NCBI GenBank assembly: GCA_965250285.1
Contig: OZ252299.1
Location: 3,392,001-3,456,000 of the forward strand
DNA length: 64,000 nucleotides
DNA from: Myxococcota bacterium
GTDB taxonomy: Bacteria; Myxococcota_A; UBA9160; UBA4427
Reading direction: 5' to 3'
Part shown: in pieces, positions 1 through 64,000 of the stretch
How the letters are laid out: each line of letters opens with the position of its first letter
How positions within the stretch are numbered: the first letter of the stretch is position 1
Made by a program: the position numbers and the translations under genes
The notes under the pieces: generated by a model
Seen by the model: the letters and a program-made list of their open reading frames with translations, nothing else
What the model was told of the DNA's origin: nothing
The model's database searches: none

Positions 1-2
1 GC

Positions 3-188
3 GCGAATGCCCAGCTGCAGGATACGCGCGCACAGCTCGGCCTCACGTACTACTCGCTCGGGCGGACGCGCGACGCGCTGACCGAGTGGCAGCGCGTCGA
101 AGCCGAAACGCCCGGTCGCGCCGACGTCGCGATGTATCTGCAGCTCGTCGGCGAGGCGATCGGCGACGACGGCGCGGAGCCCGCGTGA
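3..188 (+). CDS. C-terminal fragment of a TPR-like protein (5' truncated by window edge)
   Basis: Own translation ANAQLQDTRAQLGLTYYSLGRTRDALTEWQRVEAETPGRADVAMYLQLV...; TPR-like LGxxYYxLG..A pattern; TGA overlaps the GTG of the next gene (GTGA). Confidence 0.6.
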   Translation, partial: ANAQLQDTRAQLGLTYYSLGRTRDALTEWQRVEAETPGRADVAMYLQLVGEAIGDDGAEPA

Positions 189-706
189 CGCCGCTCGACG
201 GCATCGTGCTGACCGTCATCCTCGCCGCCCTCGCGCGCGGCCTCTTCATCGGGCTCGTGCGCGAAGGGTTCTCGATGGTCGCGCTCGCCTCGGCCGTGCT
301 GATCACCCGAGCCACCGCACCCACCGCGGGCGTCTGGCTGAACGAGCGCACCGGCGGACAGATCGGCGAGCTCGCCGCGCCCTGGGTCGCCGGCTTCGTG
401 ATCGCGCTCGCGACGGCGGCGGCCATGGGCCTCGTCGGTCGACTGGCCCGCAAGGGGGTGCGCCTGGCCGGACTCTCGTGGTTCGACCGCGTCGGCGGCG
501 GCGCGCTCGGCCTGGCCGAGGGCGTGCTCGTATCGGCCCTCGTCGTACTCGGCGCGGTCTGGATCGTCGGCCGCGACCACCCGGGTGTCGCCGATTCGCG
601 CAGCCTCGCGACCTACGACGCGATGCAATCGGCCGTGTTGGAGCGTGCGGACGAGCTGCCCGATCTGCCCGAGCTGCCGTCGGTCGCCCTGCCCGGGGAT
701 CGCTGA
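185..706 (+). CDS. cvpA: CvpA (colicin V production) family membrane protein
   Basis: LDGIVLTVIL...GLFIGLVRE N-terminus and LSWFDRVGGGALGLAEG motif; four hydrophobic segments; GTG start at 185. Confidence 0.8.
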   Translation: MTPLDGIVLTVILAALARGLFIGLVREGFSMVALASAVLITRATAPTAGVWLNERTGGQIGELAAPWVAGFVIALATAAAMGLVGRLARKGVRLAGLSWFDRVGGGALGLAEGVLVSALVVLGAVWIVGRDHPGVADSRSLATYDAMQSAVLERADELPDLPELPSVALPGDR

Positions 707-710
707 CTGC

Positions 711-2972
711 TCAGTTCGCGAGCACGCGCGACCGGGCCTCGGCCTTCTCCCACATGCGCACGTAGCCTTCCGCACTGCGGAAGAACGGTTCGAGCTCTGC
801 GTCGGTCACGCCGTCACCGCGGACGTCTTCGATCAGCTCGGGCAAGAGACCGAGGTGAGCGAGCCCTTCGGTGTTGAAGTCGATGCTGCGCTCACCGAGC
901 GTGGGCGGCTCGAACGTCACGTCACCCGCGTAGGACGTGAATGGGTAGGTGACCGGGTCGCTCTGATCGGTGCACCCGCTGGCAGGGCCGAAACGCGGCC
1001 CACGCGCGCCGGCGAAGCCGTTCAGGTCGAGGCCGAAGCCTTCGGCCGGGTAGCCGCCGTTCGCCTCGATGAGCGCAATGCGCGCCTGCCACCCGTCGTC
1101 GACGGTGGCGGGCTCGGTGCCACGGCACGTGCCGAAGCCCGACTTCGAGACACCGCCCAGGGCATAGAGCGCACCGCCCGCGTTGAGCCCGTGCGTGCCG
1201 GCCGCCGGATAGTCGGCCGCCTCCATCATCTCGAACGCCCGCGCATACGAGCGTCGCGGCAGATGGTCGATCTCGAGGATCATCCCGCGCGCCATCATCT
1301 CCTCGATCAAGAACTCGCCGAGCATGGTGAGACCGGTGCCCTGGCACACGGGACCGGGGTTTGGAGGCGTGACGGTCGGGAAGAGCACGCCAATGACGTC
1401 GGGGCTCAGCACCGTGCCGATCGGGTCGACCGGGAACGCCGAGAGATCGGGCGCCGGCTCGGGCGACGCGACGTCCCCGCGGTTGATCTGCGGGAACGCG
1501 ATCTCACCTCGATCGAAGACCGTATTGATCGACGTGTCGCAGTCGGTGACGAAGTCGTTCCAATCCCCCGTCTGAAAGAAGTTGCCGAGCTCGATGACGG
1601 ACTTGTCGCCGTCGCCCGCCGAGAAGCCGTTGTCGTACTTGTGCACGGGGAAGAGGGCTCGAACGCCGCGGCCGTAGTAGGCGTCGAGCGACGCGACGAC
1701 GTCGGCCTCAGTGCAGGCGGCGAACGGCGGTCGCGGGTTCTCGAAGCAGTCGAAGAGGTTCGACGTCTCGATGCCGAGGATCACGGCCAGCTTGCCCGAC
1801 TCGATCACCGCCCGCGCCTCGGCGGGCGAAGTCACGACGCGAAAGAACCCCCGCCCCGGACCGCCGTACTGGGCATCGATGTAGTCCTGCATCGCCCACG
1901 TTTCGTCGACGATGCGATCGACGCCGACCATGTCGTTGCACGAGTACCGCACGGGTTGGGTGCCGGGCGCGGCCAGGATGTCGCAGATGATCTGGTTCGT
2001 CGTCGCGTGCTGGACGATCAGGCGCAACCCGCCCATCCAGGCGCGCTCGATCCATCGCCAGTACTGCACCTGGTGCGTCGAGCTGAAGGGGGCCGCCGGC
2101 CAATCGGTGAAGGTCGGCCAGCCGTCGGTCGCGTGGCTGTCTTCGGGTGTCTCGCCGGTCGCGAAGCTCGTGAGCAGCACGTTCGGGTCGGCGCTCTCGC
2201 CCTGATCGAAGCCGTAGCCGAAGAGATCCTGGCGCCCATTCACGCCGTGGAATCGCTCGCAGTCGCCGAGTGCGTGCTCGATCCCGAGCGCGTGAAACGG
2301 CGAACCGTGAAAGATGCCGCCACCCCCGAAGCCGAAGTTCGAGAGCAGGTGCGAGTGCGTATCGGCGAAGCCGAAGAGGTCACCATCGGGCCACGTCGTG
2401 CGAGCGACCGCCCCCGTCGCGTTGAGATCGGCCTCGGGGAATGGGGTGCAACCCGCGCGCTCGACGAGATCGATCTCGAGCGCCCGCACCAGCAGCGGCG
2501 TCATCTCGCCGCGCTCGACGAAACGACCGCTCTTCTGGTGGCGCAGGTGGCGCACCGACCGGTCGGCCTGACGCGTGACGAACGTCCACTCGGCCTCCGA
2601 CTCATAGCCGTCGTCGACGAGGGTGATGTCCGACTCGAGGGCCTCGTCGCGAAGCAGGCGTTCGCCGTCGGAGACCACGAACCCGCCCCGATCGTCGCGA
2701 AGCAGAAAACGGCCGATGCCCGAGGGCTTGAGTGAGAACGGCGTCGCCCGGCCCGGCGTCGCACTCGTGAAGACGTAGCCCGAGTCGTCGCGCTCGACCT
2801 CGAGGTGGTAGACGAGCCCCGAGTTCAGATCTTTCCCGCGGACGGCGTAGCACCCGGGGTCGATGCGTCGCGTGTCGACGGCGTCGCCCTCGACACCGCT
2901 CTCGTCATCGCAGGCACTCGCGACGAAGAGCAGGAGGGGGAGGACCAGCAGGAGCCGTAGACGAGAGTGCAT
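711..2972 (-). CDS. Lipoprotein, amidohydrolase/membrane dipeptidase (M19-like) family
   Basis: Lipobox FVASA-C; metal-ligand motifs FADTHSH, LGIETS, VHKYDN, EIDH, DLNG and GLAHLGLLPELIED. Confidence 0.7.
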   Translation of the reverse strand: MHSRLRLLLVLPLLLFVASACDDESGVEGDAVDTRRIDPGCYAVRGKDLNSGLVYHLEVERDDSGYVFTSATPGRATPFSLKPSGIGRFLLRDDRGGFVVSDGERLLRDEALESDITLVDDGYESEAEWTFVTRQADRSVRHLRHQKSGRFVERGEMTPLLVRALEIDLVERAGCTPFPEADLNATGAVARTTWPDGDLFGFADTHSHLLSNFGFGGGGIFHGSPFHALGIEHALGDCERFHGVNGRQDLFGYGFDQGESADPNVLLTSFATGETPEDSHATDGWPTFTDWPAAPFSSTHQVQYWRWIERAWMGGLRLIVQHATTNQIICDILAAPGTQPVRYSCNDMVGVDRIVDETWAMQDYIDAQYGGPGRGFFRVVTSPAEARAVIESGKLAVILGIETSNLFDCFENPRPPFAACTEADVVASLDAYYGRGVRALFPVHKYDNGFSAGDGDKSVIELGNFFQTGDWNDFVTDCDTSINTVFDRGEIAFPQINRGDVASPEPAPDLSAFPVDPIGTVLSPDVIGVLFPTVTPPNPGPVCQGTGLTMLGEFLIEEMMARGMILEIDHLPRRSYARAFEMMEAADYPAAGTHGLNAGGALYALGGVSKSGFGTCRGTEPATVDDGWQARIALIEANGGYPAEGFGLDLNGFAGARGPRFGPASGCTDQSDPVTYPFTSYAGDVTFEPPTLGERSIDFNTEGLAHLGLLPELIEDVRGDGVTDAELEPFFRSAEGYVRMWEKAEARSRVLAN

Positions 2973-3090
2973 CGGCGGACGATGTCACGTTCACGGACTG
3001 AAAGGCAACGCCGAAAGGGGCGCCGCGTTGACTTCGCGAAACGCGGAGCCGCCGAAGCACAGACCCGAGAGCGGGCCTCGAATTGCGGTT

Positions 3091-5169
3091 TCAGCTCGAC
3101 TCGGCGTCCATCGGTGGGTCGATCCAGCGACCGTGCTCGCGGATCAGGTCGACGAGTCGGTCGGGCGCTTCGGTCTGCGGCACGGCGCGCTGCACCACCT
3201 CTTTGCCGACGTAGAGGCTGACCTGGTCGACGCCGCTGCCGACGTAGCCGAAGTCGGCGTCGGCCATCTCGCCCGGCCCGTTCACGATGCATCCCATGAC
3301 GGCGATCTTCACGCCCGAGAGGTGTTCGGTGCGGCTCTTGATGAGCGCCGTCGTCTCTTCGAGGTCGAAGAGCGTGCGCCCACACGAAGGGCACGAGATG
3401 TACTCGGTACGCGTCGTGCGCCGGCGTGCGCCCTGCAGGATGCGATAGCAGGCGTCGACGGCTTTCACGGGGTCACCGAAACGCGCGAGGCTCACCATGT
3501 CGCCCACGCCGTCGCAGAGCGAGGCCCCGAAGTCGACCGAGGCCTCGAGCAGAGCGGCCTCGTCGGCCGTGTCCTCAGGCCGGCCGTGGCGCAGCACGAT
3601 CGGGCAGGCGTCGGCCCCGAGGCGCGAGAGCGCGGCGGCGAGCACGCGCACGGCGTGGGTCTCGCGATGCGACTCGACGGAGAAGAGCGGTGTTTCGAGG
3701 CCGGCCTCCCGCGCGACGCGCAGGGTCTCTTCGGCGAGCTTCGGCAGATCGGGACGCTCACCGCGCAGACACCACTCGAGCGCGACGCCGCGATTGGCCG
3801 CGGCGGCCGCTGCGGCGTCGACGGCCGAGGGATCGCTGTTCGACTCGACCTCGGCGATGACGCGCGCAGGTCGCGTCTCGCCCCCGACCACGGCCGGCAC
3901 GAGCGCAGCCGGTGCGCGCACCGCCAGGGGCAGCGAGACACCGAGCGACTCGAGCTGCGCGCGAAAGCGTGGCCACTGCGCGATCTCAGCGGGATCGGCG
4001 ATGCGGATCGCGAGCGACTCGGCCTCGACGTCGGTCTGCAAGGCGAGCGCAGTCGCGACTTTCGCTGCGATCGCCTCGCCGTACGGCAGCGCGCGACCGA
4101 GGTCGATCTCGACGCGCGGAGGCGCATCCCCCCCGATCGTGAGCCCGCCGGCATCCACCCCTTCACTCGCCCGCGGTACGTGCGCGTAGGGGGAAGGCGC
4201 TTCGCCGGCCTCGAGCGGAATCGGACGTGTGTCGAGCTCGGCGGCCATCTGATCGGCCATCCAGCGGCGATGGGCGCGCTCGGCGAGCGCGCGCGCGACC
4301 GGCACTTCTTTCACGGGGTCTTCGGTCAACGACACCCGGATCGTGTCGCCGAGGCCATCCTCGAGCAGCGCACCGATGCCGATGGCGCTCTTGATCCGCC
4401 CGTCTTCGGCGTCGCCGGCCTCGGTCACACCGACGTGGAAGGGATAGCCCGGTTCACCGGGCGCGCGGGCCTCGAGCCGCGCCGCCAGCAGACGATAGGC
4501 GTGGATCGCGACCTGGGTGTTCGACGCCTTCATGCTGAAGACGACGTCGTGGAAGCCTTCGTCTTCGCACACGTCGAGAAACTCGAGCGCGCTCTCGACC
4601 ATGCCCTCGGGCGTGTCGCCGAAGCGGTTCATGATGCGGTCGCTGAGCGAGCCGTGGTTGGTGCCGATACGCATCGCGACGCCGTTCAGCTTGCAGCGTT
4701 GCACGAGGGGACGAAACCGCTCGGCGACGCGGTCGAGCTCTTCGGCGTACTGGGCCTCGCTGTACTCGCGTACCTCGAACTTCTTCTTGTCGGCGTAGTT
4801 GCCCGGGTTGACGCGCACCTTCGCAACGTGGTCGGCGGCGATCAGAGCGGCGTTCGGCGTGAAGTGGATGTCGGCGACGAGCGGCACCGAGACACCCCGC
4901 AACTGTAGCTCCCGGGTGATCTCGGCCAGGTTCTCGGCATCGCGGATCGAGGGGGCGGTGACGCGGACGATCGGGCAGTCGGCGTCGGCCAGGCGCTCGA
5001 TCTGATCGGCCGTCGCCTTGGTATCCATCGTGTCGGTGTTCGTCATCGACTGGACGACGATCGGCCCGGGGCCGCCGATGACGACGTCGCCCACGCGCAC
5101 CGGTCGCGTCAGGCGCCGCCTAGGCGCGAACACGTCGTGCACGTAGCTGAGCGAATCGGGCTTCTTCAT
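3091..5169 (-). CDS. ispG: HMBPP synthase IspG, long three-domain form
   Basis: VVQSMTNT, LVADIHF, RVNPGN, RIGTNHGSLS, HVGVTEAG, GDTIRVSLT, YISCPSCGRT, IAVMGCIVNGPGEMADAD. Confidence 0.97.
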   Translation of the reverse strand: MKKPDSLSYVHDVFAPRRRLTRPVRVGDVVIGGPGPIVVQSMTNTDTMDTKATADQIERLADADCPIVRVTAPSIRDAENLAEITRELQLRGVSVPLVADIHFTPNAALIAADHVAKVRVNPGNYADKKKFEVREYSEAQYAEELDRVAERFRPLVQRCKLNGVAMRIGTNHGSLSDRIMNRFGDTPEGMVESALEFLDVCEDEGFHDVVFSMKASNTQVAIHAYRLLAARLEARAPGEPGYPFHVGVTEAGDAEDGRIKSAIGIGALLEDGLGDTIRVSLTEDPVKEVPVARALAERAHRRWMADQMAAELDTRPIPLEAGEAPSPYAHVPRASEGVDAGGLTIGGDAPPRVEIDLGRALPYGEAIAAKVATALALQTDVEAESLAIRIADPAEIAQWPRFRAQLESLGVSLPLAVRAPAALVPAVVGGETRPARVIAEVESNSDPSAVDAAAAAAANRGVALEWCLRGERPDLPKLAEETLRVAREAGLETPLFSVESHRETHAVRVLAAALSRLGADACPIVLRHGRPEDTADEAALLEASVDFGASLCDGVGDMVSLARFGDPVKAVDACYRILQGARRRTTRTEYISCPSCGRTLFDLEETTALIKSRTEHLSGVKIAVMGCIVNGPGEMADADFGYVGSGVDQVSLYVGKEVVQRAVPQTEAPDRLVDLIREHGRWIDPPMDAESS

Positions 5170-5268
5170 CTCTACTCGGTTCGACGCTGCGCGCGTCCTC
5201 GGCGTTTCACGCCAAACGCGAATCCCCGCGGCCTCGCGCGTGCGGGCGCGTGGATCGCGTGCAGCGCC

Positions 5269-7905
5269 CTAGGCGCCGACGATCTCGTAGAAGCGGGTGA
5301 GGGCGTCGTCGATCTTCGATGCGTCCTTGCCGCCGGCCTGCGCAAAATCTGGACGCCCACCGCCGCCGCCGCCGACCATGCCGGCGAGCTCCTTGACGAT
5401 GTCGCCGGCCTTGTACGACCCGATCAGATCCTTGGTGACGCCGACGGCGACCAGCACCTTGCCGCCGTTGTCCGACAGCAGGGCCACCACCGACGACCCG
5501 AGCCGATTGCGGAGGTCGTCGACCATCGAAGACAGCTCCTTGGCGTCGGTGCCCTCGAGCCTCGCGGCCAGGGCCTGGCCCCCCTCGATCTCGCGTGCCG
5601 ACTCGAGCAGATCGCCTGCCCCCTGGCCGCGCTTCTCGGCGCGAAGCTTCTCGAGCTCGCGCTCGAGCTCGCGGCGTTCGGCGATCAGCTTCTCGACGCG
5701 GTCGGGGAGCTCGGCGACCGGCGCCTTCAGCAGCTCGGCCGCGCGGCGTTCGCGCTCTTCGCCGGCGCGCACGTGCGCCAGTGCGCCGTGCCCGGTCAGG
5801 GCTTCGATGCGACGCACGCCCGCCGCCACGCCCGACTCGCCGACGACCTTGAGCAGGCCGATCTCGCCCGTCGCCTGCGCGTGGGTGCCGCCGCAGAGCT
5901 CGGTCGAAGCATCACCGAACGACACGACGCGCACCTCGTCGCCATACTTCTCGTCGAAGATCGCGATGGCGCCACTCTTCACGGCGTCGTCGTACGACAT
6001 CAGAGCGGTCGAGCCGCCGCTGTTCTCTTCGATCCACCCGTTCACGAGATCTTCGATGCGATCGATCTCGTCGCGACTGAGCGGCGAGTCGTGAGTGAAG
6101 TCGAAGCGCAGTCGCTCCGGCCCGACGAGCGAGCCCTTCTGCATCGCCTGGGGCCCGAGCACCGCGCGCAGCGCCGAGTGGAGCAGGTGCGTACCGGTGT
6201 GATTGCGCACGGTGGCCTGCCTGGCCTCGGCGTCGACGTGCAGGCTCGCTTCGGTGTCGACCGCGAGCTCCCCCTCGACCACCTTGCCCCGGTGCACGAA
6301 GAGGCCATCGACGGGCTTCTGGGTGTCCTCGACCTCGACGCGTCCGGTCGAGGTCGTGAGCAGGCCGCGATCGCCCACCTGGCCACCGCTCTCGGCGTAG
6401 AAGGGTGTCTCGTCGGTCACGACCTCGACGGCGTCGCCGAGCCCCGCCCGATCCTTCGGCTCGCCGCCGACGAGCAGCGCCGCGATGTTCGATGTCGCTT
6501 CGAGCCCGTCGTAGCCGACGAACTGCGTCGTGACGTCGGAGGCGATGCGACCGTAGACCTCAGCGATCTGTGTGTCGCCGCTGCCCTTCCAGGCCGCCCG
6601 CGCCCGCTCGCGCTGCGCGCTCATCGCCCCGTCGAAACCCGCCTGGTCGACGTCCATCTCGTGGCCACGCAGGATGTCCTCGGTGAGATCGACCGGGAAC
6701 CCGAACGTGTCGTAGAGCTTGAAGACGCTCTCGCCCGGCAGCGTCGTCTCGCCCTTCTGCTTGAGATCGGCGATCTCGTCTTCGAGCAGCAGCAGCCCCT
6801 TCTCGAGCGTCTCGAGAAAGCGCTCTTCTTCGCGCCGGATGCGATCGGTGATGAAGGCGCGTCGCTCGACGAGGTCGGGGTACGCGCCGCCCATCTCGTC
6901 GATCACGGCATCGGCGACGCTGTGGATGAAGGGCTCGCGCACGTCGAGCAGCACGCCGTGGCGCGAAGCGCGCCGCAGGATCCGACGCAGCACGTAGCCG
7001 CGCCCGGCGTTCGACGGCAGCACGCCGTCGCCGATCAGGAACGAGAGCGCCCGAGCATGGTCGGCCACCACGCGCAGCGAGACGTCGCTCTCGTCGGCGG
7101 CGCCGAGCTGAACGCCCGAGATGTCCTGGGCCCGGGCGAGGATGCCCTCGAAGAGGTCGCTGTCGTAGTTGTTGCGCTTGCCCTGGAGCACCGCAGCCCA
7201 GCGCTCGAGACCGCCCCCGGTGTCGATCGACGGCTTCGGCAGCGGCGTCTGCTTGCCGTCTGCGTCGCGGTTGTACTGCATGAAGACGAGGTTCCAGACC
7301 TCCATCCAGCGACCGCAGTCGCAGGACGGGTCGCACACCGAGCTGGGGCAGTCGTCGGGTCGACCGAAGTCGAAGTGGATCTCGCTGCAAGGGCCGCACG
7401 GACCGGTGTCGCCCATCGACCAGAAGTTTTCGCTCGCACCGAGGCGATAGATGCGCTCGGCGGGGATCCCCATGCGGTCTTCCCAGATCGAGAACGCCTC
7501 ATCGTCGTCTTCGTAGACCGAGATCGCGAGCTTGTCGCCGTCGAAGCCGACCCCGTCGGTCAACAGCTCCCACGCGTACTGGACCGCTTCTTCCTTGAAG
7601 TAGTCGCCGAACGAGAAGTTGCCGAGCATCTCGAAGAAGGTGTGATGGCGCGGTGTGCGGCCCACGTTCTCGAGATCGTTGTGCTTGCCCGAAACCCGCA
7701 TGCACTTCTGCGATGTGGTCGCGCGGCTGTAACCCCGCGACTCCTCGCCGAGGAAGACCCGCTTGAAGGGCACCATGCCGGCGTTCACGAACATCAGGGT
7801 CGGATCGCTGTCGGGGACGAGCGAGTAGCTCTGGATCCGGCGGTGGCCGTTCCGCTCGAAGTAGGAGAGGAACTGCTCACGGATCTCGTTGGCCGCGAGC
7901 GGCAT
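5269..7905 (-). CDS. alaS: Alanine--tRNA ligase
   Basis: FVNAGMVPFK, RHHTFFEMLGNFSFGDYFK, NHTGTHLL, ELCGGTH, GGGGGRPDFAQAGG. Confidence 0.99.
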   Translation of the reverse strand: MPLAANEIREQFLSYFERNGHRRIQSYSLVPDSDPTLMFVNAGMVPFKRVFLGEESRGYSRATTSQKCMRVSGKHNDLENVGRTPRHHTFFEMLGNFSFGDYFKEEAVQYAWELLTDGVGFDGDKLAISVYEDDDEAFSIWEDRMGIPAERIYRLGASENFWSMGDTGPCGPCSEIHFDFGRPDDCPSSVCDPSCDCGRWMEVWNLVFMQYNRDADGKQTPLPKPSIDTGGGLERWAAVLQGKRNNYDSDLFEGILARAQDISGVQLGAADESDVSLRVVADHARALSFLIGDGVLPSNAGRGYVLRRILRRASRHGVLLDVREPFIHSVADAVIDEMGGAYPDLVERRAFITDRIRREEERFLETLEKGLLLLEDEIADLKQKGETTLPGESVFKLYDTFGFPVDLTEDILRGHEMDVDQAGFDGAMSAQRERARAAWKGSGDTQIAEVYGRIASDVTTQFVGYDGLEATSNIAALLVGGEPKDRAGLGDAVEVVTDETPFYAESGGQVGDRGLLTTSTGRVEVEDTQKPVDGLFVHRGKVVEGELAVDTEASLHVDAEARQATVRNHTGTHLLHSALRAVLGPQAMQKGSLVGPERLRFDFTHDSPLSRDEIDRIEDLVNGWIEENSGGSTALMSYDDAVKSGAIAIFDEKYGDEVRVVSFGDASTELCGGTHAQATGEIGLLKVVGESGVAAGVRRIEALTGHGALAHVRAGEERERRAAELLKAPVAELPDRVEKLIAERRELERELEKLRAEKRGQGAGDLLESAREIEGGQALAARLEGTDAKELSSMVDDLRNRLGSSVVALLSDNGGKVLVAVGVTKDLIGSYKAGDIVKELAGMVGGGGGGRPDFAQAGGKDASKIDDALTRFYEIVGA

Positions 7906-8187
7906 GGCGATTTCTCCAGCAGGGTCGCGAGGATGCGCGAAGCGGGAGAATACCGAATCCCCCGAGGAAGGGGCATTGCCACGCGCAGCGCGCCGTGTGT
8001 TCGAAGGCCGCTCGGTGCCTTCGGCGGGCGCCTCGCCGGATCGGTCGGGAAGCGGACGCGATCTGACCCGACGCGTCCGGTCGGCCGACCCACGCGTGCT
8101 TCGAGAACGCCGTGACCGATGCCCGACTCGCCGCGTTCGGGTGAGCCGGGGCGGTCGCCGAACGGCTGGGCCGATCGAGCGCCCTGC

Positions 8188-8256
8188 CCGAGAACGACTT
8201 CGAGCGCAGCACCACGGTGGCCGAGAACGACTTCGAGCGCAGCACCACGGTGGCCG
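8188..8256. repeat. Perfect 33-bp tandem duplication
   Basis: CCGAGAACGACTTCGAGCGCAGCACCACGGTGG at 8188-8220 and 8221-8253, intergenic. Confidence 0.95.
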
Positions 8257-8310
8257 CGAGCTTGGCCATGCGACGAGCGGCGCGCGTCGGCACGCCCGGC
8301 GTCGGGCCTC

Positions 8311-9264
8311 CTACGAACGTGCCTCGGGACCCGAGCGGCGGCCGAACAGCAGGACGATGCCCGCGCCGAAGAGCAACGCCGCGGTCGGCTCGGGCACTGC
8401 GGATGTCGGACCGCCCCCCGGCGGCGAGTCCGATCCGACCATGCCTCCTCCGAGACCGTCGCCCGCGCCCGAATCGTCGCCGCCGCCCTGATCGTCGCCG
8501 GCGCCGGGGTCACCGGTGCCGCCCCCTTCGTCGTCCCCCCCTGGCAGAGCCGGCCCGCCATAGTTGCCAGGTTGATCCGGATCGTAGATGCACGGGGACA
8601 CGGGGTGGCCTTGGCCACTCGGCGTGCAGTACCGAATCCAGTCGCTCGACGTCACACCGATCGGGTCACCGAGCGCGACGAGATCCGTGAAGTCGATGCT
8701 GGGGAAGTCCGTCGGGTCGTCGTCGAGCGTGACGATGTTCCCGGCGCCGAAGGCGAGGAGCAAGCCCGCGTCGCCCTGGCCGGACTTCTCGAACACCAGC
8801 GTCGCCAGGAGCTCACGATCCGACGCAACGCCTACGGCCGCATCGGGTCTGTGGAACTGACTCGAGATGAAGTCGACGTTGACCTGGTTGGAGTGGACGG
8901 GCCAGGGTGTGGGCGTCGGCGAGAGCGGCTCGAGGAACCGGGCCGGATCCCCCTTGCCCCCACTCGGTCGGTACAACGGATAGGGGTTCGTCGACGAACT
9001 CGTTTGCACGTAAGACATGACGCCCGGATCGAAGAAGACCCCGACCGACAACGCGAGCGTGCGCGTCTCGTCGGCGGTATCGAGAAAGAGGTCGACCGAG
9101 ACGGCGTCGCCCACCTGCAGCGTCTCTACGCTCTGGTCGGCTTCGAGCCAGAGGCGATAGGCCACCGCGGTCGACGGCAGTACCAGGGAGAACGAAGTCG
9201 CTACGAACAACGCAGCGGCGAGCATCCCCTTTTTCAGAGAAGCACGATGATCAGTCTTCGGCAT
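8311..9264 (-). CDS. PEP-CTERM sorting-domain surface protein
   Basis: Signal peptide, Gly/Asp-rich linker, C-terminal VPEP-TAALLFGAGIVLLF-GRR; GGAGG before ATG at 9264. Confidence 0.88.
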   Translation of the reverse strand: MPKTDHRASLKKGMLAAALFVATSFSLVLPSTAVAYRLWLEADQSVETLQVGDAVSVDLFLDTADETRTLALSVGVFFDPGVMSYVQTSSSTNPYPLYRPSGGKGDPARFLEPLSPTPTPWPVHSNQVNVDFISSQFHRPDAAVGVASDRELLATLVFEKSGQGDAGLLLAFGAGNIVTLDDDPTDFPSIDFTDLVALGDPIGVTSSDWIRYCTPSGQGHPVSPCIYDPDQPGNYGGPALPGGDDEGGGTGDPGAGDDQGGGDDSGAGDGLGGGMVGSDSPPGGGPTSAVPEPTAALLFGAGIVLLFGRRSGPEARS

Positions 9265-9706
9265 CGGTCCCTCCGTATCTCTTCCTTCATGCGCAGGCCG
9301 CACGGCCAGACCAAACGCTTCGCGTCCGTCGCCACATCATTGTATCTGCGCGCGATGCAGAGCCGACAACGAATCGCGGTTCGAGCAGGCACGGCCGGCT
9401 CACCGCCTCCACGCAAGCGTCACCGATCACGCACGATCCTCGGCGAGTTCGTCCGCAGGCACGGGCTCGACCTCGGCGTACCCGCCGAGGTCCCGGCGAG
9501 ATGATCGCGGCATGGCAGCGGTCACTTCCTCGAACGAGCAGTGGCGTCGATCGCGACGAGCGCAGCCGCCCCACGCGGATAGAGCCGCACCGACCGATGC
9601 GGCCGCTCCCCTACTCCAAGGCTCGCCGCGCGCCGCTACGCTGCGGCCGAGCGCCAACGACGACGTCGGGCGCGATCATGAATTCGAGAGAGCGAGGAGC
9701 CGACCG

Positions 9707-10243
9707 ATGACCGACCCCGAGCCCACACCGACCGAAGCGCCCGTCATCGACCAGGCGCGCTTGAACTACGCGCTCGAGCAGCTGCGAAGCGAAGAGAACT
9801 TTCCGGTCGCCGTGATCGCGGGCGTGCTCGCATCGGCGGTCGGCGCAGCGGCGTGGACGGCGATCACGGTGGTCACGGGGTATCAGATCGGGTTCATGGC
9901 GATCGGCGTGGGCTTCCTCGTCGCGCTCACGATCCGCGCCACGGGCAAGGGCATGAGCACGAAGTTCCAGATCCTCGGCGCGCTGCTCGCCCTACTTGGC
10001 TGCATGGCCGGCAACCTGCTGACGGTGTGCTGGTTCATCGCCGAGAACGAGGGCATCGCGTTCCTCGATCTGCTCGTGCAGATCGACCCCGTCGTGATCC
10101 CCGAGATCATGATCAGCACGTTCTCGGGGATGGACCTCGTCTTCTACGCGATCGCCGTCTACGAGGGCTACCGACTCTCGCTCCGCTCGATCACAGAGGA
10201 CGAGCTGATCCACCTCGGTCAGTCGAGCGCCCCAACCAGCTGA
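9707..10243 (+). CDS. Hypothetical integral membrane protein
   Basis: GAGGAG RBS before ATG 9707; 3-4 hydrophobic helices; host-like codon usage. Confidence 0.75.
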   Translation: MTDPEPTPTEAPVIDQARLNYALEQLRSEENFPVAVIAGVLASAVGAAAWTAITVVTGYQIGFMAIGVGFLVALTIRATGKGMSTKFQILGALLALLGCMAGNLLTVCWFIAENEGIAFLDLLVQIDPVVIPEIMISTFSGMDLVFYAIAVYEGYRLSLRSITEDELIHLGQSSAPTS

Positions 10244-10291
10244 CATCGGCGTGCGCGCGGCGCCGCATCGAACCCGGACGCCCCCGCCCCA

Positions 10292-11332
10292 TCAGAGCAC
10301 CAGCTTCGCCCGCTCGAGCATGTCTTCGCCGTGTCGCTGCTCGACCGGCCCCATCTCGCCGCACCACTTGCCCCCGCCCAGCGTCCAGCGATCGCCGGGC
10401 GGGACACCAAGCTGCGCGCGCACCTCTTCGAGAGGCTGCTCCATCAGCGGCTCGGTCTCGAACCCCGGCGCCATGTAGTTCACCGTGACGCCGCGGCCAC
10501 GATGAAAGGCGCTGAACGCGGCTTCGGGGTCGAACTGGTTCTGCCACGTGCTGACGGTGGGATCGAGCGTCACGCCGAACTGAAACTGTGCGGCGAGGAG
10601 CACCGTGTAGTTGGCATAGCTGTCGCTCCCCGTGAGCGCCTCGTCGAAGAAGCCGACGCAGATCTCGCCGAGCGGCGTCGTGTCGTAGCCGGCGAGGACG
10701 TGGTGCAGATCGTGGCGCGTCAGGATGTTCGAAAAGAGCGCGCCGCGTGTGCCGGGCAGACCGAAGTCGTTGTCCTCGTAGTAGTCGACGAGCGTGCGGC
10801 CCAGGGTGCCCGCTGGCAGCTCGGCGTAGCCCTCGAAGCGCTCGAGCGTGTGTTTGTCGCCGTCGAGATGGAGCACGCCGCGTGTCGTCTGCCAGAGCTG
10901 CTTCAGGATCGAGCTGTCGAGCTCGACCCGACTCGCCCGCAGCTGGTGAACGAGCAGCGACACCCGATGTCCCTTCGTGACGGCGATCGCGTCGTGCACC
11001 GCCGAGTCGGCGATGTGCCAGCGGTCGGCCAGGCGCTGCAGCGCGTCGGTGCGCCACTTCACGTTGACCGGCTCGAGCAGCGGGAGCAGCGCGCCGAGAT
11101 GCAGCGTCATCGATCGCTGCTCGGCGTCGGTGAGCGTGTCTGCGTCGTCGAAGACGGCGGGCAGGCTCTCGATCTTGACCGGCGTGTCGAGCACATGACG
11201 TGCGATCGCAGAGATCGTCTGCTCGTGCACGTCGTGCAGCGGCACGCGCCCCTCGTCGGTCGCAATGCCCTTGAGCAGAGTCAGGATCGTCGCCGCCGCG
11301 GTCGGCGAGAGATTCGGAATCGGCTGATCCAT
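10292..11332 (-). CDS. Coq4-like protein with N-terminal helical extension
   Basis: LPAGTLGR and HDLHHVLAGYDTTPLGE (HDxxH-x11-E motif of Coq4 family); GGAGGT RBS before ATG 11332. Confidence 0.7.
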   Translation of the reverse strand: MDQPIPNLSPTAAATILTLLKGIATDEGRVPLHDVHEQTISAIARHVLDTPVKIESLPAVFDDADTLTDAEQRSMTLHLGALLPLLEPVNVKWRTDALQRLADRWHIADSAVHDAIAVTKGHRVSLLVHQLRASRVELDSSILKQLWQTTRGVLHLDGDKHTLERFEGYAELPAGTLGRTLVDYYEDNDFGLPGTRGALFSNILTRHDLHHVLAGYDTTPLGEICVGFFDEALTGSDSYANYTVLLAAQFQFGVTLDPTVSTWQNQFDPEAAFSAFHRGRGVTVNYMAPGFETEPLMEQPLEEVRAQLGVPPGDRWTLGGGKWCGEMGPVEQRHGEDMLERAKLVL

Positions 11333-11541
11333 TGAGCGCGCACCTCCCAGCGTGACTCTTGGGTCACCGAGGCGCAGCGAATCGTTCGCGACCGGTTCGG
11401 ACCCGAGCGCGTGACACGATAGCCGCAGCGCGCCCCAACCGGGCGAAGGCATGCCGCCTGCGCGCGCGAAAGCGCACCGAATCGAAAGACGCGCGGGATG
11501 GGTCGAGCTGCACCGGAGTCAGGCGGGCCGACCCCGACGCG

Positions 11542-12756
11542 CTAGAAGCGGTCGATATTGAAGCCGTCGTCGTCGTCGCCACCGAGCAGATCGTCGATGG
11601 CGTCGCCGCCGCCCTCTTCCTTCACCTCTTCGCTTCCGCCGCCGTCGTCGCCGAAGTTCTCCCAGTCGCTGTCGCTGGTGCTGGCGATGCCGCGGAAGCG
11701 CAGGGCGAAGTCGTCGGGGTTCGAGACGTGCTTCAGTGCCTCGTCGTACGTCACGAGGTCTTGCTTCACCAGGCTCATGAGGCTCTGGTCGAAGGTCTGC
11801 ATGCCGTACGTCGTGTAACCCTTGCTGATGGCGTCGGGCAGCTCCTTGGTGCGGTCCTTGTCGGCGATGAGCTCGCGCACGAGGCCCGTCGACACGAGCA
11901 CCTCGAGCGCCGGCACGCGGCCCTTGCCATCGGCCCGGGGCACGAGGCGCTGGCTGATCACGGCCTTGAGGATCGTCGACAGCTGCAGCCGCACCTGCTT
12001 CTGCTGATACGGCGGGAAGACCGAGATGATGCGGTTGATCGTCTCCGTCGCGTCGAGGGTATGCAGCGTGCTCATGACGAGGTGACCGGTCTCGGCGGCG
12101 GTCAGCGCCGTCTCGATCGTCTCGAAGTCACGCATTTCGCCCACGAGCACGACGTCGGGATCCTGCCGGAGCGCGGCGCGCAGGGCGTTCGAGAAGCTCT
12201 GGGTGTCGACGCCGATCTCGCGCTGATTCACGATCGAGCGTCGGTCGCGAATCAAGAACTCGATCGGGTCTTCGATCGTCATGATGTGTGCGGTTCGCTC
12301 GCTGTTGATCTGCTCGATCATCGCCGCGAGCGTGGTCGACTTACCGGAGCCCGTGGTGCCGGTGACGAGCACGAGGCCGCGGTGCTCGCGGCTGATCGCC
12401 TCGACGACCTTGGGCAGATAGAGCTGATCGATCGTCTTCACACCGAAGGGGATCACGCGGAAGACCATGCCGACCGTGCCGCGCTGCTGGAACGCGTTCA
12501 CACGGAATCGGCCGAGGCCCGGGACCCCGTAGGCGAGGTCGGCTTCGCGCGCCTCGTCGAACCGCTTCTTCTGGATCGGGTTCATGATCGAGAACGCCAT
12601 GTTCTGCAGCTCGTCGGGCATGATGCGCTCGCCGTTCTTGAGCGGCACGAGCGCGCCATCGACGCGGAACATCGGCGGCAGCCCCGACTTCAGATGGATG
12701 TCGGAGGCGCCGCCCTTGATGGCGACCTTCAGGATCTCGTTGAGCTCCATCCCCAT
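11542..12756 (-). CDS. pilT: Type IV pilus retraction ATPase (PilT/PilU family)
   Basis: ASDIHL, RFRVNAF, GTTGSGKSTT, TIEDPIE, ALRQDPDVVLVGEMRD, AETGHLVMSTLHT, GMQTFDQSL. Confidence 0.93.
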   Translation of the reverse strand: MGMELNEILKVAIKGGASDIHLKSGLPPMFRVDGALVPLKNGERIMPDELQNMAFSIMNPIQKKRFDEAREADLAYGVPGLGRFRVNAFQQRGTVGMVFRVIPFGVKTIDQLYLPKVVEAISREHRGLVLVTGTTGSGKSTTLAAMIEQINSERTAHIMTIEDPIEFLIRDRRSIVNQREIGVDTQSFSNALRAALRQDPDVVLVGEMRDFETIETALTAAETGHLVMSTLHTLDATETINRIISVFPPYQQKQVRLQLSTILKAVISQRLVPRADGKGRVPALEVLVSTGLVRELIADKDRTKELPDAISKGYTTYGMQTFDQSLMSLVKQDLVTYDEALKHVSNPDDFALRFRGIASTSDSDWENFGDDGGGSEEVKEEGGGDAIDDLLGGDDDDGFNIDRF

Positions 12757-13001
12757 GAGCGATCAGGTCCTCGGCCGCGTGTCGCTGCGGCTCTCGTGTG
12801 AAGGCGGCGGTCTGCAGGCCGGCCCTGCGACGTTTCGGCGCAGCCGACCTGCACCCCTTTCACGGATGCACCCCTCGTTTCGACCTTTCTCGGGACCGGC
12901 TTGAGGCAGGGATGAGATCGCTGTCACAGGTCTCGTTGCGCCCAGATCGCCGAGAGGCCCGGTTCGCCCGACCGACTCGGGCCCCGATCGGCCCCGGAAC
13001 G

Positions 13002-13045
13002 AAAGAAGCCCGCGGCCCCCCTCTGAAAGGGAGACCGCGGGCTTC
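13002..13045 (-). terminator. Probable intrinsic terminator after recA
   Basis: GAAGCCCGCGG (13005-13015)/CCGCGGGCTTC (13035-13045) stem, followed by short U-run on minus strand. Confidence 0.6.
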
Positions 13046-13139
13046 GAACCCCACGCATTCGCGCTCGATCGGATGGCTCCGATCCCAGCGGACACACGGC
13101 CGCCGGGCGCCATGGCTGGCGCGGACGGGACGCTTCGGT

Positions 13140-14279
13140 CTAGGCCTCGGCCTTCGCCGCCTTCTCAGCCTTGTCGGACTTGTCGGCCTTCGCGCCGGAC
13201 GCGCCCTCGGCTTCGGCCGCCGGTTCACCGGCGGGCACGGGCAGCTTCAGGCCACGGGCCGCGTAGACCTCCTCGGCAAGGCGGTGACCGATGTCCGGGT
13301 TCTCCTTGAGGAAGCGCCGGGCGTTCTCGCGCCCCTGACCGATGCGCTCCTCGCCGTAGGAGTACCAGGAGCCACTCTTCTCGACGATGCCGTCTTCGAC
13401 GCCGAGGTCGATGAGGTCGCCCTCCTTCGAGATGCCCTCGTTGTAGATGATGTCGAACTCGGCCTGCCGGAACGGCGGCGCCACCTTGTTCTTGACCACC
13501 TTGACCCGGGTGCGGTTGCCCTTGACCTCGTCGCCTTCCTTCAGTGCGGCGATGCGTCGCACGTCGAGGCGCACCGACGAGTAGAACTTGAGCGCGTTGC
13601 CGCCCGTCGTCGTCTCAGGGCTGCCGAACATGACGCCGATCTTCATGCGGATCTGGTTGATGAAGATGATCGTGGCGCCCGACTTCGAGACCGTACCCGT
13701 CAGCTTGCGAAGCGCCTGGCTCATGAGCCGAGCCTGCAGGCCAACGTGGGCATCACCCATCTCGCCCTCGATCTCGGCCCGCGGCACGAGCGCCGCCACC
13801 GAGTCGACGACCACCAGATCGACCGCCCCCGAGCGCAGCAGCACGTCGGCGATCTCGAGCGCCTCTTCACCGGTGTCGGGCTGCGAGACCAGCAGCGAAC
13901 CGACGTCGACGCCGAGGCGCCGCGCGTAGTTCACATCGAGGGCGTGCTCGGCATCGATGAAGGCCGCGACACCGCCCGTCTTCTGCACCTCGGCGATCGC
14001 GTGCAGCGTGAGCGTCGTCTTACCGCTCGACTCGGGGCCATAGATCTCGACCACGCGCCCGCGCGGGTAGCCCCCGATGCCGAGCGCCAGGTCGAGACTC
14101 GGCCCACCGCTCGAGAAGTAGCCGATGTCGCGATTGACACCGTCGCCGTCCATCGTCTGGATCGAGCCCTTGCCGAACTGCTTCTCGATGGTCGACACGG
14201 CCATCTCGATGGCCTTGCGCCGCCCGGTATCGTCCGACCGGTCGACGTCGTTCCTCGTCTTCGTCACTGCCTTCGCCAT
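13140..14279 (-). CDS. recA: Recombinase A
   Basis: [63 protein letters not shown] supports ATG at 14279. Confidence 0.99.
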
Positions 14280-14325
14280 TGCGTCCATCCTCCGAGGGCC
14301 GTGGCCCTCTGCACCTCGAGTGCGT

Positions 14326-14378
14326 AGTGGGGTGAGTGAGTGGGGTGTAAGTGAGTGGGGTGAGAGTGAGTGGGGTGA
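14326..14378. repeat. Four-copy AGTGGGGTG repeat upstream of recA
   Basis: GGGG tracts at 14329, 14342, 14357 and 14372 with loops of 9, 11 and 11 nt. Confidence 0.9.
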
Positions 14379-14424
14379 ATCCTGGGTTCTGAAAAACGGG
14401 TTCGTGAAAGAGCGGACCGCCTGC

Positions 14425-15765
14425 CTACCGGGCCCCGCCCGGCGCATTGCCTCCGCCCTGCCTGCGCAGCAGCGACGGCCCGACGAGCTCGTGGCCCTGC
14501 AGGTCGCGCCGGATCCAGTCCAGGCCGACCTGGGCCGTGAGTGCCCGGTGTCGTGTGCGATCGAGGGGAAACGTGAAGTGATCGACGTGGGTCGCGACGC
14601 CGTCCGCGGTCTCGCAGGCCAGCGCCACGTAGACGAGGCCGACGGGCTTCTCTTCGCTGCCCCCACCCGGCCCCGAGATGCCGGTCGTGGCGACGCCGTA
14701 GGTCGAGCCGAAGCGCGCGCGCACCCCCTCGGCCATCGCCCGGGCGACGGGCTCCGACACCGCGCCGTGCTCGGCGAGCATCGCCTCGGGCACGCCGAGC
14801 ATCGCCTGCTTCGCCTCATTCGCATAGGCGACCACGCCGCCCAGGAACCAACCCGAAGACCCGGGCACGTCGGTGATTCGCTCGGCGATGCCGCCGCCGG
14901 TGCACGACTCGGCGGTCGCCACCGTGGCACCGGCGCGCTCGAGCTCACGGCCGACGACGATGGCCATCGTGTCGTCGCCTTCGCCGTAGAGCAGATCGCC
15001 GAGGCGCTCGTCGATCGCCTGTACCGTCTTGTCGATGCGATCGTCGGCCGCCGCTGCGCTCTCACCGCGCGCCACGACGCGCAGGTAGTTGTCGGGGAAG
15101 GTCGTCCGGAACCCGATCTCGACGTCGCCGTCGCGCGCGAGATCGGCCAGCTCGGCCTCGAGCGACGACTCGCCGATGCCGAAGGTCTTGAGCAGGCGAG
15201 CCCGCACGAACACCGCGCCGCGACCGTCCCCGGCCGCGTGCGCCCCGATGCGGGGCAGCACCTGTTCGTCGAGCATCAGCCTCAGCTCGCGGGGGACGCC
15301 GGGCATACAGAAGAAGAGCGTCGTGCGCCCCGATGCACCGGCGTGCTCGAGCATGAAGCCCGGCGCCGTCCCCACCGGGTTGGCCAGCACCTCGGCGTCA
15401 GTCGGGAAGTAGGCCTGCTTGCGATTCACGTCGGCCATCTCTCGGCCGAGCCGGTTGAAGAAGCCACGAATCTCCTCGAGCGACGCCTCGTCGAGTTGGA
15501 GCTCGCGCCCGAAGGTCTCGGCCATCACCTCGGTCGTGATGTCGTCTCGCGTCGGCCCCAGGCCACCCGAGACCAGGACGACGTCGGCGCGCTCGGCGGC
15601 CTGCTCGAAAGCGAAGCGCATGTCGGCCCGGTCATCGCGCACCGAGGTCTGGTAGTGACACTCGATGTCGAGCCCGAGCACGCGCTCGGCGATCAACGCC
15701 TTGTTCGAGTCGACGATCTCGCCGCGGAGGATCTCGTCGCCGATCGTGATGACCTCGGCCTTCAT
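14425..15765 (-). CDS. cinA: Competence/damage-inducible protein A (CinA, with PncC domain)
   Basis: [53 protein letters not shown]. Confidence 0.95.
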
Positions 15766-15767
15766 GC

Positions 15768-16538
15768 CTAGCCCTGCGCCCCCGCCGTGGCCGCGCCGGC
15801 GGTCACCCACACGAGGTAGGTCGGCACGATCAGCACGATGGCCCCGTAGATGCCTGCCACCACGTCGTCCGCCATCACCCCTGCCCCGGCTTCGAAGCGC
15901 CGCTCTGCCCACCGCACTGCCCCCGGCTTGCGGATATCGAACCACCGGAATGCGACGAATCCGGTCACGACGAGCAGAGAAAAGAGCGAAACCTCGAAGG
16001 CGCCCGACCCCGAGAGCCCGAAGCTCAGGTCGAAGAAGCCGAGCGAGCGGCCGTGCAGCGGCACCAGCGGCCAGAGCGTGATCAGCTGGCCCGCCACCTC
16101 GTCGATCACGATGCGGCCGTCGTCGTGGCGGGCGAAGTCGCGCTCGGCGGCGGTCGAGGCCCAGACGCCGACGACCGTCACCGCGACGACAAGCACGCCG
16201 TAGCCGAGCCCACCGAGCCCCGCGAAGACCGGGGCGAAGAGCACGACGGTGCCGAGGGCCCCCCATGTGCCGGGGGCCCAGGGCCCGAAGCCGAGCCCGC
16301 CCGCCGTCGCGATCCACACGGCCAGGGTCTTGGGCACCTCGCGCGTCGGCCGCGCGGGCGAGCCCTTCGGCGCGACACCGGCCGTCGCTCCGGTGGCTTC
16401 GGGGCGTTCGGTTCCGGCTTCGGCTCCGGGCTCTCTTCCGGGCTCTTTTCCGGTTTCGGTTCCGGATTCTGTCGCGCTTGCATCCGAGATGAGACGACCC
16501 CGTCCACGATCCGAGTTACCGGGCTGCCTGCGCCCCAC
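15768..16538 (-). CDS. pgpA: Phosphatidylglycerophosphatase A (start uncertain, probably downstream of 16538)
   Basis: GLGFGPWAPGTWG, HDDGRIVIDEVAG, FRWFDIRKP, GVMADDVVAG; typical position before cinA. Confidence 0.92.
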   Translation of the reverse strand: MGRRQPGNSDRGRGRLISDASATESGTETGKEPGREPGAEAGTERPEATGATAGVAPKGSPARPTREVPKTLAVWIATAGGLGFGPWAPGTWGALGTVVLFAPVFAGLGGLGYGVLVVAVTVVGVWASTAAERDFARHDDGRIVIDEVAGQLITLWPLVPLHGRSLGFFDLSFGLSGSGAFEVSLFSLLVVTGFVAFRWFDIRKPGAVRWAERRFEAGAGVMADDVVAGIYGAIVLIVPTYLVWVTAGAATAGAQG

Positions 16539-16878
16539 ACTCGGAAATTCTTCAACCCGGACAACGACTTGTGCGCGTTCGCACGAGCCCTTGGCCAGCG
16601 GCGATGATGCCTCGGGCCGCAGGGACGGGGGTGCGGCGCGCGGGGCGGCGATCGGGGGGGGTGATCACGTGCGAGGGTGCCACCACGGCCCTGGAGCGTC
16701 AATCGAGCGAGGCGAAAAAAAGGGAAAAACGCACGGCGTCCAGGGTGTGACCGGCCCCATCAAGCGGGTCGCCAAAGGCGTCGATGAAGGAGGGGCTCCG
16801 ATCGGGAGCCCACGCGGTGGGGGGCCGCGCGGCGCACGCTCGTCACCCGTCCCCCCGGCCAGGATGGACCGTGCGCGC

Positions 16879-18735
16879 ATGACCGAGGCAATGAAGAGCG
16901 AGGCATCGGCGGGCACGCCGACGGCGGCGCGGACCGTGGCCGATGCCACGGGCCTGCTCGTCGAGCTCGCCCGCGCCTGCAAGGGGCTGTCGTTCTACGG
17001 CGAGGGGCACCCGGCGCGCACCGACTTGATCGACCGGGCCTGGATGGCGTGGCGCCTCGAGGTCCAGCGTGCGGGCCGCCTCGACCTCACGTGTGAACGC
17101 GGCGGCCTGCGGATCCGCGGGCTCGACCAGCTCTTCACACCCGCGGCGATCGACGAGCTGCACCACGCGCTCCTCGACCGCGACGTCGAAGCCCTGGCGC
17201 TCGGCGAGGACGTGACGCGCGAGAGCTTCGCGGCCCTTCTCGACCTGCTGGGTCAGCCCCCCGAGTACCTGACCCGCAGCGGAGGCCTCGCGCTCGCCCT
17301 CGCTCAACGCTGCGACCACGGCATCGGCATCAACGGTCAGCCGCTCGGCGGAGCCGCTCCGAGCATCGGCGACGCGAGCGCGACGAGCCTCGGCTCGGGT
17401 CTGCTCGTGTCGACTCGAGACCTCATGCATCGCGGCGGCGATGCCCAGAGCGCGCCCGACAAGCCCGCCGTCGACGACGATCCGCTGGGCGCCCCGGGCG
17501 CCGACGAAGCGAGCGAGACGCTGCGACGCGAGCTGCTCGCCCTCGATGGCCTGTCGGACGACGACGCCTACGAGCAGCACGGACTGAGGCTGCTCGAAGC
17601 GGCGCTCGAGGCCTTCGCGCGCGGGCGTCACGAGGACGGCTACCGCACGGTGCTCGTCTTCTGCGATCACGCAATCGGCGAAGGTGGCCGCTCGGCCCGG
17701 CAGGCGCGGCTCGCGCACGAGGCGACGCAGGCGCTCTGCACCGGCGCTGCGCTCGACGAGATCATCGACCGCGCCTGCGCTTCGGACGTCACGCGGAGCG
17801 TGCGCGCCAGCCGGGTGCTCCTGCAGCTCGGTGCTCCGGCGGCCGACCGCGTGCTGGTGCGCATCACCGACGAGCCGCACGACGGCCGTGCGGGCCAGCT
17901 GCGGGCGATCCTGACCGCGCTCGGCGAGCACGCCCGCGAGCCCCTCGAGCGCGCGCTCGAGGGCGGGGGCCTGCGCGCCGCCGCCACGGCGGCGCGCCTC
18001 TGCGGCGATACCCAGAACCCGTCGCTGGTGCCTGCGCTCGCCCTCGGGCTGCGCCGGCCCGACCCGCCGCTGCAGCGCGCGGCCATCGCGGCGCTCACCC
18101 AGATCGGCGGGACCGAGGCGGGCGACGTCCTGCTCGGCGAGCTCGCGCGGGCCGACTCGCAGATGATCCAGGCGTGCTGCCAGGGGCTCGCCCAGCTCGG
18201 CGAGGACCGCTTCGTGCTGCCGATGCTCGCCGCGCTCGACCGCGCCGAACGCCGGGGCGACGGCGAGCTGGCGGTCGAGCTCGTGCGCGCACTCGGGCGC
18301 CTCGGCAGCGAGCGCGCCGTGCCGCGCCTCGCCTCGATGCTGCGCCGACGACGCCTGCTCGCGCGCAGTGCCCGCCTCGAGCTGCAGGCCCGCGCTCTCG
18401 AGACGCTCGCCGAGCTGCCCGGACGCGAGGCCCGTCGCACCGTCGAATGGACGGCGCGCAGCGGCCCGCGCGGGCTGCGCCAGCGCGCGAAGTCGTTGCT
18501 CGGTCGAGCCGACGTGCTCGACGACGATCCCCCCCGGCTCGACGAGCCGTCGGATCCCGACTCGGCCCCCTCCGACGCGACCGTGGCGACGCCCGGACCG
18601 GCGGGCGACGCACCGGCGGCTTCCGTTCCGAACCACGCGGGCGTCACCACCGGGAACGATCCCGCACACGGCGGAGGTCGCGCGGCGGATCCCGCAACCG
18701 ATCCCGCAAGAGACGATCTGGCAAGAGGCGACTAG
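16879..18735 (+). CDS. HEAT-repeat protein (start approximate)
   Basis: Repeated AL..LG...A.P.L helical units in C-terminal half; N-terminal FYGEGHP motif; heads the yqgF-mltG cluster. Confidence 0.65.
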   Translation: MTEAMKSEASAGTPTAARTVADATGLLVELARACKGLSFYGEGHPARTDLIDRAWMAWRLEVQRAGRLDLTCERGGLRIRGLDQLFTPAAIDELHHALLDRDVEALALGEDVTRESFAALLDLLGQPPEYLTRSGGLALALAQRCDHGIGINGQPLGGAAPSIGDASATSLGSGLLVSTRDLMHRGGDAQSAPDKPAVDDDPLGAPGADEASETLRRELLALDGLSDDDAYEQHGLRLLEAALEAFARGRHEDGYRTVLVFCDHAIGEGGRSARQARLAHEATQALCTGAALDEIIDRACASDVTRSVRASRVLLQLGAPAADRVLVRITDEPHDGRAGQLRAILTALGEHAREPLERALEGGGLRAAATAARLCGDTQNPSLVPALALGLRRPDPPLQRAAIAALTQIGGTEAGDVLLGELARADSQMIQACCQGLAQLGEDRFVLPMLAALDRAERRGDGELAVELVRALGRLGSERAVPRLASMLRRRRLLARSARLELQARALETLAELPGREARRTVEWTARSGPRGLRQRAKSLLGRADVLDDDPPRLDEPSDPDSAPSDATVATPGPAGDAPAASVPNHAGVTTGNDPAHGGGRAADPATDPARDDLARGD

Positions 18736-18748
18736 ACTCCCGCATCTC

Positions 18749-19228
18749 ATGCGCGTGCTCGGCCTCGATCTCGGACAGAAACGAATCGGCATCGCCGTCT
18801 CGGACGAAGAAGCGTCGATCGCGTTTCCGAGCGGCGCGCTCGAGAGCCGCGGTGCCAAGAAGGATCTGAAGGCGGTGCTCGAGCTGATCGAGAAACGAGA
18901 GATCGGACGCGTCGTGGTCGGGCTGCCCCGCCACCTCGACGGCCGCGAGGGGCCCGAGGCAGAGGCCGCGCGCGCCTTCGCGAGTGCACTGCAAGCAGCG
19001 AGCGGGTTGCCCGTCGAGACCCTTGACGAGCGGTGGACCACCGTCGAAGCGGAGCGCGTGCTGCACGCCCAGGGGCGCAAGAAGAAGAAGCAGCGGGCGG
19101 TCGTCGATAGCGTGGCCGCCTCGATCATCCTCGGCACCTACCTCGACCTGCTGCGCAATCGCGAGGCGGGGCTTGCCGTCGACGCCGACGCCGGCTCTGA
19201 CTCCGGCCCGGGGGTCGACCGGGCATGA
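18749..19228 (+). CDS. yqgF: Pre-16S rRNA nuclease / resolvase-like YqgF (RuvX)
   Basis: MRVLGLDLGQKRIGIAVSD, VVGLP, DERWTT, VDSVAASIIL. Confidence 0.95.
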   Translation: MRVLGLDLGQKRIGIAVSDEEASIAFPSGALESRGAKKDLKAVLELIEKREIGRVVVGLPRHLDGREGPEAEAARAFASALQAASGLPVETLDERWTTVEAERVLHAQGRKKKKQRAVVDSVAASIILGTYLDLLRNREAGLAVDADAGSDSGPGVDRA

Positions 19229-20232
19229 TGCGCGCGCTCGTTCTGGTGACCACGCTCGCCGTCCTCGTCGTGAGCGTCACGGCGGCGTGGGTCGCCAATC
19301 GGCTCGAGCCCGCCAGCGACGACCCGATGGCGCCGACGTTCACCTTCGAGATCTTGCAGGGCGACTCGCTCGGCGCCGTCACGCGCGCGCTGCAGGCCGC
19401 CGACATGATCCGGGACGCGCGGGCGATGAACTGGCTCGCCCGGCTTCAGGATCGCGCCGGGCGCCTCTATGTGGGCGAGTACGAGGTCTCGCCGACGATG
19501 ACGCCCGACGAGATCCTCGACATGATCACCACGGGCAAGGTCAAGCTCCACAGCGTCACCGTGCCCGAGGGTCTGCGCGCGACCGAGATCGCCGCTCGGC
19601 TCGAAGCCGCCGGGCTCGCCGAAGCCGAGGCCTTCATGGCCGTGGTCAACGACCCGGTCTTCACCGAATCGATGGGCATCAACGAGCCGACGCTCGAGGG
19701 GTATCTCTACCCGGACACGTACCGGATGGCCAAGGGTCTGCCGGCGTCCGAAGTGGCGCGGGCCCTCGTCGACCAGTTCATGCGCGTGTGGGCCGAGCTC
19801 GCGCCGCTCGCCGAAGAGCGGGGCTTGTCGATGCACGAGGTGGTCACGCTCGCCTCGATCGTCGAGAAGGAGACGGCGGCCCCGTCCGAGCGACCGCTCA
19901 TCGCGGCGGTCTTCCTCAATCGGCTCGACAAGGGCATGCGCCTCGAGACCGACCCGACCGTCATCTACGGCATCGTCGACTTCGACGGCAACATCAAGAA
20001 GAAGCACCTGCTCGACGCCTCGAACCCGTACAACACGTACAAGATTCGCGGCCTGCCGCCCGGCCCGATCGCATCGCCCGGCGCCGATGCGCTGTCGGCC
20101 GTGCTGAACCCGGCCGAATCCGAGTATCTCTACTTCGTGTCGCGCAACGACGGCACGCACTACTTCTCGGAGACCTACCGTGAGCACGTCGACGCGGTGA
20201 ACCGCTACCAGAGGAGGAGGCGGTCGAGATGA
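19225..20232 (+). CDS. mltG: Endolytic transglycosylase MltG
   Basis: VTVPEG, LEGYLYPDTY, LASIVEKE, NRLDKGMRLETDPTV, PYNTYKIRGLPPGPI. Confidence 0.96.
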   Translation: MMRALVLVTTLAVLVVSVTAAWVANRLEPASDDPMAPTFTFEILQGDSLGAVTRALQAADMIRDARAMNWLARLQDRAGRLYVGEYEVSPTMTPDEILDMITTGKVKLHSVTVPEGLRATEIAARLEAAGLAEAEAFMAVVNDPVFTESMGINEPTLEGYLYPDTYRMAKGLPASEVARALVDQFMRVWAELAPLAEERGLSMHEVVTLASIVEKETAAPSERPLIAAVFLNRLDKGMRLETDPTVIYGIVDFDGNIKKKHLLDASNPYNTYKIRGLPPGPIASPGADALSAVLNPAESEYLYFVSRNDGTHYFSETYREHVDAVNRYQRRRRSR

Positions 20233-20855
20233 GCGCCCAGGCCGACCCCGCAGTCTTCTATCGCGAGCGCGTCCCCGCGCAGTTCAACCGCACCTTCGAC
20301 GAGCAGCAGGCGCGCGCCGCGAGCGGCGACGCAGACGCAGCCCGTTCGCTCAACGGCATGCGCACCGTCAACGCGACGATCCAGGTCGAAGTTGCGGGCG
20401 ACACCACGTATCACCTGAACGTCGAAGCCGGGCGCATGAGTGCGGGCGACGCCAACGCGCATGCCCCGTTCATGACGATGCAGCACGACCTCGAGAGCTT
20501 CGCCGTGCTCGAGCGAGAGAGCGGCGACTCGGTGCTCTCGTTTCTCGGCGGCCTCGCCGGCATGGGCGACGCCATGCTCCTCACGAGCCAACGCATCCAG
20601 AACCTCGCCGGCCTCGACGGCTCGCTGCTCTTCGAGCTGACCGGCTCGAAGGCGTTCAAGGTGCTCGTGCACTTCGGCGAGAATGAGATCGCCGCCGAGC
20701 CGACTTGCCACATCTCGGTCGACGGCGACAGCTACGACCAGCTGCGGTCGGGCGAGCTCGGCCCCCAGGACGCCTTCCTGGGCGGCCAGATTCAGGTCGA
20801 AGGCGACATGGCCATGGGGATGCAGGTGGCGCTCGCGGCCTTGTCACCCGAGTAG
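20229..20855 (+). CDS. SCP2 lipid-transfer domain protein (probably tandem SCP2)
   Basis: C-terminal GELGPQDAFLGGQIQVEGDM matches SCP2 pattern; ATGA overlap with mltG. Confidence 0.75.
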   Translation: MSAQADPAVFYRERVPAQFNRTFDEQQARAASGDADAARSLNGMRTVNATIQVEVAGDTTYHLNVEAGRMSAGDANAHAPFMTMQHDLESFAVLERESGDSVLSFLGGLAGMGDAMLLTSQRIQNLAGLDGSLLFELTGSKAFKVLVHFGENEIAAEPTCHISVDGDSYDQLRSGELGPQDAFLGGQIQVEGDMAMGMQVALAALSPE

Positions 20856-20879
20856 TCGCCCGCGTCGTCGCCCAAGCAG

Positions 20880-22946
20880 ATGGATCGAGACCGGCCTATT
20901 CGACCGAGCGAGCCCGAGCGGCCGCCGACGGCTCCGGCCCGCGGCCGGATCCCGTATCAGCCCGCCCTCGATGGCCTGCGCGGCTACCTGCTGCTCTTCA
21001 TGCTCTGCTTCCACGCCGAGCTGCCCTTCGCCGTCGGCGGCTTCCTGCCGATCTCGTCGTTCTTCACGCTCTCGGGCTTCTTGATCACCAGCCTCTTTCT
21101 CGCCGAACGAGAGGCCCGCGGCCGCATCGACCTCGGCACGTTCTGGATCCGGCGCATGCGGCGGCTGATGCCCGCCGCACTGTTGACGCTCGCGGCGATG
21201 CCCGTCTTCGGCGCGCTCTTCGCAACGCAGGCGCAGCTCGATCGCCTCTCGAGCCAAGTGGTGGCGGCACTGTTCTACGTGGCGAACTGGCAGCTGCTCT
21301 TCTCGGGCGCCGACTACACGAATCTCTTCGCCGCGCCGTCGCCCGTCCACCACTTCTGGTCGCTCGCCATCGAAGAGCAGTTCTACGTGCTCTATCCGCT
21401 CTGGACCGTGGCGGCGCTCGGGGCGGGCGCTCGCTGGCGTGGCGCCGCGGGCGAGCGGCTCGTACTCGGGGCCACGCTCGTCGCCGGCATCGCCGGTTCG
21501 ATCGGCCTGTCGGTCTGGCTGACGCTCGGCGGCCATGGGCCCGACCGCGTGTACTACGGCTCGGATACGCGCGCCGCCGAGCTGCTGATGGGGGCCCTGG
21601 CCGGGGTCGTGCTGAGCCGGCTCGATCTTTCCGGCCGGCGCTCGATGGTCGTCGCGTGGATCGGCCTTGCGGCCCTCGCCTGCATGACGTGGACGTGGAC
21701 CTGGGTGCCGCTCTCGGCCCGCTGGCTCTACCTCGGCGGCTTCGGGCTCTACTCGATCCTGTCGGTCTGCGTGATCGCAGCGGCCGTGCAGTCCGCCGGT
21801 CCCGTGCGACGTCTGCTCTCGCAGCCGGCCCTCTGCTGGACCGGCCGCGTCTCGTACGGCGCGTACCTGTTCCACTGGCCGATCTTCCTCGTCCTCACCG
21901 AGGCGCGGACCGGGCTCGACACGGCGCCGCTCTTCGCGCTGCGCGTCGCGGCGACGTTCGGGCTCGCGGGCCTCGTCCATCGGGTGCTCGAGTCGCCGAT
22001 TCGGCGCGGGCACACGCTCGCGGGCCGCAGCGGTGCCGGCGCCGTCGTCGCGGCGGCGGCGCTCGTCCTCGTCGGCGCGCTCGTCTGGATCCCCGCCGAG
22101 CGCCGCGCGGGACACGCCGACGCAGCGAACGTCGATGTCGAGGCCCTCGACGCGTTCATCCTGGCGGCGCAGAACAGCGATGCATCGGTCTTCACCATCG
22201 ACCCGAACGCGCCGGCACCCGGGCGCGGCCGCGCCCGGCCCCGCATGTCGATCTTCGGCGACTCGAACGCTCTCTACCTGGGGCTGGCGCTCGGATACGT
22301 GCTCGATCACAAATGGGGCGCGGTGACGGCGACGCCCGGTCTGGCCGAGCCCGGATGCGGTGTGCTCGACGAGGGCCTCTTCCGGTGCCGGGGCGAGCCG
22401 CGCGAGCGCTTCCTCCGCTGCTCGGATCGCTCCGATTGGGGCGACGCGCGTGCCTACGGTCGCCCCGATCTCGTCGTCGTGTTCGTGGGGCCGTGGGACG
22501 TGTGCGATCGCCAGCTGCCCGGGCGCGAGGATTGGCTCGCGCCCGGCGACGCCGCGCTCGACCGCGCGCTCCGCGACAAGGTGACCGAGGCGGTCGATCT
22601 GCTCTCGGCCGACGGGGCGCTGGTCGTCTGGCTCACGCATCCCGAGATCGAAGCGCGGGGCCGCGGCGGCCGCCGGCCGACGACGCCCTACCCCGAGTCG
22701 GATCCCGCCCGGATGGCGCGCTTCAACGAGGTGATCTTCGAAGCCGCGGCGCTGCGCCCGGGTCGCATGGCCGTGGTCGACCTCGCAGCCTGGATGGCCG
22801 ACCGGCCCGAGGGCTCCCTCGACGACACCGAGCGTCCAGACGGCACGCACTTCTCGACCGCGGGCGCGCTGCGCGTCATCGACGCATGGCTGGGCGAGGC
22901 GATCCTCGAGGCCTATCGCAAAGCCGCCCCCCCGCCGCCCGGCTGA
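20880..22946 (+). CDS. Acyltransferase-3 fused to SGNH domain (OatA/OafA-like O-acyltransferase)
   Basis: LDGLRG, FFTLSGFLIT, HFWSLAIEEQFY, SYGAYLFHWP; SGNH motifs FGDS and DGTH. Confidence 0.9.
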   Translation: MDRDRPIRPSEPERPPTAPARGRIPYQPALDGLRGYLLLFMLCFHAELPFAVGGFLPISSFFTLSGFLITSLFLAEREARGRIDLGTFWIRRMRRLMPAALLTLAAMPVFGALFATQAQLDRLSSQVVAALFYVANWQLLFSGADYTNLFAAPSPVHHFWSLAIEEQFYVLYPLWTVAALGAGARWRGAAGERLVLGATLVAGIAGSIGLSVWLTLGGHGPDRVYYGSDTRAAELLMGALAGVVLSRLDLSGRRSMVVAWIGLAALACMTWTWTWVPLSARWLYLGGFGLYSILSVCVIAAAVQSAGPVRRLLSQPALCWTGRVSYGAYLFHWPIFLVLTEARTGLDTAPLFALRVAATFGLAGLVHRVLESPIRRGHTLAGRSGAGAVVAAAALVLVGALVWIPAERRAGHADAANVDVEALDAFILAAQNSDASVFTIDPNAPAPGRGRARPRMSIFGDSNALYLGLALGYVLDHKWGAVTATPGLAEPGCGVLDEGLFRCRGEPRERFLRCSDRSDWGDARAYGRPDLVVVFVGPWDVCDRQLPGREDWLAPGDAALDRALRDKVTEAVDLLSADGALVVWLTHPEIEARGRGGRRPTTPYPESDPARMARFNEVIFEAAALRPGRMAVVDLAAWMADRPEGSLDDTERPDGTHFSTAGALRVIDAWLGEAILEAYRKAAPPPPG

Positions 22947-22950
22947 GCCG

Positions 22951-24084
22951 CTAGGCGTCACCCGCGAGCAGGGCAGGCCGCGCCGGCGACAGCGCGGCGC
23001 GCTCGTCGGGGTCGACCGGCGCGCGCATCAAGAGCGCCGCCGCGAGTCGCCCCGCCTCAGCGCCGCAGACCATGCCGGCGCCCGCGAGCCCGGCGACCCA
23101 GTGAAGCCCGTCGACGTCGCCATCGGCACCGATCACGAATCGACCGTCGGCCGTCAGCGTGCGCAGACCGCACCAGAAGTGTCCGGCCGCCCCATGCAAG
23201 AGCTCGGGCATGAAGCGCGCGGCCTTTCGCGCGATGAGCTCGCGCACGGCGTCGTCGCGACGCAGGCCATCGGGCTCGGCGTCGGTCAGGTCACACGCGC
23301 AGAGCAGCATGCCTCCGCTTTCGGGGCGTGCATAGAAGGCGTCGTCGCCGAGCTGCCAGACAACGGGCCAGTCTGGATCGATCCCCGCCGCCGGGCGAGT
23401 CACCATCAGGTGGCGTCGGGTCGGACGGAGCCGCACCCGCGAGCCCGCGCGGGCGCCGAGTTCGGCGGCCCATCCGCCGCTCGCGATCACCACGCGCGGC
23501 GCGTCGATGCGGGCGCCGGTCTCGAGGCGCACGCCTCGGACACCACCGCGCTCGACCGCGATCTCGGCGACGGGTGCGCTCTTCACGATCTCGACGCCGC
23601 GTGCCCGGGCGCCCCGCGCGAAGCCGAGCGTCAAGGCCGCGATGTCGATCTCGCCGTCGTCCGGCAGAAACACGGCGCCGGCGCCCTGGGGCTGGATCCA
23701 TGGGTGACGTGCCGCGATGCCATCCCGATCCAACCACTCGAAGCGCAGCCCCTCGCCCACCGCCTCGGCCTGGCGCTCGAGTGCCCGCTCTTCGCCCTTG
23801 GCGGCGAGCAACAACAGGCCGCGCGGGCGCACGAGCGGCACGTCGGCAAAGTCGACCGGCGGCGCGCGCAGGAACCCGGCGCTGCGCAGCGCGATGCGGC
23901 TCGTGAGCACGTCTTCGTCGAGCGTGCGGAGGATCGCGGCGTTCAGCGCGCTCGACTCGGCCGCGAGCATCGCGTTGCGCTCGACGAGCACGACTCGACC
24001 CGCATCGCGGTGCGCCGCCAGGTGGTAGGCGGTCGCGAGGCCGGCGACGCCGCCCCCCACGATCACGATCTCGGCCGTCGACAT
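22951..24084 (-). CDS. FAD-dependent oxidoreductase (D-amino acid oxidase/sarcosine oxidase family)
   Basis: IVIVGGGVAGLATAYHL, VVIASGGW, GLRTLTADGRFVIG. Confidence 0.88.
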   Translation of the reverse strand: MSTAEIVIVGGGVAGLATAYHLAAHRDAGRVVLVERNAMLAAESSALNAAILRTLDEDVLTSRIALRSAGFLRAPPVDFADVPLVRPRGLLLLAAKGEERALERQAEAVGEGLRFEWLDRDGIAARHPWIQPQGAGAVFLPDDGEIDIAALTLGFARGARARGVEIVKSAPVAEIAVERGGVRGVRLETGARIDAPRVVIASGGWAAELGARAGSRVRLRPTRRHLMVTRPAAGIDPDWPVVWQLGDDAFYARPESGGMLLCACDLTDAEPDGLRRDDAVRELIARKAARFMPELLHGAAGHFWCGLRTLTADGRFVIGADGDVDGLHWVAGLAGAGMVCGAEAGRLAAALLMRAPVDPDERAALSPARPALLAGDA

Positions 24085-24174
24085 AGAGCGAGGGTACCAG
24101 AGCGCCCGCCGACCTGAAGTCGGAGCCCCGCGCGAGCGGCGCTCGGGCCGGCGCGCGCACGGGGCGCGGGGCCC

Positions 24175-24212
24175 AAAACAGACGGGGCGCATCCCGGTGA
24201 GGATGCGCCCCG
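24175..24212 (-). terminator. Intrinsic terminator after mreB
   Basis: Perfect 12-bp stem CGGGGCGCATCC/GGATGCGCCCCG (24183-24212) followed by UCUGUUUU on minus strand. Confidence 0.75.
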
Positions 24213-24238
24213 CGCGTCACTTCGAGTCGTTCGGGGTC

Positions 24239-25276
24239 TCAGCCGAGCGCCACCTCGCGCAGCAGCGAGATGTTGTCGAGGGCCTTGCCCGCGCCGTGCA
24301 CGACGGCCGTGTACGGATCTTCGCTGCGCAGGATCGGCAGCTTGGTCTCCTGGCGCAGCACCTGGTCGAGATCCTGCAGCAGGGATCCACCGCCCACGAG
24401 CATGATGCCGCGGTCGACGATGTCGGCGGCCAGCTCGGGCGGCGTCTTCTCGAGGGTGAGGTGCACGGTCTCGACGATCGCGTGGATCGGCTCGACGAGC
24501 GCCTCGCGAATCTCTTCACTGGTCGTCACGACGACCTTCGGGATGCCCGCGACGAGGTCACGGCCCTTGATCTCCATGGTCGACTGCTTCGTGTCGGGCG
24601 AAGCGGTGCCGATCGTCATCTTGACGCTCTCGGCGGTGCGCTCACCGATCAGCATGTTGTACTTGCGCTTCACGTAGTTGATGATCGCCTCGTCCATCTT
24701 GTCGCCGCCGATGCGAATCGATCGGCTGGTGACGATGCCCGAGAGCGAGATCACGGCGACGTCGGTGGTGCCGCCGCCGATGTCGACGACCATGTTGCCG
24801 GTCGCGGCCGTGACGTCGAGGCCCGCACCGATGGCCGCGGCCATGGGCTCCTCGATCAGGAACACCTCGCGTGCACCCGCCGACAGCGCCGACTCGCGAA
24901 CGGCGCGCTTTTCGACGCTGGTGATGCACGGGGGCACGCACACGACGATGCGCGGGCGCGCGAGCGTCCGACGGTTGTGTGCGCGGTGGATGAAGTAGCG
25001 GAGCATCGCCTCGGTGATCTCGAAGTCGGCGATGACGCCGTCCTTGATCGGGCGGATCGCATTGATCGAGCCCGGCGTGCGCCCGAGCATCTCCTTGGCC
25101 GCATGACCGACGGCGAGCACGCGCTGACCGCGTCCATCGGATTTGTCGGTGACGGCGACGACCGAGGGCTCGCTGCAGACGAGGCCCTTGCCCCGGCTGT
25201 AGACGAGGGTGTTCGCCGTCCCCAGATCGATGGCGAGATCGTGCGAGAACCATCCTGCGATGGAGTCGAGCAGCAT
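24239..25276 (-). CDS. mreB: Rod-shape actin homologue MreB
   Basis: LAIDLGTANT, RPIKDGVIADF, IEEPMAAAIGAG, VVDIGGGTT, TPPELAADI. Confidence 0.97.
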   Translation of the reverse strand: MLLDSIAGWFSHDLAIDLGTANTLVYSRGKGLVCSEPSVVAVTDKSDGRGQRVLAVGHAAKEMLGRTPGSINAIRPIKDGVIADFEITEAMLRYFIHRAHNRRTLARPRIVVCVPPCITSVEKRAVRESALSAGAREVFLIEEPMAAAIGAGLDVTAATGNMVVDIGGGTTDVAVISLSGIVTSRSIRIGGDKMDEAIINYVKRKYNMLIGERTAESVKMTIGTASPDTKQSTMEIKGRDLVAGIPKVVVTTSEEIREALVEPIHAIVETVHLTLEKTPPELAADIVDRGIMLVGGGSLLQDLDQVLRQETKLPILRSEDPYTAVVHGAGKALDNISLLREVALG

Positions 25277-25571
25277 CGGCGTGTCCTTCCAGGCAGTCGG
25301 ATCGCTCGGGGGGGCGTCGAGACCTGAAGGACTGATCGGCAACAGCGCGCAGCAGTTGAGGCAAAACTGCGGCGCTGCAGTTGAAACGGACGGGCCGGGT
25401 GATCCGGGACACGCAGTGGGCGGCTCGTGCGCGCGAACGCGCGCATGCGGGGCATTCACCCCCCCAACCGCGACACGATCGGGCAGCGTTTCGCCACTCG
25501 GCTTCAGATGGATCGCCGTGCGCCCTGCGAACCGGGCCGCACGCCCTGAGGTCGCCCGGAGGCTCAGTGCC

Positions 25572-26222
25572 TCAGAAGTCGACGACCCTCGGCTCGGTCG
25601 CTTCGGCCTCGGGCTCGGCCGCGGCGGGCGCCTCGGAGGCGCCGCCGTCCCGTACCTGGGATTCGAGACCGCCGGCCGCGGCCGCCGGCGAGCCCGGCTC
25701 GGCGTGGGCGAGATCGCTGACCGCCTGGGCACGGCTCGCGAGATCGTCGACCGCGCTGCGCACGGTCGCGAGATGGGTGCGGTGCGCGTCGAGCTCGGCG
25801 CCGACGGCCGCGAGCTCGGCTTCGAGCGACTCGATCTGCGCGGTGAGCTGATCGGCCCGCTGCCCCTGCCACAGCGCGAAGACGACGGTGATCGCCAGTG
25901 CGATGCCGAGCAGCAGCGGCAATCGGCTGCGCCGCGGCGGTGCTTCGGTGGGCGCCGGGGCCGGGTTCGGCGGCGGCGTCGAGGCGGAGGGCGCGGGCTT
26001 GGGCGTGGGCGCGGGCGTGGGCGTGGGCGTGGGAGAAGGCGAAGGCGCGGACGCCGACGAAGCGCCGGGCTCAGGGGACGGCGCCGCCTTGGGCGCCGGC
26101 TCGCTCTTCGGCGCGGCAGCGGCGGCGCCGGGGGCCTGGGTGCCCTCGGCGTCGCCGTCGACCACCTTCAGGTCGGGCTTCGCCTCGGGCTGGAGATCAG
26201 TGGAGTCGTTCGATGCGGACAC
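25572..26222 (-). CDS. Hypothetical single-pass membrane protein (Pro-rich N-terminus, TM, coiled coil)
   Basis: PAPT-rich region, LPLLLGIALAITVVFALW helix, then heptad-like QLTAQIESLEAELAAV. Confidence 0.65.
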   Translation of the reverse strand: MSASNDSTDLQPEAKPDLKVVDGDAEGTQAPGAAAAAPKSEPAPKAAPSPEPGASSASAPSPSPTPTPTPAPTPKPAPSASTPPPNPAPAPTEAPPRRSRLPLLLGIALAITVVFALWQGQRADQLTAQIESLEAELAAVGAELDAHRTHLATVRSAVDDLASRAQAVSDLAHAEPGSPAAAAGGLESQVRDGGASEAPAAAEPEAEATEPRVVDF

Positions 26223-26332
26223 GGCGCGGCCCTCCGGTGCGGTGACGCCGGCGGCGCGGAGCGAGTCGTTCGGACGAGTGAGCCGCTTTCGGCTCGGTCT
26301 GGCTGGGCTTGCGCTCGAGGGGCCGGCTCGGA

Positions 26333-27739
26333 TCAGCTCTGGATGACCAGCTTCGAGAGGCTCGTCTTGCGCAGGTTGGTCTTCTGAATCGTCCGCACGA
26401 GCTCCGCCACCTTCTCGGTGTCGGTCTCGAAGGGATTGTTGCAGATCACGCGGACGTTCAACAGGTTGCCGAGCCGGATGTTCGACCAGTCGAGGTCGTA
26501 CTGGATCGAGTTCTCGCGGGCCAGCTTGATGAACTCGCCCCGCATCCGGGCGCGCGTGTCGGGCGGCGGCTCGCTCTTCGCGGCATCGACCTCTTCATCG
26601 CTGAAGACGCGCTCGACCGCGCCCCGCCGCTCGAGCAGGTAGTAGAGGCTGCGGTCGCGCTGGATGTCGTGGTACTGCAGGTCGAGCATGAAGACCTTCG
26701 GATCGCTCCACGACGCGCCATGGCGATCGACGTAGCTCTCGATCAGCTTGCGCTTGATCACCCAGTCGACGTGCCGGTCGAGCTTGTTCGGATCGTCGTC
26801 GAGGCAATCGAGCACGTACTGCCACATGCCAACGGCCTGCTTGTGCTCGTCGTCGACCGGATACTGCTCGATGTACTTCTGCGCCATCTCGCAGTACTCG
26901 CGCTGGATCTCGATCGGGCTGTACTCGCGCCCGTTGTCGAGTCGCAGCTTGCGCTTGCAGGTGACGTCGTAGGTGATGTCCTTGATGGCCTTCACGGGGT
27001 TGCGCAGCGTGAAGTCCTTGTTGATGTAGTTGTCCTCGATCATCTGGAGGACGACCGAGCAGGCACCCACCTTCACGAAGTTGGTGTACTCGCTCATGTT
27101 CGAGTCGCCGACGATCACGTGTAGGCGTCGATACTTCTCGCGGTCGGCGTGGGGCTCGTCGCGGGTGTTGATGATCGAGCGATCGTTGGTCGTGGTGCCC
27201 GAGATCTTCTGATAGATGTGCTGGGCACGCTGGCTGACGCAGTAGTGCACGCCGTCCTGGGTCTGGAAGACCTTGCCCGCGCCCGTGTAGATCTGGCGCG
27301 TCACGAGGAACGGGATCAGCTGCTCGGCCAGGTAGTAGAAGTCGACGTCTCGGTCGACGAGATAGTTCTCGTGACAGCCGTAGCTGTTGCCCACGAAGTC
27401 GGTGTTGTTCTTGAAGATCGAGAGCTTCCCGGGGATGCGCTCCTCGGCGATCTTCTCTTCGGCGTAGTTCTGCAGATCCTCGAGGATCCGCTCACCCGCC
27501 TTGTCGTAGATGATGAGCTGCTTCGGCGAGATGCACTCGGGCGTCGCGTACTCGGGGTGGCACCCGGTGTCCTGGTAGAAGCGCGCGCCGTTCTCGAGGA
27601 AGACGTTGAGAAAGTGCTCGGTGGTGATCAGCTTCTCGAAGAGAAAGCGGATGGCCTTCTCGACCGGCAGGGTCTTCCGCCCTTCGGGCGTGAAGATGAT
27701 CCCGTACTCGGTCTCGATTCCGTAGATCCGCTTCTGCAT
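26333..27739 (-). CDS. pafA: Pup--protein ligase
   Basis: RIYGIETEYG, FLENGARFYQD, HPEYATPEC, SYGCHENY, INTRDEPHAD, RLHVIVGDSN, LDLQYHD; follows prcA. Confidence 0.93.
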   Translation of the reverse strand: MQKRIYGIETEYGIIFTPEGRKTLPVEKAIRFLFEKLITTEHFLNVFLENGARFYQDTGCHPEYATPECISPKQLIIYDKAGERILEDLQNYAEEKIAEERIPGKLSIFKNNTDFVGNSYGCHENYLVDRDVDFYYLAEQLIPFLVTRQIYTGAGKVFQTQDGVHYCVSQRAQHIYQKISGTTTNDRSIINTRDEPHADREKYRRLHVIVGDSNMSEYTNFVKVGACSVVLQMIEDNYINKDFTLRNPVKAIKDITYDVTCKRKLRLDNGREYSPIEIQREYCEMAQKYIEQYPVDDEHKQAVGMWQYVLDCLDDDPNKLDRHVDWVIKRKLIESYVDRHGASWSDPKVFMLDLQYHDIQRDRSLYYLLERRGAVERVFSDEEVDAAKSEPPPDTRARMRGEFIKLARENSIQYDLDWSNIRLGNLLNVRVICNNPFETDTEKVAELVRTIQKTNLRKTSLSKLVIQS

Positions 27740-27976
27740 CTTCCTCGACCTTCGCTCTTCTTCCTTCGCCCTTCGTCCGCGCGACCTTCCACTCACCACT
27801 CACTGGCCGACTGCGGGCCATCGTTCGACCGAGCGGCTCGGGCGCCGAGCGCCCCTCGAAACCGGTCGCGCGACCGGGTGCAGAGACCCTAGCGCTTCCG
27901 TTGCGAGGCCCGGCGCCCGTGGCGGCGGCCGCCCGGGAATCCGACGAATCTGGACGAAGCTGTCCAGGACACGCCG

Positions 27977-28675
27977 TCAGCCTCCGAGCAGACCACTGAC
28001 CTCATCGGCAGAAAGCCGTCGGAACTTGCGGCGCCCATCCTCGCGGTTGAGAACGCAAACTTCCATGTTCTCCGGAGCCAGCGGCCCGCCGCCATCCCGC
28101 CCCGCTTCGAGGGCGCGCCGCCCCAGGGTGAGCCCGGCCGCCAGATCCATCCCGGCCCGGAACTCGTCGCGGAGCACCTGCTCGACGCCATCGACGTTGC
28201 CGCCGATCACGCAGAAATCGCGGTGATCGCTGATGAAACCGTCGAAGCTGATGCGGTAGAGGGCGTTCTCCTTGTGGTCTTCGTAGCGGTCGTCCCCCAC
28301 CTCGGCCACGATGAGCTCGATCTCGAGCGGCTTCATCTGGTTGGTGAAGACTTCGCCGATCGCCTGGCTGTACGCGTTGGCGATCGCTTTGCCGCGCACG
28401 TCCTCTCGGCTGTAGGCGTAGCCCTTCGTGTCGGCGAAGCGCACGCCGAGCTTCCGCAGCTGATCGAACTCGCTGAACTTGCCGACGCCGGCGAACGCGA
28501 TGCGGTCGTAGAGCTCGCCGACCTTCTGCAGTGTCGTCGAGTTCTCGGCCATCATCAGCACGCCATCCGCACACTCGAGGACGGCGATCGACTTGCCACG
28601 CGAGATGCCCTTGCGCGCAAAGTTCGCCTTGTCCTCCATCACCTGTTCGGGTGAGACGTAGAACGGCATGCTCAT
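27977..28675 (-). CDS. prcA: 20S proteasome alpha subunit
   Basis: MSMPFYVSPEQVMEDKANFARKGISRG, ELYDRIAFAGVGKFSEF, GYAYSREDV. Confidence 0.96.
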   Translation of the reverse strand: MSMPFYVSPEQVMEDKANFARKGISRGKSIAVLECADGVLMMAENSTTLQKVGELYDRIAFAGVGKFSEFDQLRKLGVRFADTKGYAYSREDVRGKAIANAYSQAIGEVFTNQMKPLEIELIVAEVGDDRYEDHKENALYRISFDGFISDHRDFCVIGGNVDGVEQVLRDEFRAGMDLAAGLTLGRRALEAGRDGGGPLAPENMEVCVLNREDGRRKFRRLSADEVSGLLGG

Positions 28676-28773
28676 CGGGCTGTACCTCCGCCGATGCGTC
28701 GGCGCTGCGTTTCAGATGCGGCCAGCGAGGGCCCGCAAGAGAACGGCATGCTCATCGGGCTGTCCCTCCGCCG
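28660..28773. repeat. 34-bp direct repeat (80-bp period) duplicating the prcB stop/prcA start junction
   Basis: AGAACGGCATGCTCATCGGGCTGT(A/C)CCTCCGCCG at 28660-28693 and 28740-28773, one mismatch. Confidence 0.95.
28672..28755 (-). CDS. Putative 27-aa mini-ORF MSMPFSCGPSLAASETQRRRIGGGTAR
   Basis: Own translation; ATGA overlap with prcB stop and with prcA start; GGAGG before its ATG; expression unproven. Confidence 0.4.
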   Translation of the reverse strand: MSMPFSCGPSLAASETQRRRIGGGTAR

Positions 28774-29570
28774 GCGCGGCGCTCCATCAGCGCGCGATAC
28801 AGAGACTCGATCTCTGCTTCTTCGACATCGGTGAGGCCCGAGTCGTCGCAGGTCTTGATCACGGGGAAGATGCGGCGCTCGAGATCGACGCCGCCGGTGG
28901 CCCGATCTTCGTCGGCCGCCGCCGTCAGCGCGGCCACGCCGGCAGCGACGGCGTCTTCACGCGACATGTCGGTGCCCCAGTCGTGCTTGATCGACTCGCG
29001 GGCGTACAGACCACCCGAACCGGTTGCATCGAACTCGGCCTCTTCGTATCGGCCACCGGTGATGTCGAACTTCCAGAGACGACCGTGCTTGCGACGCTGA
29101 TCGAAGCCCGCGAACAGCGGCACCACCGCCAGGCCCTGCATTGCGGCCGGCAGGTTCTGGCGGATCATCTGGCTCAGCTTGTTGGCCTTGCCCTCGAGCT
29201 CGAGGGCCTCGCCCTCGATCTTCTCGTAGTGCTCGAGCTCGACCGAGAGGATGCGCGCCATCTCGATCGAAGGCCCCGCCGCACCCGAGATCGCCATGAG
29301 CGAGTGAGAGTCGGTGGCAAAGACCTTGACCACGTCACGCGAGGCCACGCTGTGACCGGCCGTGGCGAGTCGGTCGCCGCCCACGAGGACGCCGCCGGCG
29401 TAGCGCATGGCAATCACGGTGGTGCCATGCGGCACCTGAATCGCAGCACTCGCCTGCCAGGCAGACAGGTCGGGCAGCAGCTGCGGATGTTCGTGCTGGA
29501 GCAACTCGAAGAAGCTCGAGCCCTGATACGTGCCTGTCGCCGTGCTGAGTGACGTGGCTTTCGGAAGCAC
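28752..29570 (-). CDS. prcB: 20S proteasome beta subunit with propeptide
   Basis: SSFFELL propeptide, PHG|TTVIA autocleavage site with catalytic Thr, GDRLAT, LEHYEKIEG, ATGSG, DEDRATGG; GTG start estimated. Confidence 0.96.
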   Translation of the reverse strand: MLPKATSLSTATGTYQGSSFFELLQHEHPQLLPDLSAWQASAAIQVPHGTTVIAMRYAGGVLVGGDRLATAGHSVASRDVVKVFATDSHSLMAISGAAGPSIEMARILSVELEHYEKIEGEALELEGKANKLSQMIRQNLPAAMQGLAVVPLFAGFDQRRKHGRLWKFDITGGRYEEAEFDATGSGGLYARESIKHDWGTDMSREDAVAAGVAALTAAADEDRATGGVDLERRIFPVIKTCDDSGLTDVEEAEIESLYRALMERRAGGGTAR

Positions 29571-29681
29571 CGATCCCCCCAATCGATGACGCCGCCTCGC
29601 TTGTCTGTGGAGCCTCCCGCAGACCTCGCGGACGCGCCGATGTCTCGAACCAGATGGAGCCAAGGACTCGCCCGTGTCGGC

Positions 29682-29963
29682 CTACTCGCCGCCGCGCTGG
29701 ACGTAGTTCTTGACGAACTCCTCTGCGTTCTCTTCGAGCACGTTGTCGATCTCATCCAGGAGATCGTCCATCTCGCCCTTCAGCTCGTCGCCCTTCTTGG
29801 CGAGCTTCTGGCCGCCGTCGCCCTTCTCACCCGACTCTTCGTCGCTGCCGCCACCCTTGCTCTTCTGCTTCTGGCCGCCTTCATCGGCCGCCATGAAGAT
29901 GGTGGCGTCGCTCCGGGCCTCTCGGCGGGCGAGCTCATTCGCGTTTCTCACGATTCTTGCCAT
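29682..29963 (-). CDS. pup: Prokaryotic ubiquitin-like protein Pup
   Basis: C-terminus DDLLDEIDNVLEENAEEFVKNYVQRGGE; GGAGGTG RBS before ATG 29963; between dop and prcB. Confidence 0.96.
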   Translation of the reverse strand: MARIVRNANELARREARSDATIFMAADEGGQKQKSKGGGSDEESGEKGDGGQKLAKKGDELKGEMDDLLDEIDNVLEENAEEFVKNYVQRGGE

Positions 29964-30008
29964 GGTGTCACCTCCGGGGTTCCCAGTGCCGCCGAAGCAG
30001 CCGCCGAG

Positions 30009-31493
30009 TCACCCGTTCATGTTCGCCAGCAGATCTGATGCACTGGCGGAACGATCGAGAAGGTCTTCGACCATCGCGCGCGTGCCCTTCAACGGCTCGG
30101 ACATCATCACGCGCTTGATCGGCTCATCTTCGAACCCGAACGAGATCGAGTCCCAGTTGACGCCGAAGACTTCACCCGTGTAGCGGCGCAGACACTCGCC
30201 ACGGAAGTACGCGCGCGTGTCGTCGGGCGGGGTAAAGACGGCGGCATTGATTTCTTCGTCGCTCACGATGCGCTCGACCTTGCCCTGGCGCTCGAGCATG
30301 TAGTAGAGGCCCTTGTCGGGTCGCGTGTCGTGGTACTGCAGGTCGAGCATCTGCACCTGCGGTGACTGCCAGTCGAGCTCCTTGCGCTGCATGAAGCTCT
30401 CGATCAGGTTGCGCTTCGCGATCCAGTCGATCTGCTCCACCAGCTCGTTCGGATCGCGCTGCAGGCACGTCATGACGTGCTCCCACTTCTCGACGACGTC
30501 ACGCGTGACGGCATCGACGCCCGTCTTCGCGACGTAGCGCTGCGCCATCTCGAGGTACTCGCATTGCATCTCCACGGCGGTCATGTACTTGCCGTTGTCG
30601 AGGTGCAGCTGGTGCTTGAGCGACGGATCGTGCGAGACCTCCTTGATGCCGCGCACCGGGTCTCGAAGGGCGAGGTCGCGGTCGATCGCGCCGTCTTCGA
30701 TCATCTGCAGAATCAGCGCCGTGACGCCGTTTCGCAGGTAGATCGTGTATTCGCTCATGTTCGAGTCGCCGACGATGACGTGCAGGCGTCGGTACTTGTC
30801 GCGGTCGGCGTGAGGCTCGTCGCGGGTGTTCACGATCGGCCGTTTCACCATCGTGTCCAGTGCGACCTCGGTCTCGAAAAAGTCGGCTCGCTGCGAGATC
30901 TGATAGTCGCAGGGCTGGACACGATTCTCGCTGCCGACCTTGCCCGCGCCACAGTAGACCTGGCGCGTGGTGAAGAACGGCAGCAGGTGCTCGACGATGC
31001 GCTTGAACGACGTGCGGCGATCCATGAGATAGTTCTCATGGCTGCCATAGCTGTTGCCCTTGCGATCGCTGTTGTTCTTGTGGAGAAGCATCTGCGCGCC
31101 ATCGGGCAGCAAGCCATTCGCTTCGCGCCGACTGATCTCGACCACGCGCTCGCCGGCCTTCTCGTGAATCACGAGGTCTCGCGCATTCGTGACCTCGGGA
31201 CACGAGTACTCGGGATGCGCGTGATCGACGTAGTACCGCGCGCCGTTCACCAGCGTCTTGTTGCGTGCGATGTTCTCTTGCTGATTGGGCGTGTACTTCT
31301 CGCCGTCGACCTGGAAGCCACGCGCATCGGCGAGCGGATTCTCCTGCTCGTAGTCCCAGAGAATCGTCCCATCCGGGTCTTCGCGATACGCGTTGACGAG
31401 GAGGACGCAGCTCGAGATCGGGTCGAAGTCGGGATCGTTCTTGACGATGATCCCGTACTCGATCTCTGTGCCCATGACGGTCGGAATGGCCAT
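30009..31493 (-). CDS. dop: Pup deamidase/depupylase
   Basis: VMGTEIEYG, WDYEQENPLADARGF, NGARYYVDHAHPEYS, SYGSHENY, QRADFFE, RAYFRG. Confidence 0.93.
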   Translation of the reverse strand: MAIPTVMGTEIEYGIIVKNDPDFDPISSCVLLVNAYREDPDGTILWDYEQENPLADARGFQVDGEKYTPNQQENIARNKTLVNGARYYVDHAHPEYSCPEVTNARDLVIHEKAGERVVEISRREANGLLPDGAQMLLHKNNSDRKGNSYGSHENYLMDRRTSFKRIVEHLLPFFTTRQVYCGAGKVGSENRVQPCDYQISQRADFFETEVALDTMVKRPIVNTRDEPHADRDKYRRLHVIVGDSNMSEYTIYLRNGVTALILQMIEDGAIDRDLALRDPVRGIKEVSHDPSLKHQLHLDNGKYMTAVEMQCEYLEMAQRYVAKTGVDAVTRDVVEKWEHVMTCLQRDPNELVEQIDWIAKRNLIESFMQRKELDWQSPQVQMLDLQYHDTRPDKGLYYMLERQGKVERIVSDEEINAAVFTPPDDTRAYFRGECLRRYTGEVFGVNWDSISFGFEDEPIKRVMMSEPLKGTRAMVEDLLDRSASASDLLANMNG

Positions 31494-31588
31494 CGGCTCT
31501 CCGGTCCCCGCTTCTAGTCCGCCTGCGCTCACCGCGGCCGCGAGAGGCTAACCCACCCACCGCGCATCGGCGGGCAGGCGCCTGCGGC

Positions 31589-31619
31589 CGCCCGATGCCG
31601 GCCATGCCGGCATCGGGCG
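31589..31619. other. Perfect 14-bp intercistronic hairpin between arc and dop
   Basis: CGCCCGATGCCGGC-CAT-GCCGGCATCGGGCG, 7 nt after the arc stop, no U-tract. Confidence 0.8.
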
Positions 31620-31626
31620 TGAGGTT

Positions 31627-33492
31627 TCAGACGTACTGGCCCTGGCCGGCGGCCACGTTCTCGACCATTTCTTCTTTGCGCTCGACGCCCGTGATGAGCG
31701 TGCGGACATTGATGATCCGCTCGCCCTTCCGGCCCGAGATGCGCGCCCAGTCGTCCGGGTTCGTGGTGTTCGGGAGATCCTCGTTCTCCTTGAACTCCTC
31801 GCGCACCGACTCGATCATGTCGACGAGCTTGATGCCTCGCTCCTCGTTCTCGATGAGCCGCTTGACCGCCTTGCGCTTCGCGCGTGCAACGATGTTCTCG
31901 ATCATCGCGCCACTGGCGAAATCCTTGAAGTAGAAGATCTCGCGCTCGCCCTTGGCGTAGGTCACCTCGAGGAACTTCATCTCGTCGCCGGTCGAGTACA
32001 TGTTGTCGATGACCTTGTCGATCAGCGCACGACACGCCGCGGCGTTGTCGGCTCCGCCGTCTGCGCTCTGAGAGGTCGAGAGCGCCGACTCGTGGATCGG
32101 CAGGTCGGGCGTGAGATACTTGCGGAAGATCTCTCGCGCCGAGTCCGCGTCGGGTCGCTGCACCTTGACCTTCAGGTCGAGTCGACCGGGGCGCAGCACC
32201 GCCGGGTCGATCAGATCCTGGCGATTCGATGCACCGATCACGATGACGTTCTCGAGCGATTCGACGCCGTCGATCTCCGAGAGGAACTGAGCGACGACGG
32301 TGGCCTCCATGTCGCTCGAGATGCCGCTGCCGCGCATGCGGAAGAGCGAATCCATCTCGTCGAAGAACACGACCACCGGGATGTCCTGACTCGCCTTCTC
32401 GCGCGCCTTCTTGAACACCTCGCGAATCTTGCTCTCGGTCTCGCCGACGTACTTGTTGAGCAGCTCGGGACCCTTGACGTTCAAGAAGTACGCCGTCGTC
32501 GTCTTGCCCGTGCGTTCCTCGAACTTCTTGGCCAGAGCGTTCGCCACCGCCTTCGCGATCAGCGTCTTGCCGCAGCCGGGCGGGCCGTAGAGCAGGATGC
32601 CCTTCGGCGGCTTCAGCTGGTGCTCGGCGAACACGTCGGGGTGCAGGTAGGGCAGCTCGACCGAGTCGCGCAGGATCTCGATCTGGTCGCCCAGGCCGCC
32701 GATGTCCTCGTACGTGACGTCCGGCACCTCCTCGAGCATCACCTCTTCGACCGCCGACTTCGGCATCTTCTCGAGGGCGTAGAGCGTTCGCGTGTCGATC
32801 ATCAGGTGATCGCCCACGCGGATCTTCTCGCTCCGCAGCGGCTCGGAGAGGGTCACGACCCGCTCGTCGTCGGCATGGCCCATCACCAGCACCCGATTCT
32901 CGCTGACGAAGTCGGAGACGGTGACGACCTCGCCGCGCTGGGTGTAGCCCGAGGCCTCGACGACGTTGAACGCCTCGTTGAGAACCACGAGCTGGCCCTC
33001 TTCGAGCTGGAACGGATCGAGGTTGGGATGTGTGTTGACGCGCATCGGCCGACCGTCGACGACGATCTCGCTGGTGCCGTCCTTGTTCGCCCGCGTGAAG
33101 ATCCCGTAGGTGTTCGGCGGCGCGCAGAGCTTGTCGACCTCTTCCTTCAAGAGCTCGATCTGCTGCTTGGCCTCCTGGAGCATCGCGACCAGCTTCTCGT
33201 TCTGTCGCTCGGCATCGCGCACCTGGGTGCGACTCTGCTCGTAGCGGCGTCGAAGCGTTTCGAAGTCGGCGAGCACGCGATCGAGGCGATGCCGGAACTC
33301 GGACGAATCACTCCCGAAGAAGCGCATCGCGTCTTCGAGGTGCTCGAGCTCACTTTGCGCACGGGGCTCAGAGGGACCGGGACCCTCGGGTCCGTCCTCC
33401 GCCGAGGGCGGTGTGGCGGGGTTGATCCGCCGCATCACGTCTCGGACGAAGCCCTTCCGACCGTTGCCCGAACCGGAATCGTTCTCGCTCAT
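31627..33492 (-). CDS. arc: Proteasome AAA ATPase ARC/Mpa
   Basis: Coiled coil ending [76 protein letters not shown]-terminal GQYV. Confidence 0.97.
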
Positions 33493-33556
33493 TGCGCCGT
33501 CTCCTCGTAGGGGTCCCTTCGATCACCGATGGGGCCGCTCTCTCTCCCCTGGTCTA

Positions 33557-33572
33557 TGCGAGGGCCGTGCCA
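33557..33572 (-). promoter_or_regulatory. Sigma54-type -24/-12 promoter candidate
   Basis: Minus strand TGGCACG-GCCC-TCGCA versus consensus TGGCACG-N4-TTGCW; exact GG-N10-GC spacing; 65 nt before arc start. Confidence 0.7.
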
Positions 33573-34005
33573 AACTCGACTGCGGGCCCGGAATTCCAAC
33601 CAAGGCGGAGCGCTTGCACCTTGGCGGTCCGGGGGGGGAGCCGCGCAGTCGCCTTGCGACCCAGCAGCAGCGTCGAGCCAGCGGGAACGCCTCGAGGCTG
33701 CGTACGCGCCGCTCAGGGCCCGTGCAGCCATGCTCTCGAGCTCTCTCGCACACGAGCCCGAGCCATTTTTCAGCGGGGGGATCAGGTCTTCGGCCGTCCT
33801 GCAAGTCCCTGTCGGTGCGCTGAAAAGCAGCATCCCGTGAGATGCGCGGACGGCGCGCTCGTCGTTTCTGAACGCTTGCGCGAGGGGCAGCGGCCCTCTC
33901 GGTGGCCTCAGCGGCCAGGAGCACAACGACATCTTCGGACGACAGCTGGATCGGCGGCTTGAAACGTCGAACCTCTCGGAATCTCGCGTCTTTTGAGCTG
34001 ACTTA

Positions 34006-34033
34006 AGGGTACTGGCGATCGCCATCGTGTCAA
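34006..34033 (-). promoter_or_regulatory. Sigma70-type promoter candidate facing arc
   Basis: Minus strand TTGACA-16 nt-TACCCT in a locally AT-richer stretch. Confidence 0.5.
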
Positions 34034-34402
34034 CCACACTACACACGCACGTGACTCGCTAAGCCACCGTTTCAAAACCGCTTTATGCTGGCGCGACGGC
34101 CTGCCGGAAGTCGCCGTGCCAGCCTCCTATAAGTGAGTTGCCGAAACCACGGTCGAGGTGCCGCACAACGCGCACCTTCCGCCGAAAAACGTCGCCACGG
34201 AACGAAGTGCTGCGCGGCGCCGCATCGGGCGGCGGGCGCGCCCAGCACCGATTTCGACGGATTTCGAACGGGTGGCGTCGGGTTCCGAACGTTCCCCGGG
34301 GCCGCCCGAGGCCGCAAAGCCTTGCAGGCGACGGCCCGCGACCGCAGCGTTTGGGGTCAAATGAGCAAGGCGACGGCGCCGTGAGGGCGGCCGAGCGGCG
34401 CT

Positions 34403-35236
34403 CTAGGGGCCCGAAGCGTCGCCCCCGGCGATGCCCGGCTCGAGATCGACGACCCGGACACCCTCGACGGCCTGCCACTCGAATCGACTGGCGGGCGGCT
34501 TCTGGTCGAAGCGCACGTCGGCGAAGCGCAGCTCGGTCACGTTGCCGAAGAGATCGAAGATCGTCGTGCCGACGACGACCGAGTTCGCGTCGACCGCGAT
34601 CTCCAGCTTCTCGTACGAAGCGTCCTGTCTCGGCAGAAGCGCGAGCCGCACCCGGTCGGCCTCACAGCCCGCGAGATCGACCTCGAACGCGTCGGCGATC
34701 GCGCCTTCGCCGAGCAGAAACTGGAGCGCCGCCCCGGCGAGGTACCCCGAGGTCACCTGCGCGCGCGTCACCTCTCGGGCCGGCACGTCGTAGATCCAGA
34801 GCGTCTGGCCGTTCGAGAGCACCAGACTCTCGCGCGGCGCCGCGTAGTGCCAACGCATGCGGCCGGGCTTCGAGATCTGAACCCGCCCCGTCGTGGCCTC
34901 GTCGTCGCCGAGCCCGGCCCCGCCCATCATCACCGAGCGCGTGGTCTGGCTGAATCGGGCCTCGAGGTCGCTGATCGCGTCGTACCGCGCCTGCACGCCG
35001 GCCACGACGGCCTCGACGTCGACCTCCGCACAGGCCGACGCCTCGTCGGCGCGCGCCGCGCCGGGCCACGCAACGAATGTGAGCAGGACGAGCCACAGCA
35101 GGCCGATCGATGCGCGCCGGCCCGACGGCGTCGCTGCGCGTCGGTCGCGCCAGCCCGTCTCGGGCATCGCGGTGGGGGCGTCTCGCATGGCGACGCAGAT
35201 CCTCACAGGCGCTCGGGTCATGGAGCGGTGGGACAC
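34403..35236 (-). CDS. lolA: Outer-membrane lipoprotein carrier LolA (start uncertain)
   Basis: Signal peptide, ARFSQ, SKPGRMRWHY, SNGQTLWIYD; downstream of ftsK. Confidence 0.85.
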   Translation of the reverse strand: MSHRSMTRAPVRICVAMRDAPTAMPETGWRDRRAATPSGRRASIGLLWLVLLTFVAWPGAARADEASACAEVDVEAVVAGVQARYDAISDLEARFSQTTRSVMMGGAGLGDDEATTGRVQISKPGRMRWHYAAPRESLVLSNGQTLWIYDVPAREVTRAQVTSGYLAGAALQFLLGEGAIADAFEVDLAGCEADRVRLALLPRQDASYEKLEIAVDANSVVVGTTIFDLFGNVTELRFADVRFDQKPPASRFEWQAVEGVRVVDLEPGIAGGDASGP

Positions 35237-35282
35237 CGCCGGGCCTCCCCCGGATCACCCGGCCTCGGCACCGGAGAGTGGC

Positions 35283-37787
35283 CTATTCGTCGGCCGCCAG
35301 CTCGCCGCCCTCGCCCTCTTCGGGGTTGGGCAGGAAGATCTCACGCGGCCGCGTACCGACCTGCGGGCCGATCATCCCACTGTGCTCCATCTGCTCGATG
35401 ATGCGAGCTGCGCGGTTGTAGCCGATCTTCAGGCGGCGCTGGATGTACGAGATCGAGGGCTTGCGCGACTCGGCCACGATGGCGACGGCCTGATCGAACA
35501 TCTCGTCGACCTCCTCGTCGTCGACCTCACCGCCAGCGGTCTCGGGCCCCTGCTCGGTGAATCGGACGAGCTCTTCATCGAAGACCGGCTTGCCCTGCTC
35601 CTTCAGGCAGTCCACCAGCTGCACGACCTCCTTCTCGCTCACGAACGAGCCGTGCACGCGTTGCAGGGTCGAAGTTCCCGGCGGCAGGAACAGCATGTCG
35701 CCCATGCCGAGCAGATTCTCGGCCCCCTTCTGATCGAGGATCGTGCGCGAGTCGGTCGACGACGAGACCTGGAACGAGACGCGCGAAGGGAAGTTCGCCT
35801 TGATGACGCCGGTCAGAACGTCGACGCTCGGGCGCTGGGTCGCGAGCACGAGATGGATGCCGGCCGCGCGCGCCATCTGCGCCAGACGCTGCAGCGACTC
35901 CTCGACCTCCTTGGCCACCATCACCATGAGATCGGCGAGCTCGTCGATCACGACGACGATGTACGGCATCTCGGCCCAGGGCACCTCTTCGGGCTCGCCC
36001 TCGGCGTGCCCCTGCTTGGCCTTCAGCGTGAACGTCTCTTCGCCCTCGGCGATCTTCTCACGCGCCTTCTCGTTGAACTGTTTGATGTTGCGAACCTGCA
36101 CCGAGCTCATCATCTGATATCGCTCTTCCATCTTGCGCACGACGCCCTGCAGCGCAGCCGCGGCCCGCTTCGGGTTGGTCACCACGTCGGCGATGAGATG
36201 GGGCACACCCTCGTAGATCGAGAGTTCGAGCAGCTTCGGGTCGACCAGCAGCAGCTTGAGCTGATCGGGCGTCGCGCGACAGAGCAGCGACGTGAGCAGG
36301 GAATTGAGGAAGACGCTCTTGCCCGTGCCGGTCGAGCCCGCGACGAGCACGTGGGGCATCTTCGCGAGATCGGCCACCACCGGCGCGCCGAAGATGTCCA
36401 TGCCCATCGCGACGGTGAGCGGTGAGTCGTTCTTGCGAAACACATCGGCCTCGAGAACGGTGCGCAGGTACACGATGTCGCGGCTCGCGTTCGGCACCTC
36501 GATACCGACCACGCTCTTGCCCGGCAGCGGCGCGATGATGCGAATCGAGATCGCGCGCAGCGCCATCGTCAGGTCATCCGTCAGGTTGACGATGCGGTTG
36601 ACTTTGATGCCGGCCGCCGGCTCGAACTCGTACATCGTGATCACGGGACCAGGGTGCACGCGCACGACCCGCCCCTCGACGCCGAAGTCGGCGAGCTTCT
36701 TCTCGAGGATCTTCGAGTTCATGAGCAGGCTCTCGCGGTCGTACGACCGCTCACCGCTCTCGGGCTTCGCGAAGATCGAGACGTCGGGCAGCTGGAAGGG
36801 GCCGACCGGGCCTTCCTCACGGAACTCGAACGTCTCCTGCTCGGGCTTGCGCTGCTTCGAGCGTTCTTCCTCGTGATCGACGATGTCGGGCTCGCCCCCG
36901 CGTGCCGTGCGCGGCGCCGGCGCCGGCGCGGCGTCGACCTCGATCGGGCGCGCCTTCTTCGGCGCAGTTTCGGCGGGCTTCGGCGGCTCGGCCTCGGCGA
37001 TGGGGTCTTCGATCTCGGGTCCGCGGCGATCGAGGACTCGCTCGCGGCGGGCCTGCTGCTCTCGCCAGACGCGGAAGCGCGCGGGCCACTCGCGCAGCCA
37101 GTCGACGCTCTGCTCGACACCAGTCGCCACGAAAGCGAGCGCCTGGCGCAGCCCCTGACCGATCCAGAGGGCGCCGGCCGCAGTGACGCGCCCGGTCGCG
37201 GCCGCCGCGCTACCCACGGCCGCCAGCGCTTGGCCGCTCGAGATGCCGACGGCGCCCAGGCCCGCGACCAGGAGCAGAGCACCGTTCACGACGAGCGCGC
37301 CCCAGCTCGACAGCAACAGCGACTCGGCACCACCGAGCTTCGCTCCGAGCCAGCCACCCGAGGCGGCGACGGGGGGCAGCGCGCCGGGAGCGACCCGGCT
37401 GACCAGCTCGGGGAGCGTCGCGCCGACCACCAGGAGCAACCCGCTGGCGATCCAGAAGCGGGAGAGCAGGGGCGGCATGCCGCGGCCGAGCACGAGACGG
37501 CCGCCGACGACGGCGCACGACGCGACGAGCACATAGGCCGCCACGCCGAACGCGCGAACCAGACCGGCCGACAGCGTGGCGCCGATCGCGCCGAGCAGGT
37601 TCTCGACTTCGACCAGCTCGAGCACCGGGTCGTAGGGTGAGTAGGTCGCGAGGGCGAGCGTTGCGATCAGGGCGAAGAAGAGCAGTGCGAGCCCGGCGGC
37701 CTCGGCCCCGACGCTGGCGAGCAGGCCGGGGCCATCGCTGGGCGCTGCGCTCTTGGATCTCGCTCGCTTCGCCGCTGCTCTAGCCAC
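35283..37787 (-). CDS. ftsK: DNA translocase FtsK
   Basis: N-terminal TM segments, PGPVITMYE, MPHVLVAGSTGTGKS, VIDELADL, ATQRPSVDV, QRRLKIGYNRAAR; GTG start estimated. Confidence 0.97.
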   Translation of the reverse strand: MARAAAKRARSKSAAPSDGPGLLASVGAEAAGLALLFFALIATLALATYSPYDPVLELVEVENLLGAIGATLSAGLVRAFGVAAYVLVASCAVVGGRLVLGRGMPPLLSRFWIASGLLLVVGATLPELVSRVAPGALPPVAASGGWLGAKLGGAESLLLSSWGALVVNGALLLVAGLGAVGISSGQALAAVGSAAAATGRVTAAGALWIGQGLRQALAFVATGVEQSVDWLREWPARFRVWREQQARRERVLDRRGPEIEDPIAEAEPPKPAETAPKKARPIEVDAAPAPAPRTARGGEPDIVDHEEERSKQRKPEQETFEFREEGPVGPFQLPDVSIFAKPESGERSYDRESLLMNSKILEKKLADFGVEGRVVRVHPGPVITMYEFEPAAGIKVNRIVNLTDDLTMALRAISIRIIAPLPGKSVVGIEVPNASRDIVYLRTVLEADVFRKNDSPLTVAMGMDIFGAPVVADLAKMPHVLVAGSTGTGKSVFLNSLLTSLLCRATPDQLKLLLVDPKLLELSIYEGVPHLIADVVTNPKRAAAALQGVVRKMEERYQMMSSVQVRNIKQFNEKAREKIAEGEETFTLKAKQGHAEGEPEEVPWAEMPYIVVVIDELADLMVMVAKEVEESLQRLAQMARAAGIHLVLATQRPSVDVLTGVIKANFPSRVSFQVSSSTDSRTILDQKGAENLLGMGDMLFLPPGTSTLQRVHGSFVSEKEVVQLVDCLKEQGKPVFDEELVRFTEQGPETAGGEVDDEEVDEMFDQAVAIVAESRKPSISYIQRRLKIGYNRAARIIEQMEHSGMIGPQVGTRPREIFLPNPEEGEGGELAADE

Positions 37788-38222
37788 GTCGTCCACCCCG
37801 TCCGGACCCGAAAGCGGGTCTGCGGGGGGTGTCTTGGTTCTGAACGTGTGGTCGGTCGAGCGCGCTGTCTGCGTCGGCCCATGCGCGCGACTCGGCCGGG
37901 TGGCCGGGATCGACGCTCGGATCATGGAGCCTCTGCGGGCGCGGCCCGCGCGGGCCTGCCGCACCGTTCACGATGAAACGCTGTTCGACCAGACGGTGCT
38001 CGCGCAGAACACTCGACATCTTCCCTCACCCCCCGGAAAGGGAACCACCCGGCGAGCATACCGGTGGCGCCCCGGACGCGCCATCGACGCGTCGGGGCGC
38101 GCGCGAACCGCGATCGGTCGGGTGCGGGCGCGACCGCGGCCGGATCGAGCCTTGACTGCCCCGAGAGTGGCTGGGATCATCGTTTCTTCATTCCCCCTTT
38201 CGAAGTCCCGATGGAGCCCCCC

Positions 38223-38675
38223 ATGGCCGGAGTAAACAAGGTCATTCTCGTTGGCAATCTCGGTCGCGATCCGGAGCTGCGGTACACGCAGAACGGGCAA
38301 GCGGTCGCGAACTTCACGCTCGCGACGACCGAGAACTGGAACGACAAGAACGGCGAGCGGACCGAACGCACCGAATGGCACCGCATCGTCACGTGGGGGA
38401 AGCTCGCCGAGCTGTGCGCGCAGTACCTCAACAAGGGACGCACGGTGTACGTCGAGGGACGACTGCAGACGCGCGAGTGGGAAGACCGCGAAGGCAACAA
38501 GCGGCAGACCACCGAGATCAATGCTCAGACGGTCAACTTCCTGGGCGGGGGTCGCGGTGAGGGTGGCGGCGGCGGCGCACCGCGCGGGGGCGGCGACGGA
38601 CCGGGCGGAGCCGGTGGCCCGGCAGGAGGTCCGCCCGGCGGCCCGCCCTCGGCCGACGACGACATCCCCTTCTAG
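38223..38675 (+). CDS. ssb: Single-stranded DNA-binding protein
   Basis: [22 protein letters not shown], Gly-rich tail, DDDIPF. Confidence 0.98.
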
Positions 38676-38745
38676 AGCGGCCTCGCACGCGACGGCGAAC
38701 CCGTCCATGTGGCCGAGTCGCGATCGGCAATCGCGGAGCGGTGCG

Positions 38746-38808
38746 ACGCGTGCGCGCGGTGGTCACACGCGAGCGCGCGATGGTCATACGCGTGCACCCG
38801 GTGATCGA
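38746..38808. repeat. Degenerate 21-bp tandem repeat x3
   Basis: ACGCGTGCGCGCGGTGGTCAC / ACGCGAGCGCGCGATGGTCAT / ACGCGTGCACCCGGTGATCGA between convergent genes. Confidence 0.75.
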
Positions 38809-38862
38809 CTGTGCGTGAAGCGGGTCTGCGCGGGATGCGGCGGCGCCACGCGCCGCGCGCTC

Positions 38863-39243
38863 TCAGCTCTGGGGCTGGCCGATCCGAAGCGAACGAATCA
38901 GGACGTCGATGCGCGCCCGATCTTCGGGCGAGAGCTCTTCGAACTCGATGCCCATCCCGGGCGGGTTCAGCGCATCACCCGGCGTCACGTGGACGACCCG
39001 GCCAATGGTGCGCACGGTCTCGTCGCTGCCGGGTAGGTTGAAGTGCATCGTGACCTCGGTGCCCTGCAATTGCGGCTTCTCGGTCTCGATGAACAGGCCG
39101 CCCTCGTTGATGTCCCGGGTGAACTCCGAGAACATCTCATCGACCGTCGAGTAGTCGACGCGAACGATGAGCTCCGTGCGCAGGCTGCGCCGTCGCTCCT
39201 CGGCCTCCGAGGCCTCTGCGCTCTCGAAACTGACTCGCGCCAT
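38863..39243 (-). CDS. Stand-alone PilZ-domain protein (myxobacterial TIGR02266-like)
   Basis: ERRRSLR (RxxxR), DINEGGLFI, PPGMGIEF. Confidence 0.85.
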   Translation of the reverse strand: MARVSFESAEASEAEERRRSLRTELIVRVDYSTVDEMFSEFTRDINEGGLFIETEKPQLQGTEVTMHFNLPGSDETVRTIGRVVHVTPGDALNPPGMGIEFEELSPEDRARIDVLIRSLRIGQPQS

Positions 39244-39602
39244 CGTCTGGCTCCGACCGGCGTGCGCCCCGCGCCCCTTGCCGCGTGACAAGGGACCCGG
39301 TCGCGTCCCATCGCACATCGCATCGGCCTCGCGGCCGAAGAACCTGAGCCGGACACCCCCTCGTCGAGGAGGAGCCGCCTGAACGACCTGGGCGACTGAA
39401 ATTCAACGTGGCTGAAAGATTGCGCTCAAGGAGCCCGCACGCCGGCCGATGAACAAGAAGCTTCCGCGGCGCGACGGCGACCCCGCGCGCACCCTGTCGG
39501 GAGCACATTCGAAACGGCGACGTCCAGTGAGGCGCGCCGTTTCGTCGTTTCTGGGCGCCGACGGACGCGGCGGCGGACGTGCAAGTGTGGCCCGAACGCG
39601 CC

Positions 39603-40322
39603 TCATGACAGCGCGCCGGCATCCTCGAGTTGCCCGGCCTCTCGAAAGCTGTAGTAGCCGTCGCCCGCCACGATCACGTGGTCGACGACACGAATGCCCA
39701 CGAGACGACCCGCCGCAGCCAACCGTTCGGTGACGGCGGCGTCTTCAGCACTCGGCGAGGGGTCGCCGCTCGGATGGTTGTGCGCGATCAGGATCGCCGC
39801 CGCGCTCTCGCGGACCGCGAAGCGAAAGACCTCGCGCGGGTGGACCAGGCTCGCCGTCAGGGTTCCGACCGAGACGACATGCTCGGCCCGCATGCGGTGC
39901 CGCGCATCGAGGCCGAACACACGGAACTGCTCGATCTCGAGATCGCGGACGAGCGGACGCAGATACCGATCGACGTCGGACGGTGCTCGAAAGGCAACGC
40001 CGCGCCGCGCGCGCCGCGTCGCGACCCACCGACCGAGCGCGACGGCCGCGACCAGCCGATCGGCGCCGGCCCGGCCGACGCCGGGCAATCGCGAGAGCTC
40101 TTCGGCCGTGGCCCTCGCCAACCCGTCGAGGCCACCCACGCGATCGAGGAGCGCCTCGGCCAGACCGAGCCCACCCGCGCGCCGACGGCGAGGACGCAGC
40201 ACCCGGTGCACGAGCGCGGCGGGTGCGAGGTCGCCGGCGTCGAACTCGCCGGATTCGTCTTCGTGGCTCGCGCCGGCCCGCGCGATCGGCGCGCTGGCGG
40301 TGCGCTCGGACAACGCCTTCAT
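39603..40322 (-). CDS. radC: RadC-like JAB-domain protein
   Basis: HhH-like LPGVG, GTLTASLVHPREVF, HNHPSGDPSPSAED, GIRVVDHVIV. Confidence 0.92.
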   Translation of the reverse strand: MKALSERTASAPIARAGASHEDESGEFDAGDLAPAALVHRVLRPRRRRAGGLGLAEALLDRVGGLDGLARATAEELSRLPGVGRAGADRLVAAVALGRWVATRRARRGVAFRAPSDVDRYLRPLVRDLEIEQFRVFGLDARHRMRAEHVVSVGTLTASLVHPREVFRFAVRESAAAILIAHNHPSGDPSPSAEDAAVTERLAAAGRLVGIRVVDHVIVAGDGYYSFREAGQLEDAGALS

Positions 40323-40357
40323 GAGGAGTCCCGGGGACCGGGGTTGCGCAGCCTATC

Positions 40358-40671
40358 TCGACGCGGCGCGAGCGCCGCCGCAAACGGTCAGACTTCGGTC
40401 AAACCCGCCGCGCGGGCGCGCAGGTCGCCTCTGATTTCGACGCGGCGCGAGCGCCGCCGCGAACGGTCAGACTTCGGTCAAACCCGCTGCGCGGGCGCGC
40501 AGGTCGCCTCTGATTTCGACGCGGCGCGAGCGCCGCCGCGAACGGTCAGACTTCGGTCAAACCCGCTGCGCGGGCGCGCAGGTCGCCTCTGATTTCGACG
40601 CGGCGCGAGCGCCGCCGCGAACGGTCAGACTAGGGTCAAACCCGCCGCGATGGCGCGCAGGTCGCCTCTGA
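40358..40671. repeat. Tandem array of four 79-bp units
   Basis: Units start at 40358, 40437, 40516 and 40595; copies 2 and 3 identical, 1 and 4 slightly diverged; no spacers. Confidence 0.97.
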
Positions 40672-40672
40672 C

Positions 40673-41971
40673 TCACGCCCCCGAACGGCAGCTCGCCTCG
40701 CTCGTTCGGGCGGCTTCGACTGCGGCTCGGAACGCCGCGGGCGGCAGCTCGGGCCCGAGCAGGCCCCTCAGCGCGTCCTCTCGAGACGCTTCGGGCTCGA
40801 GCGCAGCGACGAAACCGTCGAGCAGCGCGAGGAACCCCCGGGCCGCGCCCGGCTGCGTCAGCGCCATCTCGAGCTCGATGTCGACGCCCGGCCGGTACCG
40901 CGTGCCGTCTTCGAAATCGACGACACCATCGGCCGACAGGTCGCCCAGGCGTCGCATCGAAGCGCGCACGTAGGGGTCGACGAACGAGCCGCGCGGGACC
41001 AGCGCACGAGCCAGCTCACCGGCGTCGAGCTCACGACGAAGCGCGTCGTCGAACGCGAGGCGACAGCCCTCGATGACCGAGGCATCGAGGCCCGCGAGCG
41101 CCGCCTGCGCGCGGCGGACGACGTCGGCGCCGCCGTCGGTCGGAGCCAGCTCGAGCACGAACGCATAGAGCTCGCGCGGCGCGTCGTAGTCCTGACGCGA
41201 ACGCAGCTCGGATCGCTCGCTGCCCTCGGGCGTGAGCACCATCTTCACCAGCAGGTCCTCACCGAGCTGCTGTGCGTAGCTCTCACCGATGAGCGGGCTG
41301 TGGATCTCTTCGACGCTCGCGCGGGCCCGCTTCGTCATTGCCGTCTCATTGAGGATCAGCGAGAGGCCGTCATCGCTCTCCTGGACGCGAAATGCAAGCG
41401 CCTCCTTCGTCATGAACGACAGCGACGACCGGCCCGCGAAGTATCGGTGGCCGACTGCCTCGAGCCGATTCGGGAGCGGCGAGAGATCGATCATGACCTT
41501 CTCGACGCCGGACCGCACCTTGATGCGGCGCGTGCGCTGCTGATAGCCCTCGGCGAACGCGCGGATCGTGAGCGTGTCGCGGGGTCCGGCATCGAGCCGC
41601 GACGGCAGGATCACGCGCACCGGCGCTTCGGCCTGCTCGAAGCGTTTCTGGAAGCCCGCGCGGACGTAGAAGAGATCGACGTAGCCCCCAGGTGGCGTCG
41701 TATCGATCTCGATCTCGCGGGCCGCGTAGAAGTGCGAGCGCCCCCGAAACAGAGCACCGATGGGCGCGACGACGTAGCGAAAGCTCCATTCGTCGGGTTC
41801 GGGCGGCGTGAGATCGAGGATCTCGGGCTCGGGTGCCGGTGGCGATTCGTCGGCATGGACCGACCGCGGCACGAGGCCGCTCGAGAGCGCGAGGCACACG
41901 AGGACACCGGCGCAGAGGGCGCGGGCGAAGTCGGGTCGATGCGGCGGGTGGGTTCGGCGGTTCGGCGACAT
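40673..41971 (-). CDS. Hypothetical secreted protein
   Basis: Signal-peptide-like ALCAGVLVCLALSSGLVPRSVHA; long ORF with host-like codon usage; no family recognised. Confidence 0.7.
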   Translation of the reverse strand: MSPNRRTHPPHRPDFARALCAGVLVCLALSSGLVPRSVHADESPPAPEPEILDLTPPEPDEWSFRYVVAPIGALFRGRSHFYAAREIEIDTTPPGGYVDLFYVRAGFQKRFEQAEAPVRVILPSRLDAGPRDTLTIRAFAEGYQQRTRRIKVRSGVEKVMIDLSPLPNRLEAVGHRYFAGRSSLSFMTKEALAFRVQESDDGLSLILNETAMTKRARASVEEIHSPLIGESYAQQLGEDLLVKMVLTPEGSERSELRSRQDYDAPRELYAFVLELAPTDGGADVVRRAQAALAGLDASVIEGCRLAFDDALRRELDAGELARALVPRGSFVDPYVRASMRRLGDLSADGVVDFEDGTRYRPGVDIELEMALTQPGAARGFLALLDGFVAALEPEASREDALRGLLGPELPPAAFRAAVEAARTSEASCRSGA

Positions 41972-42091
41972 GGGGCGGCTGAAGACGGGCGTTTGCGGTC
42001 GTGGGCGGAGTTCGATGCGCCCAGGCAGCAACTCGATCGAACCTGCGCCGCGCGCGCCCGGAGAGTACATGGGCCGTGCGTCGGTGCACGA

Positions 42092-42178
42092 CGCGGCGGC
42101 GTTCCCGACCCGATGAAGACGAGCCCTCGCCGCGGCGGCGTTCCCGACCCGATGAAGACCAGCCCTCGCCGCGGCGGC
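42092..42178. repeat. 39-bp tandem repeat (about 2.2 copies)
   Basis: CGCGGCGGCGTTCCCGACCCGATGAAGAC(G/C)AGCCCTCGC at 42092 and 42131, partial at 42170. Confidence 0.9.
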
Positions 42179-42213
42179 CGCGAGTTCGGGCTCGGGGCCG
42201 GCGGTCGGCGGTC

Positions 42214-42267
42214 GGCTCAGGGCTGCTCTTGGCTCAGGGCTGCTCTTGGCTCAGGGCTCAGGGCTGC
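42214..42267. repeat. 17-bp tandem repeat reiterating the anti-sigma stop region
   Basis: GGCTCAGGGCTGCTCTT x2 then GGCTCAGGGCTCAGGGCTGC overlapping the stop at 42258. Confidence 0.85.
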
Positions 42268-43343
42268 TGCTGCGCCGTACCGACGGCGGCGAAGTCGTCG
42301 GCGAGCACGGCGCCGAAGTCGCCGCCGGCGTTGCGCAGGCGCTCGACGATGCGGTCGAGCGAACCCTGCTCGGCGGCGTGCCGCGCGAGTCGGTCGACCC
42401 ACAGCTCCTGCTCCGCGAGGGTCAGCTGCGAGAGCTGCTGGGCGAACTGTTGCGGGTTGCCCTCCAAGATCGCGAGCCAGTCGTCGCGTGAACGCGGCTG
42501 CGCGCGCGCCTCGTCGCTGCCGACCCCGTAGCGCGCGGTCGGCGCGACCGCCGGGCGGCGCAACGTGGCATCGAGCGAGCTCGCATCACCGAGACCGGCC
42601 GGATTGCGACCGGCGACGGCGATCGACTGCGGCGGCGCATGGCCCGCACCCCACTCGGATCGGAAGGGGACGGGGGCCGGTACCGGCGCCGCATGGTTCT
42701 GGTCGATCTGATACGGCGGCGGTGTCGTGTCGAGCGCAATGTGCAGTCGGACGATCGGCGCCGGGCCGGCCGCGGGGCCGGAGGATGCGTCGCGCTCCGA
42801 CGCGGCGGGCACAGAATCGGCCGGCGCGAGGCTGGCGAGCTGCGAGCCCGCCGTGGTCGTTCTTTCGCGCGCTCGCAGCGCCCCGGTGTCGTTGGCGCCG
42901 TTCGCGGCCTGCACAGACACCGGTACCTCTTCGCGCGCGACCTCGACCGCGTCGCCGACGACCGGACGCATCCAGTCTCCGCCGGGCTCGAAGAGACCCA
43001 CCTGCTGGCCCCAGAGCACGAAGCCCGCCGAAAGCAGCGCGGCCGACGCGGGGGCGAGGACGCGCGGTGAGAACGCGTCTTCGAAGAACGCGTTGACCCG
43101 ATCCATGAAGGAGGGCTTCGCGTCGCCATTGCGGATGCGCCGCATCACGTTGGCGCTGAAATCGCCGGGTACCTCGGGCTCGGGAAGGCTGCGGAGCAGA
43201 CCGATCGTGGCACGCATCTGGGCCACCTCGGCTGAGCACACTGGGCAACCGTCGAGGTGGGCATCGAGCAGAGCGCGGTCGGTCAGACCGAGCTGGCCCT
43301 CGAGGTAGTCGCCCATCTTGGCGCGAACTTCAGCACAGTTCAC
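42258..43343 (-). CDS. Zinc-finger (zf-HC2) transmembrane anti-sigma factor
   Basis: N-terminal C...HLDGCPVC (HxxxCxxC), TM segment, downstream of ECF sigma. Confidence 0.85.
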   Translation of the reverse strand: MNCAEVRAKMGDYLEGQLGLTDRALLDAHLDGCPVCSAEVAQMRATIGLLRSLPEPEVPGDFSANVMRRIRNGDAKPSFMDRVNAFFEDAFSPRVLAPASAALLSAGFVLWGQQVGLFEPGGDWMRPVVGDAVEVAREEVPVSVQAANGANDTGALRARERTTTAGSQLASLAPADSVPAASERDASSGPAAGPAPIVRLHIALDTTPPPYQIDQNHAAPVPAPVPFRSEWGAGHAPPQSIAVAGRNPAGLGDASSLDATLRRPAVAPTARYGVGSDEARAQPRSRDDWLAILEGNPQQFAQQLSQLTLAEQELWVDRLARHAAEQGSLDRIVERLRNAGGDFGAVLADDFAAVGTAQQQP

Positions 43344-43479
43344 GGGTTCTCGGCCCTCTCCGGCGATGCGCTCCGGTCGGAGGCCTCGCGCGTTGCAGCG
43401 GATTCGAAACGGAAGGTCGACGTCGCACGCCGTTGGGCGGTGCGCGTCGCGTCGACGCCACGCGGGTCGAGCGCAGGGC

Positions 43480-44148
43480 TCACAGCACGGCGTCCTGATC
43501 GGCGCGGGGCAGCAGGCTCTTCAGCTCGTCGCGTAAGGCCTTGCGTGCTCGGTGGATGCGACTCTTCACGGTGCCTTCGGCGATGCCGAGCACCTTGGCG
43601 ATCTCGCCGTAGGAGAGCCCCTCGATGTCGTACAGGATCACCGGCATGCGCAGCGAAGGCGAGAGCTCTTGCAGCGCCTCGCGCACGCGCGCGGTGAGCT
43701 CGGCCCCCGCGGTGGCGTCCTCGGGGTTGCGCGGCGCGGTCGGCAGATCGTCGCCCGCCTCGTTGCGCACCTTGAGCTTCTCGATGCGCGCGCGGCTTCG
43801 GCCGAGCGAGCGCCGGCGATTGAGCGCGGCGTTCGCGGCCACGCGATAGACGAAGGTCGAAAAACGCGACTCGGCGCGAAAGCGGCGACCGTGCCGGTGG
43901 AGACTGAGGAAGGTCTCCTGGGCGACGTCCTCGGCCTCTTCGCGGGTCCCCATCATGCGCATGAGCAGGCGGAAGACCCGCTGCTCGTGCCGCTTGACGA
44001 GCTCCTCGAAAGCCGACTCGTCGCCATCCTTCCAGCGATTCACCAACTCGATGTCGGGGTCATCCACGATGACGCGACCGCGGCCAGCTGCGGCGGCGGT
44101 GTGGGTGACCATGGGGGCCTGACTGCTCTCGACGTACGGGTATGCCAT
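43480..44148 (-). CDS. ECF RNA polymerase sigma factor (RpoE/SigW-like)
   Basis: AEDVAQETF, FSTFVYRVAAN, GLSYGEIA, GTVKSRIHRAR; start estimated from GAGAGG RBS. Confidence 0.93.
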   Translation of the reverse strand: MAYPYVESSQAPMVTHTAAAAGRGRVIVDDPDIELVNRWKDGDESAFEELVKRHEQRVFRLLMRMMGTREEAEDVAQETFLSLHRHGRRFRAESRFSTFVYRVAANAALNRRRSLGRSRARIEKLKVRNEAGDDLPTAPRNPEDATAGAELTARVREALQELSPSLRMPVILYDIEGLSYGEIAKVLGIAEGTVKSRIHRARKALRDELKSLLPRADQDAVL

Positions 44149-44333
44149 GAATCGCCTCTCGTGGTCGGAGGGATCCCGTCCGGACGTCTCCGGTTCCCGT
44201 TCGGGGGTCACATTTTCGCTCGAATCCTCACGGGGGGCGGCCTGGGGGCCTTCCGACGCACGTGTCTCGTCGGCCTCTTGCCCCTCGGGGCGCGGGGCCG
44301 CATCGGGCTCGTGGGCGTCCGGGCCGGAGGCGA

Positions 44334-44867
44334 TCAATCCTCTCCCGCGAGGGGACGCTCGCCTTCACCGGGTCGCACCCAGGTGCCACTCTTACCGCCG
44401 CTCTTCGACGCCAACCGGACCGCGTCGATCGTCATGCCCCGGTCGATCGCCTTGCACATGTCGTAGAGCGTGAGCCCGGCGGCCGAGGCAGCGACCAGCG
44501 CCTCCATCTCGACACCCGTCTTCCAATGGGCCTCCACCCGCGCCTCCACCCGCACCAGGCTCTCGGCCGGGTCGGCCTCGAAGAACACCTCGACCGAGTC
44601 GATGGGCATGGGATGGCAGAGCGGGATCCACTCTCCGGTACGCTTGGCCGCCTGGATCCCGGCGATGCGGGCCGTCGCGAGGACGTCGCCCTTCGGCATC
44701 TCACCCGCACTGATGCGGGCGAGGGTCTCGGGCGCCATGTGCACCTCGCACCGCGCGATGCAGACGCGGTGCGTGACGGCCTTCTCGCCGACGTTGACCA
44801 TGCGCGCACGGCCTTCGGCGTCGAGGTGGGTGAGCCCGCCGGGATCGTCCGCCTGCGAGCGGCTCAT
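44334..44867 (-). CDS. moaC: Cyclic pyranopterin monophosphate synthase
   Basis: [44 protein letters not shown]. Confidence 0.97.
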
Positions 44868-45784
44868 GCCGAAGCGCCCTCCAGGGCTGCATCAGGTGTG
44901 GCGGGCCGCGAGGCCTCGGTCTCGGCGAGCTGCGCGTCGATCCAGTCGAGCAGGTCGGTGAAGACCTGCTCCTGCTCGGGCTCGTTGAAGATCTCGTGTC
45001 GCAGCTCGGGATAGACTTGGAGCGCGCTGCCCGCGACGCTCGCATGCGGCAGGGCTTCGAAGAACCGCCGGCTGCCCTCGGGCTCGCAGAGCGGATCGTC
45101 TTCGCCGTGCAGCAGCAGCATCGGCTGCCGCACGTTCGGTGCGGCCTCGAGCGCCTGCACCGTGATCTCGTTCATCGAGGCGCCGAACGCCACCGACGCC
45201 TTGCCGTGCACCAGCGGGTCGGCTTCGTAGGCGCGAATCACCTCGGGGTCGCGCGAGAGGCCCTGCACGTCGAGGCCGGCCTCGATCGCGAGGGTCGGCC
45301 AGATGCGTCGCAGCACGCGGGCGAGCCACAGCTTGAACGAAGAGACGCCCTTCCCCACCGCGAGCGCGGCCCCCGACGTCGCGACGAGATCGGCATCGGG
45401 CGTCCGCAGGCCGGCCAGGCTCGCCACGATCAGGCCGCCCATGCTGTGCCCGAGCAGCACCAGCGGCAGGCCCGGGTGCGCGGTTCGCACCTGCTCGACG
45501 AAGCGCTCGAGGTCATCGTGGAACCAGTGGAAACCGTCGACGTGGCCGCGGCGTCCACTCGACTGCCCGTGCCCCACGTGGTCATACGCGTGAACGGCGA
45601 AATCCCGTTGAGCGAAGAAGCGAGCGAGGGTCTCGTATCGGCCCGAGTGCTCGCCGAAGCCGTGGACGACCACGAGGACGGCCCGCGGGTCGGGGGGCAG
45701 CCACGCGCGGCGGAACAGCGAGCGGCCTTCCGCCCCCTCGAAGCGCGTCTCCACCCGCCGAAGATCCTGTAACGAGGCGCTCAT
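44864..45784 (-). CDS. Alpha/beta hydrolase (lysophospholipase/monoacylglycerol lipase)
   Basis: [38 protein letters not shown]. Confidence 0.92.
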
Positions 45785-45975
45785 CGCCCGCTCCGACTCA
45801 CGCGCCGCTCCTTCGCGTCCGCATCGGCGTCGCCCTGCAACGCGCAGCGCGACGGATCGACGTGCATGGTACGCGATCGATGGCGCTTGCCACGAAACGG
45901 CGCGGGCTGAAGGCGCGACGCCTCGAACGGAGTCGTCCGGCCGACTGGGTCAGATGGGCCAGCGGGGACGCTGGA

Positions 45976-46587
45976 TCAGGAAGCAGCGAGCTCGCGGACG
46001 CGGTCGCGGGCGGCGAGCACCTTGGCGAGGTAGCGGCCATCCCGCACGTCCGTCCCCCAGAAATACGCGGAGATCCCGCGCTCGAAGCCCCACCGGCGGA
46101 TGTTGTCCGAGAGGATGAAGCAGCCCGCCTCGATGTTGCTCTCGACGGTCATCGCGTTCCCCGCGAGCGCCATGGGGCGCATCATGTGCGGCATCACCTG
46201 CATGAGACCCAGCGCCCCCTTCGGCGAGGACGCCTCGGGCCGGGCATCGCTCTCGACGATGATCACGGCGAGCACGAGATCGGGCGGCAGCTCGTAGCGG
46301 TGGGCCGAGCGGAGCACGGCCGACACGATGCGATGGCGCTCGTACGCAGCGAGGCCGGGGTTCGCGAGGGCCAGCACCTCGTCGATCTGCTCCGCGGTGG
46401 TCGGCACGGCGGCCGCGCTCGGCGCCGAGACCGACGAGGTGTCGCGCAGGGTCGGCGCGCTGAGTAACCCGAGGGACAGGGCCACCAGGGTCAGCACGAG
46501 CATCCGACGCGGCGCGATGTCGCGCGCGCGACCGACTGCGTCGCCCTGGGGATCGAGCTGAGGCTGGGTCTCGCTCTGGGGGGCCAC
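45976..46587 (-). CDS. SLT-domain lytic transglycosylase
   Basis: AVIIVES, SPKGALGLMQVMP, NIEAG; N-terminal hydrophobic anchor; AGGAG before GTG 46587. Confidence 0.88.
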   Translation of the reverse strand: MAPQSETQPQLDPQGDAVGRARDIAPRRMLVLTLVALSLGLLSAPTLRDTSSVSAPSAAAVPTTAEQIDEVLALANPGLAAYERHRIVSAVLRSAHRYELPPDLVLAVIIVESDARPEASSPKGALGLMQVMPHMMRPMALAGNAMTVESNIEAGCFILSDNIRRWGFERGISAYFWGTDVRDGRYLAKVLAARDRVRELAAS

Positions 46588-46899
46588 CGTCTTCTCCTGG
46601 ACCGCTCGCCCCGGAGACTGCGCTGGCCGAGCGCCGCATGCAGCGGCACCGACCAAGCCGTGTCGGGGGGCGGCTTGGTGAGGAACGACACCAAGGATAC
46701 CGGTGGCCCACCTCGAGAGCCACGAAATCCGGCCCCTGGCCCCCGCCGGTGCACACCTCCGCTCCGCCGTGGGGCAATCGACCGGCAGGACCCGATGAAA
46801 TTTCAGGTGGAATCGGGGGTATCTTTTTCGAACGCCATTTTGAAGTCGGCCCCTGACCGCCAGTCTGGTAGCTTGACGGGGCGAAGCCGCAGACCCCCC

Positions 46900-47763
46900 A
46901 TGACCCACCGCGACCCTACGATGGATGCGCCGCCTCGAGTACCCGATGCAGCCCCGCTGCCTCGCGATGCAAAGGGCGTCTCGTGCGCGCGACCGGGCGA
47001 AGGATCGCCCGGTGGCTTCCACGACGAGTCGCGAGACGAGCTCGAGGCCCGCTGCGCGCGACAGGCCGAGCGCATCGCGTCACTCGAACGCGACCTGCAC
47101 GCGCTGTCGCATACGATCCGTTCACCGCTCGTTGCATTGAAGGGTTTCGCAGGCCTGCTCGAAGAAGACGTCGCCGAGCGCCTCGGCGACAACGGCCGGC
47201 ACTTTCTCGGCCGCATCGTCGAGGCGGGCCGACGCATCGAGCTCCGGCTCAACGACCTCTCACAGCTGATGAACCTCGCCGAGCAGCCCCCCAACCCCGG
47301 CTGGATCGACCCGATCGGCATCGTCGAAGCACTGGCCGCCGACTTCAAACCGGCCCTCGACGACACGGGCATGCGCATCCTCGTGTCGCAGGATCCGCCG
47401 CTCGTCTACTGCGATGCGGTCCAGCTCGAGCTCGCGCTGCGCCATCTCATCGGCAACGCCCTGCAGCACGGCGCACCGTCAGAGCCGCGCCACGTCGAAG
47501 TGCAGTTCGTTCGCGACGACGACGGCACGCACGTGCGCGTCGCCGACGCCGGCCCCGGGATGGATCCGAGCGTGGAGGGACGCGCCTTCGAGCCCTTCGA
47601 CACGGCGGGCGGCCGCCAGCGTCGCTTCGACGAAGGGCGCGAATCGAGCGGCGTCGGCCTCGCCCTCGTCGAGCGCATTGCCATCGCCCACGGCGGCCGC
47701 GTGCGGCTCGACACGTCAGCCGGTCATGGCACGGCCGTCGTCATCACTTTCCCCCACGAATAG
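46900..47763 (+). CDS. Histidine kinase lacking an obvious sensor domain
   Basis: LSHTIRSPL H-box, LIGNALQH N-box, VADAGPGM, AFEPF, GVGLALV, AHGG. Confidence 0.82.
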   Translation: MTHRDPTMDAPPRVPDAAPLPRDAKGVSCARPGEGSPGGFHDESRDELEARCARQAERIASLERDLHALSHTIRSPLVALKGFAGLLEEDVAERLGDNGRHFLGRIVEAGRRIELRLNDLSQLMNLAEQPPNPGWIDPIGIVEALAADFKPALDDTGMRILVSQDPPLVYCDAVQLELALRHLIGNALQHGAPSEPRHVEVQFVRDDDGTHVRVADAGPGMDPSVEGRAFEPFDTAGGRQRRFDEGRESSGVGLALVERIAIAHGGRVRLDTSAGHGTAVVITFPHE

Positions 47764-47886
47764 CCCCACGCGGCGACGCGCCCGTTCGACGCCGCGCCGG
47801 CGCAGAAGGCGCCCGCTGCCCCGTGCACCCGCCGACGTCATCGGATCGATTGCCGCCCCCGTCCCCATCCCGTAGGCTGCGCCGCC

Positions 47887-48657
47887 ATGTACCCGATCGT
47901 CTTCTCCATCCCGCATCCCTGGGGCGAGCTGACCGTCACCACCTTCGGGCTGATGATGGCGCTCGGCTTCCTCGCCGCGTACTACATCACGGCGAAGGCG
48001 ATGGCCGAAGATGGCCTCGATGTCGAGCAGGCACCCAACCTGCTGATCTGGATCATGCTCGGCGGCGTCTTCGGCTCGAAGCTCTACTACGCGGTCGATG
48101 TGTCGATCCGCGAGGGTCTGCCCTTCACACAGTTGCTCTTCGACCGTGCGGGCATGACGTGGTACGGCGGGCTGATGGGCGGGGCGCTGATGGCGATCAT
48201 CGGCGCGCGCGTCCACAAGATCCCGGTCGGGACGTTCGCGAAGAACGTGGCGCCCGGTCTCGCCGTGGGTCAGGCCTTCGGACGCATCGGGTGTTTTCTC
48301 GTCGGCGACGACTACGGCAAGGTGACCAACGTGCCGTGGGGCGTCTCGTTCCCGCAAGGCGCCCCGCCCACGCTCGATACGGTGCACCCCACGCAGCTCT
48401 ACGAAGTCTTCTGGCTGCTCCCGATCGCCGGCCTGCTCTGGTCGCGACGGCACACCAGCCCGTGGCTGATCGGCGAGTACCTGATGGCCAACGGCGCCGG
48501 CCGCATCGTGATCGAGCACTGGCGGGTCAACGACCGCGTGGCGCTCGGCATGACCGAGCCGCAGTGGATCGGCGTCGCGCTCGTGGTGATCGGCTTGAGC
48601 GGCTGGCTGTATCAGTTCCAGAAGCAGCGCACCGCCGCGACCGCCGCGAAGGCGTAG
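47887..48657 (+). CDS. lgt: Prolipoprotein diacylglyceryl transferase
   Basis: GMTWYGG, GQAFGRIGCFLVGDDYG, HPTQLYE, RIVIEHWR. Confidence 0.93.
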   Translation: MYPIVFSIPHPWGELTVTTFGLMMALGFLAAYYITAKAMAEDGLDVEQAPNLLIWIMLGGVFGSKLYYAVDVSIREGLPFTQLLFDRAGMTWYGGLMGGALMAIIGARVHKIPVGTFAKNVAPGLAVGQAFGRIGCFLVGDDYGKVTNVPWGVSFPQGAPPTLDTVHPTQLYEVFWLLPIAGLLWSRRHTSPWLIGEYLMANGAGRIVIEHWRVNDRVALGMTEPQWIGVALVVIGLSGWLYQFQKQRTAATAAKA

Positions 48658-48706
48658 ACGCAAGCGAAGGCAACATCGTCGACGCTCCTTGCCATCGCGG
48701 CGAACG

Positions 48707-49675
48707 TCAGGTCTCGTCGGCCCCGGCCTGCTCTGACAATCGATCGCAGAGCGTCTTGGCCCGGGCGACCAGCTCGGCGGCGTCATCGCCTTCGACGAGC
48801 TTGTCGAGCCGGGCCATGGCCGCCGCGGCGTAGCGCGCCTTGATCGGCGCCTCGTGCGCGCCTCCGGCCTCGCACCAGGCCCCGAGCGCATCGACGCTCT
48901 CCGCGTAGGCGCCTCGCAGGAAAGCGCGCATGCCCTCGGCATATCGAATCATGTTGCGCGTCAGCGCCGGATCGGCCCCACGCTCGGTCGCGAGCCCGAG
49001 GGCCTCGAGCGCCTCTTCGAAGTAGGCGCTCTCGAGGTAGGAGCGTGCGACGACGAGCGCCGCCGCCGGGGCCCCGCCGTAGAGCTCATCGAGCAGATCC
49101 TCCCCCGGTCCATCGTACGCCGGCGCGACGAAGACCCGGTCGACCTGCACCGCCCGCTCGTGCAGGCAGCGCGCGAGCAGGCCACTCGTCGCATGCTCGG
49201 CGAGCAACGCACGCACGTGTCGCCGCGCCAGCTCCATGAGCGATCTTGCCTCGTAGAACGCCTCGTGCAGGTGTCGCCCCGAGAGCTCGAGCAGATGCTC
49301 GAGCTCTCGGATCGACTCGGCGTGGGAGGGCTTCGCCCGGGCGCGCAGCCGTTCGAACCGGCCCGCGTAGGCCTCGATCTGGTAGAGGTTCTCGCGGAGC
49401 TTCATCGCCTCGTGAAAGAGCGAGCCCGCGACCAGATCGAGCAGCTCGGCTGGACCGATCTCGCCGGCGTCGGGCGGGCCGGATGCGCGCAGCAACGCGT
49501 GGCAATGCTCCTTCAGGCGGTAGAGCACGCTCGAGGCGTCGTCGCCCGCCCACGCCGCGACGTCTTCGAACGAGAGACGATCCTCGTCGTGGGCTTCGAC
49601 CAGCCGCGCGAGGGCCTGATGGGCGTCGAGGAAGTCGCGCAGCAGATCGACGACGATGGACTCGGTGCGCTTCAT
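48707..49675 (-). CDS. Hypothetical alpha-helical protein
   Basis: 322-aa ORF with host-like codon usage; LYRLKEHCHALLR, GSLFHEAMKLRENLYQ; no family recognised. Confidence 0.7.
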   Translation of the reverse strand: MKRTESIVVDLLRDFLDAHQALARLVEAHDEDRLSFEDVAAWAGDDASSVLYRLKEHCHALLRASGPPDAGEIGPAELLDLVAGSLFHEAMKLRENLYQIEAYAGRFERLRARAKPSHAESIRELEHLLELSGRHLHEAFYEARSLMELARRHVRALLAEHATSGLLARCLHERAVQVDRVFVAPAYDGPGEDLLDELYGGAPAAALVVARSYLESAYFEEALEALGLATERGADPALTRNMIRYAEGMRAFLRGAYAESVDALGAWCEAGGAHEAPIKARYAAAAMARLDKLVEGDDAAELVARAKTLCDRLSEQAGADET

Positions 49676-49805
49676 CGCGTCAGTATACCCACCGGTGAAG
49701 GGCGCTCGCGCCCGTGATGAGCGCTGCGCGCGCGTCCGAGGCGATGCACACCCAGCCCTTCAGCGGCTCGCGGCCCTGACACGACGGTGCGAGAATCGCG
49801 CACCG

Positions 49806-51050
49806 ATGCCCCCCCAGACACCCCACCCTGCGCCACCGCTCTCGGGCTCGGGCCGCCGTCCGGCGATCATCGTCGTCGCGACGACGATCCTCGTCGACTT
49901 CGTCGGTTTCGGCGTGCTCGTCCCCGTGCTGCCCGAAATGGCACACCGATTCGGCGCCGACGCACTCGGCATCAGCCTGCTGCTCGCGGCCTACGCCGGC
50001 GCCCAGCTCGTCTTCCTCCCGGCATGGGGCTGGTGCTCCGATCGCTTCGGACGGCGTCCGGTCGTGCTCGTGTCGCTCGCCGGCACCGTGGCGTCGTTCG
50101 TCCTGCTCGCCTTGGCCGACGGGCTCGCGCTCGTGTACGTCAGCCGGATCCTCGGCGGATTCTTCGCGGCGAGCGTCGGCACGGCGCAGGCGGTCATCAC
50201 CGACATCACGCCGCCGAGCGAACGCGCGAGCGGGATGGGCAAGATCGGCGCCGCCGCGGGCGTCGGCATGGTGCTCGGGCCCGCCCTCGGTGGTCTGCTC
50301 GACGACGTCGGTCCCGGCTGGCCCTTCTACGCCGTGAGCGCGATCGCGGCGGTCAATTTCGTCGGCGCCCTCTTCTTTCTGCCCGAGACGCGACCCGCGG
50401 GCCTCGCGCGACCCGACTGGCGCGAGCTCGCCCCCACCTTCGTGCCGACACCGCTGCGTGTGATCGGGCAGGCACACGACCGCCCAATCGGCATCTTCCT
50501 GTACCTCTGGCTCCACCTCTACCTGGGCTTTGCGGTCGTCGAGGCGAGCCTGCCGATCTACCTGCTGCAGCGCTTCGAGATGCCGCCATTCGACATCGGC
50601 CTCCTCTTTGCCGCGCTCGGCGTCGTCGTCGTCTTCACCCAGGGATGGCTCGTCGGACGTGTCACCACGCGGCGCAACGAGGGCGCTCTGATGATCGCGG
50701 GCTGCATGGTCATGGCGGTCGGCCTCGGACTCGTCCCGCTGATGGGCAACCAGGCCGGTCTGTACGCCGTGGGCATGTTGATCGCGCTCGGCAACGGCTT
50801 CACATTTCCGATCTTCACGAGCATCTACTCACGGGCGTGCGCCGCGGGCGAGGCGGGTGAGTTGCTCGGCGAGGCGAACGCCATGGGCATCACCGGCCGC
50901 GTCCTCGGCGCGATCGGAGCCGGCATCTTGATGGACGAGGTCGAGCTCGGCGCGCCGTTCTGGGCCGCTGCGATGGTGCTCGGCACCGGCACCGTGTTGC
51001 TGCTGGCGCTGCGCGGCGTGCTGGCGCCGAGCGACGAAGCGCGGGATTGA
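49806..51050 (+). CDS. MFS transporter (DHA1/TetA-like)
   Basis: DFVGFGVLVPVLP, GWCSDRFGRRPV motif A, GMVLGPALGG motif C, about 12 TM segments. Confidence 0.92.
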   Translation: MPPQTPHPAPPLSGSGRRPAIIVVATTILVDFVGFGVLVPVLPEMAHRFGADALGISLLLAAYAGAQLVFLPAWGWCSDRFGRRPVVLVSLAGTVASFVLLALADGLALVYVSRILGGFFAASVGTAQAVITDITPPSERASGMGKIGAAAGVGMVLGPALGGLLDDVGPGWPFYAVSAIAAVNFVGALFFLPETRPAGLARPDWRELAPTFVPTPLRVIGQAHDRPIGIFLYLWLHLYLGFAVVEASLPIYLLQRFEMPPFDIGLLFAALGVVVVFTQGWLVGRVTTRRNEGALMIAGCMVMAVGLGLVPLMGNQAGLYAVGMLIALGNGFTFPIFTSIYSRACAAGEAGELLGEANAMGITGRVLGAIGAGILMDEVELGAPFWAAAMVLGTGTVLLLALRGVLAPSDEARD

Positions 51051-51076
51051 GCGCGCGCGCTTCAGCGAGTGCGCGC

Positions 51077-51376
51077 TCAGCGACGACGAAAGCGCGAAGT
51101 CGCAGGCCCGAGCTCGAGCGTGGCCGCGCGCTCGGGGTGCAGCTTCTTCGCACGCTCGAAGAGGTCGGTTTCGTACTCGACGCGCCCGGGGTCGGGCACG
51201 CAGACCGCGACCGGACACACCGCAGCGCACTGCTCGACCGCATGGAAGCCGACGCACTCGGTGCATCGCGAGGGATCGATCACGTAGATCGCGCCCGCTT
51301 CGTGGATCGCCTCGTTCGGACACTCCGGCTCGCAGAGGCCGCACGAGATGCACTGATCGGTGATGCGGGTGGCCAC
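51077..51376 (-). CDS. YfhL-type 2[4Fe-4S] ferredoxin
   Basis: CISCGLCEPECP and CTECVGF...QCAAVCP. Confidence 0.92.
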   Translation of the reverse strand: MATRITDQCISCGLCEPECPNEAIHEAGAIYVIDPSRCTECVGFHAVEQCAAVCPVAVCVPDPGRVEYETDLFERAKKLHPERAATLELGPATSRFRRR

Positions 51377-51757
51377 GCCTCGAACCCCTGTCTCGCGGGC
51401 CTGCCACCGAGCAGCCAATTGCTGCGTCGATGGCGGCGCCCATCAGCCGGCCCCTTCGCGGGCTCGGCTCCTTGCGTCATCGGACCGGCTGAGCGGCGTC
51501 TGAAGCCATCGCGGGGTTGGACAAACCGGCACGCCGCGAAGGCCGGCCCCTTGGGGTGTGCCCGGAATGACTCCAGGTTTCCTTGTTTGGCCATGCCCCC
51601 TCGCCTACTTTCGAGCGGTCATCCGCGCCCACTCGGAGTGCCCCGGAGCGCCTGAGACAGCCCCTGAAAGCCACGGCTCCCAGCAGCCGCCACCGGAGGT
51701 CCGGTCCAGCGACCGGCCGCCGGGGTGGACCCCGGGGAGCCCAGCGAGGAGAGCACA

Positions 51758-53461
51758 GTGAGCGAGATCGAACGCGAAAGCATGGAGGTCGACGTCCTCT
51801 ACGTCGGTGCCGGCCCGGCCAACCTCGCCTCGGCCTACCACCTGATGAAGCAGGTCGAAGCCCACAACGAATCGGCCGAGGCCAACGGCGTCGATCCGAT
51901 CGAGCCGCCGGTGATCCTGGTGATCGAGAAGGCAGCGGGCGTCGGCGAGCACCAGCTCTCGGGCGCGGTCATGAACCCCAAGGCGATCCAGGAGCTGATC
52001 CCCGACTTCGTCGAGCAGGGCTTCCCGACCGAGCACGTCGCGACCGACTCTCAGTTCCTCGCGTTCTTCAGGGGCGGCACGGTCAAGTCGCCGGTGACGC
52101 CCCCGCAGTTCCAGAAGAACGGCTACCACGTCATCTCGCTCTCGAACGTCGTCAAGTGGCTGGCCGAGAAGTGCGAGGAGATGGGGATCGAGATCTACCC
52201 CGGCTTCGCCGCCAGCGAGGTGCTCTGGGATGGCGACAAGGTCATCGGCATCCGCACCGGTGACATGGGCCTCGACGAGTCGGGCAAGCCGAAGAGCACC
52301 TTCCAGCCCGGCATGGACATCCTCGCGCCGGTCACGGTGTTCGGTGAGGGCGTCCGCGGCAGCTGCTCGAAGACGATCATCGAGAAGCTCGGCCTGCACG
52401 GTCAGAACCCGCAGACCTACGAGACGGGCATCAAGGAGATCTGGCGCGTCAAGCCCGAGAAGCACAAGCCCGGCCGCGTGATCCACGGTTCCCTCTGGCC
52501 CGACCTGTTCGGCCAGATGGAGGGCATGTGGCTCTACGACATGCAGGACAACCTCGTGTCGTTCGGATACGTGACCCCCCTCAACAGTGAGAACCCGCGC
52601 AACGACCCCCATATGAACGCCCAGCGCTTCAAGCAGGTGCCGTTCATGCAGGATCTGCTCGAGGGCGCCGAGCTCGTGCGCTACGGCGCGAAGTGCGTGC
52701 CTTCGGGCGGCCTCTATTCGATTCCGAAGCTCTACTGCGACGGTGCGATGCTGGTCGGCGACTCGGCCGGCATGCTCAACATCATGAAGCTCGCTGGAGT
52801 CCACACGGCGATCAAGAGCGGCATGCTCGCCGCCGAGACGATCGTCGAAGCCATGGCGAAGAAGGATTTCACGACCACGACGCTGGGCGGCTACACCGAG
52901 CGCTTCAAGGACAGCTGGCTCTACGAGGAGCACTACGAGGCGCGCAACTTCCAGGGCTCGATCGAGGTGTCGCCGTTCTTCCTGATGGCGGTGAACACCC
53001 CGGCGATGCTCGTGACCGGCGGCCGCGGCGTGAAGGACGGGCTCAAGACCCACGCGCCGCACGACCAGGTCAAGAAGGTCTGGGAGCTGCCGCCCGGGTA
53101 CTTCGATCGCAAGTCGCACGCGCCGATCGAGTTCGACGGCAAGACGACGTTCTCGAAGGAGCACCTCGTCGGCTACTCGGGCACCCAGCACGAGATCGAC
53201 GAGCCGAAGCACCTGAAGGTGGCCAAGCCGGACGTCTGCGAGACCGACTGCGTGCGCGACTACGGCAACCCGTGCCAGCACTTCTGCCCGGCCGCGGTGT
53301 ACGAGATGGTGCCGAAGAAGGACGATCCCGAGCGGAAGGAGCTCTTCATCCACCACGAGAACTGCGTGCACTGCAAGACCTGCGACATCGCCGATCCGTA
53401 CCAGATCATCACCTGGACGACGCCGCAGGGCGGCGAAGGCCCCGACTACCAGCAGATGTAG
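51758..53461 (+). CDS. Electron transfer flavoprotein-quinone oxidoreductase
   Basis: VGAGPA, LSGAVM, GIKEIW, GVHTAIKSGMLAAE, FCPAAVYE, NCVHCKTCDI, PQGGEGP. Confidence 0.95.
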   Translation: MSEIERESMEVDVLYVGAGPANLASAYHLMKQVEAHNESAEANGVDPIEPPVILVIEKAAGVGEHQLSGAVMNPKAIQELIPDFVEQGFPTEHVATDSQFLAFFRGGTVKSPVTPPQFQKNGYHVISLSNVVKWLAEKCEEMGIEIYPGFAASEVLWDGDKVIGIRTGDMGLDESGKPKSTFQPGMDILAPVTVFGEGVRGSCSKTIIEKLGLHGQNPQTYETGIKEIWRVKPEKHKPGRVIHGSLWPDLFGQMEGMWLYDMQDNLVSFGYVTPLNSENPRNDPHMNAQRFKQVPFMQDLLEGAELVRYGAKCVPSGGLYSIPKLYCDGAMLVGDSAGMLNIMKLAGVHTAIKSGMLAAETIVEAMAKKDFTTTTLGGYTERFKDSWLYEEHYEARNFQGSIEVSPFFLMAVNTPAMLVTGGRGVKDGLKTHAPHDQVKKVWELPPGYFDRKSHAPIEFDGKTTFSKEHLVGYSGTQHEIDEPKHLKVAKPDVCETDCVRDYGNPCQHFCPAAVYEMVPKKDDPERKELFIHHENCVHCKTCDIADPYQIITWTTPQGGEGPDYQQM

Positions 53462-53567
53462 TCGCTTCGCACGCGCGCGAGCCACGAGGGCGGGGCCCGG
53501 TCATCGACCGGACCCCGCCCTTCTCGTTCGAGCCCACCGCCTTGTCGACGAACGCGGGCAGCGAACG

Positions 53568-53948
53568 TCAGACGTGGACGCGCACCGGGAACTTCGGGCC
53601 GGTCATGCGGTAGGTCGTGTACGACACCGCGACGAGCAGCGTGCAGAAGAGCGCGGGCGCCGTCTGCTCGAACGTGTCGCGCACGATCACGTGCGCGGCG
53701 ACGGCTCCGACGAAGTCGATCGTGAAGCCCGCGTAGACCCACTCCTTGAGCCGCGGAAAGCGGGGCACCAGCAACAAGGGTGCCCCGGCCAGCTTGGCGA
53801 ATCCGATGAGCGAGAGGTGATAGTGGGGATAGCCGAGGCGATCGACGGCTTCGATCAGCTCGGGCGCGTGGCGGATGTCTTGAATCCCCGCAGCGAGCAT
53901 GGCCACGGCCAGCAACACCGTCGAAACCCAGTAGATGCGTCGAACCAC
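53568..53948 (-). CDS. DoxX-like membrane protein
   Basis: IYWVSTVL, LGYP, KLAG, RLKEWVYAG. Confidence 0.85.
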   Translation of the reverse strand: MVRRIYWVSTVLLAVAMLAAGIQDIRHAPELIEAVDRLGYPHYHLSLIGFAKLAGAPLLLVPRFPRLKEWVYAGFTIDFVGAVAAHVIVRDTFEQTAPALFCTLLVAVSYTTYRMTGPKFPVRVHV

Positions 53949-54020
53949 GCGCGCTCCCCCGTCATGAGCGCCGGCGGGTCGGCGCCTCGCGCCCAAGCAT
54001 CCACCGTCCGCGGCAGCGAA

Positions 54021-54578
54021 TCAACGCACGCCAGGCGACGACGACGCGGCCTTGCGGCCGCGCGTTCGGCGGCGCGGCGCCCACACGATGGCCGCGACGA
54101 GGGGGCCGATCCACACGGCCTCGCTGGCGAGGATCTCGAGGCCCCGCCCCGAGAAGAACGCGCGCAGCGAGAGCGGCGACGTCGCAATCGGTCGAAAGGG
54201 CGCAAAGACGCGCGCGTCGTCGAATGGGATCCACAGCCCGACGCCGTGCCCCGCGTCGGTGAACGCGTCGAGCAGACCGTGCGAGGCGATGGCGAAGAAC
54301 AGCAGCACCGCGGCGATGCCTGCCTGCCGGGCGCCGGCCGAGCGCCACAGTGGCCAGGATCCGAGGCCGACGATCGCCGCGAAGGCGAGCGAGTGGGTCC
54401 ATCCACGGTGGCCCCAGACATCCTCATAGGGCACACCGAGACGAAACCCGATCACATCGAGGTCAGGCGCTGCCGCGGCCAGAGCGAGCACCAGGCCGAC
54501 CCAGAGTCGCTGCCTCGACGGCGGCAACCGGGTCGCGAGGGCGGCTCCGACCGCGGCATGTGCGAAGGCGCTGGGCAC
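54021..54578 (-). CDS. Membrane-bound metal-dependent hydrolase (YdjM/YbcI family)
   Basis: H..., PDLD, HRGWTHS, SHGLLDAFT. Confidence 0.88.
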   Translation of the reverse strand: MPSAFAHAAVGAALATRLPPSRQRLWVGLVLALAAAAPDLDVIGFRLGVPYEDVWGHRGWTHSLAFAAIVGLGSWPLWRSAGARQAGIAAVLLFFAIASHGLLDAFTDAGHGVGLWIPFDDARVFAPFRPIATSPLSLRAFFSGRGLEILASEAVWIGPLVAAIVWAPRRRTRGRKAASSSPGVR

Positions 54579-54825
54579 CGAGCTGACTCCGGACCGGTTC
54601 GGGGGCGAAGCGAGTCGCCGAGCGAACCATGCCGCCGTGCAACCCGCGTGCAACGCGGCGGGCAAGCCCGAGGCAACATGGCGGCCCGGCGAGGCGTCCG
54701 ACCGAGAGCTACGCGCGCAGCGTGCGAGCGCAGCCGGTGCCGCCGAACGAGACGCCCCCCGCTCTCAGCGCGCAGAGATCGGCCGCGCGAACGAAGCGGG
54801 GGCCAGCGGCCCTTTCAGCCGAGCC

Positions 54826-55845
54826 TCACCGACCCGCGGGCCACCAGAGATAGTGAAAGCCCGGGCGCGAGAGACCCGCTTCTTCGAGCAGGGCCCCCCA
54901 GTCGCTCTGCGCGCCCACCACCGCAGGGGCGGGCAGCGGCGGCCGGGTGTAGAGGTTGTTCCGATACTCGGCCCCGCGGTGATACGTCACCACGCGGTAG
55001 TCGCCGACGATGCCCGCGCGCTGCGCGGTGAGATCGGCGGTCTCCTCGAGCGAGGAGACGACGTCGACCAGACCGTTGTCGACCGCCTGGCTCGCACTGA
55101 AGACGCGACCGTCGGCGAGTCGGTCGATCGCCTCGGTGTCGAGGTTCGGCCGACCGATCGCGACGACATCCTTGAATCGATCGTGCAGATCGTCGACGAC
55201 CGACTGCAGGTGAGCCCGCTCTTCGGGCGTCATGTCGCGCAGGAACGAGCCGGCGTCCTTCTGCGCGCCGCCCGTGATCGTCTGATCGCGCACGCCGAGT
55301 TTGTCCATCAGCCCTTCGAAACTGACCCCCATGAAGAGCACGCCGATCGAGCCGGTCACCGTCGTCGGCACGGCGTGGATCTCGTCCGCCGCCATCGCGA
55401 CGTAGTACCCGCCCGATGCGGCGACGCCCATGAACTGCGCGACGACCGGCACGCCTGTCTCACGCTTGAATCGGTCGATCGCCCGGTAGACGTCGTCGCT
55501 CGCCGACGCGCTCCCGCCCGGCGAGTCGACCCGCAGGAGGATCGCGCTGATGTCGCCTGCGCGGCGCGCCCGATCGAGCTGTTCGACGACGCGAGCAACC
55601 GTGCTCTCGCGGCTGCCTTCGAGGAGCGTCATCCGCTCGTGCTCTGTGATCGGGCCGTCGATGTCGAGCAACAGCAGCTTCGGGCCGCTTCGACCGAGCA
55701 CCGTCGTCTCTTCGAGCTCTCCGCGACCCGCGCCGCCGATGTTGACCGAGATGCAGCCACTCGTGAGGGCGATCAGGGCGACCCCGAGCCACACCACGCT
55801 GCAGCGCCACCCGAAACGGTCTCGCGGCTTCCGCAACCCGCTCAT
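54826..55845 (-). CDS. sppA: Signal peptide peptidase SppA (S49), lipoprotein type
   Basis: LTSG-C lipobox, RVDSPGG, AASGGYYVA, TGSIGV, LADGRVF; AAGGAGG RBS. Confidence 0.92.
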   Translation of the reverse strand: MSGLRKPRDRFGWRCSVVWLGVALIALTSGCISVNIGGAGRGELEETTVLGRSGPKLLLLDIDGPITEHERMTLLEGSRESTVARVVEQLDRARRAGDISAILLRVDSPGGSASASDDVYRAIDRFKRETGVPVVAQFMGVAASGGYYVAMAADEIHAVPTTVTGSIGVLFMGVSFEGLMDKLGVRDQTITGGAQKDAGSFLRDMTPEERAHLQSVVDDLHDRFKDVVAIGRPNLDTEAIDRLADGRVFSASQAVDNGLVDVVSSLEETADLTAQRAGIVGDYRVVTYHRGAEYRNNLYTRPPLPAPAVVGAQSDWGALLEEAGLSRPGFHYLWWPAGR

Positions 55846-56071
55846 GGACGAATCCTCCTTGACCATCGCGGTCATCGCGCGCCGACGTGCCCCGGGCTGC
55901 CCGGTCTCACCGTCGTTCGCGGCGACGCACAGCGTAGCGAGCCCCGAAAAGGGCAGGAGCGCGGAAGCCTGGTCGACCGCCCCCCAACGGTCTCCCCGCT
56001 TCCGCGCTCCTTTGAGACGCCGCCGCCGCATCAGCGAGGTGCGTCCAGGCGCAGAGCGCCTTCCCCCAATC

Positions 56072-58870
56072 CTAGCTGCAGCCGCTCGTGCTCCCGCAGT
56101 TCGGGCACTTGTAGCAAGCGCCGTTGCGGATCATGATCGTGCCGCAGTCCATGCACGAAGGTGCGTCGGCCTGATTCACGAAGGACGACGTCGCCGACTG
56201 CGCTGCGTCGCTCGTCGCCGATCCGCCAGCCATCGCGCCGCCCGCGGCCGGAGCGACCCGGACGGGCGCCGGTGCCACATCGCCCGAGCCGTCATCCGCC
56301 GGCGCATCTTCGACCGGCAGCTCCGACTCGAGGTAGCGGCCACCGAGATACCGGAACACGTAGTCGGTGATCGACTTTGCGATCGGAATCTCGCGGTTGC
56401 CGGTGAAGCCCGAGGGCTCGAATCGCGTGTGGCTGAACTTGTCGACCAGCGCCTTGAGCGGCACGCCGTACTGCAGCGACATGGACGTCATCGTGGCGAT
56501 GGTGTCCATGAGACCCGAGATCGTGCTGCCCTCCTTCGCCATCTTGAGGAAGATCTCGCCCGGCTGGCCGTCTTCGTAGAGGCCGACCGTGAGATAGCCC
56601 TCGTGACCCGCGATCGAGAACTTGTGCGTGAAGGCCTGGCGCTCGTCGGGGAGCTTGCGCCGGTACGGCCGCATCTCGTCGAGCTTGACCAGCTCGCCGC
56701 CGCTCTCCTCTCCGGCTTCGTCCTTGCCCGCGTTCAGCGGCTGGGTGCGCTTGCTGCCGTCTCGGTAGATCGCGAGCGCCTTGAGGCCGAGCCGCCACCC
56801 TTCGGTGTACGCCTCCATCACATCCTCGACGCTCGCGTCTTCGGGCAGATTCACCGTCTTGCTGATCGCGCCCGACAGGAAGGGCTGAACCGCACCCATC
56901 ATCCGCACGTGCCCCATCCAGTGGATCGACCGCTGGCCGTTGTGCGGCCGGAAGGCGCAATCGAAGACCGAGAGGTGCTCGTCCTGCAGGCCCGGCGCCC
57001 CCTCGATGGTCTCCTTGTCGTCGATGTAGGCGATGATCGCGGCGATCTCGTCTTCGCCATAGCCGAGCCGGCGCAGCGCCATCGGGACCGTGTTGTTCAC
57101 GATCTTCAGGAACCCGCCGCCGACCAGCTTCTTGTACTTGACGAGCGCGATGTCGGGCTCGACGCCCGTGGTGTCGCAATCCATCATGAACGCGATCGTG
57201 CCGGTGGGCGCGAGCACGGTCACCTGACCGTTCTTGTAACCGAACTGCTCACCCAGCTCGAGCGCCTCATCCCACGCCTCGCGGGACGCCTCGGCGAGAT
57301 CGCTCTGCACGCCTTCGGACGGCACGGCGTAGGCCGCGTCGCGGTGCATGCCCATCACCTCGAGGAAGGGCTTGCGGTTCATGCGATACCGCGGGAACGG
57401 CCCCATCGCCTCGGCGATCTCGGCGCTCATCCGGTACGCCTGGCCACACATCAGCGACGTGATCGCGGCCGACAGGTTTCGACCGCCCTCGCTGTCGTAG
57501 GGCAGCCCCTCGGCCATCAGCAGCGCACCGAGATTCGCGTACCCGAGCCCGAGCGGGCGGTACAGGTGGCTGTTCTTGGTGATCGCCGGCGTCGGGTAGT
57601 CGGCGGGATCGACCACGATTTCTTGCGCGAGGATCGTGATGTCGACCGAGTGCTTGAAGTCGTCGACCTGGAACTCACCCGCCCCGTCGACGAAGGTCAT
57701 GAGGTTCAGGCTGGCCAGGTTGCACGCCGTGTCATCGAGGAACATGTACTCGGAGCAGGGGTTGCTCGAGTTGATGCGCCCCGACGTCTTCACCGGGTTC
57801 CACTTGTTGATCGTGCTGTCGTACTGGATGCCCGGATCACCGCACACGTGGGCGGCGTCGGCCATCTCGCGGAGCACATCCTTCGCCTTGAGCGTCTCGA
57901 CGACCTCACCGGTGGTGACGGCCTTGAGATCCCACGAGCCGTTCGCTTCGGCCGAGCGCATGAACGCGTCGGAGACGCGCACCGAGTGGTTGGCGTTCTG
58001 GAAGAAGATCGAATCGTAGGCGCCGCCAGGGACGTTGAAGCCCCCGTCGTAACCGGCGTCGATCAGCGACCAGGCCTTCTTCTCTTCATCGGCCTTGCAG
58101 TGGATGAACTCGTCGACGTCGGGGTGATCGACGTTCAGGATCACCATCTTCGCCGCGCGGCGCGTCTTGCCGCCGCTCTTGATCACGCCCGCGAAGGCGT
58201 CGAAGCCCTTCATGAACGAGACCGGCCCCGAGGCCTCGCCCCCGCCCGCGAGCTTCTCCTTCGACGAGCGGATCGACGAGAGGTTGCTGCCCGTGCCAGA
58301 GCCGCCCTTGAAGAGCATGGCCTCGGTCTTAGCGAGCTCCATGATCTCCTGCATGCTGTCATCGACCGAGTTGATGAAGCACGCGCTCGCCTGCTGGGGC
58401 GTGTTCTCGACGCCGAGGTTGAACCAGACCGGCGAGTTGAACGCGACCTTCTGATTGACGAGCAGGTAGGTCAGCTCGTCGGCGAACGTCTGGGCGTCGT
58501 CGTCGGTGCGGAAGTAGCCGTACTCCTCGCCCCACTCACGCATTCGGCCGACCACGCGGCCGATCAGCTGCCTGACGCTGCGCTCGCGCTCGGGCGTACC
58601 GACGTGCCCCCGGAAGTACTTCGAAACGACGACGTTGGTCGCGAGCTGCGACCAGGTCTTCGGGATCTCGACGTCGGTCTGCTCGAAGACCGTCTCGCCC
58701 TTCTCGTTCGTGATGATGGCGCTGCGCAGCTCCCACTCGACGCTGTCGAACGGGTCTTCGCCGGCCGTGGTGAAGTAGCGGGCGATGTCGAGGCCACGAG
58801 GCTTCGACTTCTTCTTGCCCTTCGCCTTGACGTCCTGCTCCGTGCTGTCGTTGATGTCTCGAACGCTCAC
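56072..58870 (-). CDS. nrdJ: Adenosylcobalamin-dependent (class II) ribonucleotide reductase
   Basis: FNSPVWFN, QASACFI, SNPCSEY, APTGTI, AIYRDGSK, TSCPD region, C-terminal CxxC..CxxC..TSGCS. Confidence 0.97.
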   Translation of the reverse strand: MSVRDINDSTEQDVKAKGKKKSKPRGLDIARYFTTAGEDPFDSVEWELRSAIITNEKGETVFEQTDVEIPKTWSQLATNVVVSKYFRGHVGTPERERSVRQLIGRVVGRMREWGEEYGYFRTDDDAQTFADELTYLLVNQKVAFNSPVWFNLGVENTPQQASACFINSVDDSMQEIMELAKTEAMLFKGGSGTGSNLSSIRSSKEKLAGGGEASGPVSFMKGFDAFAGVIKSGGKTRRAAKMVILNVDHPDVDEFIHCKADEEKKAWSLIDAGYDGGFNVPGGAYDSIFFQNANHSVRVSDAFMRSAEANGSWDLKAVTTGEVVETLKAKDVLREMADAAHVCGDPGIQYDSTINKWNPVKTSGRINSSNPCSEYMFLDDTACNLASLNLMTFVDGAGEFQVDDFKHSVDITILAQEIVVDPADYPTPAITKNSHLYRPLGLGYANLGALLMAEGLPYDSEGGRNLSAAITSLMCGQAYRMSAEIAEAMGPFPRYRMNRKPFLEVMGMHRDAAYAVPSEGVQSDLAEASREAWDEALELGEQFGYKNGQVTVLAPTGTIAFMMDCDTTGVEPDIALVKYKKLVGGGFLKIVNNTVPMALRRLGYGEDEIAAIIAYIDDKETIEGAPGLQDEHLSVFDCAFRPHNGQRSIHWMGHVRMMGAVQPFLSGAISKTVNLPEDASVEDVMEAYTEGWRLGLKALAIYRDGSKRTQPLNAGKDEAGEESGGELVKLDEMRPYRRKLPDERQAFTHKFSIAGHEGYLTVGLYEDGQPGEIFLKMAKEGSTISGLMDTIATMTSMSLQYGVPLKALVDKFSHTRFEPSGFTGNREIPIAKSITDYVFRYLGGRYLESELPVEDAPADDGSGDVAPAPVRVAPAAGGAMAGGSATSDAAQSATSSFVNQADAPSCMDCGTIMIRNGACYKCPNCGSTSGCS

Positions 58871-59782
58871 TTCGTCCTATCCCCCAAGATGGACTGGCGA
58901 GCGGGAATGGTAGGGCTGCGTCTCTGAGGGTGTCGACCGTCCCGTGCGTTGCCGTGTTGCTCTCGATGCCGCGCGCCGCTCTCGGTCGGCTGCGTCGGCT
59001 CGCTGGTGCGCGCTCTCGGTCGTGGGATGGAAGCGTCCGGTGTCTTCGCGCGGCCTCGCTTGGTCTCGCGGGGCTGCGCTGGGCTGTGTGGGCGGTACGG
59101 CTCGGGCGGTCTCGATGGCGCCTGGGCTCGGTCTCGTGCTCCGAACCTCTCGGCCCGGGGCGCGCCTCACATGCTCACCTGCTTCGCATCGCCAGTCTCA
59201 AGAGGGGCACCGGATGGGCGGTCGGCCCCAGCTGCGGCTTGGTCTCGATCCGCGGCCCTCGATCCCCGAACTGGCCAATCCCTTTCTGCGGTGGCGAGTC
59301 GTCCCTCGGCCCAGCCCTCCCGGGCCCGTTGGAGATCTCGCATCTCTGATTCGTGGTTGGTTCGCGGTTGGTTCGTGTTGGTGTGATGGCCGATCCGTCC
59401 GGCGACGGAGTCGGGTTCTGGGTTGGCTCGACCCGGTGAAGGGGTCGCTTGCCGCGACGGGTACGTCTTGGTTCGGGCTCGGATCGGTCGCCGCGGGTGC
59501 TCGCCCCTCGGTGACCTGGCTTCGATCATCTGGCCCTGACCTGGCCTCGCGGACCGCCGGCTCGGCTCAGCCGGTGCGATGGGGGCGTCTCTCGTGGACG
59601 ACCCCGCACGCGCGTGACGTTGTCGGACTCGCTTCCCCTCTTGGCTCTTGTTGCCTCTCGTTATCTCTCGTTGCTCTCGTTGCTCTTGTCGTTCTCCGAC
59701 CGGCACCCCCGCGCCGAGCCCGAGGGCACGACACCGCGCCCGAAGGCACGAACGCCTGACCGCCTGCACTTGATTCCCGCTG

Positions 59783-59953
59783 GTGTTCGGGAGTCGCTGG
59801 CTCGGGCCCCGCGTTCAGAGGGGAAGCCGAGATGAGAGGGGCGCCGGTGACAGCTCTCCATTGTTCGCCACCACTGGCGCCCCCGAACTGAGCAGGGCAT
59901 TGAATCCGGCAGGTCCCGGGAACGCGGGCCCAAGGCCCCAGATCCCCGTTCAC
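59783..59953. ncRNA. Candidate rod-shaped structured RNA (family and strand unresolved)
   Basis: Nested inverted repeats 59788-59795/59941-59948, 59808-59816/59920-59928 and 59838-59849/59872-59883 around a central bubble. Confidence 0.35.
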
Positions 59954-60090
59954 GCTCGACTTCACCCTGACTCGAGCTCGCGTTCCTCCCCGCAACCGCC
60001 AAGTTGCGACCCCCCCAGGCTACAGGAGGAACATCACATCCCCGTGCGACTCAAAGTGCCCTCGCGCACTCGTCCCGTCAAGCGTGAATC

Positions 60091-60138
60091 TCACAAAATG
60101 TGGGGGTCAACGGCGAGTGGGACCACAACCCCTCGTAG
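60091..60138 (-). promoter_or_regulatory. Candidate tandem NrdR boxes
   Basis: Minus strand CCCCCACATTTTGTGA (good match to acaCwAtATaTwGtgt) and degenerate CTACGAGGGGTTGTGG, 32 bp apart, with a TTGACC hexamer between them. Confidence 0.5.
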
Positions 60139-60416
60139 TGCACGACCGACTTCGCACAACCGTCGTTCGGATCTGGACGAACCGATCTGGGGACCGAGTT
60201 GCGCACCCCATACACACGCGTTGCGTGTCCATGATGGCGCGAGCCCAACTGCACACAGCGCGGCACAGACTCGGTGGAGAACGCCTCAGTGCACGGCCGG
60301 ACCACGCCCGCCGCGGCGCTGCAGCACGTCACTCATGGGCGCCGCGCATCTCCGGAAGCTGCGGTGCGTCCGCCGGACGCCGCAGCGGCGCGCTCGCTGG
60401 GCGGCGCATCGATGTG

Positions 60417-61100
60417 TCAGTCGGGCAGGCCGGTCAGGCGAATGCCAAAGCCTTCGGGCGCCTTGTAGCGGATGTTCAGACCGATGAGCAGCGCGGTGAT
60501 CTCTTCGACGATCTTGGCGTTCGCGAGCGGTCCGCCATTCACCGCGCGCAGGCCGGGGACCAGCTCGCACAGGGGCTCGATGCGCTCGCGTGCGGCCTTC
60601 TTGCCCGAGACGATCACGTCGCACTCGACCTCTTCGTCGAGCTCGCGCAGGCGATGCGCCGACACGTTCTGGAACGCCGACACCACGTCGACACCGGTCG
60701 GCACGAGCGACTGCACCATCTCGGCGGCCGACCCCTGCCAGATGCCGATCGTGCGCATCGGCCCATCGCCGATGGCCGTTGCGAGCGGAACGGCCATCGA
60801 GACGACGACGTCGCCGGGCTCGAGCACCTCCTTGATCGACTTCACGGTTCCCGCCGTGTGCTCGAACGGCACAGACAGGATGATGAGAGCGGTCTTCGTC
60901 GTGGCTTCGGCGTTCTCGTAGCCCTCGACGTCGGCGCCCGGCACGGCCGCCTTCACCTCTTCGACGGCTGCCAGGGCCTTGTCGGCCTTGCGCGAGCCGA
61001 TCACGACCTTGCGGCCAGCCTTCGCAAAACGGAGCGCGAGGCCGAGCCCCTGGTCTCCGGTCCCACCCAAAATTGCAATCGCGTCGTCGGTCTTCGTCAT
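60417..61100 (-). CDS. npdG: F420-dependent NADP oxidoreductase
   Basis: IAILGGTGDQGLGLALRFA, IGSR, GSAAE, SAFQNVSA, VEEITALLIGLN. Confidence 0.9.
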   Translation of the reverse strand: MTKTDDAIAILGGTGDQGLGLALRFAKAGRKVVIGSRKADKALAAVEEVKAAVPGADVEGYENAEATTKTALIILSVPFEHTAGTVKSIKEVLEPGDVVVSMAVPLATAIGDGPMRTIGIWQGSAAEMVQSLVPTGVDVVSAFQNVSAHRLRELDEEVECDVIVSGKKAARERIEPLCELVPGLRAVNGGPLANAKIVEEITALLIGLNIRYKAPEGFGIRLTGLPD

Positions 61101-61227
61101 GGCGCCGGACGGTAGCAGGGCACCCGGCCAGCGGGGCGTCCTGCCCCCGGGCCAGCGACTGCGCCATGCGTGCGAACGCCCGGACGCCGGCGCCGGCCCG
61201 GCGGTCGCGACCCGGTATGCTGTGGCG

Positions 61228-61578
61228 ATGGATCACGCGAAGGGCGGCACACCCGCGACCACCCCCACCCGGTTCGAGCAGGCGGGGCCGCAGGCGCTCC
61301 GGATCGACTGGGCGGACGGCGCCGCTTTCGAGTACCCGGTGCGCGCGCTGCGGATCGCATGCGCCTGCGCCCATTGCGTCGACGAGTGGACCGGTGCGAA
61401 CCTGCTCGACCCCGACAGCGTCCCCGAGGACATCCACCCCGTGCAGGTTCACCCCGTCGGGCGCTATGCGATTCAGATCGACTGGAGTGACGGCCACGCG
61501 ACGGGCATCTACAGCTTCGAGCGACTCCGCGAGCTGGCCGACCGAGGGGTCGCCGCCGCGATCGCACCGGCGCCCTGA
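61228..61578 (+). CDS. DUF971/GBBH-like N-terminal domain protein
   Basis: LRIACACAHC, PVGRYAIQIDWSDGHATGIYSFERL. Confidence 0.88.
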   Translation: MDHAKGGTPATTPTRFEQAGPQALRIDWADGAAFEYPVRALRIACACAHCVDEWTGANLLDPDSVPEDIHPVQVHPVGRYAIQIDWSDGHATGIYSFERLRELADRGVAAAIAPAP

Positions 61579-61648
61579 GCCCACCCTGCGCGGTCACGTA
61601 CGCCCGCGCGCCCCGCGAGCCCCGATCGAGAAGCCACAGAGAGCCCCG

Positions 61649-62446
61649 ATGTCGAAGACGCCCCCTGAGCCCGTCCCCTCTGCCACGATCCTGCTGCTGC
61701 GCGAAGCCGACCCCGCGATGGAGGTCTTCATGGTGCAGCGCCACCACCAGATCGACTTCGCGACCGGGGCGCTGGTCTTCCCGGGCGGCAAGGCCGACCC
61801 CGCCGACGCCTCGAAGGGGCTGCGCGATCACTGCGACGGGGCCGACGACCTGGGTGACGTCGAGCTCTCGATTCGGGCCTGCGGCATTCGAGAGACCTTC
61901 GAAGAGGCGGGCGTCCTGCTCGCGCGGGCCGAGGGCGAGACCGAGCTCGTCGGCGGCGATCGCCTGCGCGGGCTCGAGGCGGGTTGGCGCGAGGCGCTGC
62001 ACTCGGGGGATCGCACGCTGCTCGAGTTCGTGCGCGACGAGCAGCTTCGCCTGGCGTGCGACGCGCTCGTGCATTTCGCCCACTGGATCACGCCGGTCTT
62101 CATGCCGAAGCGCTTCGACACGCACTTCTACCTGGCGAAGGCGCCCGCCGACCAGCTCGCGCTGCACGACGGCCACGAGTCGGTCGATTCGGTCTGGACG
62201 ACCGTCGACGACGCCGTCGATGCCGAGGCGAAGGGTGAACGCACGATCATCTTCCCGACGCTCGTGAACCTGAAGAAGCTCGGCCGCAATCACCGGGTCG
62301 ACGACGCCTTCGCGGCCGCCCGGGCGAAGCCGATCGTCACGGTGCTGCCCGAGGTGCACAAGAACGACGCCGGCGAGGCGATGCTCACGCTGCCGGCCGA
62401 GGCCGACTACGACATCGTCGAAGCACCGCTGGACGCGCTGCGATGA
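61649..62446 (+). CDS. NUDIX hydrolase (Nudt19-like)
   Basis: VFPGGKAD, IRETFEEAG, HWITP...KRFDTHF. Confidence 0.88.
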   Translation: MSKTPPEPVPSATILLLREADPAMEVFMVQRHHQIDFATGALVFPGGKADPADASKGLRDHCDGADDLGDVELSIRACGIRETFEEAGVLLARAEGETELVGGDRLRGLEAGWREALHSGDRTLLEFVRDEQLRLACDALVHFAHWITPVFMPKRFDTHFYLAKAPADQLALHDGHESVDSVWTTVDDAVDAEAKGERTIIFPTLVNLKKLGRNHRVDDAFAAARAKPIVTVLPEVHKNDAGEAMLTLPAEADYDIVEAPLDALR

Positions 62447-63216
62447 GCGCCGCCCTCGAAGACGCCGAGCTCGATGCCGCCCTCCACTCGGCTTGTGCGG
62501 CCAGCGACGCCGCCCGGGAAGAGATCCTCCCCCGATTTCGCGATGTCGCGGTCGAGTGGAAGCAGGACGGCTCGCCGGTCACCGAGGCCGACCGGGCGGC
62601 CGAACGCACGATCCGCCGGATTCTGCAGGCGGCACACCCGGGCTTCGGGCTGCTCGGCGAGGAGTACGGCGGCGACGACGCCAAGGCCGACGCGCCCAAT
62701 TGGATCATCGATCCGATCGACGGCACGATCAGCTTCGCGCGCGGCATTCCGCTCTTCGGTACGTTGATCGCGCTCGTCGAAGACGGCCGATCGACCGTGG
62801 GTTTGATCGACCTCCCGGCCCTCGGCGAACGCTTCGCCGGTCGCCAGGGCGGCGGCACCACCCGGAACGGACAGACCGTGCGCTGCTCGGAGCAGACCGA
62901 CCTCTCGCGCTCGATCGTGTCGCTGGGCGATCCGATCTGCTTCGAGTGGGCCGGAACGCGCGAGATCTACGAGCGCATCGGTCGCGAGGCGCCCCTGGTG
63001 CGCGGCTACACCGACGCGTTCGGCCACGCGCAGGTGCTCGCGGGCGGCGTCGACCTGATGGTCGACTGCGATCTGAACCCGTGGGACGCAGCAGCGACCG
63101 AAGTGCTCGTCGCCGAAGCCGGCGGTCGGTGCTTCCGCCGCGACCGGGAGAAGGGCAAGATCGACTTGATCTTCGGCGCGCCCGCGCTCGTCGAGCAGGT
63201 CGCCGCCTGGCTCTGA
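62443..63216 (+). CDS. Inositol monophosphatase family protein (HisN-like histidinol-phosphatase)
   Basis: SPVTEAD, GEE, IDPIDGT, LFGTLIAL, PWDAAA. Confidence 0.88.
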   Translation: MSAALEDAELDAALHSACAASDAAREEILPRFRDVAVEWKQDGSPVTEADRAAERTIRRILQAAHPGFGLLGEEYGGDDAKADAPNWIIDPIDGTISFARGIPLFGTLIALVEDGRSTVGLIDLPALGERFAGRQGGGTTRNGQTVRCSEQTDLSRSIVSLGDPICFEWAGTREIYERIGREAPLVRGYTDAFGHAQVLAGGVDLMVDCDLNPWDAAATEVLVAEAGGRCFRRDREKGKIDLIFGAPALVEQVAAWL

Positions 63217-63467
63217 CGGCCGAGCCAGGGCGCTGACTCCAGGTCCCCTTCGACGGCCGCAGCAGATCTGTACACCCGCGAATTCGCAGGCGAATCGGGG
63301 ATCGCGACGCTAGACTCGGTACCTCGGCGCGCCCCCCGTTCACCAGGCCCGACGCGACCTCGGCCTCGCCAAGGACGCCACCGCAGCCCGGTCCGAAACA
63401 CAGCGACGAACCATTCGCCGAGCGCGCGACCCGAGGGTCCGCCGCCCGCCTCACTCAGGAAGACGAC

Positions 63468-64000
63468 ATGTCCGATCACCCCTCCCTCCAAGACGCCCAG
63501 ACCCTGGTCGCCGCCGCCACCACGCTGCTCGAGGATTCGCTCGCCGCCGCGAAGAAGCTGACCGACGGCGGCAAGAAGATCGACTCGCACCAGGTCGCGA
63601 CCGAGCGGGTCGCGTACGCCGCCACCGAGGTGGCCGCCGCGCACGAGGTGATCGCCCAGTACCAGGAGGTGGTGAACGAGGGCCGCGGCACGCCCCACTT
63701 CGAGCGCGTGGCCGTCGCCGGCGTCGGCGAGCTGGTCTGGAGCCTGCGCGATCGCCTGTCGGCCATCGCCGACGATCTCGTGATCGGCGACGCCGCGGTC
63801 GAGAAGGCGTTCCCGGCCGAGGTGCGCGACCTGCTGCGTCGCGCGACGAGCGAAGCCCTGATGCGCGAGATCGGCGTGACGGTGCTCGAGCAGCGCGGCG
63901 TGAACGACACGCCGCTCGATGAGATGCACGAACAGGTGCGCGCCCAGGTTCGCGAGTACGCGCTCAACGAGGTGAGCCCGCACGCCGAGCACATTCATCG
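63468..64000 (+). CDS. Acyl-CoA dehydrogenase with long N-terminal extension (methylsuccinyl-CoA dehydrogenase-like), 3' truncated
   Basis: Own translation MSDHPSLQDAQTLV...IDSHQVATERVAYAATE...LDEMHEQVRAQVREYALNEVSPHAEHIH; AGGA RBS; ACAD N-terminal helix begins near residue 150. Confidence 0.7.
   Translation, partial: MSDHPSLQDAQTLVAAATTLLEDSLAAAKKLTDGGKKIDSHQVATERVAYAATEVAAAHEVIAQYQEVVNEGRGTPHFERVAVAGVGELVWSLRDRLSAIADDLVIGDAAVEKAFPAEVRDLLRRATSEALMREIGVTVLEQRGVNDTPLDEMHEQVRAQVREYALNEVSPHAEHIH

Follow-up and report, generated by a model that had tools for sequence, protein, structure and literature searches.

The window analysed here, a stretch of 64,000 nucleotides from genome G000 (6.25 Mb, one contig), carries on its minus strand, from 33492 down to 26333, the six contiguous and co-oriented genes arc-dop-pup-prcB-prcA-pafA. 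We regard these with good confidence as an intact, single-copy and vertically inherited operon, whose predicted function is the Pup tagging and degradation of cytoplasmic proteins. The genes, motifs, distribution, synteny, promoter-motif conservation and trees were observed directly, and the activity, the transcription starts, the trigger and the role of an N-terminal extension of Pup are inferred. The chemistry is probably ordinary, and the gain lies in distribution, regulation and evolution. In the equivalog profile search, all six genes exceeded their NCBIfam cut-offs and the catalytic motifs were present, in agreement with the original prediction of a contiguous gene set with intact motifs. 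The reading frames of the locus are:

31627 to 33492, minus strand: arc/mpa, proteasomal AAA+ ATPase, 621 aa, with Walker A/B, KYVG pore loop, RPGR and C-terminal GQYV (TIGR03689, score 737.7 vs. cut-off 504.75; 7PX9, E 1e-193)
30009 to 31493, minus strand: dop, deamidase/depupylase, 494 aa, with GTEIEYG, Dop-loop and DHAHPEY (TIGR03688, 578.3 vs. 492.3; 5LRT/4B0R, E 3e-163)
29682 to 29963, minus strand: pup, 93 aa, SD-backed ATG, C-terminus RGGE (TIGR03687, 62 vs. 41.45; PF05639 also over cut-off)
28752 to 29570, minus strand: prcB, 20S beta, 272 aa, with a predicted 49-aa propeptide, HG|TT and Thr1/Asp17/Lys33 (TIGR03690, 285.9 vs. 191.9)
28672 to 28755, minus strand: 27-aa mini-ORF arising in a duplication of 80 bp at the junction (repeat D19), with an ATGA overlap both with the prcB stop and with the prcA start
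27977 to 28675, minus strand: prcA, 20S alpha, 232 aa (TIGR03691, 285.9 vs. 139.05; 1Q5Q, E 5e-62)
26333 to 27739, minus strand: pafA, Pup ligase, 468 aa, with GIETEYG and a tail ending in SKLVIQS (TIGR03686, 555.4 vs. 551.3; alignment to 4B0T)
25572 to 26222, minus strand: unnamed single-TM/coiled-coil ORF between pafA and mreB, no curated family over cut-off

The starts of dop (ATG 31493), prcB (GTG 29570) and pafA (ATG 27739) are the probable ones according to homology and SD sites, and each operon gene is single-copy in the genome. The operon is flanked upstream by ssb, ftsK and lolA and downstream by the unnamed membrane ORF, mreB and, farther off, mltG; no integrase or transposase was detected among the 48 window ORFs scanned, which bears out the core-gene setting described earlier, and the previously noted markers recA, pilT and PilZ (TIGR02266) were recovered in the window as well. 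ORFs resembling the unnamed one were found at most loci of the class described below. The claim of a host-like composition also held, as the GC3 of the six genes (0.82-0.93) matches the range of six flanking core genes. The total GC is lower over the operon (0.625-0.655 vs. approximately 0.69), a dip accompanied by a low GC content in the second codon position. With regard to a chimeric join, contigs of the sequencing run X1, which is possibly the source sample (all three runs come from one study), bridge both operon edges with 0 letter differences. An Rfam scan of positions 24000-40000 gave two matches only, both at chance level, and in the long spacer between lolA and arc no conserved RNA was found beyond promoter motifs.

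The host is a diderm member of the Myxococcota, as had been proposed in terms of an outer-membrane, myxobacteria-related organism. The outer-membrane markers BamA and LpxA exceeded their cut-offs in G000 and four relatives, the RecA matches bearing organism names were Myxococcota in 5/5 cases, and loci L024 and L023, both labelled Myxococcota, share the operon synteny. The two-order structure of the class to which these genomes belong, together with the Myxococcota labels, matches what we take to be the GTDB class UBA9160. The name Vahlivitia has been proposed for UBA9160 (preprint 10.64898/2026.07.10.737566). The operon is an inherited trait of the whole class, near-core and syntenic: Pup was found in 179 of 191 genomes, 20S alpha in 55 of 58 as opposed to 0 of 243 other genomes of the phylum, and the gene order was kept in 39 of the 40 fetched class loci, which were chosen by a prcA or pafA match. 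HslV is present alongside the Pup-proteasome, and a PAC2-family gene lies elsewhere in 5/5 genomes. Approximately 190 diderm species-level genomes that keep a near-core operon beside HslV thus widen the picture of the bacterial proteasome, which passages of several reviews describe as mostly actinobacterial with sporadic exceptions (PMC3511204, PMC8223512, PMC7947786). The system was rightly called little-studied insofar as no literature on that of the class was found in the library searched; however, a passage of PMC7947786 already mentions sporadic Pup-proteasome copies among draft genomes of 'Proteobacteria'.

Arc shows the architecture of coiled coil, two OB domains, AAA module and penultimate Tyr. 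Its motifs were present in 40/40 class loci and a GQYx end in 39 of 40, the exact end of the window Arc, GQYV, occurring in three of the 40. For Dop, both the Dop-loop and DHAHPEY were found in 40/40 class loci. PafA combines GhExE and the catalytic Asp without the Dop-loop, D57 aligns with D64 of 4B0T, and the predicted fold matches 4BJR with a TM of 0.89. Its C-terminal tail is class-specific and near-invariant (39/39 closed ORFs), and AlphaFold gave no confident structure for it (pLDDT ~53). The D17..K33 spacing of PrcB was retained in 40/40 class loci. Overall, 37-40 of the 40-41 class loci retain the catalytic motifs; where pafA lacks them, the gene is cut off at a contig end or, in one case each, partial or split. 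The mini-ORF design at the prcB-prcA junction recurs in the same-genus locus L138 and in L106 (3/41 junctions in total).

By homology with the actinobacterial enzymes, PafA would couple the C-terminal Glu of Pup to lysines of the substrate at the expense of ATP. Class Pups end in RGGE (25/41) or RGGQ (16/41); since the window Pup ends in E, Dop would act only as a depupylase, and relatives with a Q-ending Pup would first require deamidation by Dop. The coiled coils of Arc would then bind the Pup helix, the Pup N-terminus would be threaded and the alpha ring docked via GQYV, and the substrate would be cleaved by the beta Thr1 sites once the propeptide has been removed. The Pup N-terminus as threader and GQYL as docking end are described in a passage of PMC8755798; that the window Arc has GQYV in place of GQYL counts against the reading.

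Two promoters predicted upstream of arc, a basal one of the sigma-70 type and an inducible one of the sigma-54 type, are likely to drive transcription:

34006 to 34033, minus strand: predicted sigma-70 promoter (TTGACA, 16 nt, TACCCT), 541 nt upstream of arc, called from conservation
33969 to 33981, minus strand: conserved box, loosely IHF-like, located downstream of the -35 hexamer at a distance of about 50 nt
33557 to 33572, minus strand: predicted sigma-54 -24/-12 promoter, 80 nt upstream of arc, with a conserved GG-N10-GC core and consensus flanks at a fixed position

Of 40 class upstream regions, 32 contained the pattern TTGACA-N15-19-TAnnnT, as did 3 of 44 non-class regions; shuffled sequences gave 0. 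The predicted sigma-70 promoter was called because this motif is conserved and not from a stock sigma-70 scanner, which returned 0 sites in the window, the one at 34006..34033 included. The IHF-like box shows at most two mismatches to the IHF consensus in 17/32 class loci vs. ~7% of random windows; that of the window itself is a poor match with four mismatches. The sigma-54 site was found in 38/40 class loci (shuffled mean 1.0) and 2/44 non-class loci (shuffled mean 1.55), and RpoN in 5/5 genomes. No conserved upstream activator sequence was detected within 170 nt upstream of it. A matrix derived from the class sites and run on G000 also matched upstream of the ammonium transporter gene amtB, an ANTAR response regulator and a type IV pilin. 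Among the 20 genes annotated from 28 such candidates (8 were left out), only two are clearly nitrogen genes, seven are without a family, and the remainder is mixed (glycosidase, GAPDH-like, RHS, kinases); a CP-ATP-grasp gene, presumably also linked to nitrogen, would make it 3/20. A pattern search of G000 for sigma-54 and SD sites gave 21 hits vs. 69 in the reversed control and was therefore not above control.

As the trigger, we tentatively propose nitrogen or nutrient limitation acting via a sigma-54 activator; the benefit would be the recycling of amino acids. For M. smegmatis, recycling during nitrogen starvation is described in a passage of PMC8223512. It is also conceivable, though slightly less likely, that the same machinery has another trigger, the sigma-54 promoter answering envelope, motility or developmental signals and the transcript possibly running into mreB. 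This would fit the pilin and signalling genes matched by the matrix, and the 13 sigma-54 activator domains that scored more than 200 bits in G000. It would also fit that no terminator-like site was found between arc and the mreB end, the first strong one lying at 24213-24182. However, amtB and the ANTAR regulator bear the same motif, and the pafA-mreB gap, which ranges from 170 to 4619 nt among relatives, speaks against tight co-transcription. The unnamed ORF at 25572..26222 is possibly part of the operon transcript.

The Pup of the class is distinguished by a further feature:

29895 to 29963, minus strand: predicted 23-residue N-terminal Pup extension before the canonical-position Met24, based on ORF lengths and codon-position GC

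The class Pups are, as predicted from their ORFs, usually 15-28 residues longer at the N-terminus than those of Actinobacteria: 32 of 41 class ORFs comprise 83-97 aa, 19 of them without a Met near the canonical start, whereas 41 of 42 actinobacterial Pups are listed at 60-71 aa, the remaining 228-aa entry being an artefact. Poribacteria Pups have 65-66 aa (4/4). The codon-position GC of the extension is 0.60/0.52/0.72, and two conserved hydrophobic patches flank a variable linker. AlphaFold placed a helix at residues 50-89 of Pup, the N-terminal half being of low confidence, with a low-confidence helix only for the extension (pLDDT 54-67). Since 9/41 class Pups have no extension, it is dispensable in some lineages, and its presence or absence offers a natural experiment on the threading end of Pup. 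Most likely, the extension would serve as a longer threading handle for Arc. We consider it unlikely that it is instead a pro-peptide or degron controlling free Pup, which would be cleaved ahead of the conserved Ala-Ala, at the hydrophobic junction. The patches would suit such a role, as would the junction, with Y/F/W/I at -2 followed by A/S-A/S in 133 sequences matching the pattern, which we take to resemble a chymotrypsin-like site; yet the candidate is without an assigned protease, the model yields the low-confidence helix only, and the Pups lacking an extension argue against it.

It is even less probable that pupylation is mainly non-degradative, with Arc remodelling or disassembling tagged complexes and the 20S core loosely coupled. 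PrcA and PrcB do evolve faster (mean identity of 61%) than Arc (73%), Dop (74%) and PafA (88%), HslV is also there, and some Actinobacteria pupylate without a proteasome according to a passage of PMC8223512. However, prcB and prcA are kept in 55/58 class genomes with Thr1/Asp17/Lys33, and the docking end on nearly all class Arcs likewise favours coupling to degradation.

The operon is ancient and has been kept vertically, as originally supposed: in addition to the class-wide presence and synteny, the operon tree tracks that of the host genes FtsK and MreB, with 21/31 splits in common and a distance rho of 0.91, 7 of 41 loci being left out of this congruence test. The class genes make up a clade of their own, which stands next to Poribacteria and Nitrospirota and apart from the Actinomycetota sampled, and in the unrooted five-gene tree the first two phyla fall on the side of the class with a support of 99. 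A class nested in or sister to the Actinomycetota was rejected (AU p=0.0003; LG+G4, 10 actinobacterial rows, from a sample of 2 of 64 parts of the genome collection), and the C20 model gave the same topology. In the PafA tree, calculated without the truncated L113, the relatives at 62-65% identity are sister to the class. The designation 'actinobacterial-type' therefore stands for the machinery and not for a demonstrated donor. A first rooting by the PafA/Dop duplication placed the Actinomycetota inside the diderm lineages (95, 99), whereas a balanced reciprocal PafA/Dop set left the root open, with diderm monophyly not rejected (p-AU 0.48 and 0.57). No direction of transfer is therefore claimed; the 'out of Actinobacteria' model becomes testable with better sampling. 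We give a low probability to the reading that the class has a diderm Pup-proteasome of its own kind, with an N-terminally extended 'pro-Pup' that undergoes processing or serves as a signal in its own right, under the control of sigma-54, and that the complete system radiated among diderm phyla (the Myxococcota class, Poribacteria, Nitrospirota, Rokubacteria), Actinobacteria being one recipient branch and not the source. The identical gene order, 44-62% identity to most actinobacterial loci and the lower total GC might point to an actinobacterial origin by recent transfer or by a chimeric assembly. This is considered refuted by the class-wide synteny, the congruent trees and the AU test, and the host-like GC3 and the contigs spanning both edges also speak against it.

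The actinobacterial system resembles that of the class in its six families, gene order, catalytic and docking motifs and GG[EQ] tag, and differs from it in that the class host is diderm, its genes form a separate clade, HslV is present, the predicted sigma-54 site is conserved and PafA carries the extra C-terminal tail. In Actinobacteria, pafBC lies near pafA according to a passage of PMC8223512, whereas at the class locus no pafBC stands next to pafA; the regulatory wiring differs, with a predicted sigma-54 promoter in place of the PafBC neighbourhood. The co-occurrence of Bpa with 20S genes described for Actinobacteria in the same source was not seen either, Bpa being found in 0/5 class genomes and in 2/2 actinobacterial controls. 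The class also offers a non-pathogen set of Pup enzymes with an evolutionary history in the cytoplasm of Gram-negatives. Nitrospirota, Poribacteria and Methylomirabilota/Rokubacteria are also diderm hosts with arc-dop-(pup)-prcB-prcA-pafA, and Leptospirilli also retain HslUV according to a passage of PMC3511204. In Nitrospirota and Rokubacteria, however, pup is absent between dop and prcB in 9/9 loci and lies elsewhere in the three genomes where it was found, and these loci have no sigma-54 site except L029.

UBact (NF033388; loci L143 and L144) shares with the class a small tag ending in G[EQ] beside Dop/PafA-family and 20S genes. This identity was ruled out for the window tag, which matches Pup models only; NF033388 gave 0 matches in G000 and was positive in two Nitrospirota controls, and PrcA/B of the UBact loci are just 26-35% identical to those of the window. 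A Pup-ligase family is also represented in Myxococcota by the stand-alone membrane ligase of the Plesiocystis/Rhodopirellula type, which carries a 4-TM insert (PMC2588565). Divergent stand-alone ligases were found in 8/243 non-class genomes of the phylum, at 149-260 bits and without proteasome genes (0/243), whereas the window encodes two soluble paralogues together with Arc and the 20S core.

The genes arc, dop, pup, prcB, prcA and pafA are co-oriented on the minus strand from 33492 to 26333 of the window, and the completeness, order and shared orientation given for this operon in the original prediction were borne out; all six products exceeded the cut-offs of the curated NCBIfam models (score/cut-off: Arc 737.7/504.75; Dop 578.3/492.3; Pup 62/41.45; PrcB 285.9/191.9; PrcA 285.9/139.05; PafA 555.4/551.3). 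Each gene is present in one copy in G000, the genome containing the window, which consists of one contig of 6.25 Mb with a completeness score of 95.4%; public databases already carry automatic names for these genes. The signature motifs, also described as intact, were aligned to solved structures, and the working residues proved to be kept: PafA retains E9, E11 and D57 (D64 of 4B0T), Dop retains GTEIEYG, the Dop-loop and DHAHPEY, PrcB retains HG|TT, Asp17 and Lys33, and Arc retains the Walker motifs, the pore loop and the terminal GQYV. The predicted PafA structure matches the PafA-Pup crystal 4BJR with a TM of 0.89. The UBact model NF033388, which detected two Nitrospirota controls, found no match in G000; the tag of the window is Pup, not UBact. 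The operon is real and belongs fully to the Pup-proteasome family, of which it is a lineage-specific variant, set apart by the predicted length of its tag, its predicted promoter type and its accessories.

The proposal of an outer-membrane, Myxococcota host agrees with the presence of BamA and LpxA, which, like RpoN and HslV, were above cut-off in G000 and four near-complete relatives (5/5 genomes each). An organism name is attached to five of the 120 RecA matches and is Myxococcota in all five; the named PafA matches at 78-92% are assigned to Myxococcota, Myxococcales, Deltaproteobacteria or plain ‘bacterium’. Two loci, L024 (titled Myxococcota) and L023 (Deltaproteobacteria), show the same flanking order as the window and are positioned within the class clade. 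This class is presumably UBA9160 of GTDB. For UBA9160, the new name Vahlivitia appears in a preprint (10.64898/2026.07.10.737566) whose available text has no mention of proteasomes.

Surveyed across its relatives, as had been suggested, Pup is present in 179 of the 191 class genomes that are at least 80% complete, and in an even sample of the phylum the 20S alpha model matched 55/58 class genomes as opposed to 0/243 others, eight of which contain only a divergent Pup-ligase homologue. The six genes follow ftsK-lolA in order in 39 of the 40 fetched class loci, which were selected by the presence of a prcA or pafA match; the exception is G025, a 68% complete genome with the 3' part of pafA only. 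In L113 and L138, pafA runs into the contig edge, and in L137 it is split. Mean identity among the class loci is 88% for PafA, which is the slowest protein in the block and has a near-invariant tail, 81% for MreB, 73-74% for Arc and Dop, and 61% for PrcA/B. When 34 loci were compared, 21/31 splits of the operon tree, including families f1, f7, f9, f12 and f13, recurred in the tree of FtsK+MreB, and the distances in the two trees correlate with a rho of 0.91, a congruence that supports the ancient residence claimed for the operon. The GC3 of its genes equals that of the flanking genes, consistent with the host-like codon usage noted earlier, and contigs of sequencing run X1, though possibly the window's own source sample, span both edges, which speaks against a chimeric join. 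The operon is neither an artefact nor a recent arrival. Two partial loci were seen, L025 (9788-11404), where pafA is accompanied by just a 3' fragment of prcA and the upstream operon is missing, and L141 (G025), with just the 3' part of pafA and no upstream operon; local loss, rearrangement and misassembly are possible readings.

The class Pups end in RGGE (25/41 ORFs) or RGGQ (16/41). Counted from the ATG with the best SD score, 32/41 ORFs have a length of 83-97 aa, and most lengths in independent gene calls are 86-102 aa. In the comparison loci, Pup has 60-71 aa in actinobacteria and 65-66 aa in Poribacteria. As 19 of the 32 long Pups have no Met near the canonical start, the N-terminal extension must be translated there, barring an unusual start; it is missing from nine class Pups, mostly of family f13. 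Its layout comprises a basic-hydrophobic start, a variable linker, a hydrophobic patch and then a conserved Ala-Ala. Because the Pup N-terminus is the threader into the ATPase pore, according to the text available of PMC8755798, our best guess is that the extension would act as a longer, more hydrophobic threading handle; the rival reading is a cleavable pro-peptide or degron. The operon probably works degradatively: Pup-Glu would be joined to lysines by PafA, Dop would serve to recycle Pup and also to deamidate Q-ending Pups, and Arc would bind the pupylated proteins, unfold them and feed them to the 20S core.

In 38/40 class loci, the arc match is preceded by a -24/-12 sigma-54 match at a distance of 59-166 nt (shuffles 1.0; non-class 2/44), in the window as follows.

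33572-33557, minus strand: predicted sigma-54 -24/-12 site, a pattern match

No activator site is evident near this match upstream of arc. A further conserved element of predicted sigma-70 type, TTGACA-N15-19-TAnnnT, occurs at 307-652 nt upstream in 32/40 class loci (shuffles 0; non-class 3/44), followed by a loosely IHF-like box with at most two mismatches in 17/32 loci (background about 7%). With a matrix from the class sigma-54 sites, 28 candidates with a downstream ORF were obtained in G000, of which 20 are annotated: an ammonium transporter, an ANTAR response regulator, a type IV pilin, PPK2, WS/DGAT and a CP-ATP-grasp protein, together with seven unrelated families and seven genes without family. 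This set of genes fits a real sigma-54 motif and allows, though it does not demonstrate, a nitrogen link. For the trigger, nitrogen or nutrient limitation is a tentative candidate, on the model of M. smegmatis as described in PMC8223512. A good sigma-54 match also lies 224 nt before the arc match in L029 (Rokubacteria). At G000:C1:1449115-1453116, three tandem 339-aa ORFs each have their own sigma-54-like site ahead, and a Pfam scan of one of them gave no family.

Each of five single-gene trees recovers the class as monophyletic and places it outside the Actinomycetota sampled. Under both LG+G4 and C20, the class groups with Poribacteria and Nitrospirota in the concatenated tree, and Rokubacteria group with Actinomycetota. 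A constraint uniting class and Actinomycetota was rejected (p-AU 0.0003); the named comparison sample was drawn from 2/64 parts of the collection of genomes, with ranking by similarity to one query, so that deep actinobacterial classes may be missing. Of the anciently acquired, actinobacterial-type system that had been claimed, the age stood, and ‘actinobacterial-type’ holds for the machinery, with the genes placed outside the sampled Actinomycetota. The nearest PafA relatives of the class are proteins at 62-65% identity (support 97). One Dop-rooted PafA tree nested Actinomycetota among diderms, which balanced reciprocal rooting did not recover, diderm monophyly not being rejected there (p-AU 0.48 and 0.57). 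That the operon is absent elsewhere in the phylum suggests its gain in the class ancestor. PMC2588565 describes Pup/PafA as sporadic in deltaproteobacteria and Plesiocystis as devoid of proteasome genes. PMC7947786 describes Dop/PafA as very sporadic among drafts from NC10, Nitrospinae, Proteobacteria and other groups, proposing transfer out of Actinobacteria; some of these drafts may belong to the class studied here. The system was rightly called little studied within the literature searched, with most subscription papers outside the search: neither an operon shared by the whole class, nor its predicted promoter, nor the lengthened Pup was found described there. Among other phyla, the Nitrospirota and Rokubacteria loci L028-L035, L044, L057 and L143-L147 have arc-dop-prcB-prcA-pafA with pup relocated elsewhere, and two Nitrospirota genomes carry an additional, separate UBact-20S locus and thus two proteasome systems. 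The Poribacteria loci L042, L054, L061 and L066 have the complete arc-dop-pup-prcB-prcA-pafA operon with Pup ending in GGQ.

Regarding accessories, PAC2 is present in 5/5 class genomes, Bpa was not found in the 5/5 searched (actinobacterial controls positive), and no pafBC adjoins pafA. HslV coexists with the Pup-proteasome in 5/5 class genomes, a combination remarked on only for leptospirilli in the available text of PMC3511204. Two further ORFs were noted in and next to the operon.

28755-28672, minus strand: prcB-prcA mini-ORF, also in L138 and L106 (3/41 junctions, two genera)
26222-25572, minus strand: conserved protein between pafA and mreB, without a name

The mini-ORF (21-27 aa) has a PrcA-like beginning and ATGA overlaps at both ends, and may relay translational coupling following a junction duplication. 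In L123 and L139 (genus g37), prcB and prcA are separated by a 148-149-nt insert with a common internal repeat. The protein between pafA and mreB combines one TM helix and a coiled coil with a disordered N-terminus, whose P-x-L-x-x-V motif is like that of the SspB tail that binds ClpX. Some class genomes contain second, divergent Pup-ligase homologues, either paired or single and of about 600 aa. They may be of the membrane type reported in PMC2588565; examples, among others, are listed here.

G038:C42 29411-31984: divergent Pup-ligase homologue(s)
G038:C88 2693-5468: divergent Pup-ligase homologue(s)
G301:C161 3804-6597: divergent Pup-ligase homologue(s)
G219:C3 2261711-2263420: divergent Pup-ligase homologue(s)

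Besides PrcA, PrcB and HslV, G000 has a fourth, weak proteasome-family match (38 bits) at G000:C1:2471257-2471808.
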